Positions 1 to 64,000 of a stretch of DNA of 64,000 nucleotides are shown piece by piece. Below the pieces are notes generated by a model. The model made no database searches, was not told where the DNA came from, and saw only the letters and a program-made list of their open reading frames with translations. Source of the stretch: Podarcis erhardii (lineage: Eukaryota); assembly GCA_964252035.1 (NCBI GenBank), contig OZ176207.1. The stretch is one strand, 5' to 3'. How positions within the stretch are numbered: the stretch's first letter is position 1; each line of letters starts with the position of its first letter. The translations under genes were made by a program, and so were the position numbers.

Positions 1-1319
1 GGCTTGGGAGAGAGGTTCCGCAAATAGCAGGCACCAAAATCTCTTAAATGTGTGTGCTGCACAGGCAGCTAGATCCTGCCTCCCCCCCCCCCAGGAACTG
101 CTACAGCTTCTCTGTTTCCCTTTCTACCAGATCCCCTTTGTAGATCCAGAGTGGGCTCTCTCTGGTAGAAAACAGGTGGCCCTTCTGGGAGATCTGTCCA
201 GCCTTGCCAGGGCGCTCCCCATTTGGTCCCAGCAAAGCACTGGTCCTGCTCTTTGCCTCCTGACATGCAGCTCCTTTACCTCCATCCTCTCTAAGCTGCC
301 AAAGGAAGAGAGGCTTTGGCAGTGTTCTTTCCTTACACAACTTACTCCTCTTTGTCTGTGTCTGGACTTGCCCACAGAGCAAGCAGCTGCTAGATCACTT
401 CCTCCTGGCTGGTCTCGCTGGGTGAGAGGGAGCTAAAGAGACCTTTGGGTGCCTTGGCTCCTGTGGGAGTTAGCTCCATGGGCAGAGGCAATGCTGCTGG
501 CCCTATGAGCATGGGGAAAGTGGATTAACAGCTAAATAATGCTCCGTGTGGACAAGCCACTTGGAGGTGTCAGCTCAGCAAGGATAAATGTGATGATTAG
601 CTAGCCGTATTTACCCCCAGGCAAGATATCACATCTAAAACTTGCAAGCATGCTGCAATTCTGCACATTTCCTTGACAGTAAGTCCCACTGAGGTCAGCC
701 TCTGAGTAACCTGATCCAGAAAACACATTGTCTTCAGAAGTATTAGTTTTATGTGCATTTTGCAATTTTAACTACGTAATTAAATAAGCAATTGTCAGGG
801 ATTTCAACATTCAGATTACAGCCAGTTTGTGAAGTGATTGCCTAATTTTGTGGTGTTTTGGATCCAGTGTGGATGGGAATGTGCTGCATTGACAGAATGG
901 AATGCTTGTGGATTGTTGTTTGTCCCCATGGAGCCTCCAAAGTGGGGTTCTACAGGAGTCAATTGTATCCCCTGTGCCATTTAGCATCTACATGAAACCT
1001 CTGAGTAAGGTCCCTTTGCATTTTGGAGTGCAGTGCTAGCACTATGCTGATGATCTGCACCTCTGTTTCCCTCTTTGCAGCTGTAGGAGTTGTGATGGAT
1101 ATGCTAGACAAGTGTCTAGCACTGATAAATGGATTAGATGGGAGCCAACAACCTTGATTTAGATAAGACTGTGGTGCTGTTACTGGGTGCTTCACTAAAC
1201 TGGATGGCTGGGGTTCAGCCTGTTCTGCATGGGGTTAACACTCCTCCTGAAGGAGCAGGTACACAGTTTGGGGCTACTTCTGGATCTTTTAGTGTCACTT
1301 GAGGCACAAGTGATAACCT

Positions 1320-1720
1320 CTGGACAGTGATAACTTCTGTTATTCACACTCTGGTAACCTCTAAATTAGATTAATGTGTTACGCACAGCGCTGCCTTTGA
1401 AGATGGTTTGGAAACTGTAGCTAGTTCAGAAGCTGGCAGCCAGATTGCTGATTGGGATAAGGCAATCTGAGTATATAACACCAATTCTGGCCTGGCTGGA
1501 GGGGCAGCCAATTGGTTTCTGGGCTCAATTCAAAGTGCTGGTTTTTACTAACACAGCCATATGTGGCTCAGGACCCCAATACCTAAGAACCACCACTCCT
1601 CATGTGACCCCACATAAATATCAACAGAGGTCCTTCTTGGCGTGCCTTCTCTGAGGGAGGTGTGGAGGGTGGCGGCTCCCCGTTTGTGAAATGCACCTGG
1701 GAAATTCACCAGGTAGCACT
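1320..1720 (+). mobile_element. L2 LINE ORF2 C-terminal fragment
   Basis: LPLKMVWKL..LVQ..AARLL..EYITPIL...FWAQFKVLV...GPQYL-like L2 motifs. Confidence 0.8.
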
Positions 1721-1839
1721 GTTGTTTGCTTTTAGGCACCAGACTAAAACCTATTTGTTTACCCAGGGATGTGACTATTAATTGGGAGGGTAGTAAGTGA
1801 TGCTTTCATATTCATAGGTCAGAATGCTAAGGTATTGTA

Positions 1840-2085
1840 CAGTGGTACCTCTGGATGCGAACGGGTTCCGTTCCGGAGCCCCATTCGCATCCTGAAGCGA
1901 ACACAACCCGCGTCCGCGCGTCTTGCGATTCGCCACTTCTGCACAGGCGCATGACGTCATTTTGGGCGTCTGCACATGCGCGAGCAGCGAAATCCGGAAA
2001 TAACACACTCCATTACTTCTGGGTCACCGCAGAGCACAACCCGAAAAGGCTTAACCTGAAGCGACTTCAACCCGAGGTATGACTG
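1840..2085. mobile_element. Tc1/mariner (pogo/Tigger-like) MITE
   Basis: TIRs CAGTGGTACCTC versus CAGTCATACCTC (10/12), TA on both sides, and a CpG-rich interior suggesting a young insertion. Confidence 0.85.
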
Positions 2086-2871
2086 TATTTTATACAGAGT
2101 TTTAATGTCTTATCCAGTTAAGTTGCTCTGGGACACTCTTCTGTGTTAGAAAAGTGACAAATAAACAATAACAACAACAACAAAATTGTGAGACTTTTGT
2201 CTGAGATTCTCTTTATAAAGTTAAACGCTGGCTTGTCTGCCACTGCTCATCAGGCAATCTGCAATTTGTGGGGCAGCTTCCGACTTCCTGGTCCCTGGAA
2301 CTGTGCAGAAGACAGCTCAAAAGCAATCCTTTAATTCGCAAAGCAAGGAAATTGGATCTGGATTTGCTGAGAGACAGTGGTGAACATATGGACCCCCTAA
2401 AGCTATTTTTACCAAGACACATTTCAGAGCTGAACTGAACTTCCGCATTCTAACCCTCTCTGTTTTAAAATGTAAATGCTTTATTTCCAAAGATGCGTGT
2501 CAGTGTCCTAAACCAGCCTGAGCAACTGTTAACCAGGACTGTTTAAGATGTGTAGGCAGCTATGCGAACAATATTTGGGAACCCGCCTCCAGCTATTTTT
2601 ATGTTGAGCTTTTTTTTTAAAAAAAAAAACTGTATACAAACATTAATTGACTAAGAGATTAGAGTTCTTCTAAGAACAAAGAAGCCCTTTAATCTACAAA
2701 GAGTTGCAAACCAGCCAGCTGCCCATTTGCCATGGAATTCTGTATGGTGATAAATAGCGGCACAGCTATTCAGGAAGCACGCAAACCTTGGCTCTCTTGC
2801 CATAACCCCGAAGCTGTTTTAGTACAAGCTTTCTGTATAAACTTTTACAGGCATGTACATTAAATATCCTC

Positions 2872-2900
<29 letters not shown>
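2872..2900. repeat. (CA)n microsatellite
   Basis: Direct reading. Confidence 0.95.
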
Positions 2901-2903
<3 letters not shown>

Positions 2904-2964
2904 CCGCTCACTCCCAGCACAGCTGAAAGTAATAACATTAGTGAACATGTTAGCTGCAACTGAC

Positions 2965-3053
2965 CATTTGCTGATGCAAGAATCATGGCTTGAAGCATTT
3001 CTGTATCAAACTGGTTGTTTGGCCAAGTCCCATTCTCATCCCCATTCTGAGAC
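2965..3053 (-). CDS. PCDHG: Protocadherin gamma constant exon 2 (89 bp)
   Basis: Encodes [29 protein letters not shown]. Acceptor TCCTTAG| and donor AATG|GTCAGT; its phase-2 start fits constant exon 1. Confidence 0.97.
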
Positions 3054-3377
3054 CTAAGGAGAAAACAAAGCAAATGAAACATTAAAACGAGGTAGAGTAG
3101 ACACAGTGTTAACAATCTAAGGGATTGCTTCCTCCACAAAGCACACACAGCACAGTCTATTCTTAGTATTGTTTTTTTGGGGGGGTGGGGTGGGGGAAAA
3201 AGCACAAGGTACAAGGAAGGTATCCTTTTTTGAGGGACTAATTTCTTCATGGGTGTACTTTTAACTTGGAACCTACTGCAAAGCAAACCTACTGTCCCTT
3301 TAAAAGTTGTGCAAGAATGCTTGTTATGCAAGGAAAAGAAAAAAACTTTTCCTACAGACATTCTCTCTGGTACACAA

Positions 3378-3455
3378 CAGTGTCTTATGGCACATTAAAA
3401 CAGATTTATTGTGACATTAGCTTTTGTGGACTAGAGCCTACTTTGGCAGATGCAT
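3378..3455. mobile_element. Old Penelope-like pseudo-LTR fragment
   Basis: GTCTTATGGCACATTAAAACAGATTTATTGTGACATTAGCTTTTGTGGACTAGAGCCTACTTTGGCAGATGCATG. Related fragments at ~13268-13350 and ~50941-50975. Confidence 0.55.
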
Positions 3456-3699
3456 GAAGTTTTCTCCTCAGTATTTCATGAAACTCATGATTCACAAAGC
3501 ACATGCCGCAATAATGACAAAAACATCTGTTATTTTTGCTGCTCACAGGTCTACCCCTCTGGAATTTACTGTTATTGGAGCCCCAATCCCCAATAACTGG
3601 GCATGTTGTTTAGCGTACTTAGGATACTGACAATAACTTGCTGAACACAGTTAAGAAGCTCAACACATAAGTTACACATTATGTTGTCATACCCTCCAA

Positions 3700-4030
3700 A
3701 ATTTCTCCGATGAGAACAGGGACGATCCATTCCATAATGATAATTTTACTATTTATACCCCACACATCTTACAGGGTTGCCTCAGGCACTCCAGGCAGCT
3801 TCCAACATATATAAAAACATAATAAAACATGACACATTCAAAAAACTTCCCTATACAGGATTGCCTTCAGATGGCTCAGGGGTCAGATAACTCCACAACC
3901 TCCAACATTTCTCCAATGAAAATAGGGACATTCTAAGGAAAAGTGGGACATTCTGGGATCAAATGAGAAACCTGGATGGCGTCTCTAAATCAGGGACATC
4001 CCTGGAAAATAGGGACACTTGGAGAATCTG
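3700..4030. repeat. Dispersed lizard repeat (AAAATAGGGACA family)
   Basis: Repeated GAAAATAGGGACA/GGGACATTC motifs plus an L2-like tail. Related copies at ~37060-37135 and 48150-48316. Confidence 0.6.
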
Positions 4031-4925
4031 TAATGCATTTGTGCCTGAGTATGTGCCTCTGTATCCTGACAATAAGTAATGGTAGATTCTTACTCCTCTC
4101 TTCTGAAACTGTGAGCCAGGAGTTTCATGTCAGGGTGCAAGGATCCAGGTGGATTAGGAGACCCACTGTTTCTCTCTCATTCTTGAAAAGCCGTGTTTCA
4201 TATATATTTCATTTTTTAACAATAAGTAGCACAATGCCATGGGAAAATAAAACTCCCCCCTTCTATCAAGTCACATCCATGAAGGGGTGCAATCAAAGGC
4301 TTTTGGACCCACAAAGCTCTATTTGCTGCTTACATTAAAACAAAAGGCGGTATGGGAGACGGGGAAATTGGCAGCACTTTCTACCAAATCAAGATGCCAA
4401 AACAGATCCCTTCAGCTGTAGAACCACTTTAGACTGCCTGTAAAACTGTTACTTGAGCTGTTGACTCAGCTAATTCTAATATCCTGGTGTCTACTTCTTG
4501 CATTGATTTATAGTCTGACCTTATTTGTATACTTACAAGCAGGTCCCACTGATTCAAAGTAATCAGAACTTACTTCCAAATAAGTGCAGCTGTAGGGACA
4601 ACCATGCAACTCCATCACTGCTTGTCCTTCAATGCTTTCCCAATGTCCGCAATATACTCTAAAATACTTTTAAAAAAGTAATCACTGGGCACTTACTAAG
4701 AGTACAATCCACCATGGTGACTGAGGCCAGTTCATTTCCCAAACCCAGATTGGAATGGGTCCAGATAATCTGCTTCTTCCAATAGTACCTGGAGTTGAGC
4801 TGTCATCAGCTTCTCTAGAACCTTCACCTAAAACAGGGTGTTTGTGACAATGCAGTATTGTCATAAAACTCTGGGTCCAGGGTAGGATCCTTCAAGAATG
4901 GGCACACTACTGCCCTTTAGATATT

Positions 4926-5240
4926 TCATAGAATCATAGAGTTGGAAGGGACCCAAGGGGCATTGAGTCCAACTCCCTACAATGCAGCAGGAATCTCAGC
5001 TAAAACATCCATGACAAGATTGCTGTCCAAACTCTACTTAAAAACCTCCAAGGAAGGAGAGTCCACAACCTCCCGAGGGAGATTTGACAATGGCTAACCT
5101 ATCTTCTCTCAGTCTCCTCTTCTCTAGGCTAAACATACCCAACTCTCTCAACCATTCCTCATAAGGCTTGGTTTCCAGACCCTTAACCATCTTGGCTGCC
5201 CTCCTCTATACACGTTCCAGCTTGTCAATATCATCTTAAT
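4926..5240 (-). mobile_element. Older CR1 LINE 3' fragment with an internal deletion
   Basis: CATAGAATCATAGAGTTGGAAGGGACCC tail plus CTCTTCTCTAGGCTAAACATACCC...CGTTCCAGCTTGTC (ORF2). Confidence 0.85.
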
Positions 5241-6559
5241 GAGCTCACACAGGAGATAACTATTGCTATGAGGCCAAAGCCTCACCAAAAGGTAGTCTGG
5301 CCATGACAACTGTACACCAGCAGTATCCCCCATCTATTTCTTTGGCTCAACACCAGGAATAGTGTTGGGGTTTTTTTTATGAGAATAATGCAGTGTCTAT
5401 GTTTAGAACTCCAAATATGCTGTTGGCTGAAATGATATTTTCAGTTATTCCCAAAGGAACATTTATTAAGAAAATAATCATTATTGTTCTAAAAAAGAGA
5501 AAACTTAACTGAGATAGTTTCTAATTAAAAACAAGGAAATAAAACTTGCCATCTTAAGTTTGTTTAGAAGATAGTAGAAAAGTCTGAACATAAAACAAAC
5601 TGCCAGCTACCAGAGTAATTGCTTGTCTTTATTAGGGTGTAATCCTATGCCCAGTTACCCGGGAGAAAGCCCTGTTGACCTCAATGGGACTTACTGCCAT
5701 ACATTTTTACTCTGCCTTTCAGCCAGCCAAGTGCCTAGGGAGGCTTAAATGAAACTAATAGAAATAGTGCAATCAATAAAAGTAGAGGATCTAATAAACA
5801 AGTGGGAAAGCAGAATAAAAATATAAGGCTGCTTTGTATGAGTGTGTATACTGCCTTGTGCTCTTCAGAATCATCCCATGTTCAAAAAGGGTGGAACAGC
5901 AAATCAGTTACTGTGCCAAGAATTGCAGGATATGACAAAGAAGCTTAGCACATAGGCAGCACTCTTGACTATGTTTCCCGCATAGGCAAATGTCCCCCCG
6001 TTGGGGTGCTCAAACCAAAAACGCCGTGTCTCCTCACACAGTGGGGGCAACCCAGAAAAGGAAGAAGCTGTCAGGCTAGTTAGCAGACAGAATTAGAACA
6101 AACTAGAAAATATTATATGTTAGGTTATGCAGTTATGCTATATATAATGTAAAGTACAACCCTGCCTTCCTCTGTCACTGTGTTATTTTCACATCCTTGG
6201 TGTGAAAGACAGAGGGGGGCGAGAACAGGAATGCAAAGTACTGGTATGAATTAATCCGCTCTTCGGCTTAAATAAAACCAAGAAATGCTTCCTGATTTGG
6301 CAGAGCTCTAGCCATTACAGCTCAGCATCTTCGGAAGGCTAGGAGGCCCTCCTGTATCTAGCACACAGGCAGTTTCTATGGCAACCTGCTGTGTATGCGT
6401 GCTACATCAATTGCATCACAAACACTTCTTCCATTAAACCACTGTATGTCTGTGCTGCATTTAACTGGCATTTTCTATGGAATGTGTTAGTTCCGCTGGA
6501 TTTTCTTTTGCGAGAGAAGAGGAGAGGCCATGGCGGAGGATGTGCTGTCGTGTTGAAGG

Positions 6560-6700
6560 TCCCTGGCTCAAGGTTTTCATTAAAAGGATGTTGGCCAGAA
6601 GGACAGAAAACCTTTGCCTGAGAACCTTGGGGAGCCACTGCCAGTTAGGGTGAGCTCAGTGGACCAATGGCCTCCTCACACAGGGCAAGGCAGGGATCGG
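6560..6700 (+). mobile_element. Old squamate SINE fragment
   Basis: GAAGGTCCCTGG..CCTGAGAACCTTGGGGAGCCACTGCCAGT...TGGACCAATGG resembles the common squamate tRNA/L2-related SINE. Confidence 0.5.
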
Positions 6701-7212
6701 AAAAGGAAGCGAGGCTTTCTAGAGGTCCTTCATTGTCTATGTTTGCCTGTATAAGGAGGGGGAACACCTTTCGGAACAGAAAGGCAATGGAGTGGCAGTG
6801 GATGCTAGGGAGGGAAGAGAGCAATTTCAAACACTGAGCAGATCTTGCACTGCAAGTACCTCTGGAGATGCCACCTACAAACTCCTGGGTTACTGACTGT
6901 GAAGAAAAGACTCTGACCCCAAGGAGCTTGCATACGGACACACAGCACAGCTACATTGGTCAGTTGAAAAATGGGCAATTCTAGTGCAAGGTTGGCTGTT
7001 AAAGGCAAGTAAGATAAGGTAGCAGCCCTACTCCTGGAGTACTTCATTGGTAACTCCAGGGAATTCTGGTATGGCACAAATGATTCCAAGCACCTGCCTG
7101 CTAATTATGTCTCTCAGTATCCACTGAGTTTCTCTTGCCCCGGGGAAAAAAATCTCTGAACTGCACTGTGAGCAACAGACACCATTTGCAATCAGATTTC
7201 AAGAAATATCAT

Positions 7213-7378
7213 CCAGTAGCACCTTAAAGACCAACTAAGTCAGTTCTTGGTATGAGCTTTCGTGTGCATGCACACGAAAGCTCATACCAAGAACTGACTT
7301 AGTTGGTCTTTAAGGTGCTACTGGAAGGAATTTGTTTTGTTTTGACTATGGCAGACCAACACGGCTACCTATCTGTAA
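7213..7378. mobile_element. Penelope-like element terminal-repeat insertion containing a perfect palindrome
   Basis: GTAGCACCTTAAAGACCAACTAAG...GAGCTTTCGTGTGCATGCACACGAAAGCTC is the reptile PLE pseudo-LTR. A 13-bp direct repeat CAAGAAATATCAT flanks it (7200-7212 and 7379-7391). Confidence 0.85.
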
Positions 7379-8408
7379 CAAGAAATATCATGTTAGACTG
7401 ATTTATTAAAATGCAGTTGTGTGAAGGGGGGAAATGTGTGTATGTGTGGGGGCGGGGAGGAATGGACTGCTACTTTAAAAACAGCAATACTGTTTCTGTA
7501 CCTTCAAAAATAGTATTGGGTGGAGCTTTCCCCATAATTTTCTCTACCTGCCAAGAGAAGCTCCACCTGCTATTAAAGGTGGAGAAGCAGTGCCGGTGAG
7601 AAAGGTGGCAACCCTACAGGTTGTAAGGATACAATTGGTCACCTTTGCCCAGAGAAACTAATGCACAGCTGCTGTTAAGCTTCTAGTAAAATCCCTCATT
7701 AGCACTGTCCCAATGATAAGAAGCTGCTTTAAATATAGACAGTAGATTGCAGGCGATTACAGACAATTAGGATCGCCACATTTCCCCCCCAGCAGTGCTC
7801 CTCTGCCTCATCACAGTTATTGGAGGTGTTCATTATCACTCCATGCAAGGGGGAAAAAACTTCACTTGCAGAATTTCTGCTTTCATACACTTAAAAGGCA
7901 CAGGTGATTCACTAGAAAAAATACGGACAATCACACAGATTACTACACAGTTTTCAAATCTGCAGGAGATCACTTATTTGGGAGAACAGGACTGCAGACA
8001 ATTGTGTAAGAGTGCTAAAAACTGCAGATTTATTTCCATTTAAAGGGAGCATAAGACTGGAGAAAGAGGTATTAGGTCCTAGTTACTACTTAAGGAAATG
8101 CTTAGAAAATGCAGTGGAAGTAGTCAACTCGAGAACAAGGTGCCATGGATCAGTATTACTAGACACCCACAGAGACCGAAGCCCCAACAGAAGAGGGTCC
8201 ACCGCTAAATCCTATTCATTGGCTTAAAACATTTCTATACTGCTCTTCAGTTAAGAGTTTCCAAGGAAGTATTACAACAGCATCAATAAAAGGGTTGAGA
8301 GAGCACAACAAACAATCCAAGCGGATATATAAAAATGCACCAGAAATTAAAAACCTGGGGAAATAAAAAGGTATTTGTCTGGTGCCTAGCAGATATTAAC
8401 ACAGGCAC

Positions 8409-8468
<60 letters not shown>

Positions 8469-8790
8469 TTATTATTTATACGCCGCCGATCTGGCTGGGC
8501 CTCCCCAGCCACTCTGGGCGGCTTCCATAGAAACCAAAAATACACTAAAATATCACACGTTAAAAACTTCCCTGAACAGGGCTGCCTTAAGATGTCTTCT
8601 GAATGTCAGGTAGTTGTTTATCGCTTTGACATCTGCTGGAAGAGCGTTCTACAGGGCGGGCGCCACTACCGAGAAGGCCCTCTGCCTGGTTCCCTGTAGC
8701 TTTGCTTCTCGCAATGAGGGAACTGCCAGAAGGCCCTCGGCGCTGGACCTCAGCGTCCCGGCAGAATGATGGGGGTGGAGACGCTCCTAG
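8409..8790 (-). mobile_element. L2-type LINE 3' end with (AAT)n tail
   Basis: (AAT)n run at 8409-8468, followed by the lizard L2-type tail and the reverse complement of the ORF2 C-terminus. Confidence 0.8.
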
Positions 8791-8930
8791 GCAAGCCTCC
8801 CTAGGAGAGAGCCCCACAAGGGGTGCTACAAGTGAGAAGGCCCTGTCTGGCTGTTGCTATTCGGTCCTCTGCCACTCTAGGAAACACACAAGCACACACA
8901 ACCCCAGGAAGCATCCAGTGATGTGAAGGA

Positions 8931-9005
8931 ATCATAGAATCGTAGACTTGTAGAGTTGGAAGAGACCCTGAGGGTCATCTAGTCCAACCTGCTGCAATGC
9001 AGGAT
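8931..9005 (-). mobile_element. CR1 LINE 3' tail
   Basis: AATCATAGAATC...GAGTTGGAAGAGACCC...TCTAGTCCAACC. Confidence 0.7.
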
Positions 9006-10121
9006 TATGCAGCTGCCCCTATGAAGACTGAAATGGCAACCCTGGCATTATCAGCACCATGATTTAACCACCACCACAAATCAACAGGAGCTGAACCACA
9101 CCTGCCACTCCAGGCGTGTGAGCAGGGGCAAGAGCAAGGAGGAGGAGAAGTCACAGAAACAGCAGCCACCCCCACCTCTCTCTTTCAGCAGTAGTGTGGG
9201 GCTGGACCCAAAGGAGGAGAGCAAGCAAATGGGCAGCACAGATGCCACCAAAGAGGATGTGGGCCCATCTTGTCCAATCTCCACTGCCTCTCCCAACCAA
9301 AAAGTCAACAGACAAACCCCTGAGTATCTTGAGCCTCCCCCTCCCCATTTTTATCTACAAGCTTTGCTGAACTGGGGGCAGAAACAGTAGACCAAGACGA
9401 AATGAAATTAAACCACTGAGAATATACATTGATCGTGCCAAATACTGATCTAAAATTTGGAAATGGCCATATGTGCAACTGCTCAGGGAGGGAAATGCTC
9501 CTGTGCCATTAACAGGGGTCTGACTGGAAGAAATCAGAAGTGAAGCTTTTCATGCCATGGAGCAAATCACCTGCTCAAATGGTTAAGGAAGAGCTAAAGG
9601 GACTGGCTGAAAAGTTGGCTGCTCTGCTGCAGTAGCAGCAGCAAGTCTGGACAACCAGGAAGCTCAAACTGAGCTTTTCCTTGAGGGCTGAAGAATGCTG
9701 CCTTCTATGATGATGTTGCTTCTAATCTAGGAACAAAAAGCCCTTTATCAAACACTCAGTGACCTATTTTACTACAGTACAGTATATTTACTGCATTCTG
9801 GATTGGAGTTGCCAACATTTTCTGGCAGATTTTCTGAGCCTTTAACAGGTGTGTAAGAAGATTTCTGCAAGTGAAGCCTTTCCCTCTCATTAGGCATCTG
9901 TGCAATTGGGAAAAGTTTCAACTACTGGCACTTTCCCCAATTATGCAGATGTGGTGATGAGAGCAAAAGGTTTCACATAATGTATTCCTGCTTGTATAGC
10001 TGCAGTTCAGTTTGCAGAAGCCTGCTGGGACAAGAATCTCAGATCTATTCAGATGCAGGCATTATGTGCCTCCTTTTTTTACCCTAAGCTACCTCTTTAA
10101 TATATTCCATCTTTTGTAGGA

Positions 10122-10123
<2 letters not shown>

Positions 10124-10164
<41 letters not shown>
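10124..10164. repeat. (ATT)n microsatellite
   Basis: Direct reading. Confidence 0.95.
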
Positions 10165-10166
<2 letters not shown>

Positions 10167-10588
10167 AAACAGCCAGGTGATTTATCCAATTTGCAGTATT
10201 TTTATGAGTTGGGTGGGCAGGGGCTGCAACACAACTCTGGTGGACACCAGCTTTCTTGTGTCAATTCCCTAAGCAAAATAAGAATATATCAGAATGTATA
10301 TCCAGTAGATCCACTTTGTCTGTTCTCTTGCTCTGGAAGTTCTAAAAAACTCTGCTCAAGGACAGGTGTGTCTCCATTGTTGGTTTCGCAATCAAAGGAC
10401 TGTCAAGTTCAATTGGCCAATAGATGCTTGAACATCTGTTACTAAATGCAGAGTTTTCTGAATGACAAAAGTAGGCATATTGCCATAATTATTATTTTTA
10501 ATGGCCCAAGTTACTTCTTTCAGTGTAATTGGGTACAAGGTACTAGGGTGGCCACAACTGGTAAAGCTCACCCCATCATGAATATTTC

Positions 10589-10746
10589 ATAGAATCATAG
10601 AATCATAGAATCATAGAGTTGGAAGAGACCACAAGGGCCATCGAGTCCAACCCCCTGCCAAGCAGGAAACACCATCAGAGCACTCCTGACATATGGTTGT
10701 CAAGCCTCTGCTTAAAGACCTCCAAAGAAGGAGACTCCACCACACC
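10589..10746 (-). mobile_element. Young, severely 5'-truncated CR1 LINE
   Basis: (CATAGAAT)n tail plus a 3' UTR nearly identical to 44061-44200. ATATTTC occurs on both sides (10582-10588 and 10749-10755), a candidate TSD. Confidence 0.92.
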
Positions 10747-11772
10747 AGATATTTCTCCATGTCAGGCTGATGTTAAAGGTACAAAGAGTAGGGGCAGAGA
10801 TACGAAACATCTGTACCAGTGCTCCACCTGTATTGTTTTGATGTAATCCTTACAACACGTCTGTAAGTGTTAGCCTCCAGATTGCAGTGGCAGGTGGGTA
10901 GGAAGGCAGAGGATGAGAGCGAGGCTGGCTTGCCTGGGGCTACCTTATTATGACTTCATGGCGGAGGTGACATTTGAACCAGGGTCTTCCTGAGTCAGCA
11001 CTCTATCTCTTTGCCATGGCTCTACATCAGCTTTCTTTTAAAAGCTTCTGATTACCCTAGTAAAAGACACTGGAGCAGAACCCTTTTTAAAAAGTACGCA
11101 ACCCTGCTACTGGCAACTTGAAAAATAAGTGCCTGGTTCTAGAGTTAAGACATTTGTGGCTCAGGGTCCATCTGCACTTCCCTTTGTCTCATGATTTCAA
11201 GTGTCAGAGAGGTTTTTTTTGGTCCTGCTGTTTTCCCCAGGAAAACCCGTTGCTTACTGCTTAATCAGAACAAACATCAATCTGCAGAAAACCCAAACAT
11301 TTTTTTTGGGGGGGGGGGAGCAAAGTGCCTCAGCCCTTAGGACCCGGCGCCTACGGATGGAGGTGTACAGGGGCACTCCAAAGAGAATGGGATGAGAGCA
11401 GTGCAACTTTGCTCCCACTTCTCAGTATTTCTGCAGCTTTCAATACCATTGACTATGGCAGAGGTTTTCAACCTTTTGGAGTCCACGGCTCCCTTGACCA
11501 ACCACATTCTTTCTGCAGGTCCCCTGTGGGGCTCAGATGCCCAGTTGTGTCACCCCTTGCCTGCAGAGTTGGCAGCCTCCCCTCAACCTGTTCTCCTCTC
11601 CCCTCCCCTCTCCTTGGGAGTCCTCTGGGCAGCCACTGCTGCCACTCTTGGTCCCCCTGCCCCAAAGAGAGGTGTCTCCCAGAGGCACCATTCACCTGCA
11701 GGGCTTATAGCCCAGGCTGCTGCAACAAACAGCTGTGCAAATCTTTGGGAGGCTGAGACTTGAGAAGGCATC

Positions 11773-12345
11773 TGTGATGGCCTGGGATTCCGATTCAGAG
11801 GCTGAACCAGAGGAATCCCAGCCTGCACAGGAGTCCCCGCCTCCAGGGCCGGCTGAACTGGGGCAGGGCCTGGATTCTGAAGCGCCTGCACCTGTGTCGG
11901 ATCCTCAGGAGCAGGCACCAGGTGATCCCACTCTGGCTCCAGAGGTGGTTGAGGACTCAGTGCCTGCAGGTGAGTCTCCCCCTGGGCTCAGTAACCCTTT
12001 AGCCTCTCCTGAACTGCAGAGACTCAGGGCAGAGAGGCAAAGGGAACTGGTTGCTCCCAGGAGGAGTGCTCGCATTAAGGCCAAGAGAGGCGGGTCTCCT
12101 GGGGGCCGGGACCGCCCCTGGCCTCAGAACAGATAAAGGCCAGTCGGCCTGGTCCCAGGTTGTGGGAGCAACGTCGTTGTTGAGTACCTGTTCCTGCCCG
12201 GACCCAGACCTGACTCTCCAGTGCTCCTGTCCCCGCCCGGCTTCTTGCTTCGGACCTCGCCCCGCTCCTTCGGAACTGTTTCCAGGCTATTGACCCAGGA
12301 CCGGACTTTGACTATGCCAACGGTAACCTTCCCCCCCGGGACCAG
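11773..12345 (+). mobile_element. LTR of a Gypsy-type retrotransposon, nested in a hAT MITE; 3' end in the gap
   Basis: Starts TGTGATGG, is GC-rich and young-looking, and has a TATA-like GATAAA at 12132-12137. It interrupts a hAT-like element that resumes after the gap. Confidence 0.65.
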
Positions 12346-12503
12346 NNNNNNNNNNNNNNNNNNNNNNNNNNNNNNNNNNNNNNNNNNNNNNNNNNNNNNN
12401 NNNNNNNNNNNNNNNNNNNNNNNNNNNNNNNNNNNNNNNNNNNNNNNNNNNNNNNNNNNNNNNNNNNNNNNNNNNNNNNNNNNNNNNNNNNNNNNNNNNN
12501 NNN
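12346..12503. other. Assembly gap (N run)
   Basis: Run of N bases. Confidence 1.
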
Positions 12504-12559
12504 AGCACCCCTGACCATCATTCAAGGCACCCTGGGATGCCACGGCACACTGGACTATG

Positions 12560-13000
12560 AATACCTCTGGACTATGGAATCCTCCTGGACTGGCTCTGTG
12601 AAGTGGGGATCTGGGGGCACTGCACTACAGTTGTCCTGGTCCCGTCTATGGGACCAAGTGCAGAAAGGAGCACTGGAAAAGTGCTTTTTGGCTCCCTGGC
12701 AGTTATGCCACAGGTCACTGTTTTATCCCCAATGCTATGAAACCACTGGGAGTAGTCATTAGGAGTTTGGGGCAGGATGCCATTCATATACTGACGATGC
12801 TCAGGTCTATTTTTTGAAAACATCTGAATCAGGGGAGGTCATGCAGGCCTGAATACAATGGTGGACTACATGAGGGAAAATAAACTGTACTCGAATCCTG
12901 GCAAGACAGAGGCACTGTGGGTATAGAAATTTAATAAATAATATTTTTTGTAAACCACTTAGAAGTTTTATTTATAAACAAGCAGTATATAAATTTTGCT
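12560..13000 (+). mobile_element. L2 LINE RT fragments and tail
   Basis: Remnants of GIGGTALQW, G.GCHxYxDDxQ and M.ENKL..NPGKTE-like L2 RT motifs, then an AT-rich tail. Confidence 0.65.
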
Positions 13001-13817
13001 AAATCGATCAATTATAGTCACCTGAGTCACAGACTCACATGCAACTTTCAATAAGGGGATAATAGCTTCTATTTACAAAGCTACTATATTGTCACCATTC
13101 TTTCCTTTGGAACTTTCGTTCATTTGTTACAACACCCCAAGGCTATTCATATTCTATATATTCAATTTATTTTGGACAATATTGAACTTGACATCCTTGA
13201 TTAATAAGAGGACAGTTTTCAGAACTATAAGTGTGTCGGGTCCATAGAGGGAAGCAAAACCTACAAAAGGAGTCCTGTGGCACCTTTAAAAGCTATTGTG
13301 TTTGTTAACGGCAGAATCTTTTGCAGGCTAGAGCCCAACTTTATCACATGGTGACAATGTCAAGGAGTTTTCAAGGTGTTGCTTCATTCTAGCATGGTTG
13401 TCTGTGGTTTGGGGTGCTGCTGGCTTTCTCCAGCTATCTCAGATATTCATTATCTGAGGGAGGCAGAAAGTGCTACCAGACCATGTTTTCATCATCCAGC
13501 ATCCTCCTCCAATCTACATGACTGTATTCCAAGTTTTGGCCAGCCCCTTTAACTGCAATTTGTTCTGCAGCAAATTAATGGTGAAACACTTTGCTCCATA
13601 CTGCCACTTGATGACTTTTGCAGAGGCACAGAGTGAGAGCTTTCTTTTTTGGCCAACTGGCAACCCTATTTTAATAATAACCAATTCAGCTCAGTTGGAT
13701 TTGCTTAATAGCTTGACAAGAGATTGTTGGTAAGTCATTTAATCCTCTCATTTACAACCCAGCTTCTTCCTTTTTTGGTAACAATAGATAGAACCAGACA
13801 ACCAGTATAACAAGAAG

Positions 13818-13955
13818 CAGGGATAGGGTATCTGTGACCCTCCAGATGTTGTTAGACTCCAACTCCCATCAGTCTCAGCCAGGGTGGTCAACAGTCAGGG
13901 ATGATAGGAGCTGTAGTCTGGACACATCTGGAGGACCATGGGTTCCCCATTCCTG
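13818..13955. mobile_element. hAT-type palindromic MITE (diverged)
   Basis: Imperfect inverted arms CAGGGATAGGG..TGTGACCCTCCAGATGT / ACATCTGGAGGACCATGGGTTCCCCATTCCTG. Confidence 0.7.
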
Positions 13956-14227
13956 CCTTAATCCATAGGTTGGTTCATTCACTGCATATGGAAAACTGAA
14001 GTGTGAGATAACATAGACTCAAACTCACACAACCCTTTTCGATTTTTTTTAGTACGATATATTATAGAAATGGTGGCAGAACAGCTGTAGAGAAAGATCA
14101 GGCTGCTGCTGCCTCAGCTACGCATCCATATACAGTATTCAGTGCATTTCCACAACAGCACAGAACTAAAATCCATAGTTGGAACTTTGGAAAAGCTTTG
14201 CAGAAGATGAGAAAATAAATAACTCAC

Positions 14228-14286
14228 CCACTGGTTCCTGGTCTCTGGGCCTGAGAGAAACGCCAGTCTGTGTTAGGTTGTGCTTG
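14228..14286 (-). CDS. PCDHG: Protocadherin gamma constant exon 1 (59 bp)
   Basis: Encodes [20 protein letters not shown]. Acceptor CTTGCAG| and donor GG|GTGAGT; length and phase match the mammalian exon. Confidence 0.97.
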
Positions 14287-17200
14287 CTGCAAGAGAAACA
14301 CAAAGAGAGGTTTAATGCTTCTATTCCTAAAATGAAGCTCAGCTATAAAATATACACACACATGCACACACAAGCAGAGAACACCATTATATGTTCCAAA
14401 ATACTTCTAAAGAAGCGTGATTGGTTAACATGATAAGAAAGTAATCTAAATAATCTTGCAGAAGATAAGACAGTCAGAAACTATCCATGAATAAATGAAG
14501 CATGAAATAAGCTTGAAGGGGCATCATTTAAACCAGAGAACACCAGAACATCAGGAATATTTTTTTTTTTTTGGGGGGGGGGGAGAAGACCAGAATTAAT
14601 TGGTACTGAGAGAATACCAACATCTGAAATGCTAATAGAATTTCCTAATTTATAATCTTTTCTGAAACAGGTCAGTGTTAGGGCTTTGATTTAATGTCTT
14701 CTGTTTCCTTTGATCTTTGGAGCTTTGCAATCTTTTTCGCCCACTGAGATTAAAAATTCCATTTCCCACAACAATAATGATTTCTTTGAAGGCGCAACAG
14801 AAGACACTATATCAGAATAGACTGAGCCATGTATTACTTTCCACCCACATTGTTGTATTATTAGAACAATGGACATTTTGTAAATAAAGGAGTACATAAA
14901 ATGCCACTATGAGCAGCATGTTTGAATGGCTCTTTGTGATCACAGCTGAAAGACACACTGTGGTTGATGCATGCTGCAAAACTCCAGATATCCTGTCAGT
15001 CTCCTCCATTAATCCTTCAGTAATAATATTCCACACCATTAGAGAGATTTGCACCCGAACTGTTGTTTATGTGTCCTTAACAAAATGGATAAACATGTTT
15101 TTAGATCAGGATACAAGGTGTAATCGACATCTTATTAAATCAATGTCAAAATTAGAACTGATTCAGGTGAATCTGGACTCCAAGAACCCTGCAAATAAAA
15201 AACTATATGCCTGCAATCCAAACCCCACTTGCCTGAGAGTAAGCCCAATTAAATTCAATAGGACTCATTTCTGAGTAGACATAGCTAAGGTTGAGACAAT
15301 GTGCCCTACTACAATAGGAGGATTCCAGCTTTTCTGATTATTGATCTGTGAACGCTAAAGGATTAAAATATACTACTGGTGTCAGTTAAACAAGTTCATA
15401 AATCTATTTATGTATGTGTATGTGTAAAATTATCATATATAACAGTATATAGCATGTATAAATATACATATATTTCTCTGCAGACTAAATATGCAGAAAC
15501 AAGCCTCCTCCTTTGAGTTATTCATTGTGAACACTTACTTCCTCAGTTGCTTCTATAATTTGCAGAGCCAGAGGCTACAATAATCAAACCTTGAATCCTA
15601 AATTTAAACACCTAAATACAGACAGTTCTTTAAATATATTTTGAGCATCTTCAGCACACACTGAATTAAAAAAACCCTTCACACACAACCTGTGGTTTTT
15701 CTGAAGTTTAGAAAATGGCACCTGTTTATTTAAGTTTCTAAATGTGGATTTAGACATTCCTAAAATGGTTAAGTTCCTGTCCCCAAGTCTCAAAAAGCTC
15801 AAATTTCAGCTATATTTCTTTACGAGGTGGCAAAAGCTGGAATGTGAAAGCTGTGTACGATAAGGATTGCAAAACAGAGTGTCATGTGTTGCAAAATACT
15901 GCATTCTTTCTGCACATAGTATCTTCATAGTGCCAGCAAAATTTAGAAGCAGGAAAGAAGCAAAAATGAAGTAAGAACAGTTTGTTAAAATTACTGATAT
16001 GTAAATTTTGTGTTGTTGCTTTTTCTTAAATAAGCTGAGCCTGCCCCTTTCACCAAGGGCTCACTGCTTCCTGTCCCTTGTGTTAACCCAATGGGGATTT
16101 TTCATTTTTAAAAATACGTTTTTTATTTTTTTTTATTTATATTTTAAAATGTATTCTTGCTCACATTATAACACATCCAAGTAATTCAGTTAAAAATATA
16201 CCGTCTCATTTGCAGTCACTCCTAGCTCCTGTCACTCATATGGAAAGGGCTTGATGATGCCTTCCTGTACACTTCTGAAATGCACATTCACTTCAATGGG
16301 ACTTGCACAGGAGAACTTCCCAGTGAATGGTCATAAGAAGTTTTCCCTAAGGTGCTGCTTAAGTGTAACTGTGATGTCACAGAATCGTGTATTTATAGGA
16401 CATACTTGTTTTAAACGCTTGCAGGCTGCTTTTGGGGCGAAGACCCCCGGCGCAACATGTCAAAATTAAAACATGCTCAAAATGGCAAAGTAACACCAGC
16501 AGCTTCACAGTTTTTCCACAATATTACCTTAAGATGGTGATAGATCTGGATTTGCCTGACAGTTTTACAGAACTCTGACAATGGTAGCAGTGAGGTGAGT
16601 AGGGAGTACTTTTTAAAACGAATCCAGCAACCCTCACCTTTTGACCCATCTCCTCACCATCATCACCATCACAGTCTCTTTTGCTAAAGGATCCATTAAG
16701 CACATCTGTGCAAAACGATGCAGCTAAAGATGCCTCAACATATACACCCATGTGGTCCCATTTCAGTCTCTTCCTTTGAACCTCTGCTCAGAACTAACGT
16801 CTTCCATAAAGCCTTTGGTTTAAACCTCTGGCTTCCCTCTCTAGCTGAGATGAGAGTGGAGTCAAAGTCTGTTCAGATCTGGCTTCTTCCCCAAATGTTT
16901 GCTGCACATGTAGAGAAGGTCTGGAGCAGAGCTCGTTTGTAGCTGCATCTGCTTTCATTCATCCTTCGCTAAACTTGCCTCCCCCTTTTCTCTGACTACA
17001 TTTAGGTCGAGAGCTTCTTGTGGCAGGGCCATGGGTTGTGCTTTTCTTTACTCTGTAAAGTGCTGTGCACACGGGTGGCATAATAATAATTCTACTGGGT
17101 TTTAAAAAGCCTAACTGACAAGCAACTGTAGCAACCCAAACAGGACTGTGGATCCACCTGACCTTATGTCCAGCATGGGGCTACCTAAACATCCCATCAG

Positions 17201-17810
17201 CTCATGGGTTTCTTCTTCCACAACAGGACTCCCCTTGCCTCTAGCCCCCCCCCCGTCCCACTCGCTGTGCACCACCTAACTCTGTGTGGAGGTTCCTCAA
17301 CTCTCTGGAGCAGATTTGGGGAGAGTTTGTGGAGCATGTGGAGAGGAAGAATGGGGGAGGGGAGGGGGCAGACCCCATTTCACAAGCAGAAATCCTTGCA
17401 CGGATGGGATGCATGTGTTGGATTATCACCCTATATATTTGTTTTATTATAATATTTTTATACCACCCTTTAATCATATCCCCAGAAGTCCCAGTCAAGA
17501 GCAACCACTGCACATGCATTCTCCTCTCACCCCAATTTACCATAGAACATCCTGGGGGGGAGGCAGTTGGAGAGAGTGTAGCATGGAAAGAAATGAAAGC
17601 CCTACATGCACCTTGTAAAAAGCATAATAGCTGCAAAATGAAGGAACCCCGGGATGTCACCCTCCACAACACACACACACATGCATACACACCTCATTTA
17701 CCTCTTTACACCTAGCAGATGGAAGTCTATGGTAGATAAATATGGTAGATAAATATGGATTTATGGATTGCAAGCAGAAATGTTTTAAGAATCACTTTAG
17801 TGTATCTTAC

Positions 17811-20246
17811 CCCATCAGAGGGACTCTGCAAAACACTGCCTGCCTGCTCAAAGGCAAGCATGCTTTCTGCTGTAGTGGAATGACTGAAAGGTTTAACAAA
17901 AAAGAATTCGCCCTGTTCAGACATTGGAGAGAGACAAGACTTGTAGTGCTGAGCTCCAGCTCCGCCCACTTCAAGGTATCTGATAAAGCCTTCGGGATGT
18001 GGGCGCCCAGTGAAATTTATGGTGGATTTCCTGTCTGTCCTCTTACTACAGCAGTGTGACATGAACCAGCTGGGGACACAGAGGCCAGATCGGAAGCACC
18101 TGGCCCCCACAATAACCAACATTACACAAGAGACCAGAGAGATGGCCACAAGAGAGATGATAAGGTAGAGAGTTAGGCTGGGGGCTCTGGAAGGTGATTT
18201 GGGGAGAAGGTCCAAGGACTTGGAAAAGTCCTGCACAGCATTATCCTCTGAGGAAATCACAAGAACCAGTGAGGCTGAGAGAGACGGCACTCCATTGTCT
18301 CTTACTTCTATCACCAACCTGTGGGACACCCCAGGCTCCCTCAATGCCCGAACAGCCCGGATCTCTCCTGAGTGGCGTTCCACTTTGAACGGGGTGGCTT
18401 CATTGGCATCCTGAAGCAAACTATAGGACAGCCAAGCATTGTGGCCACTGTCAGCATCCACAGCCACCACTTTGGTCACCAGGAATCCAGGTTCCACCGG
18501 GAGCAGAACTGGCTGGTGAAAGGCAGAGCCCTTGGAGACTTGCGGGTGCACAATCACCGGGGCGTTGTCGTTCTGGTCCACAACAAACAAGTGAAGAGTG
18601 GCTGTGCTGCTCAGGGGTGGGAAACCCGAATCCTTCACCTCCACTGCAACTTGAAAGACTTTCTCTTGCTCATAGTCAAGCATCCTGGATGTGTAAATGC
18701 TGCCATTCTCTTGGTTGATGTGGAAATAGGTCGAAATGGGTAAGCCATGATTTCCATTGTCCAGAATGGAATAAGACAGCTTGGAGTTGACACCTGCATC
18801 CGGATCTGAGGCTGACAGAGAAAAAACTAGAGTCCCAGGGGAAGTATTTTCCTCCACATGGGCAGTGTATGAAGGGATGGAGAAAGTGGGTGCATTGTCA
18901 TTGACATCTGAGACTTGAATAAATATGTTTTTGTGGGTGGATTTTTGAGGCATTCCAGAATCTGTTGCTTTAATTGTGATATTATATCCAGCAGCCTTCT
19001 CTCGGTCCAGGGGCCCATTGGTCACCAGTGAATAATGTCCCTTAAAGGAAGACACCAGTTTGAACGGGATGTGCCTGGTAATCTCCAAGTGGACTTGCCC
19101 ATTTTCCTCAGAGTCGTTGTCCTTTGCTTGGATCAGGGCAATGACTGTTCCTGTGGGTGCATCTTCTTGCACTGGGCTAGAGAGGGAGGTCAGCATAATC
19201 TCTGGGCGGTTGTCATTGACATCAACAAGTTCCACTCTGATGTTGCAGTGACCCTCCATGGCAGGGGACCCCTTGTCTTTTATGTAGATAGCTATCTCGT
19301 AAGCATTGGCTTCTTCATAGTCCAGCAAAGCTTTGGTCCTGATCTCCCCTGTCTGGGGATCCAAGCTAAATAAGTCAAGGAGCTTCAGAGGTGCGCTATT
19401 GCTGGCTTTGAGGAAATACTCCATCTCTCCATTGGGACCTTCATCTAAGTCCGTAACATTGAGCTTAGTTACGACAGTCCCCACCTGGACATTTTCCTCC
19501 AAATAAACTTTGGACACTGGCGGGTCACACACAGGGGGGTTGTCATTTGCATCCAGGACGTGGACTGTCACCTGGGCAGTCCCAGACTGAACAGGATTCC
19601 CACTATCCAGAGCTGTCAGGACTAAGTGATGGACAGCGGCTTTTTCCCTGTCTAGAAGCTTCTCCAGCACAATTTCGGGCATTTTGACCCCGTCCCCCCT
19701 GACGTTAATGCTCAAGGCAAAATGTTCGCTTGGGCTAAGCTCATAGGTGGCAATGGAGTTGGAGCCCGTGTCCGGGTCTTCGGCGGCTTCCAGGCGCAAG
19801 CGGGTGCCCGGGTTGGCCACCTCGGTGATTTCCAAGGAAACCCTGTCCTTCGGGAACTTGGGGGCGTTGTCGTTCACGTCCAGGATCTCCACCTCCACCC
19901 GGTGGAGCTGCAGGGGGTTCTCCAGCACCAGCTGGAGGGGGAAGGAGCACGTGGGGCTGGAGCTGCACAGAGCTTCGCGGTCCAGCCTCTCGTGGACCAG
20001 CAACATGCCGTCGGCGAGGTTGACGTGGAAGTAGTGGCGCATCCCGTCGCTGACCAGCTGCAGGCGGCGAGCGGACAAGCTCCGCACGTCCACGCCTAGG
20101 TCCTTGGCCACGTTCCCCACGGAAGAGCCTGGGTCCCGGTCCTCTGGGATGGAGTAGCGAATCTGCGCGGGGATGAGCCCTGGCAGGGACAAGACGGCAG
20201 CCACCAGCGCCAGCAGCTGCCACGACCAGCTCTGCCCGCCGCCCAT
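17811..20246 (-). CDS. Extra C-type-like protocadherin gamma variable exon X3 (812 codons), the last variable exon
   Basis: Intact cadherin exon; first ATG at 20246 (the track start is TTG). Donor GGG|GTAAGA, phase 0. Confidence 0.92.
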
Positions 20247-20900
20247 GCCTGGCTCCTTTGCGCGCAAGGATGGCCGTCTCCAGCGGCTGCCTCTGCTCCA
20301 GGTATCCAGCCCGGGGGTGGCCGCTGCTGCCTCCGGACCCCGCCGCAGTCCGGTGCCCCCCGCCCCGCCCCCCAGGTCTGCTCCTGGCGGCTCCGGGGTG
20401 ACCTGAGAGGTGCTGTGCAGCGGAAAGGCGCGGGCTGCAGCTGGAGAGGCGGGAGGGGGGGGAGCGGGGGGATTTTAAAGCGCTCGGATCAGCAGCAGCT
20501 CATTGGCAAAAGGAGCAGCAGAGAAAAGGGGCTGTGAAATGGATACAGACAAGCGGCAATTCCCTCCTCGGCGGCGGCGGCGGCAGCAGCAGCAGCAGAG
20601 AAGCCCCTTCCCCGAAACGCACACACACCCTGCTGCTCCCCCCTCCCCAATCTCTCTTGCCACCAGTTTTCCCTCCCTGCGCTTCCCATTCCTTTCCCAG
20701 CGCAGCAGAGAGATTTGGAGGGCTGACCCAAGGGAGCCATTGGCCAGAAGAGCTCCCTTGATGCCCCTTTGGTGGAAAAGCAGGAATCGAAGGTGCAGAA
20801 CGCAGACAGGGCGAGCTGCTGACGGCAGCTGTAACTCCAGGAGGGGGGAGGGGGCTACTCTACCCTCCTGCAACCTCTTCACTTCAATCCCCTCCCCCTC
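19660..20900. promoter_or_regulatory. CpG island over the X3 promoter and EC1-EC2
   Basis: High GC and CpG density; (GCG)/(GCA) repeats at ~20570-20597; CCAAT boxes at 20502 and 20739. Confidence 0.8.
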
Positions 20901-21108
20901 CCCCCCCCCCATAAAGAAAGAGAGGAAAATTAGGCACACAAAGCTTTGGAGCAGATAGGTGCAATGTATCACAGCCTATGCTTGAGACCACGCACTGATT
21001 CCTCACCCCCACCCCAGGCACTTCTCCTAGGTGCAGGGAAACTCAAAAGAAAAGAAAGGTGGTGCCATGGCGGGAACAAAATAGGGACACTACATGGAAA
21101 ATTCTCAC

Positions 21109-23547
21109 CTTGCCAAAGAAGCTGGGTTCAGTGAGATTGCTGCAAGAGGCTGTCCTAAGTGTCAGATTAGGTTTCATGAATACAAATTCGCTAATGTCTG
21201 AGACAGGAGAAAAGCAGGATCTGTATCCGCGGGCAGGGGGTCCAGAAGTGGCCACTTGCACTCCTATCATGGCATCTCCAGGGCTCAGCTGATAATGGCA
21301 ATGTCCCATCACGTGATCTGAAGCATCCTGAAGCCCACCAGCTTTGCTTCCACAGCATCCAAAGATGGTAGATGTTGCATGTGAATCACGGCGGAGGCAT
21401 CGGACTCCCAAGGCCACCAAAGCCATCAGCGAGATGGTGGAAATTGCTGCCAAGGAGATGATAAGGTACACAGTCAGTGTGGGAGGTCCCTCAGTTTCCA
21501 CTGAGTGAGCTGTTAACCCCAGAAAGGTTTCAGGGCTGCTCTCCTCCAAGAGCACCATCACAGTGACTGAGGTGGACAAGGAAGGATCACCTGAGTCTTT
21601 GACAACCAGGACAAGGTCCTGGGTAGGATTGTCTATGTCCTGTAATGCTCGTGTAGTCCTCACCTCCCCGCTACGGAGGGCCATGCTGAAAATACCAGGG
21701 TCTGTGGCTTGCTCAACATGGTAAGAGAGCCAAGCATTTCGCCCAGAGTCCAAGTCCACTGCCATAATTTTTGTGATTAAGGCATTGGCTGCAGTAGATC
21801 GTGGAATTCTGAACTGCACAACAGAATCTTTCCCAGTAAAGGGGAATCGAATCCAGGGTGCATTGTCATTCTGATCTAGGAGGTAGATGTGCACCATGAT
21901 TCTGCTGCAGAGAGGAGGGGAGCCACCATCACATGCCTCCACCAGGAACTGAAAATGATTCGTATGCTCGTAATCAAAAGGGCTCTCTGCAAAGACATCT
22001 CCATTTGTTGGGTTGATGGAGACATAAGAGGTGAGGTCCTCAATCAATCCTTGCCCTGGGCTCGCCAAAACAGAATAAGACAAACGGGAGTTCTGGTCCT
22101 TATCAGAATCTGTTGCAGAAACTCTAAGCAGTACCACCCCCACTGGATTGTTCTCTTCTATGACGGCTTCATAAAATGGCCTGTCAAAATGAGGTGGGTT
22201 GTCATTGACATCTGCCAGAGTTATGGAGAAAGAGGTGTGCTCAGAAAGAGGTGGATTCCCCAAGTCAAAGGCATAGATGGTGACGTTGTATTGCGGAGTG
22301 CTCTCACGATCTAGCTGCTCACTGGTGAGCAAGGAATACTGGTGCTCAAAGTCTTTCCGAAGTTTGAAAGGAAGGTTTCTGGGCAGATCACACCGGACTT
22401 TCCCTTGATCCCCAGAGTCTCTATCCTTGACATGTATCACAGCAACCACAGTGCCAGGAGGCGCATCTTCACCCATAGAGCTGGAGAAAGAGGTGAGAAT
22501 AACTTCAGGTGCATTGTCGTTGACATCCGTGACTTCTACCATAACACTGCAGTGTTCCTCCATAGTAGGGGAGCCCATGTCCTTAGCCTCCACTTCGATC
22601 TCATAGACATTAGCCTCTTCAAAATCCAGGTTCCCTTGGACACGGATCTCTCCCGTAGTCTCATTGATAGCAAATATCCTGCGCAAGGCTTCTGAGTTAT
22701 GGCTGCTGAGGGAATACTGCACCTCTCCGTTAGGCCCTTCATCCAAGTCTGTTGCGTTCAGCTTAATCACCAGAGTTCCTGGAGGAGAGTTTTCTACTAA
22801 GCGGGTATAATAAGTAGGTTTGTCAAAAACCGGATGATTATCATTGGCATCCAGAATGTGGACAGCAATTCGAATAGCGCTAGATTTGGGTGATATGCCC
22901 CCATCTTCAGCTGTCAGGACCAAGTGGTGGACAGCAATGTGCTCCCTGTCCAGGGGTTTCTCCAGTACTAGCTCTGGGAATTTGGTGCCATCTGTACGTG
23001 CCTTCACGTTGAGGTTGAAGTTCTCATTGGCGCTGAGGTGGTAGGTCTGTAAAGTGTTAGTTCCTACATCTGAATCCTGTGCGTGTGGGATGGGGAAACG
23101 GGCACCCAGTGCAGCCAGTTCATAGATCTGCAGAGATATTGTGCTACTTGAGAACACAGGCGCATTGTCGTTGATATCCAGAATCTCCACTTCGATGCGA
23201 TAGAACTCCACTGGGTTTTCAATAGCAAGTTTGAGATGCAAGAAACAGCGCAGGTTCTGCCCACAGAGCTGCTCCCTGTCTATTCTGTCATTGACTATTA
23301 TGATTCCAGTGTTCACATTCACAGAGAAATACTGGGAGTCAGAATCAGAAAGCACCTGCAGATTGGCAGCTGCAAGCTTTGTCACATCCATTCCTAAGTC
23401 CTTAGCAACATTTCCTACAAAGGCTCCTCGAGTGAGTTCCTCTGGGACAGAGTAACGGATCTGTGCAAAACAGTCACTCAGAAACAGACAGAAGGCAAAG
23501 GCATGCACGAGTCCCAAACGCCAGGCAGAGTTTTCTGTTCTGAGCAT
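21109..23547 (-). CDS. Extra C-type-like protocadherin gamma variable exon X2 (813 codons), downstream of C5
   Basis: Intact cadherin exon; first ATG at 23547 (the track start is GTG). Donor AAG|GTGAGA, phase 0. Confidence 0.92.
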
Positions 23548-23786
23548 CTTTCTGAAATCCACAGCAGGAAGCTCTAAAACTGCAAAACAGGAGCTAAATA
23601 TAGCAGGCAGTATCTCTTTAAACCTCTGGAGGATTCACCACCTATCTCGAAGAAATATGAAATATATGAGAGGGAAAGGGTCTGTGGTCAGTGTTTACCT
23701 CTCTCATTCATTGTTTTGGTTTGAGAGAGATTGACACAGGAGGGGAGTGGTACACACCGCAGATCTTCAATGCTAACCTCCTGCTC

Positions 23787-23857
23787 ATTGGCTGAGACTG
23801 CCTTTCTATTTATCCAATCAGCAGCCTCCTTCCCAGGACAGCAACACACGCACCAAT
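23787..23857. promoter_or_regulatory. Cluster of three CCAAT boxes upstream of exon X2
   Basis: ATTGG at 23787-23791, CCAAT at 23814-23818 and CCAAT at 23853-23857, 240-310 bp upstream of the ATG at 23547. Confidence 0.5.
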
Positions 23858-24684
23858 CCAAGTCTGGAAGTTGCTACTGTGTGAAAAAGGACCGCGTAAC
23901 CTGCTGTTTTTAACCTAGAGACACCAGGCTAAAAGGCAGACAATGGAAAACAAAGCCCAAAATCTTGTCTGGTTTTGGCTTCTGTGCTAGCTATAGGACT
24001 CTTAGAAGCATACGCTGCAAAGAAATGTTTGCTCTAAAAGCACACTGACTCCTCACGTATTACATCCACAACAGAACAGCTGATTTGTCATTTTTATGAG
24101 CAAAGATAATTCAATGAATTCTAGGAAACAATAGTTCCTCTTACCCCAACCTAAGCTTCCAGATCAATCTCTTTTAGGTATTTCTAGGCTACCAAATTAA
24201 TACTGTATCTAGCTTTATTTACCGGTATTTCAGAAGCCTTAGACTCCACCCTTCCAATGTAAAAACTCAAGGGAGTGATTGGTTTTTCTTAGAGAAAGAA
24301 ATCTAATTGTACGGGGGGGGGGGGAGAGACTTAGCAGTTGCAAAAATACAAAAAGCTAACTTTGTGACAGGCAGCATTTGAGGGATGATTTTAAATTATC
24401 ATTTTCTTATTGTTCACATCCTAGTTCCAGTCCCTGCTCCCCTACCCACTTTCTCTCATTAAAAGGCAGCAATTTGTGGGAAGAAATCAATGTAATTTTC
24501 CCCACTCTCCTGCTCTCTCTTTCCCAAGGCGTTATCACTATTGTGCTGCAGGGTTAAATTATGAAGAAGGAGGCCCCACCCTATTCTGATAACTGATGAA
24601 TCAGCCCTCAGTCAAGTTTCAAAGTGTTACTGGAGACACCAGATTCATGTGGGAAAGGAGAAAAAGGACAAAATGCCACCTCAC

Positions 24685-27135
24685 CTGCCTGGGATGGTTC
24701 AGTGTATCAGTACGAGATAAGAAAGTGTCAAAGTCTCTCGTCAGAGTACTTGGTTGAGGGTAATCCACAGGCCTCATAAAGGTGAAATCACTTCTGTCCG
24801 AGCCGGGAGAATAGCTGGCTCTATAGCACTGGCTCTGGGAGTCTGTGGGCCTGAGTGTGACCTCCATGTATTTCAATGTGCCATCTGAGTTCAGTTGAAG
24901 TTTAGGGCTGGATTGTTTGAAAACATCCCTGGCAGGAGCACTACTCAGGCTGCAGCAAGAAGAACCCCTGGCTTTTTTATTCCGAAAGCATTTTGCAGAC
25001 AGGATTATGAACGTAACGAGGGACACAATGCTAACTGCCACCAGCGCAATAATCAGATAGAGGGTCAGGTCAGATTTTTCTTTGGGGTGAGTCAGGAAAT
25101 CATGAGACTGGGGCCTTTCCTCAGTTACTTTATCCTCCAATGAGACCACAATGGTGACGGTGGTAGACAAAGGTGGTTCTCCATTGTCCTTCACTAGTAC
25201 AAGGATTTTCTGTGCCGGGAGATCTGTTTCCTGGAACTCCCGAACAGTCCAAATTTCCCCAGTGTAGGGAGCCACTCGGAACAAGGAGGGGTCAGTAGAC
25301 TGGGAAAGCAAGGAGTAAGAAAGCCAGGCATTGTGGCCCGAGTCTGCATCCACGGCAGTGACTTTGGTGACCACGTAGCCTGCCGATGCAGACTGAGGGA
25401 TCCTCTGGATTGCAGACAGTTCCCGACCAGTCACTGGGTGCAAAACAACAGGCGTGTTATCATTCTGATCCATTATGAAGAGGTAGACAGTGACACTGGA
25501 GCTCAGTTGGGGTGACCCAGCATCATGCACCATGATGGGGATTTGCAGCACCTGCAGCATTTCATAGTCAAAAGAGTGCTGGGCATAGACATTCCCATTG
25601 TCTGGGTTGACGTAAATGAAAGAAGAGACTGGAGCATCTTGAATTGGGCTTCCTGCCACTGAGTACATGAGCCGGGAATTGTCCCCCTCGTCAGGATCAG
25701 AGGCCGCCACAGTGCATAGCAGAGAGCCAGGTGGATTGTTCTCCTTCAAGAAGGAGTTGTAGAAGGGCTGAGAGAAGTACGGGGCATTGTCATTAACATC
25801 TGAAATGTTCAGCATGATGGTGACATCTGTGGTTAGAGGTGGGGACCCTGAATCTTGGGCCATCAACTTGATAGTGTATCGAGAAACTGTTTCTCTATCC
25901 AGCTTCTCAGTGGTAATCAAAGAATAGTGGTTTTCAAAAGATTTAATTTTAAAGGGCAAGTTGGGTGATATTTGTAAGCTCACCTTTCCATTGGCACCTG
26001 AATCTTGGTCTCGCACATTGAAAAGCCCTACCACTGTCTCTAAAGGGGTGTTTTCTGGCACGGGGTTTACCAGAGAGGTAAGGAGAACCTCTGGAGGGTG
26101 GTCGTTCTCATCTTCAACTTCCATTTGGATTACACAATGGCCTTCCATTTGAGGAATGCCCTTGTCCCTGGCCCTTACATGAAGCTCATAAAAATGAGAT
26201 TCTTCGAAATCCACAACTCCTTGGACACGGATCTCACCTGTGTGGGGATCCAAGCCAAACAACTTCTGGATGGAATCAGGTGTGTGGATTCCAAAGGAAT
26301 ACTGTATTTCCCCATTAGAACCTGCATCAGGGTCAGTTGCATTAAGTCTGAAAAGCAAAGAGCCTACAGGGATGTTCTCCAAAAATCTTATCTTGTACAA
26401 AGGAAGGTCAAATGCAGGCTCATTATCATTATTATCCAGGACCACAATGGTGATCAGAGCTGTTCCTGACAGTACAGGATCCCCCCCATCACAGGCAGTC
26501 AGGATGAGCTGGTGTTCCGATTGTTGCTCTCGGTCCAAAGGTTGCTCTAGCACCAGCTCAGGTAAAAGCTTGCCATCGTTCACATTCTTTACATTAAGTG
26601 AGAAGTGGGGGTTGGGGCTGAGTCGGTAGACACTGACTGCATTGGTCCCCACGTCCGCATCATGAGCGCTCTCCAGTGGAAAGCGAGACCCTGTGGCGGC
26701 AGACTCTGCTATCCTCAGCACAAGCTTGGGGGTGAGGAAACCGGGGGAATTGTCATTTAAGTCCAGGATCTCTACCTCCAGGTGAAAGAGCTCCAAGGGA
26801 TTTTCTATGACTACTTGGACTGGCAAAATGCACCCCGAGCTTGCTCCACACAGGGTCTCTCGGTCTATCTTTTCATTCACTATCAGAGCACCGTTGGCCA
26901 AGTTAACTGCAAAGTACCTCTTGCTCTCCTCAGAGCCCAGCCTCAGCCTGCGACGGGAAAGGTCTGCCACCGTTAAGCCCAAGTCCTGAGCCACCTTTCC
27001 CACCACGGTGCCCAGCTCCGATTCCTCCACCACGGAATAGTGGATCTGTCCTGTAACCAACGCCCGGCTGAACAGCAAAAACAAACCCAGTACTTGCCAT
27101 TTGAAAGAGGGTTGCCAGGACAAATGTGGCTCCAT
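24685..27135 (-). CDS. PCDHGC5: Protocadherin gamma C5 variable exon (817 codons)
   Basis: C5-specific YSVVEESE, RLGSEE, EGHCVIQ, TVVGLFNVRD, GSLLCTVAASDPD, and tail KQSSPKLQLNSDGTLKYMEVTLRPTDSQSQCY. Donor CAG|GTGAGG. Confidence 0.96.
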
Positions 27136-28663
27136 TTCAGAAAAAAGTCCCCTTCCAGAAGGAGTCTTTGTGATATCCCAGGGATAAGGAGGCTCCAGGA
27201 CCTGGACGAATGCTGTTTTTTAAATCCCTCGGTATTTCCTTCCAAATGAGTTAAAGTAGCTTTTGAGCTTGCCTAGCTGCAGCAACAGAATGTTAGTCAG
27301 AGAGTTGAGGGGGTGGATTGGGGGAGGGAAGCTGAATTACAGCCATAGCGACGGAGGAGGAAAGTCAAGGCAGAAAGAGCTGATCCCCCCTCCCCCCAAA
27401 ATCTGGATCAGCACCTGACTAGATGACAGCTCCATCCACTCTCCACCAGTGACAAGTCCACCTACACTCTTAAAGCTGCTGCAGCACATGAAGTTGGGAG
27501 ACCAGGACTGATCACCCCCATACCTCAACCCTAAATGTAACCAAGAGGCTGGTTTGCCACTGGTTTTGGCAGCTAAGTTTAGCAGCTCAGATTCTTGTTC
27601 TCAAGGAAACAGCACGTCCGGGAAGCATGAACGGTACAAATCCTCATTGTTCACATTAGCTAGATTCATTCCATCTCATCTGAACAAAAGACAAACTCTC
27701 AGCTGTAGGGGATACAGAATCATAGTCTCTCTGGCGAACAACTGGTCTGATTTTTCACTTGCAGTGAAAAAGGTATTTGTTACAGTCGAAAAGAGGAAAG
27801 ATAGGGAGAAACTCTCACAGAAAGTGCTTTAGCATTTTGCAACGCAGCTTCAATAAATGCATTTAAAACTCTTAGTCATTACCAAGGCAAAACAGACCCT
27901 TTCAGAATGTTCATTTTCAAATGCAGACATGGGAACCTCCACCACACAGTGAAGAATGCACAATCTTCAAAATTGCTTAAGGCCTCCCAGCTCTATTCAT
28001 TGGCCTTTCCAAAATTAGAACACCACAATCAATGCAGCAGTATTTCTAAGTAGAACCATTGTAACCCAAAGACCATGGTGTGGCTTTGAATGTCAGGGAC
28101 CCACATACCAAGTAGTTTTTAAGCTGTGGTGTTAAGGCACTTTCCAATAATGCGACACCCAAGTACAGATTCACAGAACTGTGATGGACTCAGTGAGTGG
28201 ACCATTTTTCTTAAGATGGGGTGCCTCATTCTTGATGCACCCCCGACTTATGATCCTTAGCACTTTTTCTTTCCCCTCTTTCCACCAAGCTTTCAAAAAC
28301 ATCAGAAAAACAAATATTTGACAACCTCCCCTGGAAAATCATTTAACTGCTGGATTTATTTTTCGGTTAGAAACTTTTTGCTGCTTGTTAATCTAAATCT
28401 AAGTACCAGTAGTTTAAAAGCATTACTTCTTGCCAAATATCCACAGGGTGAACAACTGCTAATCTTCCCAAGCTTCTTCTAAAATAGCCTATCTCCTTGA
28501 AGAATCTAAAATCCAACAAAATGCTTTTTAATTTACAAACTGACCACCTTAATACAAAGGCTGCCTGACATTGCCATTGCATCTGTGACCTTATCTCTGG
28601 AGATTGTTACAGAATCACAGGGTGCTACATGACATAGTTATAGAACAGTATTTCATGCCTCAC

Positions 28664-31108
28664 CTCGTTTGGCTCTTGGGAAAGGCTGCAGGCCGGAAGT
28701 GTGCCTGTGCTGTTGATATCCTGCTGAGTGACTGGTGTAGCTATCCTGAAATTCCTCCCTACTGAAAAGTGGGTCTGGCCAGGCCTTAGGAGGGTAAAAG
28801 GAGAAACAACATCTCCCCCAATGAAGGCTGTAGGGAATTCCATTTTTTCCTCCTGGCTCAAGCGTACTGAGAACGTGTCAAAGTGTCCTCCCACAGGAAT
28901 AGAGTTCCTACCCTTCAGGTCGCTGGTCCAACCCACATCTGAGTGTCTTCCTTTCAATCTTTTAAGACACTTCATAGATAAAAACACAAAGGCTAGAGCA
29001 GAAAGTCCTGAGATTGTGATTAGAGCAATAATGAGTTGCAAGGTCAGGTGAGATAGCCCTTCTTGTTCCATGCTGGACTCTCTGAGGTCTGCTGTGCCCA
29101 ACTCATGCTCATGCTCTAGATTAAGAATCAGAGTGGCTGTGGCAGACAGAGGTGGCTTCCCATTGTCCAAGATCTCAACAACCAACTCTTGGGAAGGGGC
29201 GTCTTGTTCCAGGAGGGCTCGGACGGTTCGGATCTCTCCTGTGAACGCCGAGACTTGGAAAAGGCTTGGGTCTGTGGCTTGCAGCAACTTATAAGAAACC
29301 CATGCATTCTGCCCAGAGTCTGCATCCACAGCTGTGACTTTGGTTACCAGGTAACCTCCTTGTGCAGAAAAAGGGACTGGCTGCTGGGCTAGGACCCCCT
29401 TCTTGGTTACAGGGTATACAACGAGAGGAGCATTATCATTCTGGTCTATGATGAAGATGGAGACAGTCACGTTGGCACAGAGTGGAGGAGAACCATTATC
29501 CTTAGCTTGAATCTGGAAAACCAGTTGCTGGGTTTGCTCATAGTCAAATGAGCAGCCACTGTAGATAGTACCGTTCTCCATAACATAGACATAGGAGGAA
29601 ATGGGCATTCCATTTACGATATGCTCCACTAACGAATAAGACAGGTGTGAGTTCTGCCCCAGATCAGGGTCAAAGGCAGATATAGAAATGATTGGCAGCC
29701 CCAGAGCATTGTTCTCAGCTACGAGGGTCTCATATGCAGGCTGTGAGAAGTGGGGTGGGTTATCGTTCAGGTCAGATATATTTATAAGGAAGTTTCTTTG
29801 ACTGGAGAGAGGTGGAGAACCAGAATCCGTAGCTGTGATCATAACTTTGTACTGTGAGATTTCCTCCCGATCTAGGGGGCCACTGGTGATCAAAGAGTAG
29901 TGGTTCTTGAAGGAAGGTACAATCTGGAAGGGGACATCTGCAGGGAGATGAAGCTGTACCTCTCCATTTTCCCCAGAATCTGCATCACTGACTCTGAGGA
30001 GCCCTGCTGTGGTACCTGGGGGAGCATCTTCTGGTATGGTGGTGGTGAGGGAAGTGAACCTAATGATAGGCTCATTGTCATTCACATCCACTACCTCCAC
30101 TAAGATGTTGCAGTGTGCATCCATGGAAGGTGACCCTTGGTCTTTGGCCCTCACATCAATTTCATACAATGTGTCATCTTCGTAATCCACACTTCCCAGG
30201 ACTCTTATCTCCCCGGTCTCCTCATTAAGGCTGAACATTTTCCGGATTTTCTGTGGAGTGTGGTTGCTGAAGGAGTAGGAAACTTTCCCATTTGCCCCCT
30301 CATCATTGTCTGTAGCTTGTAAATGTATCACAAGGGCCCCCACTGGGGCATTTTCTAGAAGGCTAACTTTGTACACCGACTGGTTAAAGACAGGTGGATT
30401 GTCATTGGCGTCTATGACTGACACGAGAATCTTTGCTGTCCCGGATTTAGCAGGAACTCCTCCATCCAGGGCTGTAAGCACCAGTGGGTAGCGCTGCTGT
30501 TGTTCTCTATCCAGCGCCTTTTCTAACACCAGCTCAGGTTTGCTGCCACCTTTATGTGACTTAACACTGAGGCTGAATTGTCCACGTGGACTCAGCTGGT
30601 AGGTGCTGACTGAATTCATGCCAATATCCAAATCTTCAGCACTTTCCAGGGGGAAGCGGGCCCCTGGCATTGCAGACTCTGCTATCTCCAAATGGGTGAG
30701 ACTGGTAAGAAAAACTGGGTCGTTGTCATTCACATCCAAGAGCTCAACTTCCACACGATGGGAGGCTGTTGGGTTTGCAAGTAGGAGCTCCAGATAGAGC
30801 AGGCAGTGTAAGCTGGGTCCACAAAGCTGCTCTCGGTCCAGCCGTTCTTTCACGACCAAGACACCATTTGGCACCTTGGCTTCGAAGTACTTTTCAGCAG
30901 AGCCAGCCATGATCTGCAGCTGTCGGGAGACCACCCGAGCAGCATCTAGACCCAAGTCTTTAGCCACATCCCCAACAAAGGCCCCAGGAGCTAACTCCTC
31001 AGGAATTGAATAATGGAGCTGGTCTCCAGCACACTGGAGAGAGACAGAAACCAAAAGCAAAGCTCTTACTTGCCATGGCAGGAGTAGTCTTTCTTCCAGA
31101 GACAGCAT
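28664..31108 (-). CDS. Extra C-type-like protocadherin gamma variable exon X1 (815 codons)
   Basis: Intact signal peptide, EC1-6, TM and tail. Donor GAG|GTGAGG, phase 0. Lacks the diagnostic EC1 and tail motifs of C3, C4 and C5. Confidence 0.9.
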
Positions 31109-31254
31109 AATGTCGCCAAAATTTCCTCTTCCTTTGCTGGACCTCTATCCTCTCTGATTCCAGCACAGCCAAGGAAACGACACAGAATCCTGGGTTAGAT
31201 CGCGCAAGGGATGAGAAAGCGGCGCACCATCTGCATCTTTTCTCTGTTTTTCTT

Positions 31255-31285
31255 CCACAGAAAACAGCGGCGGTGCCTAGTCCGT
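31255..31285 (-). promoter_or_regulatory. CSE-like element upstream of exon X1
   Basis: Minus strand GACTAGGCACCGCCGCTGTTTTC keeps the GCCGCTGTT core and the upstream GACT of the other two CSEs; ~155 bp from the ATG. Confidence 0.6.
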
Positions 31286-31799
31286 ATCGGAATCAAGAGG
31301 GGAGGAGCTTTGTTGTCCATCAAAGCAGATACAGGGCTCCTGGAATCAAGGAAGCGCCTGGCTGTTTGCAATGGACCACCCATTCTCCCCCTCCCCAGCT
31401 TCAGCAATGGTGTGGGGGAGGTCTTAAAGCGCCAGTGCAAATGTTGAAGAAGAGCTGGGAGCCCACTTGCCAGCTGTCAGTGACTGGATTTCCCAAGATA
31501 ATTATATGAACAATAAATCCTATGTCATTACAAGCTTTTGAATTCATTAATGAATGTCACAAGCATTTAAATTCAATAATGAACACTCTTTGTTTGGAAT
31601 GGTTGGGGTTATAAGCTAAACCAGCAAACTGCATATTTTGCAGATTTTTTTTAAAAAAACCAGAATGCAACAAATACCAGTGGCTGCACAATTGATATAC
31701 TGCCATTTGCTGGATATAAGATCACGTTAAAAGACCCATTGATTGTCTGCCTGAATTTCCTTTAAATGAATGGCATTCCATAACCGGTGCAGGAGAGCT

Positions 31800-33460
31800 C
31801 TTCAAAGCTCATTCCCACTATGGCCTTTGTTCTCCAAATGGAGTATACTAAGAGTCTCTCCATATTTCCTTTCCTAAATTTCAGGAGTTTTGCAGCCAGT
31901 GCACAAAACAGAATAAACCATGACATCACAAAGGAAATTTTTAAGCCTCTGGAGTCAAAGGTTAGGAGGAGCAAGGTTAAAAAGAGTTTTATGAGCAAGA
32001 ACCTGGTCCCTGAGGTTCCCAACAAACAGCTTCCATAGTGGAGACAACTAAGATAATAGTTAGGGAAGGGGTCAGGTCAAGAAGATTCATGGACTTCCTG
32101 GAAAAGATGAAAGAAATCTATGAATAGAAGTATTTTCTCTCCCCTAAAGGTAGACAATGCCTTCTGAATGTTGTCATGGTGGACTTCAGTGAAGAGGTAG
32201 ATGAGGCACACTGCTGTTGAAAAAGTGGTGTCCTCTGTCTTATGTGCATTAGAAGCACCTGGATTTGCTCCTAGTGGCATCATGTGAGGATGAGAAGCTG
32301 GGCACCTCCTGTGTGTGAGATTTCACAGTAGAAATGAAACAGACAGAATGTATTTACGGTGATGGTTCTTCTCCAGGAGTACTGTGCAGATAATATAGGG
32401 CAATGATCACAGGTTGTTCGTATTGCATTTGTTATTCTGTTAGCTAGATTGGTCTTCACTGTCCAGAGGAGTATTTGTGACTAAAACCTGGTTTTGAAAC
32501 ATGGCCCATGGCTTTAAACACAGGCATCTGGGAATACTGGCAATCACTGCTGCTCCACTGCCTCTGGAGTGAGCTGCTTGCTATGTGCAGAGACATGCTC
32601 TCTGGCATGGACAAAGTTTGTTTTGACCAAGGTACAATCTTTTGGGTATTTGGGGACATAAAAAATGTGCACCACCATATGTTCCATGGCAAAGACGCCC
32701 ACCTCATTTTAACATTAAACTTATAGCTTCTATTTTATAGGCAAGCCTCCTTTTCACCACAGCTGTGACTTCCCAATAGTCACATAATGCCACAGCTGGA
32801 GTATAGTTGCATCGGGTGGAGTCCCCCTATATACGGAATTGCCATACTAAGTAAGGTGTTGCTCCAATATAGAGCTTTCAGGACCAAGCAATGCTCAACT
32901 TCCTTAATTCCCGGTCAATGTTTTCCAAAGAAGCAAGTTCAGATCTCTTCACATCAACAGAAAAGAAAGTCTTAACAAGTAAGTGATGATGGAACTGCTG
33001 CTTGTTCTACTAACCAAGGAATGTTAATTTCTCTGATTCTAAATATCTCTCTGTGTCACAGGCCCTGGAGAGGGTAGGAATCGTCAACACCTGCATTTCC
33101 AACTTCTGCCTGATACATTTCCATGGATCTTACATCCATCTTGACTCCATGAAGGAGCTTGGCTCACATGTACACAGGGACTCACGGTTTACAGGTTCCT
33201 TTCAAAGCAGTAAAAATCTATTTCCACAGTTATCATCTCACTAATCAACTATTATATAGCAGTTGTTTGGGGATGCAATTTCCCGTTCTTTGCTATGATT
33301 TCTATGTAACCTAAACTCACCCTTCTAGTCCACTTGGACTAGTGATGGTCAGGGATTGGCACAGTGCCTGGGCAGAGAGCGCAGAACAATTAGCAGCATC
33401 CACAAAACTCCTGCAGGGTGGAAGCACCTTGAGATTCTGGACTCAGGCTACATCAAGAGC
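31800..33460 (-). pseudogene. PCDHGC4: Decayed PCDHGC4 orthologue (pseudo-exon)
   Basis: Collinear minus-strand remnants resembling human gamma-C4: NRESLC (33172-33192), EMYQAEV (33101-33121; human EMYRAEV), DVKRS/EL..LE..DRE (32908-32955; human DVKKRSDG..PELLLEKPLDRE), AMEH (~32680), PES and an SG..IPD-like segment, FQNQ/LVTNTPLDSEDQSS (32440-32499; human FRNQFSLVTAGPLDREAKSS), and a TM-like ISFV..F.AL.AKLL (~31880-31945). Lies between C3 and C5. Many stops and frameshifts. Confidence 0.75.
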
Positions 33461-34049
33461 AATTTTCTTCAGCTCAAGAGTTTGTATTTGTATATTACAA
33501 CACCAAAAATCACAATATCAAATACATTCCTTGACTTACTGATTCTGCCTTTTCTAATGCCTGAGGATACACATTAAAAAAAACTTAAGGATACTATTGT
33601 TTATAATGAATGTTGTTATCTTGATAATACCAATGTCTTTATACACTCTTGCTTATCTTGAATTCACCTGCACATAACATTCAACTTTGCAATCCTATTT
33701 ATTTTCAGAATCCATTTAGTCGCAAATAGCACGCATACTGTACAGATATTTCTAACTAGTTATATACAGTCTTGGTTCACAGAGCTACGAACGCTGCATA
33801 GCAAGCTAAGTGGCTTTGAAAGATGCAAAGCCACTTGGCTTGGTTTAACTAACACACATGAATTATACTACAGGACACTGTGCTAAACTTCACAGGAAAC
33901 AGTATTTGATGAGAAGCATTCAAATCAGTTCCTAATGCACACTTGTGCCATTTAACTTAATGGAATGGAAAAGAAATTCTGTATTCTAAACCCTTGTCTT
34001 TAATGAAATCACAATAAATATTTGGTGCAAAGGAAAACATTTCAACAAT

Positions 34050-34720
34050 AGAAATAGGAGACCTTGTAATTAGGATTTGAGAAGAGTGGGGAGACTGATA
34101 TCTCACTTCAAAATCTGAAATGTGATTGAGTTTGATTGCTTTAGACTTTTTGGACAGTCAATGACTATTTTCTAGGTTCAAGATTGTAGACAAGCAAGCA
34201 AGAGGGAAATTTGAAATGTTGGGGGTCAACATACAGTAAGTTTCATTACATTCTCCCATCCCCCTACACTAAACTTGTTTGTGAAAGGCACCATAAGATC
34301 TTGAGTGGGGTCTCTGGGCAGGGATTGTGTATGTTTATTGCTGTCAAATCTCATCCAGTGGCAGATGGCTAGACAGCATGATGTTAGCCAGCTCTTTCCA
34401 CTCTTTGTCTTCCATTATCTTTACAGAAAAACAAATATGGTAACATTCTTGCATTGCTCTAGATTAGATGTATCTAATCATAAAGTTTCTGATCTTGGAT
34501 TCTCCTGTGTTGCTTTGGCTGCATATATGCTCATCTTAATTTTCAAAGTGAGATTTCTTCTTTCCAATCTCAACATCCTATAATTTAGGGATACTTGTTA
34601 CAAACTAGAAGACCAGTGTGTTTGGCAATAAACCCCACAGCATATGAAGCTGTCGCTTGCATTTATTTCAGTGCACAAAGCGCAGCAGGTCCTGGACCCT
34701 TGCAACATATTTTCAAGCAC
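34050..34720 (-). pseudogene. Very old protocadherin variable-exon relic (EC1-EC3), subtype unresolved
   Basis: Collinear minus-strand fragments: FSVK..KEL (~34405-34440), a GCCACTGGATG ALDG-like piece, VYxxxLENS (34163-34195), and IKLN followed by a SDFE-like piece (ATDLDEG equivalent; 34110-34136). Many indels; read by eye. Confidence 0.5.
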
Positions 34721-35361
34721 ATATGATTTTAATAAGTACAGCCTCCTCAACTGAAAATGTAATGGACACACTAAATGTTCACGTTGTTTCAGTAATACGT
34801 GAAGGAGCCCTGATTATATTTGGTGAGAGTCTGCCCTGGTTTTGCATATTTTAGAGCCAGATGGCCTACTAATGAAAAGCCTCTGTGCATCATTCTAACT
34901 TTTGTTAAAAAACACTAAAGAAACTAATGGTTCTGCCTGTACAGATTAAGTGTGGGATCTGGTGCAGCTTTAAGAGTACATCAGCTTAGGGTCATCATAT
35001 TGTGCTGGAATTGCTAATGCCTATTGACAGGACACACACGGACACACAAACACACCTCTCTTCCGCTGTCTCTTTTGCCCGCCCCATTTTCTGATCATAG
35101 TCATTTTCTTAACAATCTCCCAGACTATGTAATTTTGGGTAGGAAAACGTAGCTAAAACAATTTCCAAGGATCTCAGGGTTCACATGTCAACCATTTCAA
35201 GCAAAGCAACATGTATGGCAGTTAAGAAAGCCTAATTATGAATTGATAACAGCAATGCAACCCTTTTGGCAAAGAATAGTAATAATAAACAATAATAATT
35301 TAAATCTCAACAACAAATTAAAAGTACAGATGAAATCACTAATCAGTTATTGATGAATTAA

Positions 35362-35363
<2 letters not shown>

Positions 35364-35399
<36 letters not shown>

Positions 35400-35400
35400 C
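35364..35400. repeat. (CAT)n microsatellite
   Basis: Direct reading. Confidence 0.95.
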
Positions 35401-38112
35401 ATTTATAAGGCTGCCCTATAGCAGTTTTCTGGGTGGCTCACAAACCAAACCAAGCAGTAAAATACAGCATATTAAAAACCTATGATGAATTAACTAAAAG
35501 TTGATGCACAATTTACAACTCAAGGTATAAAATAAAAGCAAGCTACATACAAAATATCAATTACTGTTGTGAATGTGTATATATATTTCCCACACAGCTG
35601 AAAGGTTAGGTACCACATTGCTCTAAAACATGTTCGGATATCAGATGCCAAATACTAAATGCCAAATTAACCAGGTACAAAGACTCAAAACCAGTTCACT
35701 GAAATGATGGCCCTGAAAGCTATTCACAAACTATCAGGGGTGAGAACTGGCCTGGAGCCAGACGCTTTCTGGCAACCTCTCCTTTACTCTTGCAATCTCT
35801 GGGCTTCCTGGTCCTTCTTCCAGCACCCTCTCCACATAAAGCTGCAGTTTATCACTGTACCCTAAAACAACTTCATGCCTATAGCATCTAATTGTGTAGC
35901 AGAATGCACCCTGAGCACTGAACACTGCAGATTCAAACTGGTGCAGCAATCATTCCCTAGGAATTGTGCTTCCGGCTCAGTTCTCAATGAGGTTGTACAC
36001 CTGAGTCTGGGCTGTACCACTTCAGACTGCAAGTGGGGACTCAAGATGGCTGTATGCTCCTCCATGCCAGCCACCCCATGGTTAGGATCCATCTTCCTGA
36101 CATCTAGCTTTGACAGAGCTCTGAATTCTTTGTACGCAGGAACATTCAAAGATGTGGGTTTCATCTGCAATCTGAAATGGTACAGCCTAGAAACAGATTA
36201 ACCATCTTGGTGAGAACTGGGCCTTTGTGAGGAAATCTTACAAACAAGACACACAACGTGCTCTCTTCAGAGTGAAAATGTTCATGAATATTTCAAAGGA
36301 AACTAGCATGTACATATAATCCCAGCAATTAACATATTCACTGCCAGCCTTCTGCTGTTACACAATAACAAGATAAAATGAGTGTCACACAAGTGCTACC
36401 TAATGTTATCAGTGATCAGAATATGAGAGGAGCCTGGGAATGAAGGGAATTTGATGCCTCCTAGGCAGTTTGCCTATGCCTGGTATTTTAGGGGGGGAGA
36501 CTGTTGGACAGAATGGGGATGGGGTGCAAGACAACAACATTTAAGTCAGGCTGAAAGTAGCCTGCCACTTGTGATTGCCAAAAGAAAGCTGAAGCCTGAA
36601 ACTTTAGGTAAAACCTTGAGAATCAGAAACCCTAAAGCACAATAGCTTTGTGCAGCTGGTGGAAGAGTCAGGAAAAAGCTTACCTATGTAGGTGTTGACC
36701 AGTGTGCTTTGTAGGCACTGTGAGAAAGAACCTGGCTATTGTTGTTGTTATTTCTGCTCCTCCTCCTCCTCTCTACACAGTAGCTTTTCTGGATTGCAGG
36801 CAAAATCTCTAGTTAATGTTCACTTTCATACAATAACATATTGCATTATCTTTTCACTTATTGACTATAGATATGAACTCTATGATGGGGCTGCCTATGT
36901 TTTCCTGGACATTCAACAGGGAACACATTATCTTAGTATCGTAGCATCTCTGCTATCTCCCACCTGATCAGGGACAACATGGAGGGGGGGAGCTGAGCCC
37001 CTCCAATTAAGCAGGGGGCTGGGCCCCCTCAATATTCTGCGGCCTGCAAGCTATCTGAAGGCAATCCTGTATAGGGAAGGGAGGTTTTTGTGTTTTTATA
37101 TATGTTGGAAGCTGCCCAGAGTGGCTGGGGCAACATTTTGCACTTGCTATAGGGTGGGGTATTCTTTACCATCTACCCAGACTTACTGTGTAATAATATT
37201 TACAGAAAATAACTTATAGTGAGTACCTGATCTTAGACCAACTCACCACAGGAAAGATGCATCCTGTTTTGTAGAAAGAACAGATTGGCTAAATAACAGA
37301 AATTCCAAGGACTAGAAAATGAAACAAGCAGGGCAGAAAAGTGCACTGGATGGAAGAGGGAAATGGCAGCTCTTTAAGACACCAGTTATTCTATAGCCTG
37401 GTGTCCAAACAACTTACTCATCAATCACAGCTCTGACGTCACTCATTTGCTAAAAACACTGAAAGGGGGGGATAGCTGGGCTGGCTCACTCCCTCACTTA
37501 GAAGGGTACTCACACATTTTGCTTGATAACTTCATTTCTAGAAGGGCTAGGCGCTTACATTTTTTAAATGAAAACTCAAAGTCTGGGTCCTCTGACAAGC
37601 ATAGGCCCCAGAGCAATATCCGCAACCCCCTCAATTTCTTAAAATAACAAGCACAGGGCCCTTCATTGGGAACAGAAGCACCAAACCAAGTGGCAACAGC
37701 TGCCACCTTCTCCAACAGTCCCAGGGCCTCTGGGCCTCACTTCAACATAGTGGTGCTATATTGGGGCCCAGAAGCACTGAGGGGAAATGAAAACGTCATT
37801 TCTCAGTATCAGGGCAAGGGAGCACCATCTCTCCTCATCACCCCCATGCTGCTGCCCATCCTTGCCTCCACCTGCTGCGGCCTCCAGATAAACTAATTTG
37901 GGGGTGCACACCTGGTGGCTGGTCCTGTGTGTAGGCCTCCTTCTGAAAGGCATCCATGCTCAGGCTCTTTCCCAGAAGTCTCTTTTGTATAGAAGAGCAT
38001 CTTCCATGGAAGGCTGCTGCCATTGCTTCCATAGAAAGTGCCATTTCCCCCTACCAAATTAGTCTGAATGAGAAGCCATCAGAGCCCTGTTCTAATGTCT
38101 CTTCTTCTGCTA

Positions 38113-38154
38113 CTACTCCTACTCCTACTCCTACTCCTACCCCTACTCCTACTC
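38113..38154. repeat. (CTACTC)n hexamer repeat
   Basis: Direct reading. Confidence 0.9.
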
Positions 38155-38750
38155 ATGTTTGGCTACATAGAGAATAGGTTCAATTCCACCATACACATAA
38201 GGAAAAGGAATAAGTCTTACATTTCCATCCCATCATAGATGAATATCAAACAGACATACATCAGAAGCTAGGCCCCCAAGGAAATGTTGAAGGTGATCTC
38301 CCTTTAGCGTCTTGAAGAAGCACCCAAGCCAAAAGGCCTCCCAATACACATCCAACCCATTATTTACACAGCATTACTGTTTCCTTACATATGATTTTTC
38401 GTAAAACATAAACTTACTGGGAACTATCATTCTTCAGAGGCAATGACTATGCAACCCAATGACAGCTGACCACATTGATCTGACCCAGAGCAGAAAGAAC
38501 AAACCACCCAACTCCATGTAATGTAGGAAGGAAACAACACATGCACAGGAGTTAAACAGGCGGGGCGCTTAATCATGCTATTAAATGACACAGCACTAGA
38601 TGGAGACAGAAAACAGGAAAAAGAATGTGTTCTACAGGAACTACCCTGTTTCCGGGTAGAAAGACATTGAGTGGTCTGCCTTTAAGTCAACTTAAGCTCA
38701 GAGCTGGGATTTCCCAACTTTGTTGGAGAAGGACAACAAGCATACATTAC

Positions 38751-41195
38751 CTCAGAGGACACCAGAAGCCTCTTATTTGTGCTTATTAGCTGGTTATATA
38801 TTGCAGGGTCACATCTTGTGATAGTACTCTGGCGGCTCCCCATAGGGCTGGGAGCAAAGGGCATTTTGTACAGAAGTTCACTCTGGCGAGAGTCCGTGGT
38901 GAGGACCTGCTGGTAGAAGTTTGGAGGAGTAAATCCACTCCGCACAGTGTCTATGTGGTTGAAAGGCCCCGGGGTTCTATAAAGGGAGCTTCTGGAGGCT
39001 TTGAATATATCCTTGGATTGCCTCCACTTGTAAAATTTATAAATCCCCACCCCAACCACGGTGACAAAGAAGGCCACTGAGATCAAGATGACAGCAATGA
39101 TTAAATAGAAAGTCAAGTGCTTCTTTGTTTGGGGTGTGGTGGACACAGCAGTCAAGTCTGTCAGTGTCTCCCTAGATGTCTCTGCTACATCTACAGCAAG
39201 GGTCACTGTGGAGGACAAGGCAGGCTCCCCATTGTCTTTTATTAAGATGAGCAATGTTTGCTTGCGAGAATCTTCCTCTTGCAGAGAACGAGCTGTGCTT
39301 ATCTCCCCAGAATGCAGCCCCACAGTGAACAGCCCTGGGTCAGTGACCTGAAGGAAGGAATACGAGAGCCAGGCATTGTAACCAGAATCTGCATCCCAGG
39401 CCACAATTTTTGTGACCATGTAACCAGGGCTGACTGTGGGTGAGATGACTTCTGAGAGCGAAGAACTGTTGTTTGAGTTTGGGTATAAGAGCCTGGGTGC
39501 ATTGTCATTCTGATCTGTGACAAAAACATTGACAGTGATGTTAGTGGCGAGAGGCGGGAGGCCAGCATCACGAACCTGGACCACTAGCCTGAACTCCATG
39601 GTGCCCTCATGGTCCAAGGGGACTAGGACATATATGCTGCCATTTTCCCGGTTAATAGAAAAATACCTGCCCGCCAAGTCTCCCGAGGACATGGGACTAT
39701 CCAGGATGGAGTAGGAAAGGTGGGAATTCCGGTTCAGATCCGGGTCAGAGGCACTGATGTTAAAGATCAGGGCCCCTGGAAGGTTGTTTTCCTCCACATA
39801 CACATCATAGGAGGATTGTGGAAATTTAGGAGGGTTGTCATTTACATCAGATACTTTAACCAGTATTTGCTTTTCTGCCATGAGTGAGGGTGTGCCTGCA
39901 TCCTGAGCTGTGATGGTGATGTTGTACTCAGAGACAAGTTCCCTGTCCAAGGGTCCTTTGGTCTGTAAGGTATAATAGTTTTTAAGGGAAGAGCTGAGGG
40001 CAAAAGGGATCCCAGAAGGTATAAAGCAATTTACTAGGCCATTATCACCAGAGTCCTGATCCGTGACACTCAGCAACGCAATCACAGTCCCTGGAGCAGC
40101 GTCTTCTGGTATTGGGCTGTACACCGACGTCACTGTTATTTCTGGGGTGTTGTCGTTCACATCCACAATCTCTACCAGCACTTTGCAATGAGCGACACCA
40201 GGATTTGAACCCTTATCTTTTGCCTGGATATAAATCTCATAAAATTTGGCTTCTTCAAAATCCAGCAACCCCTTCAGCCTCAGTTCTCCAGTGGCAGAGT
40301 CTAGGGCAAAGAGCTGTCGGACTCTGGCAGGGGTGTGACTGCTGAAAGAGTACACAATCTCCCCATTGGGGCCTTCATCCAGGTCGAAAGCGCTGGTTTG
40401 GACAACCAGGGTGTTCAAGGGTGTGTCTTCTTTCACGCTGGCTCTGTAGATGGACTGGTTGAAGACAGGAGCGTTGTCATTTGCATCCAGGACGTCAACC
40501 AGCACCTGCAAGCTGGCCGATCGGGGTGGGGTCCCTCCATCCATCGCCGTGAGAACCAGCTGCACTTCCCGCTGCTGCTCCCGGTCCAGCTCTTTCTCCA
40601 GCACCAGCTCCGCATACTTCGTCCCGTCGCCTCGCGTCTGCACGTCCAGCACGAAGTGCGGGTTGGCGCTGAGCTGGTAGGTCTGCAGAGAGTTGCTTCC
40701 CACGTCGGGGTCCTGCGCGCTCTCCAAGGGGAAACGCGCTCCGGGGATCACCGACTCGCTGATCTCCAGCTTCATTTGCTTGCTCTGGAAAGCCGGGTCG
40801 TTGTCGTTGACGTCCTGGATCTCCACGGTCACGCCGTACAGCACCAGCGGGCTCTCGGCCACCACCTCCAGGCTCAGCGCGCACGGCGAGAGGGCCCCGC
40901 AAAGTTCCTCGCGGTCGATGCGCTCGCTCACCAGCAACTTCCCGCTGCCCAGGTCCACCTCGAAGTACTTTCGTCCGCCGCCCGACACCACGCGGAGGTT
41001 CCTGGCGGGCAGCTGGGCGAGATCCAGGCCCAGGTCGCCCACCACGTTGCCCACCGAAGAGCCCCTGGGCATCTCCTCGGGGATGGCGTAGCGCGTGGCG
41101 GCCAGCGCCCGCTCCGAGACGCCCAGCCACAGCCAGAAGCCCACGACTGGCAGCCATCGCGCTCTCGGCCGGCTCCTTCCCGCGGCGCCTCTCAT
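38751..41195 (-). CDS. PCDHGC3: Protocadherin gamma C3 variable exon (815 codons)
   Basis: Gamma-C3-specific stretches: AHCKVLVEIVDVNDNTPEITVTSVYSP, SSSLKNYY, QSSYDVYVEENNLPGA, and cytoplasmic YKWRQSKD..SSLYRTPGP..TTDSRQS..SRQST..CDP. First ATG at 41195 (the track start is TTG). Donor GAG|GTAATG. Confidence 0.95.
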
Positions 41196-41950
41196 CTCCC
41201 GGCCTCGCAAAGTTTCTTTCTTTTTGCGGGGGCGGCGGCGAGGTCCCTCTAAAAGTTTTCAGCCGTCCCTTCCATGCGGCCGCGACCCTGCCCGCTCCAG
41301 GCTCGCCTCGCGCGGACTTGGGGGCTCGGGCATTGCTCGGCGGCGCGGCGCTCCGGCGGCGGGACTGCGCTCCGTCTGTTGCTGGCGCTCAACTCGCGGC
41401 GGCGGCGGCGGCGGCGGCGTCCCACTTCGCGCTGCTTCGCCGCCAGCATCGCCGGGTCAACAGCGGCGCGCAGAGTCGCGACCATTAACTGCAGGAGAGG
41501 CCGCTCCCGCTCCGCCTCCCCGGCTCGCCGCCGGGACTCCGAGGCACGAGGCGCACGGCACCATCCAAGCGGGGCCGGCGGGGCCCGGTGGACTTCTTTT
41601 TTCGGGGGGGGCGGGGGTGTTCCTCGGTGAAAGGCTTGTGGAGGCTGCCCCCTAGGCTGCACAGCCCTCCCCGCTCTGCCGCCGCGAGAGGGGGCGAAGG
41701 GAAGCGCGGACCAAGGAGGCAGCAAGGGCTCATTGTTCTCGCTGGGGAGCGTGGAGGAAGGGCTGGACCCCGGACGCTTCCCAGGGATCGGGAGAGAGAT
41801 GCCCGCCCGCCTGCCTCCGGTGCCTCCGCCTCTGGCTCCCTCGCTTACGCTCTCCCGGCGTGGCGGCTCTGTGGGGCAGCCCAGTGCTCCCCATGCACAG
41901 CACTGCTCAGGGAGAACCCGCAAGCCCCCCAAGGCGGTGGAAGCTTCCCC
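40430..41950. promoter_or_regulatory. CpG island over the PCDHGC3 promoter and EC1-EC2
   Basis: Very high GC and CpG density, including a (GCG)n run at ~41397-41418. Composition changes sharply near 40430. Confidence 0.85.
41455..41495 (-). promoter_or_regulatory. CSE/CTCF site of the PCDHGC3 promoter
   Basis: Minus strand CCTGCAGTTAATGGTCGCGACTCTGCGCGCCGCTGTTGACC aligns with the 55931-55975 element; ~260 bp upstream of the ATG. Confidence 0.85.
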
Positions 41951-42439
41951 CCTCTCTCTCTCTGCTCCCCAATCTGCTGCCCAAAGGGAAAGGGGTGAGC
42001 AGGAAGATGGCAGGTTATTTTATTATGATTTTGTTACAGGACTTTCTATACTAACCTTCACTGGAAACCCCCAGGATAGTTTGTGTGTGCGTGTGCATGG
42101 ATTAAAATGCAGACAATATACAGTAGAACAGTAATAAAACCCAGGGATCTTATGCAAGCAAGCAAAGAATCCACAGGGCTAAAATCAGCTCTAAAAGGGC
42201 TGGGGAAAAGTAAAAGTCTACCTGGTGCTGGAAGGATGACAAAATAGGTACCAGATAGCATTTCACAGCTGAGGCACCACCACTGAGAAGACCCTTTCTT
42301 TGGGGAGCAGCTGCCTTGTCTCAGTTTGTATGGCTGCCCCCAGAAGTCGTTCTGTTGAAGTTCTGAATGTTTAGGCCAACACATAAAATATCCTGGGTCC
42401 TAAGCTGGAAAAGGCTTTAAAAGTCAAAGACAGCACTTG

Positions 42440-42600
42440 GGCTCAGAAATTGGGAGCCAATGCAGCTGGCATATAGCACCACTGTTACACTATCCTAATA
42501 AGGTTGGTGATCCAGCAGCTGCATTCCGAACTAGCAGCAATTTCCAAGCCATATTTCAGAGGCAACCCCACAGAGAGTGTATCACAGTAGTCTAACCTGG
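42440..42600 (-). mobile_element. L2 LINE RT fragment
   Basis: Minus strand gives RLDYCxTLxVGLPLK..WKLLLVxNAA-like L2 ORF2 sequence. Confidence 0.65.
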
Positions 42601-42976
42601 TACAGCACAATCAATCACAAGACACAACATACACACACCATTTCAATGGCAATGCCTATGAACTTTGGGGGGCCCCAGTCCCCTCAAATATTTTAGGGGA
42701 GCCTAAGGGACCTCAGTCCCTAGGAGTTGGCTCCTATGAACTTGGAAGTTATCAGAGTACAGATCACTGATGCTAAGCTAAACTTACAATTGCTGCTTGC
42801 TCTCTCTCAACTCCCTGCTACACTGGCCAGGGACAGAAGGTGAGGGGACCTGGGGAAGTAGTGTCTGCTCCTCTCACTTGCCTTTGCTCTCACCATAGGT
42901 GGTGGGGTTTGGCTCCACAGGGAGAGCACAGGCAAAGGGCAGAAGCAACCATTACACTGCACCAAAGCTTGCTTAG

Positions 42977-42982
42977 CGCGCG

Positions 42983-43015
<33 letters not shown>
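42977..43015. repeat. (GC)n followed by (CT)n microsatellite
   Basis: GCGCGCGCGC followed directly by a CT run. Confidence 0.9.
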
Positions 43016-43018
<3 letters not shown>

Positions 43019-43369
43019 AGTATGGCAAGAAGATTTAGGCCAGTGATCATCACAAGAAGAAGCCACTGCTGCTTCAGTTTGCTCATCTGCAAACCCCACC
43101 CTAGAAGAGAATGCGTGGGAGCCAGGGCATGAGACAGTCTAAAGAAGTCACCTCAGGTGGTGGAATCCCTGCAGAGATGCCCCCGCCCCCTGTTGCCACC
43201 AGAGTAGTGAAGAGAAGCAGAGGCAGTGTCTTCCAAGTTCCAGTGAGGTATTGCAAGATCCCACAGAGGCCTCTGGAGGGCTTCTCATGGGGCTCTCACT
43301 AGAACAGTGCCAGATTAGGGGATTGCAAGCAGTTCTCCTGTACAGGGCTCTGAGCCAAGGGGGCGCAAA

Positions 43370-43415
43370 ATAATAACAATATTATTATTATTAATAATAA
43401 TAATAAAAAAAATAA

Positions 43416-43446
<31 letters not shown>
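43370..43446. repeat. AT-rich compound microsatellite (TTA/TAA/TAAA)n
   Basis: Direct reading. Confidence 0.85.
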
Positions 43447-44058
43447 TTATATGTGTTCCTACTAAGAAGATCAGCAAAAAAAATACAAAAAGGAATTATT
43501 GTGATGATAAGAAATATTTTTTTCTTGGGGGTGGGGTGGGGAGACACACACCAAATTTTGTACTTGCTCAGGGCACCATATTATCAAAGTCCACCCCTGG
43601 CTGGAACCCAGAAGCTACAGCTACATGACCCCATAAGTGAGCCTTGCGTGGGGGCAGCAGGTGGCACATATGTAGGGGCAAAATGAGATGGGCCACCTCT
43701 GGTGGGGGCCTGTACTTGCTTGCTTACCCTTCCTCTTGATCTAGATGGCACAGTGGGGAGGATTGGTTCCAATCTCCAGCATTGCACCATCCCACAGAAT
43801 GCAGGGGAGTTAATGAGAGGAAGAGGAGGCTGCTTCTGATATGAGCAACCACTTGCACATTTCTGCTCTGAGTTTGGACACTGTGAAGACTGGGGCAGCC
43901 AAGCTGCACCAGCTAGAGACTGCAAGTAGTCACAGAGTCGTCCTTCTCAGACAAGGGGGATTAGAACAGCCAAGTCTCAGGATGCTTCCTTTTCTTCAGT
44001 CTAGCTTTGTGACTATGGGACAGGAATAGTAGTTATTCCAGATGAATGAACCTGAAGT

Positions 44059-44522
44059 ATCATAGAATCATAGAGTTGGAAGAGACCACAAGGGCCATCG
44101 AGTCCAACCCCCTGCCAAGCAGGAAACACCATCAGAGCACTCCTGACATGTGGTTGTCAAGCCTCTGCTTAAAGACCTCCAAAGAAGGAGACTCCACCAC
44201 ACTCCTTGGCAGCAAATTCCACTGTCGAACAGCTCTTACTGTCAGGAAGTTCTTCCTAATGTTTAGGTGGAATCTTTTTTCTTGTAGTTTGGAACCATTG
44301 CTCCGTGTCCGCTTCTCTGGAGCAGCAGAAAACAACCTTTCTCCCTCCTCTATGTGACATCCTTTTATATATTTGAACATGGCTATCATATCACCCCTTA
44401 ACCTCCTCTTCTCCAGGCTAAACATGCCCAGCTCCCTTAGCCGTTCCTCATAAGGCATCGTTTCCAGGCCTTTGACCATTTTGGTTGCCCTCCTCTGGAC
44501 ACGTTCCAGTTTGTCAGTGTCC
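44059..44522 (-). mobile_element. Young 5'-truncated CR1 LINE
   Basis: Intact ORF2 C-terminus ([31 protein letters not shown]...[20 protein letters not shown]), 3' UTR and (ATTCTATG)n tail. Nearly identical to the copy at 10589-10746. Confidence 0.95.
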
Positions 44523-45059
44523 AGAGGCCTCTGTGGGATCTTGCAATACCTGACGGAAATTTGGTGTTATGTGATACAAGCCATTAAACAGTGTTGGGAG
44601 GTACACTGATGCATGTTTACCAACAATTTCTAGGATGGAGCAGTGTTTAAGCTGAGCCCTTCCCTTCTTCAGCTGCAGCTAAATCATAGATTTACCCTCC
44701 AAGGGGTTGAGCAACAGTCTTGAAGCATTGCTCTTGAAGCATTGCTCTTGCCCCTGCTTGCTCCTACCTGCTCACTCCTGCATCTCTACCCACCCTGTTC
44801 AACTGGCCAGCGCTCAAGGCAACTGATCACCTACCTATCCTGCTTCCCTGCCAATGGGAGTTCTTAGCAGCTGGTATTGGAAACATTATGCACATCCCAT
44901 TTATGATCACAGGTAGCTGTTTCCATTATGCAACAGTAGAGTGCCTATCAGTTAAATAATTGCTGGAATATATAAAACTGGCTGACAGTGTATCAGACCA
45001 TTAGCCCATCATTGACTACTCCAACAGGCAGCAAGTCAAAGACCTTGGGAGAACATCTT

Positions 45060-45140
45060 TCATAGAATCATAGAATCAAAGAATTGTAGAGCTGGAAGGG
45101 ACCCAAATGGTCATCTGGTCCAATCCCCTGCAAAGCAGGA
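45060..45140 (-). mobile_element. CR1 LINE 3' tail
   Basis: CATAGAATCATAGAATC...GGAAGGGACCC...GTCCAATCCCCTGC, the reverse complement of the (ATTCTATG)n CR1 end. Confidence 0.7.
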
Positions 45141-48100
45141 GCCACAATAACCTCTTTAGCTGGCAGTGGGAGGAATAGGAATGGAGGACCTTCCATATAA
45201 AAAGTACCAAAGACCCCATATTTCTTCCTATCCACCAGCAGGAAAACCAGGAAAGTTGGACTTTGGTCAGATGAAATGTCTGTTCAGGGATGCTTTTTTA
45301 TAGACTTGAAAAAAGCAAGTTTGTACTGAATCTTAGGCTTAATGTGATACTCCTCCAAATCCCACTTTAACAGAATTTCCCACCAAAGGCCTAGCTTCTA
45401 AAGAACAAAATTAAATGGCCAGAAAATGGCATGGGCGTTAATGCCAATGCTAAATACAGGAATGGAGAAGCTTCTTCATAAACATTAATAGCGCAGAAAA
45501 TGGAGCTGAAAGACAGATTATTTGAAGTGCAGCAATTTCATAAGGCACACCGAAGGATGGACAGTTCAAAGATATAAAGTCTGAAAATCAATTGAGGCTG
45601 CACCATGTTAATGGTGTAAAAGAGCTTGTGTCTGTGGGCATTCCACACCACACTGGACAGTACCAGAATGACTGTTATTTTCACATCTTCTCCCTTTTTA
45701 AACATTCTCTCACTCTCTTCTTCTGCTTTAAACAACAAACAACGAACTGTCCACCTTCTGACCCAAATAAGAACCCCCAAGGTGGCATACACTTAAAAGG
45801 ATGAAATGTACACCCAGCATAATACAACAGAGAGAGCACAGAAAGCACGTGAAAAGAACAGAATGGTGCAGCAGGGGGTAAATATTCAGCACAGAGGAAA
45901 TGTTAATGCTAACAGCTCGGCTATCCAAGTTCCATGACAAGGCAAAAATGTTACTTCCCCCCCCACAAGGCCACTAGATAAGACTTTTTGCAGCGGATGT
46001 GCTTCTATGTACCCCAGCCTGTTGATTCTGAATTGAAGGTCAACAACAATGGAAAAAACTAGCAAGCAATAGTGATAGCATATGACTAGCCAAACTGAGA
46101 ATTCAATGGGAGATCTGTGATTGGATCACCCCATACACTTTGCTTTTCCTAGTTTGGATCAGTGCCACAGAATGGGAGCAAGACCTAAAAATCTTTATTG
46201 TGGCCTTATGGCTCTACTCAAACTTGCCTTCCTGGAACTGTTGTATTATGACAGCACGCTTTCCCCCTCTTTGGTTACTGGCAGCTTGGCTACTGGCCCT
46301 GATCCAAATGTCCCCACCCCACCCCCGCTGACCTAGGCCAGTAAATTTATTGGTGACGACCAGTCACAGTCCTATCACACTGTGAGCAAACGCTAAGCAT
46401 CTGATTCCCATCACCACTGCAGCGAGTTCTATGGAGGCCTATCCTTAAAGCCACAGCAGAACCATGTGGCTTGTCTCCTGAAAAGGAACGAGGCCCTTCA
46501 GTTCTGTCTCAGTTGCCCTAGGAACTGTTTGCTTGCAAGATAAATGCTAGGTCTTTTCTTTAAAGCACCACTGTGGGGCACCTATACTATTGAACCCCTT
46601 ACCAAGGAAGCCCACATGCCACCTTCATGAGTGCCACATATATATTTGTTCCAAAAGGCCTTTGTTGGCAGCTGGCACTGCAGTTTTGGTTAGCAGCCTT
46701 AATGCCACGCACACTCTCTGCTTTTATTGGCCATTGCTCTTACTTTTGCATTGTTTTTATGACTATGCTTATTGCAGGAGCTGCGGCTTATGCTGAGGGG
46801 TTTTATTGTCTGCATTATGACAGGTTGCTGCCGCTGCTGCTGCTGTGACTTGGATTATTTATTCTATTTTTTTGGTGCTGTTTTCATATTGTAAATTACT
46901 AATGTAAGAACAACAACAATTCCAACCAGTGCTGCTCACAAACCTTTGAACTGAGCCAAATTCTTCATCAGGCTACTTTTTATGTTTCTGAATGAGGTAC
47001 ATAGTGTTGATCTCTGACTGCAATTTATTTCAGTCTTAATTGAGAAATAGAGGATGTGTGTGTGTTTGTGTGTGTGTGTGTTTGTGTGTTTTACAGTCTT
47101 GAACGGACCTTTGCCTTGTGCAAATGTATCAGGTTGCACAGAAGGCAAAGAAGTAACGGAGGAACACCTACTGAAAATATAACAAGTTGATAGCCGTGGA
47201 GGAAATTTATATCAGGAAAACACCACAGGCTAAAATATCTTTCCATATTCTATGGGTCATTAGACTAAAATCAGTCATGTTAAAAGGTCTGTGTGGGTGT
47301 GCAGCAAATATCCTTTGGAAACATATGCTTGAGGAATATCCCAAATCTGATGCAACCATGCAAATCTATTCATGATTAGCTCTTGACTTCTTACCTAGTC
47401 TCTCTGGATTGTGTGAGAGAGAGGCTCCTGGGTGACAAGCAAGCTTCTACCTACGTACAACTTCTCCCTGATATATGCAGCTGGTAGCAGGGAGGAGAGC
47501 ACTATTTTCTGCACTGCAAGGGATCTTTGCCTTTGCTTTTTCCTATGGAGACACGAGTCCCACCTCAGCACTCACAAATGACATTTCTTTCATAATTTAA
47601 AGTGGATTTTCATGGTCTTCTTTCTAAAAATAGTGTCAATCATATCCATTTTATTAATATTTTTGTGATTTATGAACAGCTTTTTTGTCACACAGAGGCA
47701 AATTTTAACAACCTCAAGATTATTTAGAAGGAAATGATAAAACCAAAATTGTGAACAAATTCTAAAGACACTGTAAAATGCAGTAGAAGCAGTCTTAGAA
47801 AAAATTAAGCACTTTGGATGGGAGAGGTAAGCATATGTTTAATCTCTCCGACTGAGGTCAAAATAAGGTTGTCTCTGTAGCCTTATCTGTCAGGTTTTCC
47901 TGGATTCTAGACATGCCACCCATTGTCTGTTTGAACCCTTAACTGGCCATGTTCCCCAGATTTCAATTTAAAATAAAGAAACAAGTCTCTAGTCCTTGTT
48001 GAATGGGGCTCTGGCTCTGGCATGGGTGGCTGGCTCTGCGGTGGCAGAGAGGCTATCAGGTAATTGCCCTAAAAAAGCTCAACAATGTTTTGTGTCCGGA

Positions 48101-48149
48101 TTTTTACCTCTTGAAATATGGCAACACCACTATACAACCTTTAGTAAAT

Positions 48150-48316
48150 ATCTGAAGGCAGCCCTGCATAGGGAAGTGTTTTTTTATGTTGTATGTTTTT
48201 ATATATGTTGGAAGCCACCAGAGTTGCTAGGGCAACCCAGTCTTCTACTACTTATACTACTACTACTACTAAATAGGACGTCCCTATTTTCATCAGAGAT
48301 ATATTGGAGGGTATGA
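48150..48316. repeat. Dispersed lizard repeat (same family as 3700-4030)
   Basis: CTGAAGGCAGCCCTGCATAGGGAAG...GTTGGAAGCC..CAGAG and GTCCCTATTTTCATC..GGAGGGTATG are the reverse complement of parts of 3700-4030. Confidence 0.6.
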
Positions 48317-49320
48317 CACTAACTTCTCTCTCCCCCCCCCCCCCACATGAGACAATAGGGCGAGTGCTGTGGGAGGGGGGCGTTTTTGATTACAAAAAGA
48401 ATTAGAAGGGAGAATGTTAATCACTGCTTCCTCCTAAGTCTCTTTCCTGCAATCAACTTTTAGTCCTTTGACCGCATTTCCCTAACAAAACAAAATCTTC
48501 AGACCAAACCACCACACATAGTTTGAGGCTCAGCACATGGTTAAACGTTGCCTTAAAATGATGCAGTATATATCATTAATCTCACCACTGTCCTGCCCCA
48601 TCATTTTCTGCTGATGGTTGGATTGGATTTATAGTCATATACATCCCACACAAAATGCAACTCAGAGCACAGCAAAAGTCTGGTTAACGGTCCCCTCACA
48701 TCCACTACCAGCCAAAAACGTGTTCATATGAAGTAGTAGCATCACATCCTTTGCCCTCTTGCCTTTTGTGGGCTAAGACCATAGTTCTTAGGCCCATGAT
48801 TGACAAAACCTCTCTCAACAGCTTGTATGTGAAATGCATTATAGCTAGCTTTAAGGGGTTAACAGCCAAATCCTGCATAGATTGTGCACAGGCTGTATGT
48901 AGATAAGTACATTGAAATTTATGAAACAGGGCTCTAAGGTTGCAGTCCTGTGCACATTTACTGTTGGGAGTAAAATCCGTTGAACTTGTGGGAAAGAAGG
49001 ACCAAAATAGAGAATGACAACAGCATGTTCATGATTGTTTCTTGTTTACTAAATAACAAGTATAGGAAATCCCAATCCAGACTGGGGCTGGGAGAGAGAG
49101 AAGATTCAAGCCTTTGCTCCTGTTGTGGTCCTGATCCAGATCACCGCCCCCAGTAGCTGTTTACAAATTGACCACCATTGTGTCTATTTTCACCCTTACT
49201 TCCAAGTAAACATGTATAGGATTGGGCTATTACCAAACTAATGACTACAATAGTTTCAGCATTACCCTCACCTGGTGGCTTTTTCAATTTTCTAGTTTGC
49301 CTTTATTGCTGACCAAGTTA

Positions 49321-49863
49321 CCGTACTTTTCTGTCTATAAGACGTCCCCTTGTATAAGACACCCCACCCCCCATTTTGAGAGGCTAAATTTTAAGAAAAT
49401 GAGGGGAGATGGCCCAAAGTTGTTCAGCCTCTCCCCCCACGCAGCTGTGGGCAGAAAACACTCCCTAGATCGTTTCCCACGAGCAGCAGCATTGGATGAA
49501 TTTGCGCTCCCTCCAGCCATCCGGTTTGCAGGAGAGCAACCTCCCCCAATGCCGCCATGCATGGGAAATAATCCAGGGAAACGATCCTGTGCGCAGCGGC
49601 ATTGGGTGAATTTGCGCTCCCGTCAAAGAGCTGGCTGGCAGCACGCTGCTTCTCCCCACCACGCAGCTGTGGGCAGTAAACACCCCTAGATTGCTCCCCG
49701 CTCGCTGCTGCATCAGGGGAAGCCGCGCTCCAGCCCACCGAATGTCTGGCGGCACACCGCCCTTCTCCCCGCTGCCATGCCACTATCCATGTATTGGACG
49801 ACCTCAGTTTTCTGAAGTGATTTTTGAGTCAAAAACCCTCGTCCAATACACAGAAAAATACGG
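49321..49863. mobile_element. Tc1/mariner-superfamily non-autonomous DNA transposon
   Basis: TIRs CCGTACTTTTCTGTCTATAAGACG versus CCGTATTTTTCTGTGTATTGGACG (20/24 identical), TA on both sides, and internal sub-repeats. Confidence 0.85.
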
Positions 49864-51629
49864 TATATTGTTTTACACCTGTGTGCATAATAATAGTTCA
49901 TAATAAAAATGTTCATTTCCCTGGAACATTCACAAGTCACTTGGGGAACCTAAGATCAAGAGTTGCCTTGCTGAATCAAAGCAAAATCCATCTAGATCAG
50001 CATTCTGCTGTTAATATCAGAAAGCAAAGACCTCTGCAAGCTGTCAAGCAAGGCATAGAAATGAAAGGCACCAGCTGTTCCTTTGAGGTATACTGCCTTC
50101 ATCTATGTAGGTTCAACCATTTTTCACAAAGCAATCTCATCACATCTTAGGATGCTGAGTTAATTATTAACTTTGTACAGAAGTATTTTCTTATGTCAGC
50201 CTTGAACTGTATGCAGACCACTTCTTTGAAGACCTTGAATTATGAGATGAGAGGTAGGGGAAAATTCGCTCTCTGCCCATGCTTTGCATAGTGATAAGAA
50301 CATCGCCTCAACTGAAGCAAAAAAATACATAACCTGTATGCCACAATAAACCTTTAAGGTAGTCATTGTGGGTTTTGCTGCAACAAACAAAAAACTGCTG
50401 ACATTCTGGAGTAAGCTAGAGGGCAGAACATTTTCTATGTGAATTCTCAGCTACATAGAAGAGATAATAACAAATATATCAGGAATCCACTAGTTTGCTT
50501 TTCATGCCTTTGGTATCATATTCCATTATTCTCTGCAGAGTGGTTTTAATTAAACCAACTTGTGATCTTTCAGATGAAAGGTGGTATACAAATTTTAACA
50601 ACAACAGGCCATTCAGTAAATGCTAATTTACCATTGTAGATATAACTTTAGAAATTGGTTGCCCGTAGTTCCTGCCAAAATCTGAGAAGCATTTTAAAAC
50701 ATGTTCAGTCAGAAAGCATCATCCTGTGTTAAGCTGCTACCTCTATTTGTCCACTGTTGCAGTAACGGATGGCTCACATTTATCTTAAGATCAACTGAGT
50801 AACACCCAAACTTGGCTGCCAAATGTCTCCTTTCGCCTGCCATTTTTAAGTGGCCCGCCTTTATATCAAAAAGTTGGTTCTGATACAAAATTACACATGT
50901 GATTTGATGATTCAAGAGAAGCCCATAAAAAGAACAAAATGTCTTGTGGCACCTCAAAGACTGAAATTTGTTGCCTGAAAACAACAGAGTCTTTTTAAGC
51001 CTAGCAAATTTGTTATGGTGAAAGTTTTTGTGGGTTAGAGTCCACCATGAAAGCTTATTCCACAATACATATGTTAGCTGCCAAAGAATTCTCTGTTGTT
51101 TTCGTACTATGAAGCAAATCAATTGATTCAGCTGAGCCAGAACAGAACAGTATGAAACTTGCTGAGAAATTCTAGTACAGCAACTCCAAGCTGTAACTGC
51201 CTGTTTAAGTCTTTTTGCCAGAGTATTGTTAATTTGGGGTCACCAGCAGGGGATCCTGCTCTTCCACTGAATGTTGCCATTTTTTATATCAGATTTGTGT
51301 TCTTTAGTACAAATGGCCTGTTTATGGGCCAGCCTAATACATTTTGGCACCTGAGGCAAACCACAAAATGGCACCCCCTCCCTGCCAGGGAAGAAGGGGT
51401 GAATGAATATCTACACCAGGAAAAAGGGAGGAATAAAGATCTATTTTGGGATCTGCTGCCCCTGTAAATCCTGCCACCTGAGGCTGTTGCCTCTCCTTGT
51501 CTCATGGGTTATCCAGGCCTATTCAGACAAAGGCATTGTTGAAAATGGTGTTTTATGGGCAGGTGAATGAACTCTGATGGCATGGCTAATGTTATTAGGT
51601 CCTGTCTCCTGCTTGAAAACTTATTTGAT

Positions 51630-51780
51630 ATAATGATAATGATATAATGATAATGATGATGATGATGATAATGATAATGATAATGATAATGATAATGATA
51701 ATGATAATTTATTATTTATACCCCACCCATCTGGCTGGATTTCCCCAGCCACTCTGGGCGGCTTCCAACAAAATATTAAA
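51630..51780 (-). mobile_element. L2-type LINE 3' tail with (ATG/ATA)n microsatellite
   Basis: Trinucleotide run followed by TTTATTATTTATACCCCACCCATCTGGCTGG...CCAGCCACTCTGGGCGGCTTCC, the same tail as at 8409. Confidence 0.75.
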
Positions 51781-52249
51781 AATATTTTATCACTGCCTCT
51801 CCTTCTTTCTCAGTCTTACAGTCTTTCCCTAGCTTACAGATGACTTAGTCCTAACAGATGACAAATATTATCTTCAGCAGAGTCAATCCATTCAAATGAG
51901 TCTTATGCCTCTTTACAATTCCTATAATCCAATTTTTAAAAAGGCAGAATCACATTTCAAGATTACTATTTTTAAACAGATGCAATGTGCAGAAGGGAGT
52001 AGTAGACATTGATAAGTCTGTAAGATCTTCTTGATCACAAGGTGATAGATGGATGCTGGATGCACACATACTAAAAAAAATGGAGATAGGTGCTGCTTCT
52101 AAGTATTTGTCCCACCTTTGTGGAAGAGACGCTCTCTGGGTGTGGAAGATAGAAACATGCAATATCATATCCCATTTATAGCATGCTTTGATCCAGCATC
52201 TACCCTCCATCACCCTTGATAGCCAGTATTCTTGCAAAACTCTATCACT

Positions 52250-52462
52250 GATCATAACACTTTAAATTCCGTGTTATACAGTTTCACCTGTGTTACAGAA
52301 TGTAAGTACCCGGTGTGCCATATACACCATGTTGGAAAAACGAGGGCAGACCTTTGTTACAATTTCAAAAAATCACAAATGAGTAGTCGCACACACACAA
52401 GCCTTGAAAAACCTGTTGCCACCTGCTTAAACGAGCACAACCTTTCAGATTTGGAAATATAG
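52250..52462 (+). mobile_element. Penelope-like element, GIY-YIG endonuclease remnant
   Basis: Translation LYSFTCVTEC..HVGKTRADL..EKPVATCLNEHNLSDLEI resembles the PLE GIY-YIG C-terminus (YC..C..YIGxT..L..R..H..KPV..HFN..H..SDL). Confidence 0.65.
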
Positions 52463-52506
52463 CCAAAAGAAAAACAAACAAAACTCATGTACTACTCATA
52501 TTGCAT

Positions 52507-52655
52507 CTGAAGAACTATGCCCAGTCCTGGACATCACATATTTAGAAGAATTTAGATAATTTGGAACAGGTGCAGAGAAGGGCCACGTAGATATGGTCCA
52601 TAGTATAAAAGACAAGCCCTATGACTGGGTATATTTAGCCTGAAGAAGAGAAGAT
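52507..52655 (+). mobile_element. Old CR1 LINE fragment
   Basis: TATGCCCAGTCCTGG...TTGGAACAGGTGCAGAGAAGGGCCAC...TTTAGCCTGAAGAAGAGAAGA matches CR1 ORF2 3' coding sequence (LEQVQRRA; FSLxKRR). Confidence 0.6.
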
Positions 52656-53260
52656 TGTGACAGTATTCTTTTCACACACACACCCTGCAACAAATAAGAC
52701 AAGGTATTTAAAATCAACACAAAGTAAAACTGATTTGTAGCTAAATATTATTAAGTTGGTTGCGCTTGTAATAAAGTCTAGGAACACTATGCTAAACCCA
52801 GAACTGCAGTATAACATCTGATCAGTAGAGGGCAGACATAACCCAAGAAATCTGTACCAAAGAAGAAATTACATTATTGCGATAGAATGATTGTCCTGTT
52901 ACCTTTGAAGAATAAAGGGACAATTCTGACATTGTTAAATGTCTTATTGGGTCCATTACCCTCAGATCTAAAGGAAAGTTCAAGCTTACCAGGTTCCATG
53001 AAAATATCTCACTTTATGGAAACATCCATACCTTATAGGTGCAGAAGACTACTGTATATTCTATGCCAAGATACCACCTTTTGCTTATATAGTTCATCAG
53101 GGTTCCCTAAAAAAGAAGGATCTTAACTAAACAGTGTTCGAAATGTAGCTGAAAAGTGGGTGCCACCAAACGGCTTTTCTTCATTCTGAACAAGCAGGTT
53201 AGAAAACAGAAATATTACAGCCTTGCAGTCTAGGTCTTAAAATGTATCTGTGATTCTCAC

Positions 53261-55702
53261 CTGTACACTGTTATCAGGGATGAGATTTTCACCCAGAGAT
53301 TCATTCCCAATTCCAGAATCGTCCTTCAGAATGGGATCATCTGTGGCCACTGAGGGGTTTGGTTTCAGAAAGGCAAACTCATTCCGGTCTGCCTTAGACG
53401 CTAAGCACACTTCATATGAATAGGGCAATGTCAATGTCCCATTATTGTAATTGCAGGAAAATTTGTGGCCCAAGCTAGAGTACAAGTCAGTATTGTAGGA
53501 TCCAAGCACTGTTGGGCTTCTCTGTCTCCGACATTTAAGTATTAAAACTGTTAAGACTGTAAAAAGGAATAAGAATGAGACCAAAGCCAAGGCTATAACT
53601 AAAATGGCATTCATATCAGACTGATACTTAGAGTCAATGGCTGGTTTGCTCATTTCCGGAAGTGCCTCTTGGAAGTTCTCGGCAACCACGAGGTTGAGGA
53701 CCACAGTAGCTGAGCGCGGAGCCTTCCCATTGTCCTTCACCAAGATGACCAGCTTCTGTTTCACAGCATCTTTCTCCAGAAGGGCTCGTGACGTCCTGAT
53801 CTCTCCCGTGTGGGTCCCAATGGTGAAAAGGGCCGGCTCTGTGGCCTGCAGCACTTGGTAGGAGAGCCAGGCATTGTGCCCAGAGTCTGCGTCCACAGCC
53901 ACCACTTTGGTCACTAGGTAGCCTGGCTCTGCCGAGTGAGGAACCATTTCAAACAAGGCAGAGCCCTCAACACCCGGGAGAGGATACAGAACGCGAGGGC
54001 TGTTATCGTTCTGATCCAAAATGTACACCCACACAGTGGCATTGTTGCTGAGAGAGGGAGAGCCGCCATCTTGGGCCTTCACTTGGATCTGAAACTCCCG
54101 GAATTGCTCATAGTCAAAGGAGCGCTGTGCATAGATAGTTCCCGTCTCAGAGTTGATGGAGACATAAGAGGAGAGAGGCAGCTCCTCCATGTTGCTGTTG
54201 AGGATGGAGTAAGTGATACGTGAGTTGCGGTCCAGATCTGGGTCCGAGGCTTTGAGGGCAAAAATGGAGGCACCTGAGGGATTGTTTTCAGGCACAAAGA
54301 CACTGTAGGTTGATTTTTCAAAGGCAGGGGGGTTGTCATTGATATCTGAAATCTGCAGGGAGATGGTTTTGTTGGAGGAGAGAGGGGGGCTACCTTTGTC
54401 AGTGGCCGTGATTGTGATGTTGTATCCTGAGGCTTTTTCTCTGTCTAGGGGGCTCTCTGTAAGTAGCTTGTAGTAACTGTTAGATGAAGAAATAATTTTA
54501 AAAGGTAAATTATATTGTATGTGGCAAGTAACTTTCCCATTTTCTCCTTCATCTCTATCATCCACATTGATCAAAGCTATCACAGTTCCTGGTAGGGAGT
54601 CTTCAGGAACTGGACTAAACATAGATGTTAGCAAAATCTCTGGAGCATTGTCATTCTCATCCAGAACATCAATCTCGACTTTACAATGTGCCAGTAGTCC
54701 ACCACCATCTTTGGCTTCCACTAACATCATATAGCTTCTGGATTCTTCAAAGTCTAAAGTCTCTCTAACTAAAATTGCTCCACTTTCTGGATCCAGGCTG
54801 AATTTCTGTTTTGCTTTAGCGGGGATATTGCTAAAACTGTATCTTATCTGTGCATAAGGACCTTCATCTGCATCTGAGGCTTTCACCTGGATCACTAACG
54901 ATCCTTTTGGTGCACTCTCTTTTAGGCTGAGTTTATAGACTTCCTCAGTGAAAACAGGTGGGTTGTCATTGGCATCAGTGACATTAATCCATATCTGGGC
55001 TGTTCCAGTTTTTCTTGGTTCTCCACCATCCAGGCCTGTAAGGATCAAGTGGAGTTTGTGCTCACTTTCCCGATCCAGAGGTTTGCTTTGCACTAAAATA
55101 GGGTATTTATTTCCATCTGGACTTTCTTTAACTTCCAAGGTGAAGTACTGATTACTGCTCAGCTGGTAATTTTGCAGAGAATTTATTCCAACATCAGGAT
55201 CTTCAGCACTTGCAAGGGGGAATATGGCTCCAGTCAAGCTAGATTCGCTTATTTCTAGCTTGATATCATCTTTTAAAAATTGTGGTGCATTATCATTAAT
55301 ATCCTCTATGGTGATGCTTATATGAAAAACATTTAGAGGGTTTTCAACCACAGTTTCAAAGTTAAGGACACAACGTGGTGATTTCCCACAGATTGCTTCT
55401 CGATCTATTTGGTCTCTGACATAGAAGTCTCCATGTTCCTCATTCACAGTAAAGAACTGAGCATTAGCTGCAGAAACAATACGGAGCTTCCTCTTCACCA
55501 GGTCTCTCTTACTCAGACCCAAATCCTTGGCCAGATTTCCCACAAGAGAACCCTTCTCCCTTTCCTCAGGAATTGAATACCAGACCTCTTCCGACATTGT
55601 CAGGCAGAACAAAGAGAATAACAAGGAAAGCTGTACTTGCCGCCGGAGTGGCTCCCTGCTCCCTGTGATCTTCAGCCATTTCCTCGGCTGCTTTGTTTGC
55701 AT
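53261..55702 (-). CDS. Protocadherin gamma variable exon, B-type-like (814 codons)
   Basis: Signal peptide, EC1-6, TM and cytoplasmic segment; gamma-B-like ENPLNVFH and [34 protein letters not shown]. Donor CAG|GTGAGA at 53261. In-frame upstream ATGs at 55771 and 55807 make the start uncertain. Confidence 0.93.
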
Positions 55703-55930
55703 CTTTTCTTTTCTGATTCGGGTCTTCAAGTTTCTTTCATGCTGCAAGAAGTTGTTGTCAGGAGCAGGCATCGTTCCGTGATGCAGTCTTAACAGGGAGG
55801 GATCCATTTTTGGTAGGATGCTATATTGTTGTCCCTCAATTCCAGCTCCTTCAGATTTGCAGAACTTAACTCAGTAATTGTTACATCACAGGAAAAGTGA
55901 ATGGACCCCTGATTTCTATCCTTATCCCGT

Positions 55931-55975
55931 ATTGGCCAACAGCGGCACTCTGAGTCTCTGCTGGAAAACTGCAGG
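55931..55975 (-). promoter_or_regulatory. Conserved sequence element (CSE)/CTCF site of the gamma-B exon promoter
   Basis: Minus strand reads CCTGCAGTTTTCCAGCAGAGACTCAGAGTGCCGCTGTTGGCCAAT: the CGCT box with an upstream TGCAG module and a CCAAT box, ~230 bp upstream of the ATG at 55702. A matching element sits at the gamma-C3 promoter. Confidence 0.85.
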
Positions 55976-57100
55976 AGCACCTACTGGCACAACATTCTGA
56001 TAAGAGTTCAGTGGCTGACAGGGTAGCAACATTTCTCACGAGATGTGCACAGGTTTATGAAATTATTTGGTTGTGTGTGCATTTCACAATTCTCTCTAAG
56101 GCAGTATGTGCAAGAGTGAGCACACATATGATGAATACAGGAAAAACTCTGAAGTTATTACCTTAAGTATCATTGGGCTTTGTTTGAACAAAGCACTTGG
56201 CACTTAATTGAGAAGGTTTCCTTCACAATAGCCCCCCCCCCCACAGCAAAACCTTATATTGTTCAGAAGGTCTAAAGGCAATGCCCATAGTACCAGCTTT
56301 TGTGCCAGACTGCCAACCTCTTTTTATGATTAGAGGAAGAAACTGAAGCAGAAAGGGGTGGGAGTCATTATGAAGAGCTGTTATGTGGGGAACAACTACA
56401 AGTGCTGGGCCCTTGCTCCCCACCCCCTAGAATTTCTGAATCCACAATACTTCCATTTCATAGGACAGGAATGGGCAGACATCAAGTTAATCTATCAGTC
56501 AGAACCAGGTGCAAAAGACATAGGGTTGTAGTCAACTAAGTCCTGCTCTGAGGTAGACTCAGTGACATAAGTGAACCTAAGTTAGGCATGTCCATCAACT
56601 TCAACAGGTCTGAGTAGGACTAGCATTGAGTACCACCCACAGAATTAAAGAACAGGCTTCTTCTGAGCACATTCTGAGCCAAGGAATATGTTTTCAGTAC
56701 CAGAACAGAACTGTTCCACAATCATTCTACACAAAAGTTCACTCCGGGTTAGTTTTCCTCATTTCAGCAGCCTAATTTAGGTGAAAAAAGTTTTTTGTTA
56801 CTGTTAAGCTGGGAGCCAGAAACCCTTGCCATTCTGCTGAAAATCACCCAAAGATCTATCGGTGGATCCTGACCCACCACCTGCCCATCTTTGTCTAGGA
56901 TACTGCATGCGATACTTCTGCAATAATTGCAACAATTTTGTTTTTTAGTCTTATATCCTATTCAGTCTACAGAGACTGATGATAGGCAAGAATGTTATAT
57001 AAACAGACAAGTTGCAAACGATAATTGTAGTCATGATGACAAAATCACAGAGTTTGCAATATGTTCCTAAAATGAGTATGGGCCATACAGGAAGTATATG

Positions 57101-58760
57101 TCTGAGTCCACATCCATGGCTACCACCTTAGTGACCAGGTAGGTAGCCTGGCTCAGAGGAGTGAAGGGCCAGCTCTATCCCTATGGAACCATCAGTGGGA
57201 GGGAAGGGGTACAGGATTTGGGGAGCATTGTCATTTTGGTCCAGGATGAAGAGAGTCACTGAGACTTTGGAGCTGAGTGGTGGAGAGCCTCCATCCTTCC
57301 ATGGAACTTAATCTCCTGGAACTTTTCATAAATGAAGGAACATCAGGCATAAATAACCCCAGACAGAATTAATAGAGTTATATAGACAAATTACTGATCT
57401 CATTTTTAATAAGTTATTCTCAGTCTGGATAAGTTGTTCTTCATGGACCTCACAACCCTGCCCCAGGACTGGATAGCTGAGATCCTGGCTGGCTCTCAGA
57501 CTCTTCCTCATCTCTTTGGGGGCCACAGACTCAGAGAAGAAGGTGAACCAGGCAGGAACTTAAGAGTTGCCACAGTGCCTGGCTAGTTGCTGCAGAGGCT
57601 ACTCATGAGAAGGAATCAAATGGAAACAAGTCCTGACTGAGATCCCGGAAGGGGTGGATCCTCTAGCTCCTGTATAAGTTCCCAGTCTAAGTTCCTTCAC
57701 TGCTGAAGCAACAGCTCCCATCTCTTCTTCAGTCTGCCTGACGCACAGAAACAGCCACCACCTGGCACCAAACTGTAATGATTGCTGATCGATTTCTTTA
57801 GTTTGAAAGGGAGACTGTCAGAACTGAACACAGGATTTCTCTATGGATTCTTTAATCCTGATTTTACATGTTTAGGAGGGCTTCTGTTGTCATCTTGAGA
57901 GAGATTTCTTTGGGGTTTTTTTTGGCAGTACAATATGTGAGGATATGCCTAATTAAAGAGCATAGCCATACACAGGTAACAAGGATAACAAATATTAACA
58001 ATCTCCATATTGAGCCTGGACTCACTGAATAATGGAGGCTTGTTTAAAGCCCAAGGCACTGTCATTGCATCAAGAAATGTGACTCAGGTTTTTGAAGTAC
58101 CAGACCTTTCTGACTCTCCTCCTTAATATACTGTGAGGAGCAGATGGTGAGCAGCTTCCTCTTTGTGGTTAAGAATTCTTTCTACCACCAGTTCAACATA
58201 TCTGGCACCTCCAGCTGCTATTTTCATGTCCAGGAAAAAATTATTCTTTTTGCTGATTTTGTAGTTCTAGAGAGAATTGGTTTCCAAATCAGTGTCTTGT
58301 GCCTTATAGATGGCAAATTGGAGTTCTCTTGCTTTATTCTCACCAACTTTTGTTTCTGGTTCTTCTGATGGGAACCTGGGCCCATTGTCATTAATAGCTA
58401 TCATTTCAATTTCCACTCCATAAATTTTCATTGACCCCTCCATATATAATCACAAAATTCATCACACACTTCTCTACATGGCCACAAATTCCTCTCCATA
58501 TATTTGGTCTGTGGTGTGTAAATGACCAGCTTCAGAGTAAAATACTGAGACCTATATTGTGAAAACAATGTATACCTCTCTCTGAAAGATCTCTTATATC
58601 CAGTCTCATCTCATTTGTGCAGAAGAAGCATGCACTCTACTACTGAAGCCACAGTTCTCCCTTTAATTGCTGTTAGAGCTGACCATGATTTGGCCACACC
58701 ATTTTAAAGAGCCCCAGAATACGAGGAACGCACTTTTGAGTATGTGTAGACTGCCTGTCT
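57101..58760 (-). pseudogene. Decayed protocadherin gamma A-type variable exon
   Basis: Minus-strand remnants in order: EC1 (..CGHVEKCVMNF..MKIYGVEIEMIAINDNGPRF, 58380-58431), EC2 (YVELVVE..HHLLLT; stops at 58267-58269 and 58123-58125), EC4 (LPFKLKKSISNHYSLV, ~57768-57830), and EC5/6 ([52 protein letters not shown], ~57135-57297). Frameshifts, deletions and insertions throughout. KIYGVE and PTDGSxGxELA are gamma-A signatures. Ends are approximate. Confidence 0.85.
57435..57765 (+). mobile_element. Possible old solo LTR inserted in the gamma-A pseudogene
   Basis: Non-cadherin segment between the EC4 and EC5 remnants. It begins with a TCATGG-like start and has a TATA-like TGTATAAG near 57671, a layout similar to the LTR at 11773. 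No TSD resolved. Confidence 0.35.
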
Positions 58761-59634
58761 TTTATTGCTAAGTCACCGCAATAAATTTTCACGTGTCTGA
58801 TGTTGGTGGGAAGTATAACAGGGCACAAGTAAAGTTGGGTTCCAAAATATTGGTTGGGGTGATGCAATACTTTCTGACTTCTTATAACAGCTGATTGTCT
58901 CCCACACCCTATTACAAACCATTCTTGAAACTCAGTTTTTATTAGCTTCAAAAGCCCCATCCATTATGGCATGGGGACTGCAAGTGAACAAAAAGACGGC
59001 CCACAAATGCTCCCAGATTCACGGAAAGAGTCTTCTCTGGATCCTGGCCCAAGTCTTTCATGAAGCAGAAAACATTGGCATGATCTGAACTATTTTGGGG
59101 GAAATGTTTTACAGTTGTAAAATATATGCAAAATTTGTAGTACACAAAGAGTTCAAAAATATGAACAGATTATTTTAAACAGATTTTACGCAAGTGCAGC
59201 ATTGAAAATGTCTCCTGATACTTACCCTCTTCAGAGATCCCTATTTCTATGTGGAGGTTTGTGGCCAACATCAATATACTATTAATTAGCAAGAAGAGAT
59301 CACTTCCCTATCTCCCGACAGCTAAAAAAAAAATAGTAACTTTTTAAAAAGCAAAGCTAATCAAGTAAAATTGCTACCTTATTTAATGAAAGTGGATATA
59401 ACAAACACACTTCTCAGATTGTTATGAGCTCCTCTTAGAATGGTAGTACTTCAGTACTTCATTCTGCTAAGCATAATTACATGTCAGGAAGTCCAATAGA
59501 TTTTAGTGAAGCATACTTCCAAGTACATAGGATCATGAGAGCAGCCAATTAAAATCAAAGTTATTACTAGGAAACAAACATAAACAGAAACAATGTTAAG
59601 GAAAATGATTCACAGTGAGCTCAGTGGTCTAGAT

Positions 59635-59770
59635 CAGTGTTTCCCAACCTTGTGCCTCCAGCTGTTTTTGGACTACAATTCCCATCATCCCTTGCCACTG
59701 GTCTTGCTAGTCAGGGATGATGGGAGTTGTAGTTCAAAAACAGCTGGAGGCACAAGGTTGGGAAACACTG
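59635..59770. mobile_element. hAT-family MITE, near-perfect palindrome
   Basis: Long inverted arms CAGTGTTTCCCAACCTTGTGCCTCCAGCTGTTTTTG... with an exact 8-bp target duplication GTCTAGAT at 59627-59634 and 59771-59778. Confidence 0.9.
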
Positions 59771-60471
59771 GTCTAGATAAAGGAAAATGAGTCATTTCAG
59801 CAAGAGATGCCCACCTCACTACCTCTTTCTATGGTTGTTCACTGATTATTCCTTCATGTGTAGAATTCATGCACATTCCCCAATGTTTGTGCTGTCTCTG
59901 GCCCTGTCCAACATCTGCATATTCAGTGGAGCATTGGGAAGAAGAACCTACACGTTTACAGCTGTATGTGCATAGGTTTTAACCTGGCTTGGGTGTTATG
60001 ACTGAACAAGGAATTGCAGTATTGTAAGGGTGCTGCATTATCAGGGTTCTCAATTGTGAGGAGGCTTCTAAGAGCTCAGTGCAGTGGATGGAGTCAGCTG
60101 ACTGCAGGGCTGGCAAACAGGACCCCATGCGCCTTACTTGTGTTACAATTCTTTTCAGGTATAATAAAAAAACCTCTTTGTACTCAGTTTCTGTTGCATG
60201 GATTCAGCCTCTCCTCCACTGAAGCCATAATGCCACACCCTAGGCATCTCTTTTGTGTTACATCACATCTCCATGGCAGCCACTTTGTGTCAAGACACGC
60301 CTCTATAGCAGCCATTTGTGGCTGGTGCCCACAACTCTCTCTCCAAATTCCAAATGTGCTTACTGGACAAAAAAGGCTGGCTACCCTGCTTTATATTCAC
60401 TATGCAAGAAAGGCCATTATTTGACTTGACCATTATCAGTTTGGACATTGTCCTGTGCAAATGTCAGAAAA

Positions 60472-60634
60472 NNNNNNNNNNNNNNNNNNNNNNNNNNNNN
60501 NNNNNNNNNNNNNNNNNNNNNNNNNNNNNNNNNNNNNNNNNNNNNNNNNNNNNNNNNNNNNNNNNNNNNNNNNNNNNNNNNNNNNNNNNNNNNNNNNNNN
60601 NNNNNNNNNNNNNNNNNNNNNNNNNNNNNNNNNN
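60472..60634. other. Assembly gap (N run)
   Basis: Run of N bases. Confidence 1.
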
Positions 60635-61650
60635 TTGTATGAATGGCAAATTTTTTAAAAAACCTATGTTTATTTTAAGATAGGTTTCGTTTCATTTGGA
60701 GCTCAAAGGTCAAACCCTGAGGAAGATAAGGAAAGCGGACCGAGGTGGTCTCCTCAGGTGAAGTACAAAATACAACACGAAAAGAATCCCAGGCCTCATT
60801 AGATTTTTACTCCATTCCCATAAAAGGTCACTGAAATTCCTCGAACATATTGGGTTTAAATGAAGTTACCTTTACTCTTATCGAGGTTTTATTCCATATT
60901 CTGATTGTAAAACATGCCACAGGAAATGTGAACATGGATGGCTCTCTTGCTAAAGAGCATATTCCATAGTCTGTAAGTTCTTTTCCAGGTGCTGTGACCC
61001 CAGCACACATATGATCCACACAATATCTGTTGTTGACACATGAACAGCCCAGACTATTCTCAATCACAGCGACGTGGAGAAATGTGTGTGAACCAGCAAT
61101 ACATGCAACCAAACAAAATGTCCATGATAAGGGAATGTCACAAAATGCTGATTTCTATATTTTTGTATTACTAGTTCACAACATGTAGTTATATTATCCA
61201 TGTTATCATGGGTGCCTTTGTTGTCAAGCTTCTACTAGGATGGCATATGTGTGGGAGAATGCTATTCTATTAGATGCTATTAATTTTCGGGGATAGAAAA
61301 CCATATGGATAGAATTAATCTACTCAACAGATTGGGGAAATTATTCAATCTATAGCTACACTGATATAGCCAGCAAAATCACAACAAAAGCAGAAAAATA
61401 AGATGCTCAGCTTAATTTAGGAATGACTCACTTGTAAGAGTGCCATGAATCCAAGTACCCGTTGGATGTGCTAAGTAAGCATGTTCAGAATGCGTCAGTG
61501 GCATGCCGTTCAGGCAGGTCTAAGTACTGGTTCTTCCCATATAAAGCATCAGACACTTGAGCAGATAATGATCTAAAAGCAGTAGCTCATAATACCTATG
61601 AGGAAGAAAGATGTAGTGCCTACATCACAGTTTCTGAAAGCCAAGCTTAC

Positions 61651-64000
61651 CTGCTCACCAACCTCCTCTTTGGCACTGGCATCCCCACCGTTGCCATCCA
61701 CAAGAACCACCTGAGAGCTATCATTGCATAGCAAGTTTTCTGCCACCTGGATATGGGGTTTCGGGAAAGAGATCTGCTCTTTCCTCATCTCTGACGATAG
61801 GCAGAGTTGGTAGGAATAAGGTAAAGTTCCTTCTTCATAGTTTGGTGGAAATATGACCTGCGCCTTAGAAAAAGCATTAGGCTCAAAGCATTGGAATAAT
61901 TTGGGATTTCCTGATTGTCGAAGTTTCATGACAATGACCAGTATCACTGTCAGGAGGAATAAAAATGAGATCAATGCCAAAGCCAGCACCAAGTAAAACT
62001 GGAGGTCAGAATGATGCTCTGTGTCACTGGATTGTCTAGTCATTTCTGGAAGTGCCTCTTGGAAGTTCTCAGCAACCACGAGGTTGAGGACCACAGTAGT
62101 AGAGAGAGGAGCCTTCCCATTGTCCTTCACCAAGATGACCAGCTTCTGTTTCACAGCATCTTTCTCCAGAAGGGCTCGTGACGTCCTGATCTCTCCCGTG
62201 TGGGTCCCAATGGTGAAAAGGGCCGGCTCTGTGGCCTGCAGCACTTGATAGGAGAGCCAGGCATTGTGCCCAGAGTCTGCGTCCACAGCCACCACTTTGG
62301 TCACTAGGTAGCCTGGCTCTGCCGAGTGAGGAACCATCTCAAACAAGGCAGAGCCCTCGGCGCCTGGGACAGGATACAGAACGCGGGGGCTGTTATCGTT
62401 CTGATCCAAAATGTACACCCACACGGTGGCGTTGTTGCTGAGAGAGGGAGAACCGCCATCTTGGGCCTTCACTTGGATCTGAAACTCCCTGAATTGCTCA
62501 TAGTCAAAGGAGCGCTGTGCATAGATAGTTCCCGTCTCAGAGTTGATGGAGACGTAAGAGGAGAGAGGCAGCTCCTCCATGTTGCTGTTGAGGATGGAGT
62601 AAGTGATACGTGAGTTGCGGTCCAGATCTGGGTCCGAGGCTTTGAGGGCAAAAATGGAGGCACCTGAGGGATTGTTTTCAGGCACAAAGACACTGTAGGA
62701 TGATTTTTCAAAGGCAGGGGGGTTGTCATTGATGTCTGAAATCTGCAGGGAGATGGTTTTGTTGGAGGAGAGAGGAGGGCTACCTTTGTCAGTGGCCGTG
62801 ATTGTGATGTTGTATCCTGAGGCTTTTTCTCTGTCCAATGGACTATCTGTGAGAATTTTGTAATAATTGTTAGATGAGGATAAGATTTTAAATGGTACAT
62901 TACCTTGTAGATGGCATGTAATTTTTCCATTTTCTCCAGAATCTTTATCCTTTACATTGATAACAGCAATTACTGTCCCAGGAACAGAATCTTCAGGAAT
63001 TGGACTAGATAAGGAGGCAAGAATGACCTCTGGAGCATTGTCATTCTCATCTATAATCTTTATTTCAATTTTACAGTGAGCCACTAATCCCCCTCCATCT
63101 CTTGCTTTTATTGCCATAGTGTACTTTTCTGTTTCCTCAAAATCAAGATTCTCTGTATTCATAATTATTCCATTTTGTGCATCTATCCTAAATTTCTTGT
63201 AGACTTTGTCTGGTACTTTACTGAAACTATAACTGATCTGACTATTTGAACCTTCATCCCTATCAGAGGCTGCAATCTGAAGTATGGGAGACCCAGCAGG
63301 GGAATTTTCCCTCACACTGACCTCATAGACCTCTTGAGTGAAGACTGGTGGGTTGTCATTGGCATCTGTGACATTAATCCATATCTGCGCAGTCCCAGTT
63401 TTTCTGGGTTCACCCCCATCCAGGGCCGTAAGGATCAACTGAAGGGAGTGTTCGCTTTCCCGATCCAAAGGTTTTTGCAGGACCAATTCTGCATATTTAT
63501 GGCCATCCAGACTATCTTGAACCTCCAACGTGAAAAAGTGATTTTGGCTTAACTGGTAGTCATGAAGGGAATTCTTCCCAATATCAGGATCTTCAGCTTT
63601 CCCAAGGAGAAATCTGGCACCTGGCAATGTGGATTCAATTATTTCAAGCCTTATATTGTCATCCAGGAAATGCGGTACATTGTCATTAATGTCCTGAATT
63701 GCTACACTTACATGGAAAACATTTAATGGATTTTCAACTAAGGCTTCAAGATTAATGAAGCACTGTGTGCTCTCTCTGCACATTCCCTCACGGTCTATCC
63801 TCTCATTCACATTCACATTTCCATTTTCTGCATTGATACTGAAATATGGTTTTTTACCTTCAGAAATGATATGCAGGTTTCTATTCCTCAGTTCTCTGGC
63901 ATTCAGTCCCAAATCCTTGGCAAGATTTCCCACAAAGGACCCCTTTGCCATCTCTTCAGGGATGGAATAGTGAATTGACTCTGAGATCTCCCAGCAGAGG
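61651..64000 (-). CDS. Protocadherin gamma variable exon, B-type-like (5' end lies beyond the window)
   Basis: Open frame with six cadherin repeats (DRE, DxNDNxP, AxDGG), a TM segment ([19 protein letters not shown]) and a gamma-B-like tail ([17 protein letters not shown]). The frame runs to the window edge (..[18 protein letters not shown]). Phase-0 donor CAG|GTAAGC with exon end at 61651. Confidence 0.92.

What the first reader, a model, noticed from the sequence alone, without database searches (positions are those of the whole stretch)
17811..31108. Three intact C-type-like exons (X1, X2, X3) with no mammalian counterpart, two of them downstream of C5
Seen: the order is C3, relics, X1, C5, X2, X3, constant exons. 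Each X exon has an 812-815 codon open frame, its own promoter features, and a phase-0 GT donor compatible with constant exon 1. Established: mammals have only C3, C4 and C5, with C5 last, while non-mammalian clusters are known to carry extra C-type genes. Inference: this is a different C-type repertoire (C3, X1, C5, X2, X3) that may include the replacement for C4.
Basis: partly seen in the sequence, partly recalled or inferred. Interest (0 to 1): 0.7.

Follow-up and report, generated by a model that had tools for sequence, protein, structure and literature searches.

The report
Extra lizard protocadherin-gamma C-type exons
Three intact extra "C-type" protocadherin-gamma exons sit at the end of this lizard's nerve-cell recognition gene cluster and have no mammalian equivalent, but they match the gamma-c4, c6 and c7 genes described in the green anole in 2009, so they are real but not new.

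Summary
On the minus strand the order is C3, X1 (31108-28664), C5 (27135-24685), X2 (23547-21109), X3 (20246-17811), then gamma constant exon 1 (14286). Each X exon is an uninterrupted open frame of 812-815 codons. Each encodes a signal peptide, six cadherin repeats and a membrane anchor, and ends at a phase-0 GT donor.

Gene models of sister lacertids join exactly these ends to the constant region. The exons are under purifying selection (dN/dS 0.02-0.24).

They are already named. X1, X2 and X3 are the orthologues of Anolis gamma-c4, c6 and c7 (Jiang et al. 2009, PMC2764143). That paper already reported five gamma C-type genes, no human orthologue for these three, and differential loss as the cause.

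My tree and synteny agree and widen the picture:
- X2 and X3 also occur in turtles, crocodilians, birds and amphibians.
- X1 occurs in squamates and turtles.
- A bear has only C3, C4 and C5, with no relic after C5.
- X1 occupies the C4 position but is not its orthologue. A sea turtle carries both a dead C4 and an X1 copy.

"Replacement for C4" remains untested.

The parts
28664..31108 (-). X1 variable exon (orthologue of Anolis gamma-c4): 815 codons; donor GT at 28663-28662
24685..27135 (-). C5 variable exon (true orthologue of mammalian gamma-C5): 817 codons
21109..23547 (-). X2 variable exon (orthologue of Anolis gamma-c6): 813 codons from the ATG at 23547; donor GT at 21108-21107
17811..20246 (-). 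X3 variable exon (orthologue of Anolis gamma-c7), the last variable exon of the cluster: 812 codons; donor GT at 17810-17809
14228..14286 (-). Gamma constant exon 1 (59 bases, AG acceptor just upstream).
2966..3052 (-). Gamma constant exon 2 (29 residues, 100% identical to the Podarcis raffonei constant region)
38682..41210 (-). C3 variable exon open frame (orthologue of mammalian gamma-C3). The donor was not mapped
31263..31270 (-). CGCT-box-like CCGCTGTT, 161 bases upstream of the X1 ATG. The same 8-mer occurs only upstream of C3 and of one alternate exon. It is not conserved in Anolis
31430..31555 (-). X1 upstream blocks, nearly invariant between this lizard, Podarcis muralis and Anolis sagrei
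23697..23922 (-). X2 upstream region holding three blocks (at -375, -301 and -173) conserved from lizard to sea turtle and rhea
20460..20570 (-). X3 upstream CCAAT box and flanking sequence, conserved in squamates and partly in turtle, inside a GC-rich promoter (GC 0.67)
18300..18305 (-). GTAAGA inside X3, after codon 647. Predicted 780/781-residue isoforms of other squamates use it as a donor and so skip the membrane anchor

Best explanation
The window holds the 3' end of a lacertid lizard's protocadherin-gamma cluster. X1, X2 and X3 are functional C-type variable exons. They are the orthologues of the Anolis genes published as gamma-c4, gamma-c6 and gamma-c7.

Each exon most likely works like any clustered protocadherin first exon. 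It has its own promoter. Its transcript runs on through the downstream exons. Its phase-0 donor is spliced to the three shared gamma constant exons. The product is a membrane protein of about 946-951 residues, with six cadherin repeats and the common gamma tail.

X1, X2 and X3 are ancient lineages, separate from C3, C4 and C5. The early amniote cluster carried at least six gamma C-type genes in the order C3, C4, X1, C5, X2, X3. Mammals lost X1, X2 and X3. Squamates lost C4. The one bird locus examined carries neither C4 nor X1.

Shown here: intact frames, donor positions, orthology, synteny and purifying selection. Inferred: transcription, splicing in this species, and any C-type-like constitutive expression.
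For: Anatomy: open frames, donors and acceptor; domain content; all calcium-binding linker motifs invariant among the five exons.

Identity with named genes: X1 80%, X2 89% and X3 91% identical to the Anolis carolinensis TPA entries named gamma c4, c6 and c7. Jiang et al. 2009 give the same gene order and the same conclusion.

Splicing:
- Predicted proteins of Podarcis muralis, P. raffonei and Zootoca vivipara pass from the last residues of each exon straight into the constant region, with 134 residues after the junction.
- Jiang et al. state that they confirmed variable-to-constant splice sites by RT-PCR on anole brain cDNA.

Selection: dN/dS against P. muralis is 0.238 for X1, 0.063 for X2 and 0.024 for X3. 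Against Anolis sagrei it is 0.163, 0.118 and 0.073.

Orthology groups: in the careful tree, X1, X2, X3, C5 and C3 each form a clade with 100/100 support. Only C5 and C3 contain the bear.

Synteny:
- P. muralis and A. sagrei: X1, C5, X2, X3.
- Sea turtle: C3, dead C4, frameshifted X1, C5, X2, X3.
- Rhea: C3, C5, X2, X3.
- Caecilian: two C5-like exons, a broken X2-like exon, then X3-like.
- Bear: C3, C4, C5, then the constant exons.

Control against solved structures: the window's C5 scores 464 bits against mouse gamma-C5 EC1-3, while X1, X2 and X3 score only 317-341.
Against: No RNA reads were laid on this window.

The branching order among C4, X1, C5, X2 and X3 is unresolved. On the clean data set a tree joining bear C4 with the X1 clade is not rejected (AU p = 0.446).

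The claim that squamates lost C4 rests in this window on matches that are not significant.

Whether these exons are used constitutively like mammalian C-types is unknown.
Confidence: 0.9

Rival explanations
1. X1 is simply the fast-diverged orthologue of mammalian gamma-C4, as its published name and RefSeq label suggest. On this reading only X2 and X3 lack mammalian counterparts.
For: X1 lies between C3 and C5, exactly where C4 lies in the bear. RefSeq calls it 'protocadherin gamma-C4' in Podarcis muralis. The AU test on the clean set does not reject bear C4 plus the X1 clade (p = 0.446, log-likelihood difference 0.42).
Against: The sea turtle locus holds two separate elements between C3 and C5. 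One is a C4-like pseudogene at L002 3747-5519 (43% identical to bear C4 overall and 33-58% in the separate pieces, 7 stops). The other is an X1 copy at 6454-8870 (64% identical to the window's X1).

In the tree the turtle relic joins bear C4 (SH-aLRT 100, stem 0.56), apart from the X1 clade, which itself contains turtles.

X1 is no closer to human gamma-C4 EC1-4 than the window's C5 is (459 against 468 bits).

Jiang et al. found no human orthologue and paired Anolis c4 with coelacanth gamma-22.
Confidence: 0.08
2. X2 and X3 are recent, lineage-specific duplicates of C5, as the 'gamma-C5-like' database names imply, rather than old separate genes.
For: Nearly all database names for their relatives read 'gamma-C5-like' or PCDGM. 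They lie directly after C5.
Against: They are only 44% identical to C5 and 45% to each other. Each forms its own 100/100 clade. The X2 clade includes a salamander and the X3 clade a caecilian, and inside each clade the branching mostly follows the species tree. The same C5, X2, X3 order occurs in turtle, rhea and lizards.
Confidence: 0.02
3. The X exons are untranscribed or unspliced open frames, and the gene models of relatives are prediction artefacts.
For: Many public models of this locus in birds and turtles are demonstrably chimeric.
Against: The frames are intact, and dN/dS is 0.02-0.24 against lizards and 0.12-0.13 (X2, X3) against turtle and rhea. The X1 and X2 donors are conserved in Podarcis and Anolis. 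Upstream blocks are conserved. Jiang et al. state RT-PCR confirmation of the variable-constant splice sites in anole brain.
Confidence: 0.02

Closest known systems
Anolis carolinensis protocadherin gamma-c4, gamma-c6 and gamma-c7 (Jiang et al. 2009, PLoS One 4:e7614; GenBank TPA entries DAA06627, DAA06629, DAA06630)
   Same: Same position and order in the cluster (c3, c4, c5, c6, c7, constant exons). 80%, 89% and 91% protein identity. Same exon architecture and same splice junction to the constant region. Same reported absence of human orthologues.
   Different: A different lizard family (Lacertidae, near Podarcis). Here the distribution is extended to turtles, crocodilians, birds and amphibians, and the c4 name is shown to be positional only.
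Mammalian C-type protocadherins PCDHGC3, PCDHGC4 and PCDHGC5
   Same: Same cluster end, same exon plan, same shared constant exons, and the same C-type branch of the family tree. C3 and C5 of the window are true orthologues. Like mammalian gamma-c4 and gamma-c5, the window's C5, X2 and X3 lack the CGCT-box 8-mer found at C3 and at an alternate exon.
   Different: X1, X2 and X3 fall in none of the three mammalian orthology groups. X2 and X3 lie downstream of C5, where the bear has nothing. Constitutive, biallelic expression and the survival role of gamma-C4 are known for mouse only.
Coelacanth gamma-20 to gamma-24 and the expanded C-type-like gamma2 14-36 group of Xenopus tropicalis (Noonan et al. 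2004; Etlioglu et al. 2016, PMC4978886)
   Same: Non-mammalian clusters with more than three C-type-like gamma exons at the 3' end. Jiang et al. pair Anolis c4 with coelacanth gamma-22 and c7 with gamma-24.
   Different: Xenopus shows a large lineage-specific expansion, whereas the lizard exons are single-copy and conserved one-to-one.

Membership tests
Clustered protocadherin-gamma variable exon | One large exon encoding a signal peptide, six cadherin repeats, a membrane anchor and a short cytoplasmic part | tested here: met
   Pfam Cadherin_2 plus five Cadherin stretches in each of X1, X2 and X3. Cadherin_C_2 in X2, and in X3 just under Pfam's cut-off. All linker calcium-binding motifs invariant.
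Clustered protocadherin-gamma variable exon | Lies upstream of, and on the same strand as, the gamma constant exons | tested here: met
   Minus-strand order X1, C5, X2, X3, constant exon 1 (14286-14228), constant exon 2 (3052-2966). The constant peptide is identical to that of lacertid gamma isoforms.
Clustered protocadherin-gamma variable exon | A 5' splice site in phase with constant exon 1, used in mRNA | tested here: inconclusive
   Phase-0 GT donors are present at the stated places. Gene models of three sister lacertids join exactly there. RT-PCR is reported for anole only.
C-type subgroup of clustered protocadherins | Groups in trees with alpha-C and gamma-C exons rather than with the alternate A and B types | tested here: met
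   Careful tree: the alternate gamma exons of bear and lizard are split from all C-type rows at 96/93. X1, X2 and X3 lie in a 99/98 group with gamma-C4 and gamma-C5.
C-type subgroup of clustered protocadherins | Constitutive, biallelic expression in neurons, as against stochastic choice | not testable with these tools
   Needs single-cell or allele-resolved RNA data.
Orthologue of mammalian PCDHGC4 (for X1) | One-to-one descent from the same ancestral exon as mammalian gamma-C4 | tested here: not met
   The sea turtle carries a C4-like relic and an X1 copy side by side. The relic joins bear C4 at SH-aLRT 100, apart from X1. The tree alone is inconclusive (AU p = 0.446).
Orthologues of Anolis gamma-c4, c6 and c7 | Highest similarity to those entries, the same clade and the same gene order | tested here: met
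   80%, 89% and 91% identity. The entry names are given. Each pairs with its Anolis entry inside a 100/100 clade. Anolis sagrei has the same order, X1, C5, X2, X3.

The most novel reading that the evidence does not exclude
In lineages that lost gamma-C4 (squamates, birds), one of the deeply conserved extra C-types has taken over the neuronal-survival role that gamma-C4 alone carries in mouse. The best candidates are X3 or X2, whose dN/dS against the sister lacertid is 0.02-0.06. If so, the essential function would belong to a slot in the C-type set rather than to one orthologue. Reciprocal loss (mammals kept C4; sauropsids kept X2 and X3) would mark a swap of the essential isoform.
Probability: 0.15. 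Interest if true: 0.6.

Novelty: already known. Interest (0 to 1): 0.22.

Why it matters
The existence of these exons adds nothing new for a specialist. Five gamma C-type genes in a lizard, three of them without a human orthologue, were published in 2009, and the exons are annotated in RefSeq for sister species.

- There were at least six gamma C-type lineages in early amniotes (C3, C4, X1, C5, X2, X3).
- X2 and X3 are kept one-to-one from amphibians to birds under strong constraint, and are absent from the bear locus and from every mammalian protein in the database searches.
- C4 is dead in a sea turtle, and I found no intact copy in the lizards or the rhea.

Gamma-C4 is the one isoform that mouse neurons need to survive. 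Animals that live without it but keep X2 and X3 are therefore a natural system for asking which C-type function is essential.

A practical by-product: many public bird and turtle models of this locus are chimeras of neighbouring exons and can mislead trees.

Tried and rejected
- **Big representative search with a C-type profile.** The top 150 were giant cadherins and fused models, so it gave no usable mammalian C-type sequences. I obtained bear C3, C4 and C5 from a genomic locus instead.
- **First tree and AU test.** These contained chimeric public models. They produced spurious extra clades and a false rejection (p = 0.00013). Both were dropped after the chimeras were shown segment by segment.
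- **Logan-derived proteins.** I hoped they would be cDNA evidence, but none carries the constant region, so they are read-through genomic frames.
- **CTCF consensus scan.** 16 matches at up to 2 mismatches, none at the usual promoter distance from an exon. Not informative.
- **Search for the C4 relic in the window.** I used bear C4, the turtle relic (DNA and protein) and a C-type profile. Nothing reached significance.
- **Literature search for gamma-c6 and c7.** Nothing beyond Jiang et al. 2009.
- **Joined models.** All exons were searched one by one by reference.
Full report
**What is in the window.** Seven long open frames lie on the minus strand.
- Two alternate-type gamma exons lie at 61573-63951 and 53237-55807.
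- The C-type series follows: C3 (38682-41210), X1 (28625-31108), C5 (24619-27135), X2 (21043-23562) and X3 (17727-20267).
- An AG acceptor is followed at 14286 by a 59-base exon. Its peptide begins the protocadherin-gamma constant region.
- Constant exon 2 is at 3052-2966.

X1 ends at 28664 (GAG|GTGAGG). X2 ends at 21109 (AAG|GTGAGA). X3 ends at 17811 (GGG|GTAAGA). C5 ends at 24685. All four are phase 0 and compatible with the whole codon that opens constant exon 1.

From the first ATG the frames are 815, 813 and 812 codons. The X2 start is the ATG at 23547. Pfam finds the protocadherin N-terminal domain and five further cadherin stretches in each exon. All inter-repeat calcium-binding motifs are invariant among the five C-type exons, which are only 42-48% identical to each other.

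**Which genes they are.** Word-index searches with each exon, made by reference and exon by exon, gave near-identical full-length predicted proteins from Podarcis raffonei, P. muralis and Zootoca vivipara. The window therefore comes from a lacertid close to, but not identical with, Podarcis. Protein identity is 97.7-99.8% and dS is 0.02-0.04.

The cluster look-up gave the decisive names.
- The entries matching X2 include DAA06629, 'TPA_inf: protocadherin gamma c6 isoform [Anolis carolinensis]'.
- Those matching X1 include DAA06627, 'gamma c4 isoform'.
- Those matching X3 include DAA06630, 'gamma c7 isoform'.
- Identities are 89%, 80% and 91%.

These entries come from Jiang et al. 2009 (PMC2764143), which reports:
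- Five gamma C-type genes in the anole (c3 to c7).
- c3 and c5 orthologous to human.
- c4, c6 and c7 without a direct human orthologue.
- c4 and c7 paired with coelacanth gamma-22 and gamma-24.
- A model in which an ancestral cluster richer in C-types was thinned by differential loss.

I found no later open paper on c6 or c7.

**Splicing and expression.** The predicted proteins of the three sister lacertids run from the last six residues of each exon directly into the constant region, with 134 residues after the junction. Jiang et al. state that they confirmed variable-to-constant splice sites by RT-PCR on anole brain cDNA.

I could not add read evidence. I built or searched no joined exon-plus-constant model.

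**Selection.** Codon alignments with genomic loci of P. muralis and Anolis sagrei give these dN/dS values:

| Exon | vs P. muralis | vs A. sagrei |
|---|---|---|
| X1 | 0.238 | 0.163 |
| C5 | 0.206 | 0.115 |
| X2 | 0.063 | 0.118 |
| X3 | 0.024 | 0.073 |

Against P. muralis C3 gives 0.135. X3 is the most constrained exon of the set, and X1 the least constrained but still clearly under purifying selection.

**Orthology and synteny.** I fetched the 3' end of the gamma cluster from several species.
- American black bear: C3, C4, C5, then the constant exons and DIAPH1.
- Kemp's ridley sea turtle: C3, a C4-like pseudogene, a frameshifted X1, then C5, X2, X3.
- Rhea: C3, C5, X2, X3.
- Caecilian: two C5-like exons, a broken X2-like exon, and X3-like as the last exon.
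- P. muralis and A. sagrei: X1, C5, X2, X3.

No protocadherin-like sequence at E of 1e-4 or better lies between bear C5 and the constant exons, or between rhea C3 and C5.

A careful maximum-likelihood tree used 45 rows and 719 columns.
- It was built on genomic open frames, the Anolis TPA entries and single-exon models.
- It gives 100/100 clades for C3 and C5, each including the bear.
- It also gives 100/100 clades for X1 (squamates and turtles), X2 (salamander, squamates, turtle, rhea, gavial) and X3 (caecilian, squamates, turtles, crocodile, rhea).
- No mammal falls in X1, X2 or X3.
- The database searches listed no mammalian protein above about 45% identity, although non-mammalian hits down to 56-59% were listed for X2 and X3 and down to 62% for X1.

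As an independent control, the window's C5 scores 464 bits against mouse gamma-C5 EC1-3, while X1, X2 and X3 score 317-341.

**Is X1 the real C4?** It sits in the C4 slot and is labelled so.
- The branching order among C4, X1, C5, X2 and X3 is unresolved.
- On the clean data the AU test does not reject bear C4 plus X1 (p = 0.446).
- An earlier rejection (p = 0.00013) was an artefact of a chimeric turtle model and is withdrawn.

The sea turtle settles the question. Between C3 and C5 it has two separate elements.
- One is a C4-like relic at L002 3747-5519. Its matches are collinear with bear C4, it has 7 stops and frame changes, and only C4 matches its cytoplasmic part.
- The other is an X1 copy at 6454-8870, 64% identical to the window's X1.

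In a tree the relic joins bear C4 at SH-aLRT 100, apart from the X1 clade, which itself contains turtles. One caveat applies: the relic's residues were collected with bear C4 as the query. C4 and X1 are therefore distinct old paralogues, and the name c4 in Anolis is positional.

There are two collinear minus-strand matches, with tblastn E = 0.08 and profile E = 0.3.

**Promoters.** The 8-mer CCGCTGTT contains the CGCT box of the protocadherin conserved sequence element.
- It occurs three times in the window. All three copies are on the minus strand, 137-255 bases upstream of a start codon: at an alternate exon, at C3 and at X1.
- The X1 copy is not kept in Anolis.
- C5, X2 and X3 lack it. This recalls mammalian gamma-c4 and gamma-c5, which lack the element (review PMC7811963).
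- X1's upstream 450 bases are highly conserved with Anolis.
- X2 has three blocks conserved to turtle and rhea.
- X3 has a GC-rich promoter with a CCAAT box conserved in squamates.

These findings support separate promoters but do not show their activity.

**Verdict.** They are also ordinary, already-named genes. 'Replacement for C4' stays a hypothesis.

Noticed in passing
Proteins P0235, P0233, P0161, P0157, P0198, P0065, P0149 and P0034 (birds and turtles): Public gene models of the gamma C-type exons are chimeras of two neighbouring variable exons, switching near residue 320 or 480 (C5+X3, X2+X3, X1+X2, C5+X2, X1+C5). They created false paralogue clades and a false AU rejection until removed. 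I did not examine whether the shared switch point reflects a propagated annotation error or real exon-to-exon splicing.
   Followed up: partly
window 18300-18305 (minus strand, inside X3, after codon 647): RefSeq holds 780/781-residue X3 isoforms in several squamates (Podarcis, Pogona, Elgaria, Anolis). They leave the exon at this GTAAGA inside cadherin repeat 6 and join constant exon 1. That would give a protein without the membrane anchor. The GTRAG is the Val-Arg codon pair and is also present in turtle and rhea.
   Followed up: partly
L002 3747-5519 and 6454-8870 (Lepidochelys kempii): The sea turtle carries a dead gamma-C4 (7 stops, frame changes) and, next to it, an X1 copy broken into at least four reading frames. 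Terrapene and Chelonoidis models still contain X1-like N-terminal halves.
   Followed up: partly
L005 (Rhinatrema bivittatum) 341-12502: The caecilian cluster end has two C5-like exons in tandem, a broken X2-like exon (6970-9249) and an X3-like last exon. X2 and X3 therefore predate the amphibian-amniote split.
   Followed up: partly
window 31109-38681: The 7.6 kb spacer between C3 and X1 holds no significant protocadherin remnant in my tests. There are only two weak collinear minus-strand matches, at 32443-32580 and 32881-33124.
   Followed up: yes
L004 4092-6122 and 9965-12106 (Bos mutus): Two alpha-C1-like open frames lie 6 kb apart in the yak draft assembly. This is probably an assembly duplication.
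   Followed up: no

What the first reader, a model, noticed from the sequence alone, without database searches (positions are those of the whole stretch)
31800..33460. PCDHGC4, the essential clustered protocadherin in mouse, appears to be a long-dead pseudogene here
Seen: no intact C4 exon lies between C3 and C5. Instead, collinear, frameshifted minus-strand remnants keep C4-like motifs: EMYQAEV (33101-33121), DVKRS..EL..LE..DRE (32908-32955), FQNQ..LVTNTPLDSE (32455-32499) and a C4-like TM segment. The ORF track does not show it. Established: mouse genetics single out gamma-C4 as the isoform needed for neuronal survival and postnatal viability, and biallelic human PCDHGC4 variants cause a neurodevelopmental disorder. 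Inference: this lineage lost C4 long ago, so the survival function moved to another isoform (X1, X2, X3 or C5) or is a mammalian innovation. Human motifs were recalled from memory, and I cannot say whether this loss is already reported for lizards.
Basis: partly seen in the sequence, partly recalled or inferred. Interest (0 to 1): 0.85.

Follow-up and report, generated by a model that had tools for sequence, protein, structure and literature searches.

The report
Dead protocadherin gamma-C4 exon in lizard
Between the gamma-C3 exon and the next intact exon of this lizard's protocadherin cluster lies the decayed, frameshifted remnant of gamma-C4, the one gamma isoform that mouse neurons need to survive; a better-preserved dead copy sits in the same slot in a sea turtle.

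Summary
On the minus strand, 33210-32854 and 32725-32443 read as the EC1-EC2 and EC3-EC4 parts of a protocadherin variable exon, with 11 frameshifts and one stop. A frameshift-aware alignment to yak gamma-C4 scores 89. The best of 142 real non-coding windows scores 69, and the best of 150 shuffles scores 63.

The relic carries two motifs, EMY.AE and F.NQ..LVT (the second one residue short). A reading that favours no paralog is 40-42% identical to C4 and 30-34% identical to C3, C5, X1, X2 and X3.

An orthologous relic in Elgaria shares two out-of-frame indels with this one. A sea turtle has an unmistakable dead C4 in the same C3-X1 slot: 54% identity, 13 frameshifts, 3 stops.

None of the five intact C-type exons here is a C4 orthologue. 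A search of 5.8 billion protein clusters listed intact C4 only from mammals.

The claimed transmembrane piece is not supported.

Jiang et al. 2009 already reported that the anole has no direct orthologue of human gamma-C4. The physical relic, and with it the evidence that C4 predates the mammal-reptile split, appears to be new. What this means for neuronal survival is untested.

The parts
32854..33210 (-). Dead gamma-C4, segment 1: end of EC1 through EC2 (yak C4 aa 84-220). It reads LL*KEPVNRESLC.., MEMYQAEVGNAGVDDSYP, FFSVDVKRSELASLENIDRE and EHCLVLKAL.
   Evidence: Frameshift-aware alignment: score 89, 42% identity over 115 codons, 8 frameshifts, 1 stop. Nulls reached at most 69 (real DNA) and 63 (shuffles). 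A paralog-neutral profile chose the same frames. The DNA aligns with the Elgaria relic, the turtle dead C4 and yak C4.
32443..32725 (-). Dead gamma-C4, segment 2: end of EC3 through EC4 (yak C4 aa 316-420). It ends in FQNQV-LVTNTPLDSEDQSS.
   Evidence: Score 53 against 33 antisense; 35% identity over 93 codons, 3 frameshifts. tblastn with yak C4 gave E 0.15. nhmmer hit at 32454-32485. The motif F.NQ..LVT occurs only in C4 among the 437 proteins held; the relic's copy is one residue short. Only 129 nt separate segments 1 and 2 where 288 nt are expected, so about 160 nt of EC3 are deleted.
32244..32275 (-). Weak EC5-like remnant.
   Evidence: nhmmer matched HMM positions 1565-1596 with E 3.8. 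Elgaria has a hit to HMM 1567-1651 at the same distance from the X1 start: about 1135 and 1159 nt. Not significant by itself.
31800..32243 (-). No supported homology.
   Evidence: Frameshift-aware scores of 32-49 for five paralogs against 30-41 antisense, which is within the null range.
38682..41210 (-). Intact gamma-C3 variable exon, the upstream neighbour.
   Evidence: 61% identity to yak C3. Tree.
28625..31108 (-). Intact X1 exon (anole gamma-c4 in the naming of Jiang 2009), the downstream neighbour. It is not a C4 orthologue.
   Evidence: 49% identity to yak C4. Orthologues at 77-98% in squamates, 68-73% in turtles and 57% in coelacanth. It forms its own clade.
31110..31640 (-). Conserved X1 promoter block. 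It marks the 3' limit of the slot that holds the relic.
   Evidence: blastn: 71% identity to gecko and 74% to skink.

Best explanation
The stretch at about 33210-32443 (minus strand) is a unitary pseudogene: what remains of the variable exon of protocadherin gamma-C4. It lies in the ancestral slot between gamma-C3 and the next C-type exon, X1.

Shown:
- It has no open frame. There are at least 11 frameshifts, one stop, a deletion of about 160 nt in EC3, and no recognisable start, EC6, TM or cytoplasmic part.
- It therefore cannot encode a protocadherin, even if it were transcribed and spliced to the constant exons.
- The exon was already broken in the common ancestor of lacertids and anguimorphs.

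Inferred:
- C4 existed in the amniote ancestor as the sister paralog of C5 and was kept in mammals.
- It decayed in squamates and turtles. Whether that was one loss or several is open.
- This lizard builds its gamma-C repertoire from C3, X1, C5, X2 and X3.
For: - Significance in this window.
- Across species: nhmmer with an exon model on the C3-X1 interval of six squamates gave 8 weak hits. All 8 were on the sense strand, 1.1-2.6 kb upstream of the X1 start. 147 kb of control DNA gave 6 hits over both strands. That predicts about 1.1 hits per strand; by my own arithmetic the Poisson p is about 3e-5.
- The Elgaria relic reads LEMYQAEM...FFSVDVK... and shares a 29-nt deletion and a 16-nt insertion with the window relic.
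- C4 identity: EMY.AE and F.NQ..LVT occur only in the four mammalian C4 proteins among the 437 held, plus the turtle dead C4 for the first motif.
- The neutral reading is 42/40% identical to C4 against 30-34% for the other paralogs.
- Trees.
- The turtle dead C4 in the same slot scores 1117 against 566-674 for other paralogs, and its clade support with mammalian C4 is 100.
- No intact orthologue: yak C4 is at most 49% identical to any lizard exon. The database search lists C4 only from placentals and a wallaby, and identity then drops to 50% or less.
- There is no assembly gap in 31109-38681.
Against: - Each single hit in this window is weak by standard tools.
- Turtle C5 scores 87 on segment 1, nearly as high as yak C4's 89.
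- AU tests do not reject placing the relic with C5 (p 0.20) or X3 (p 0.17).
- Without the turtle row, and after realignment, the relic falls inside the C4+C5 clade but nearer C5.
- The relic and the turtle dead C4 are both long branches.
- The 3' third of the exon is not detectable.
- Gecko, Sceloporus and Pogona show no signal.
- Only this 64-kb window of the genome was read, so a C4 copy elsewhere is excluded only indirectly, through annotated squamate proteins.
Confidence: 0.85

Rival explanations
1. The relic is real but descends from another C-type paralog. Candidates are an old C5 duplicate, an X3-like exon, or an ancestral c-type lineage such as coelacanth gamma-21 that is not orthologous to mammalian C4.
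For: All paralogs align to the same DNA at equivalent positions. Turtle C5 scores 87 and lizard X3 scores 74, against 89 for yak C4. AU tests give p 0.20 for C5 and 0.17 for X3. Jiang 2009 infers several ancestral c-type paralogs followed by differential loss.
Against: The relic carries two motifs found only in C4. C4 is the best match in both segments of a paralog-neutral reading, and also in the Elgaria relic: 36/86 against 27-30/86. The relics plus the C4 clade have SH-aLRT 97. A turtle has an unambiguous dead C4 in exactly this slot.
Confidence: 0.1
2. There is no relic. The motifs are chance similarities picked out of 64 kb read in six frames.
For: tblastn with the window's own exons, the protein HMM (E 0.37) and Pfam find nothing significant.
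Against: The score of 89 exceeds all 292 null alignments. Collinear hits on the sense strand only appear at the same place in three other squamates. Lacertid, Elgaria, turtle and yak share a DNA block, TTGGAAATGTACC.AGCAGA, and the two lizards share indels.
Confidence: 0.02
3. The relic is a dead duplicate, and a working C4 persists elsewhere in this genome, outside the window or in unassembled sequence.
For: Only 64 kb were examined. Clustered protocadherin exons duplicate often.
Against: C-type exons rarely duplicate (Jiang 2009). The C4 search returned no squamate protein above 50% identity, although several annotated lizard proteomes are in the database. The five other squamates examined show the same C3-X1-C5-X2-X3 order, or X1-C5-X2-X3 where C3 lay beyond the fetched flank, with no extra exon.
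Confidence: 0.03

Closest known systems
Mammalian PCDHGC4 / Pcdhgc4 variable exon (yak locus L006:17590-20127; mouse EC1-4 structure 7JGZ)
   Same: It sits just downstream of C3. The EC domains come in the same order. It has the C4-only motifs LEMYRAEV and FRNQFSLVT. The surviving 150-200 codons are about 40% identical.
   Different: The lizard copy has no reading frame (at least 11 frameshifts and a stop). It has lost about 160 nt of EC3 and everything recognisable from EC5/6 onward. In mammals the exon is intact, highly conserved (97-98% among placentals, 88% to wallaby) and essential (PMC6957209).
Dead gamma-C4 of the sea turtle Lepidochelys kempii
   Same: It occupies the same slot between C3 and X1, is on the same strand, and is also frameshifted.
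   Different: It is far better preserved: 525 codons, 54% identical to yak C4, 13 frameshifts, 3 stops, plus a match to the C4-specific cytoplasmic tail. No lesion shared with the lizard relic could be shown.
Anole gamma-c subgroup (Ac-gamma-c3 to c7) of Jiang et al. 2009, PLoS One 4:e7614
   Same: There are five intact C-type exons in the same order. C3 and C5 are orthologous to the human genes and the other three have no human orthologue. The paper states that human gamma-c4 has no direct orthologue and explains this by differential loss.
   Different: The text of that paper does not describe a C4 remnant. Its 14 pseudogenes appear only in a figure that I could not read. My scan found no relic signal in the two iguanians tested, Sceloporus and Pogona.
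The younger dead variable exon in this same window (57070-58755, minus strand)
   Same: It is also a frameshifted protocadherin variable exon lying between intact exons.
   Different: It is of the alternate (gamma-A/B-like) type and is easily found by ordinary searches: nhmmer E 3e-37, about 480 codons at 37% identity.

Membership tests
Clustered protocadherin variable exon | Tandem cadherin EC repeats with calcium-binding motifs (DRE, DxNDN) in EC1 to EC6 order, on the cluster's coding strand | tested here: met
   EC1-EC2 and EC3-EC4 pieces lie collinear on the minus strand. DRE/DSE and V(D/N)D motifs are readable. Every paralog aligns to the same positions.
Clustered protocadherin variable exon | One uninterrupted exon of about 2.4 kb encoding signal peptide, six EC repeats, TM and a short cytoplasmic part, ending in a splice donor | tested here: not met
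   No ORF is present. There are at least 11 frameshifts and 1 stop. No start, TM or donor was found. It is a relic, not a working member.
PCDHGC4 orthology group | Syntenic slot immediately downstream of gamma-C3 and upstream of gamma-C5 | tested here: met
   The window order is C3 - relic - X1 - C5. The turtle order is C3 - dead C4 - X1 - C5. The yak order is C3 - C4 - C5.
PCDHGC4 orthology group | Groups with C4 rather than with other C-type paralogs | tested here: met
   The neutral reading is 40-42% identical to C4 against 30-34% for the others. The ML tree gives 85/78, and 97 when the Elgaria relic is added. Support is moderate: AU tests do not reject C5 or X3 on this window's relic alone.
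PCDHGC4 orthology group | C4-exclusive sequence motifs | tested here: met
   EMY.AE and F.NQ..LVT occur in 4 of the 437 proteins held, and all four are mammalian C4. The relic has EMYQAE and FQNQV-LVT, the second one residue short.
Unitary pseudogene | Disabling lesions in a gene that is functional in another lineage | tested here: met
   Lesions. Function in mouse and human: PMC6957209 and PMC8553613.
Unitary pseudogene | No intact copy anywhere else in the same genome | tested here: inconclusive
   No intact C4 was found in the window or among database proteins of squamates. The whole genome and the raw reads could not be searched.

The most novel reading that the evidence does not exclude
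Gamma-C4 arose before the mammal-reptile split and died once in the stem of living reptiles and birds. On that reading all sauropsids have lived for roughly 300 million years without the isoform that mammalian neurons cannot survive without. The C4 survival pathway would then either be a synapsid acquisition, or be carried in sauropsids by the extra C-type isoforms (X1, X2, X3) that mammals lost.
Probability: 0.35. Interest if true: 0.75.

Novelty: new member of a known kind. Interest (0 to 1): 0.6.

Why it matters
In mouse, gamma-C4 is the only one of the 22 gamma-protocadherins required for neuronal survival and postnatal life. In humans it is the only PCDHG gene under strong constraint (PMC6957209), and biallelic variants cause a neurodevelopmental syndrome (PMC8553613).

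A physical corpse of C4 in a lizard and a turtle shows that the gene is not a mammalian invention. It was present in the amniote ancestor and later became dispensable in at least two reptile lineages.

This makes an open question testable: is the survival function intrinsic to C4, or can other C-type isoforms supply it? Lizard X1, X2, X3 and C5 become concrete candidates for rescue experiments.

The fact that lizards lack a direct C4 orthologue was published in 2009, before C4's special role was known. This finding therefore refines known work rather than opening a new field.

Tried and rejected
- tblastn with the window's seven exons against the interval found nothing significant. It did reveal the other relic at 57-58.6 kb.
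- A protein HMM of the seven exons on stop-to-stop fragments gave a best E of 0.37.
- Pfam hmmscan of ten fragments gave no hits. The five fragments of the positive-control relic also gave none, so this negative result is uninformative.
- The search of protein representatives with a C-type profile returned only giant multi-cadherin proteins and was of no use.
- Two searches with X1 as the query did not list any mammalian C4. C4 was obtained instead from the yak contig next to a C3 hit.
- The alligator locus L008 held only alternate-type exons and did not reach the C-type region.
- A pigeon exon that looked like a C4/C5 chimera is simply C5, split by an N run.
- The turtle dead-C4 reading used as a query scored lower (64) than yak C4, as expected when two decayed sequences are compared.
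- The TM segment and a possible EC1 start at 34109-33996 do not exceed the antisense or null scores.
- I looked for inactivating lesions shared by turtle and lizard, to decide between one loss and two. None could be established.
- Literature searches for a reported dead C4 in reptiles or birds found nothing beyond Jiang 2009.

Full report
**Setting.** The window holds the 3' end of a protocadherin-gamma cluster on the minus strand. There are seven intact variable exons. The genome is a lacertid lizard: the exon at 28625-31108 is 98% identical to a Podarcis raffonei protein. The only N runs are at 12346-12503 and 60472-60634. Nothing in the C3-X1 interval is hidden in a gap.

**Which exon is which.**
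- Against solved structures, 38682-41210 stands out for mouse Pcdhgc3 EC1-3 with 433 bits.
- 24619-27135 stands out for chains 4ZPN/4ZPO with 464 bits. That these chains are gamma-C5 EC1-3 is my own knowledge.
- Mouse gamma-C4 (7JGZ) scores about the same, 435-468 bits, with all five C-type exons.
- A yak contig gave reference exons for C3, C4 and C5. Yak C3 is 61% identical to the lizard C3, and yak C5 is 62% identical to the lizard C5. Yak C4 reaches only 43-49% with any lizard exon.
In the tree it forms its own clade, apart from C4.

No intact C4 is present here, and X1 is not C4.

**Is there a relic?** Ordinary tools say little.
- tblastn with the window's exons gives nothing on the minus strand of 31800-33460. 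It does find a clear dead exon at 57.1-58.5 kb.
- A protein HMM gives E 0.37 at 32881-33006.
- Pfam gives nothing, but it also misses the positive control.
- A codon-aligned DNA model of the seven exons gives two weak collinear hits on the minus strand, at 32485-32454 and 32275-32244.

The turning point came from running the same model on the C3-X1 interval of six squamates: this window, gecko L001, skink L002, Elgaria L003, Sceloporus L004 and Pogona L005.
- All eight hits lay on the sense strand, 1.1-2.6 kb upstream of the X1 start, roughly in exon order.
- One skink hit had E 0.004 and reads ELLL*KALDGEEEEAGSHLILKSLN, the EC2 'ELVLEKxLDRE..H.L.LTA.DGG' block.
- 147 kb of control DNA gave six hits on both strands together. 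About 1.1 hits per strand were therefore expected, and eight against zero were seen. By my arithmetic the Poisson p is about 3e-5.

**Direct test with C4.** I wrote a frameshift-aware local aligner (BLOSUM62; gap 9/1, frameshift 8, stop -6).
- Yak C4 against 33600-31641 (minus) scores 89. The other nine queries score 43-74 and the antisense strand 40-70.
- 142 real non-coding windows of the same length gave mean 44, sd 9.6, max 69. 150 dinucleotide shuffles gave mean 44, sd 5.5, max 63. Gumbel p is about 1e-3 and 2e-5.
- The alignment covers 33210-32854 and C4 residues 84-220: 115 codons, 42% identical, 8 frameshifts, one stop.
- A second piece, 32725-32443, covers C4 residues 316-420: 93 codons, 35% identical, 3 frameshifts.
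- Only 129 nt lie between the two pieces where 288 nt are expected, so part of EC3 is deleted.
- Downstream of 32443, where the TM segment was claimed, and upstream of 33210, scores do not exceed the antisense strand.

**Is it C4?**
- All paralogs align to the same DNA at the same positions. The frames therefore do not depend on the query. A profile weighting C3, C4, C5, X1, X2 and X3 equally chose the same reading.
- On those 152 codons, identity is 42% and 40% to yak and wallaby C4, and 30-34% to all ten other sequences. C4 is top in each segment separately.
The first motif is also in the turtle dead copy. At these positions the other paralogs have LELFR.EV / LQLHRVEV and F(K/E)NHYSL.T.
- The ML tree puts the relic with the C4 clade (85/78). 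AU tests reject C3 (p 0.007), X1 (0.048) and X2 (0.038), but not C5 (0.20) or X3 (0.17).
- Turtle C5 scores 87 on segment 1. Raw score alone therefore does not settle the subtype.

**Other species.**
- Elgaria has a relic at L003:7808-8089 that reads LEMYQAEM...FFSVDVK...LDRK. C4 is again the best match: 36/86 against 27-30/86. With that relic added, the two relics pair (SH-aLRT 90) and join C4 (SH-aLRT 97).
- The DNA alignment shows the block TTGGAAATGTACC.AGCAGA in lacertid, Elgaria, turtle and yak. The two lizards alone share a 29-nt deletion and a 16-nt insertion. The exon was therefore already broken in their common ancestor. From my own knowledge, that ancestor lived well over 100 million years ago.
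- The sea turtle Lepidochelys kempii has C3, then a relic at L007:3750-5356, then X1, C5, X2 and X3. The relic matches yak C4 over 525 codons at 54% identity, with 13 frameshifts and 3 stops. It scores 1117 against 566-674 for the other paralogs, also matches the C4-specific cytoplasmic tail, and groups with mammalian C4 at support 100.
- C4 and C5 are sister groups, with support 92-97.
- The pigeon goes from C3 straight to C5, with no X1, no C4 and no relic signal.
- A search of 5.8 billion protein clusters with yak C4 lists C4 only from placentals (97-98%) and a wallaby (88%). Identity then drops to 50% or less.

**Literature.**
- Jiang et al. 2009 (PMC2764143) described five anole gamma-c genes. 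They found c3 and c5 orthologous to the human genes, and c4, c6 and c7 without human orthologues. They found no direct orthologue for the human gene, which is printed as 'Hs-gamma-c2'; by context that is evidently c4. They proposed differential loss from a richer ancestral set. The absence of C4 from a lizard is therefore not new.
- I found no paper that describes a C4 remnant in reptiles.
- The statements about mouse and human are correct.

**Verdict.** The TM claim is not supported. The relic is inert. Its value is historical: C4 predates the mammal-reptile split and became dispensable in reptiles. Which isoform, if any, took over its survival role is untested.

Noticed in passing
window 57070-58755 (minus): A second, younger dead variable exon lies between the intact exons at 61573-63951 and 53237-55807. 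nhmmer gives E 3e-37 and 2e-24. About 450-510 codons align at about 37% identity with 14-21 frameshifts. It is closest to the gamma-B-like neighbour.
   Followed up: partly
L007:6454-8882 (Lepidochelys kempii): In this sea-turtle assembly the X1 exon itself carries 4 frameshifts and 4 stops relative to lizard X1. The box turtle protein P0036 is intact. Either X1 is also dying in sea turtles, or these are assembly errors.
   Followed up: partly
L009:15468-27486 (Columba livia): The pigeon has C3, then C5, then X2. No X1 or C4 exon and no detectable relic lies in the 4.8-kb C3-C5 spacer, which contains an N run at 20107-20342.
   Followed up: partly
window 33540-33690 and 34310-35000: Non-coding blocks just upstream of the relic align at 57-70% with skink, Elgaria, Sceloporus and Pogona. 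The 34332-34398 core is shared by all four. They do not align with gecko, turtle, yak or pigeon. They could be a regulatory element or simply slowly decaying spacer; this is unexplained.
   Followed up: partly
window 33996-34109 (minus): A small ORF reads ..RYQSPHSSQ..FAPNIYCDF.. and loosely resembles the EC1 start 'QIRYPVPEE..FVGNVAQDF' of C4. Its score of 31 equals the antisense background, and it lies 700 nt too far upstream.
   Followed up: yes
window 35967-36134 (minus): Both X1 and yak C4 give weak sense-strand tblastn hits (aa 314-362, E about 2-3) far upstream of the relic. This is probably noise.
   Followed up: no
window 31110-31640: The roughly 530 nt upstream of the X1 start codon are the only part of the C3-X1 spacer that blastn aligns to gecko (71%). 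They also align to skink (74%). This fits a conserved X1 promoter.
   Followed up: partly
tool behaviour: Pfam hmmscan returned no family at E up to 10, even for 47-60-residue fragments of the clear relic that score up to 58 bits against a local protocadherin HMM. Blanks from short fragments should not be taken as evidence of absence.
   Followed up: yes
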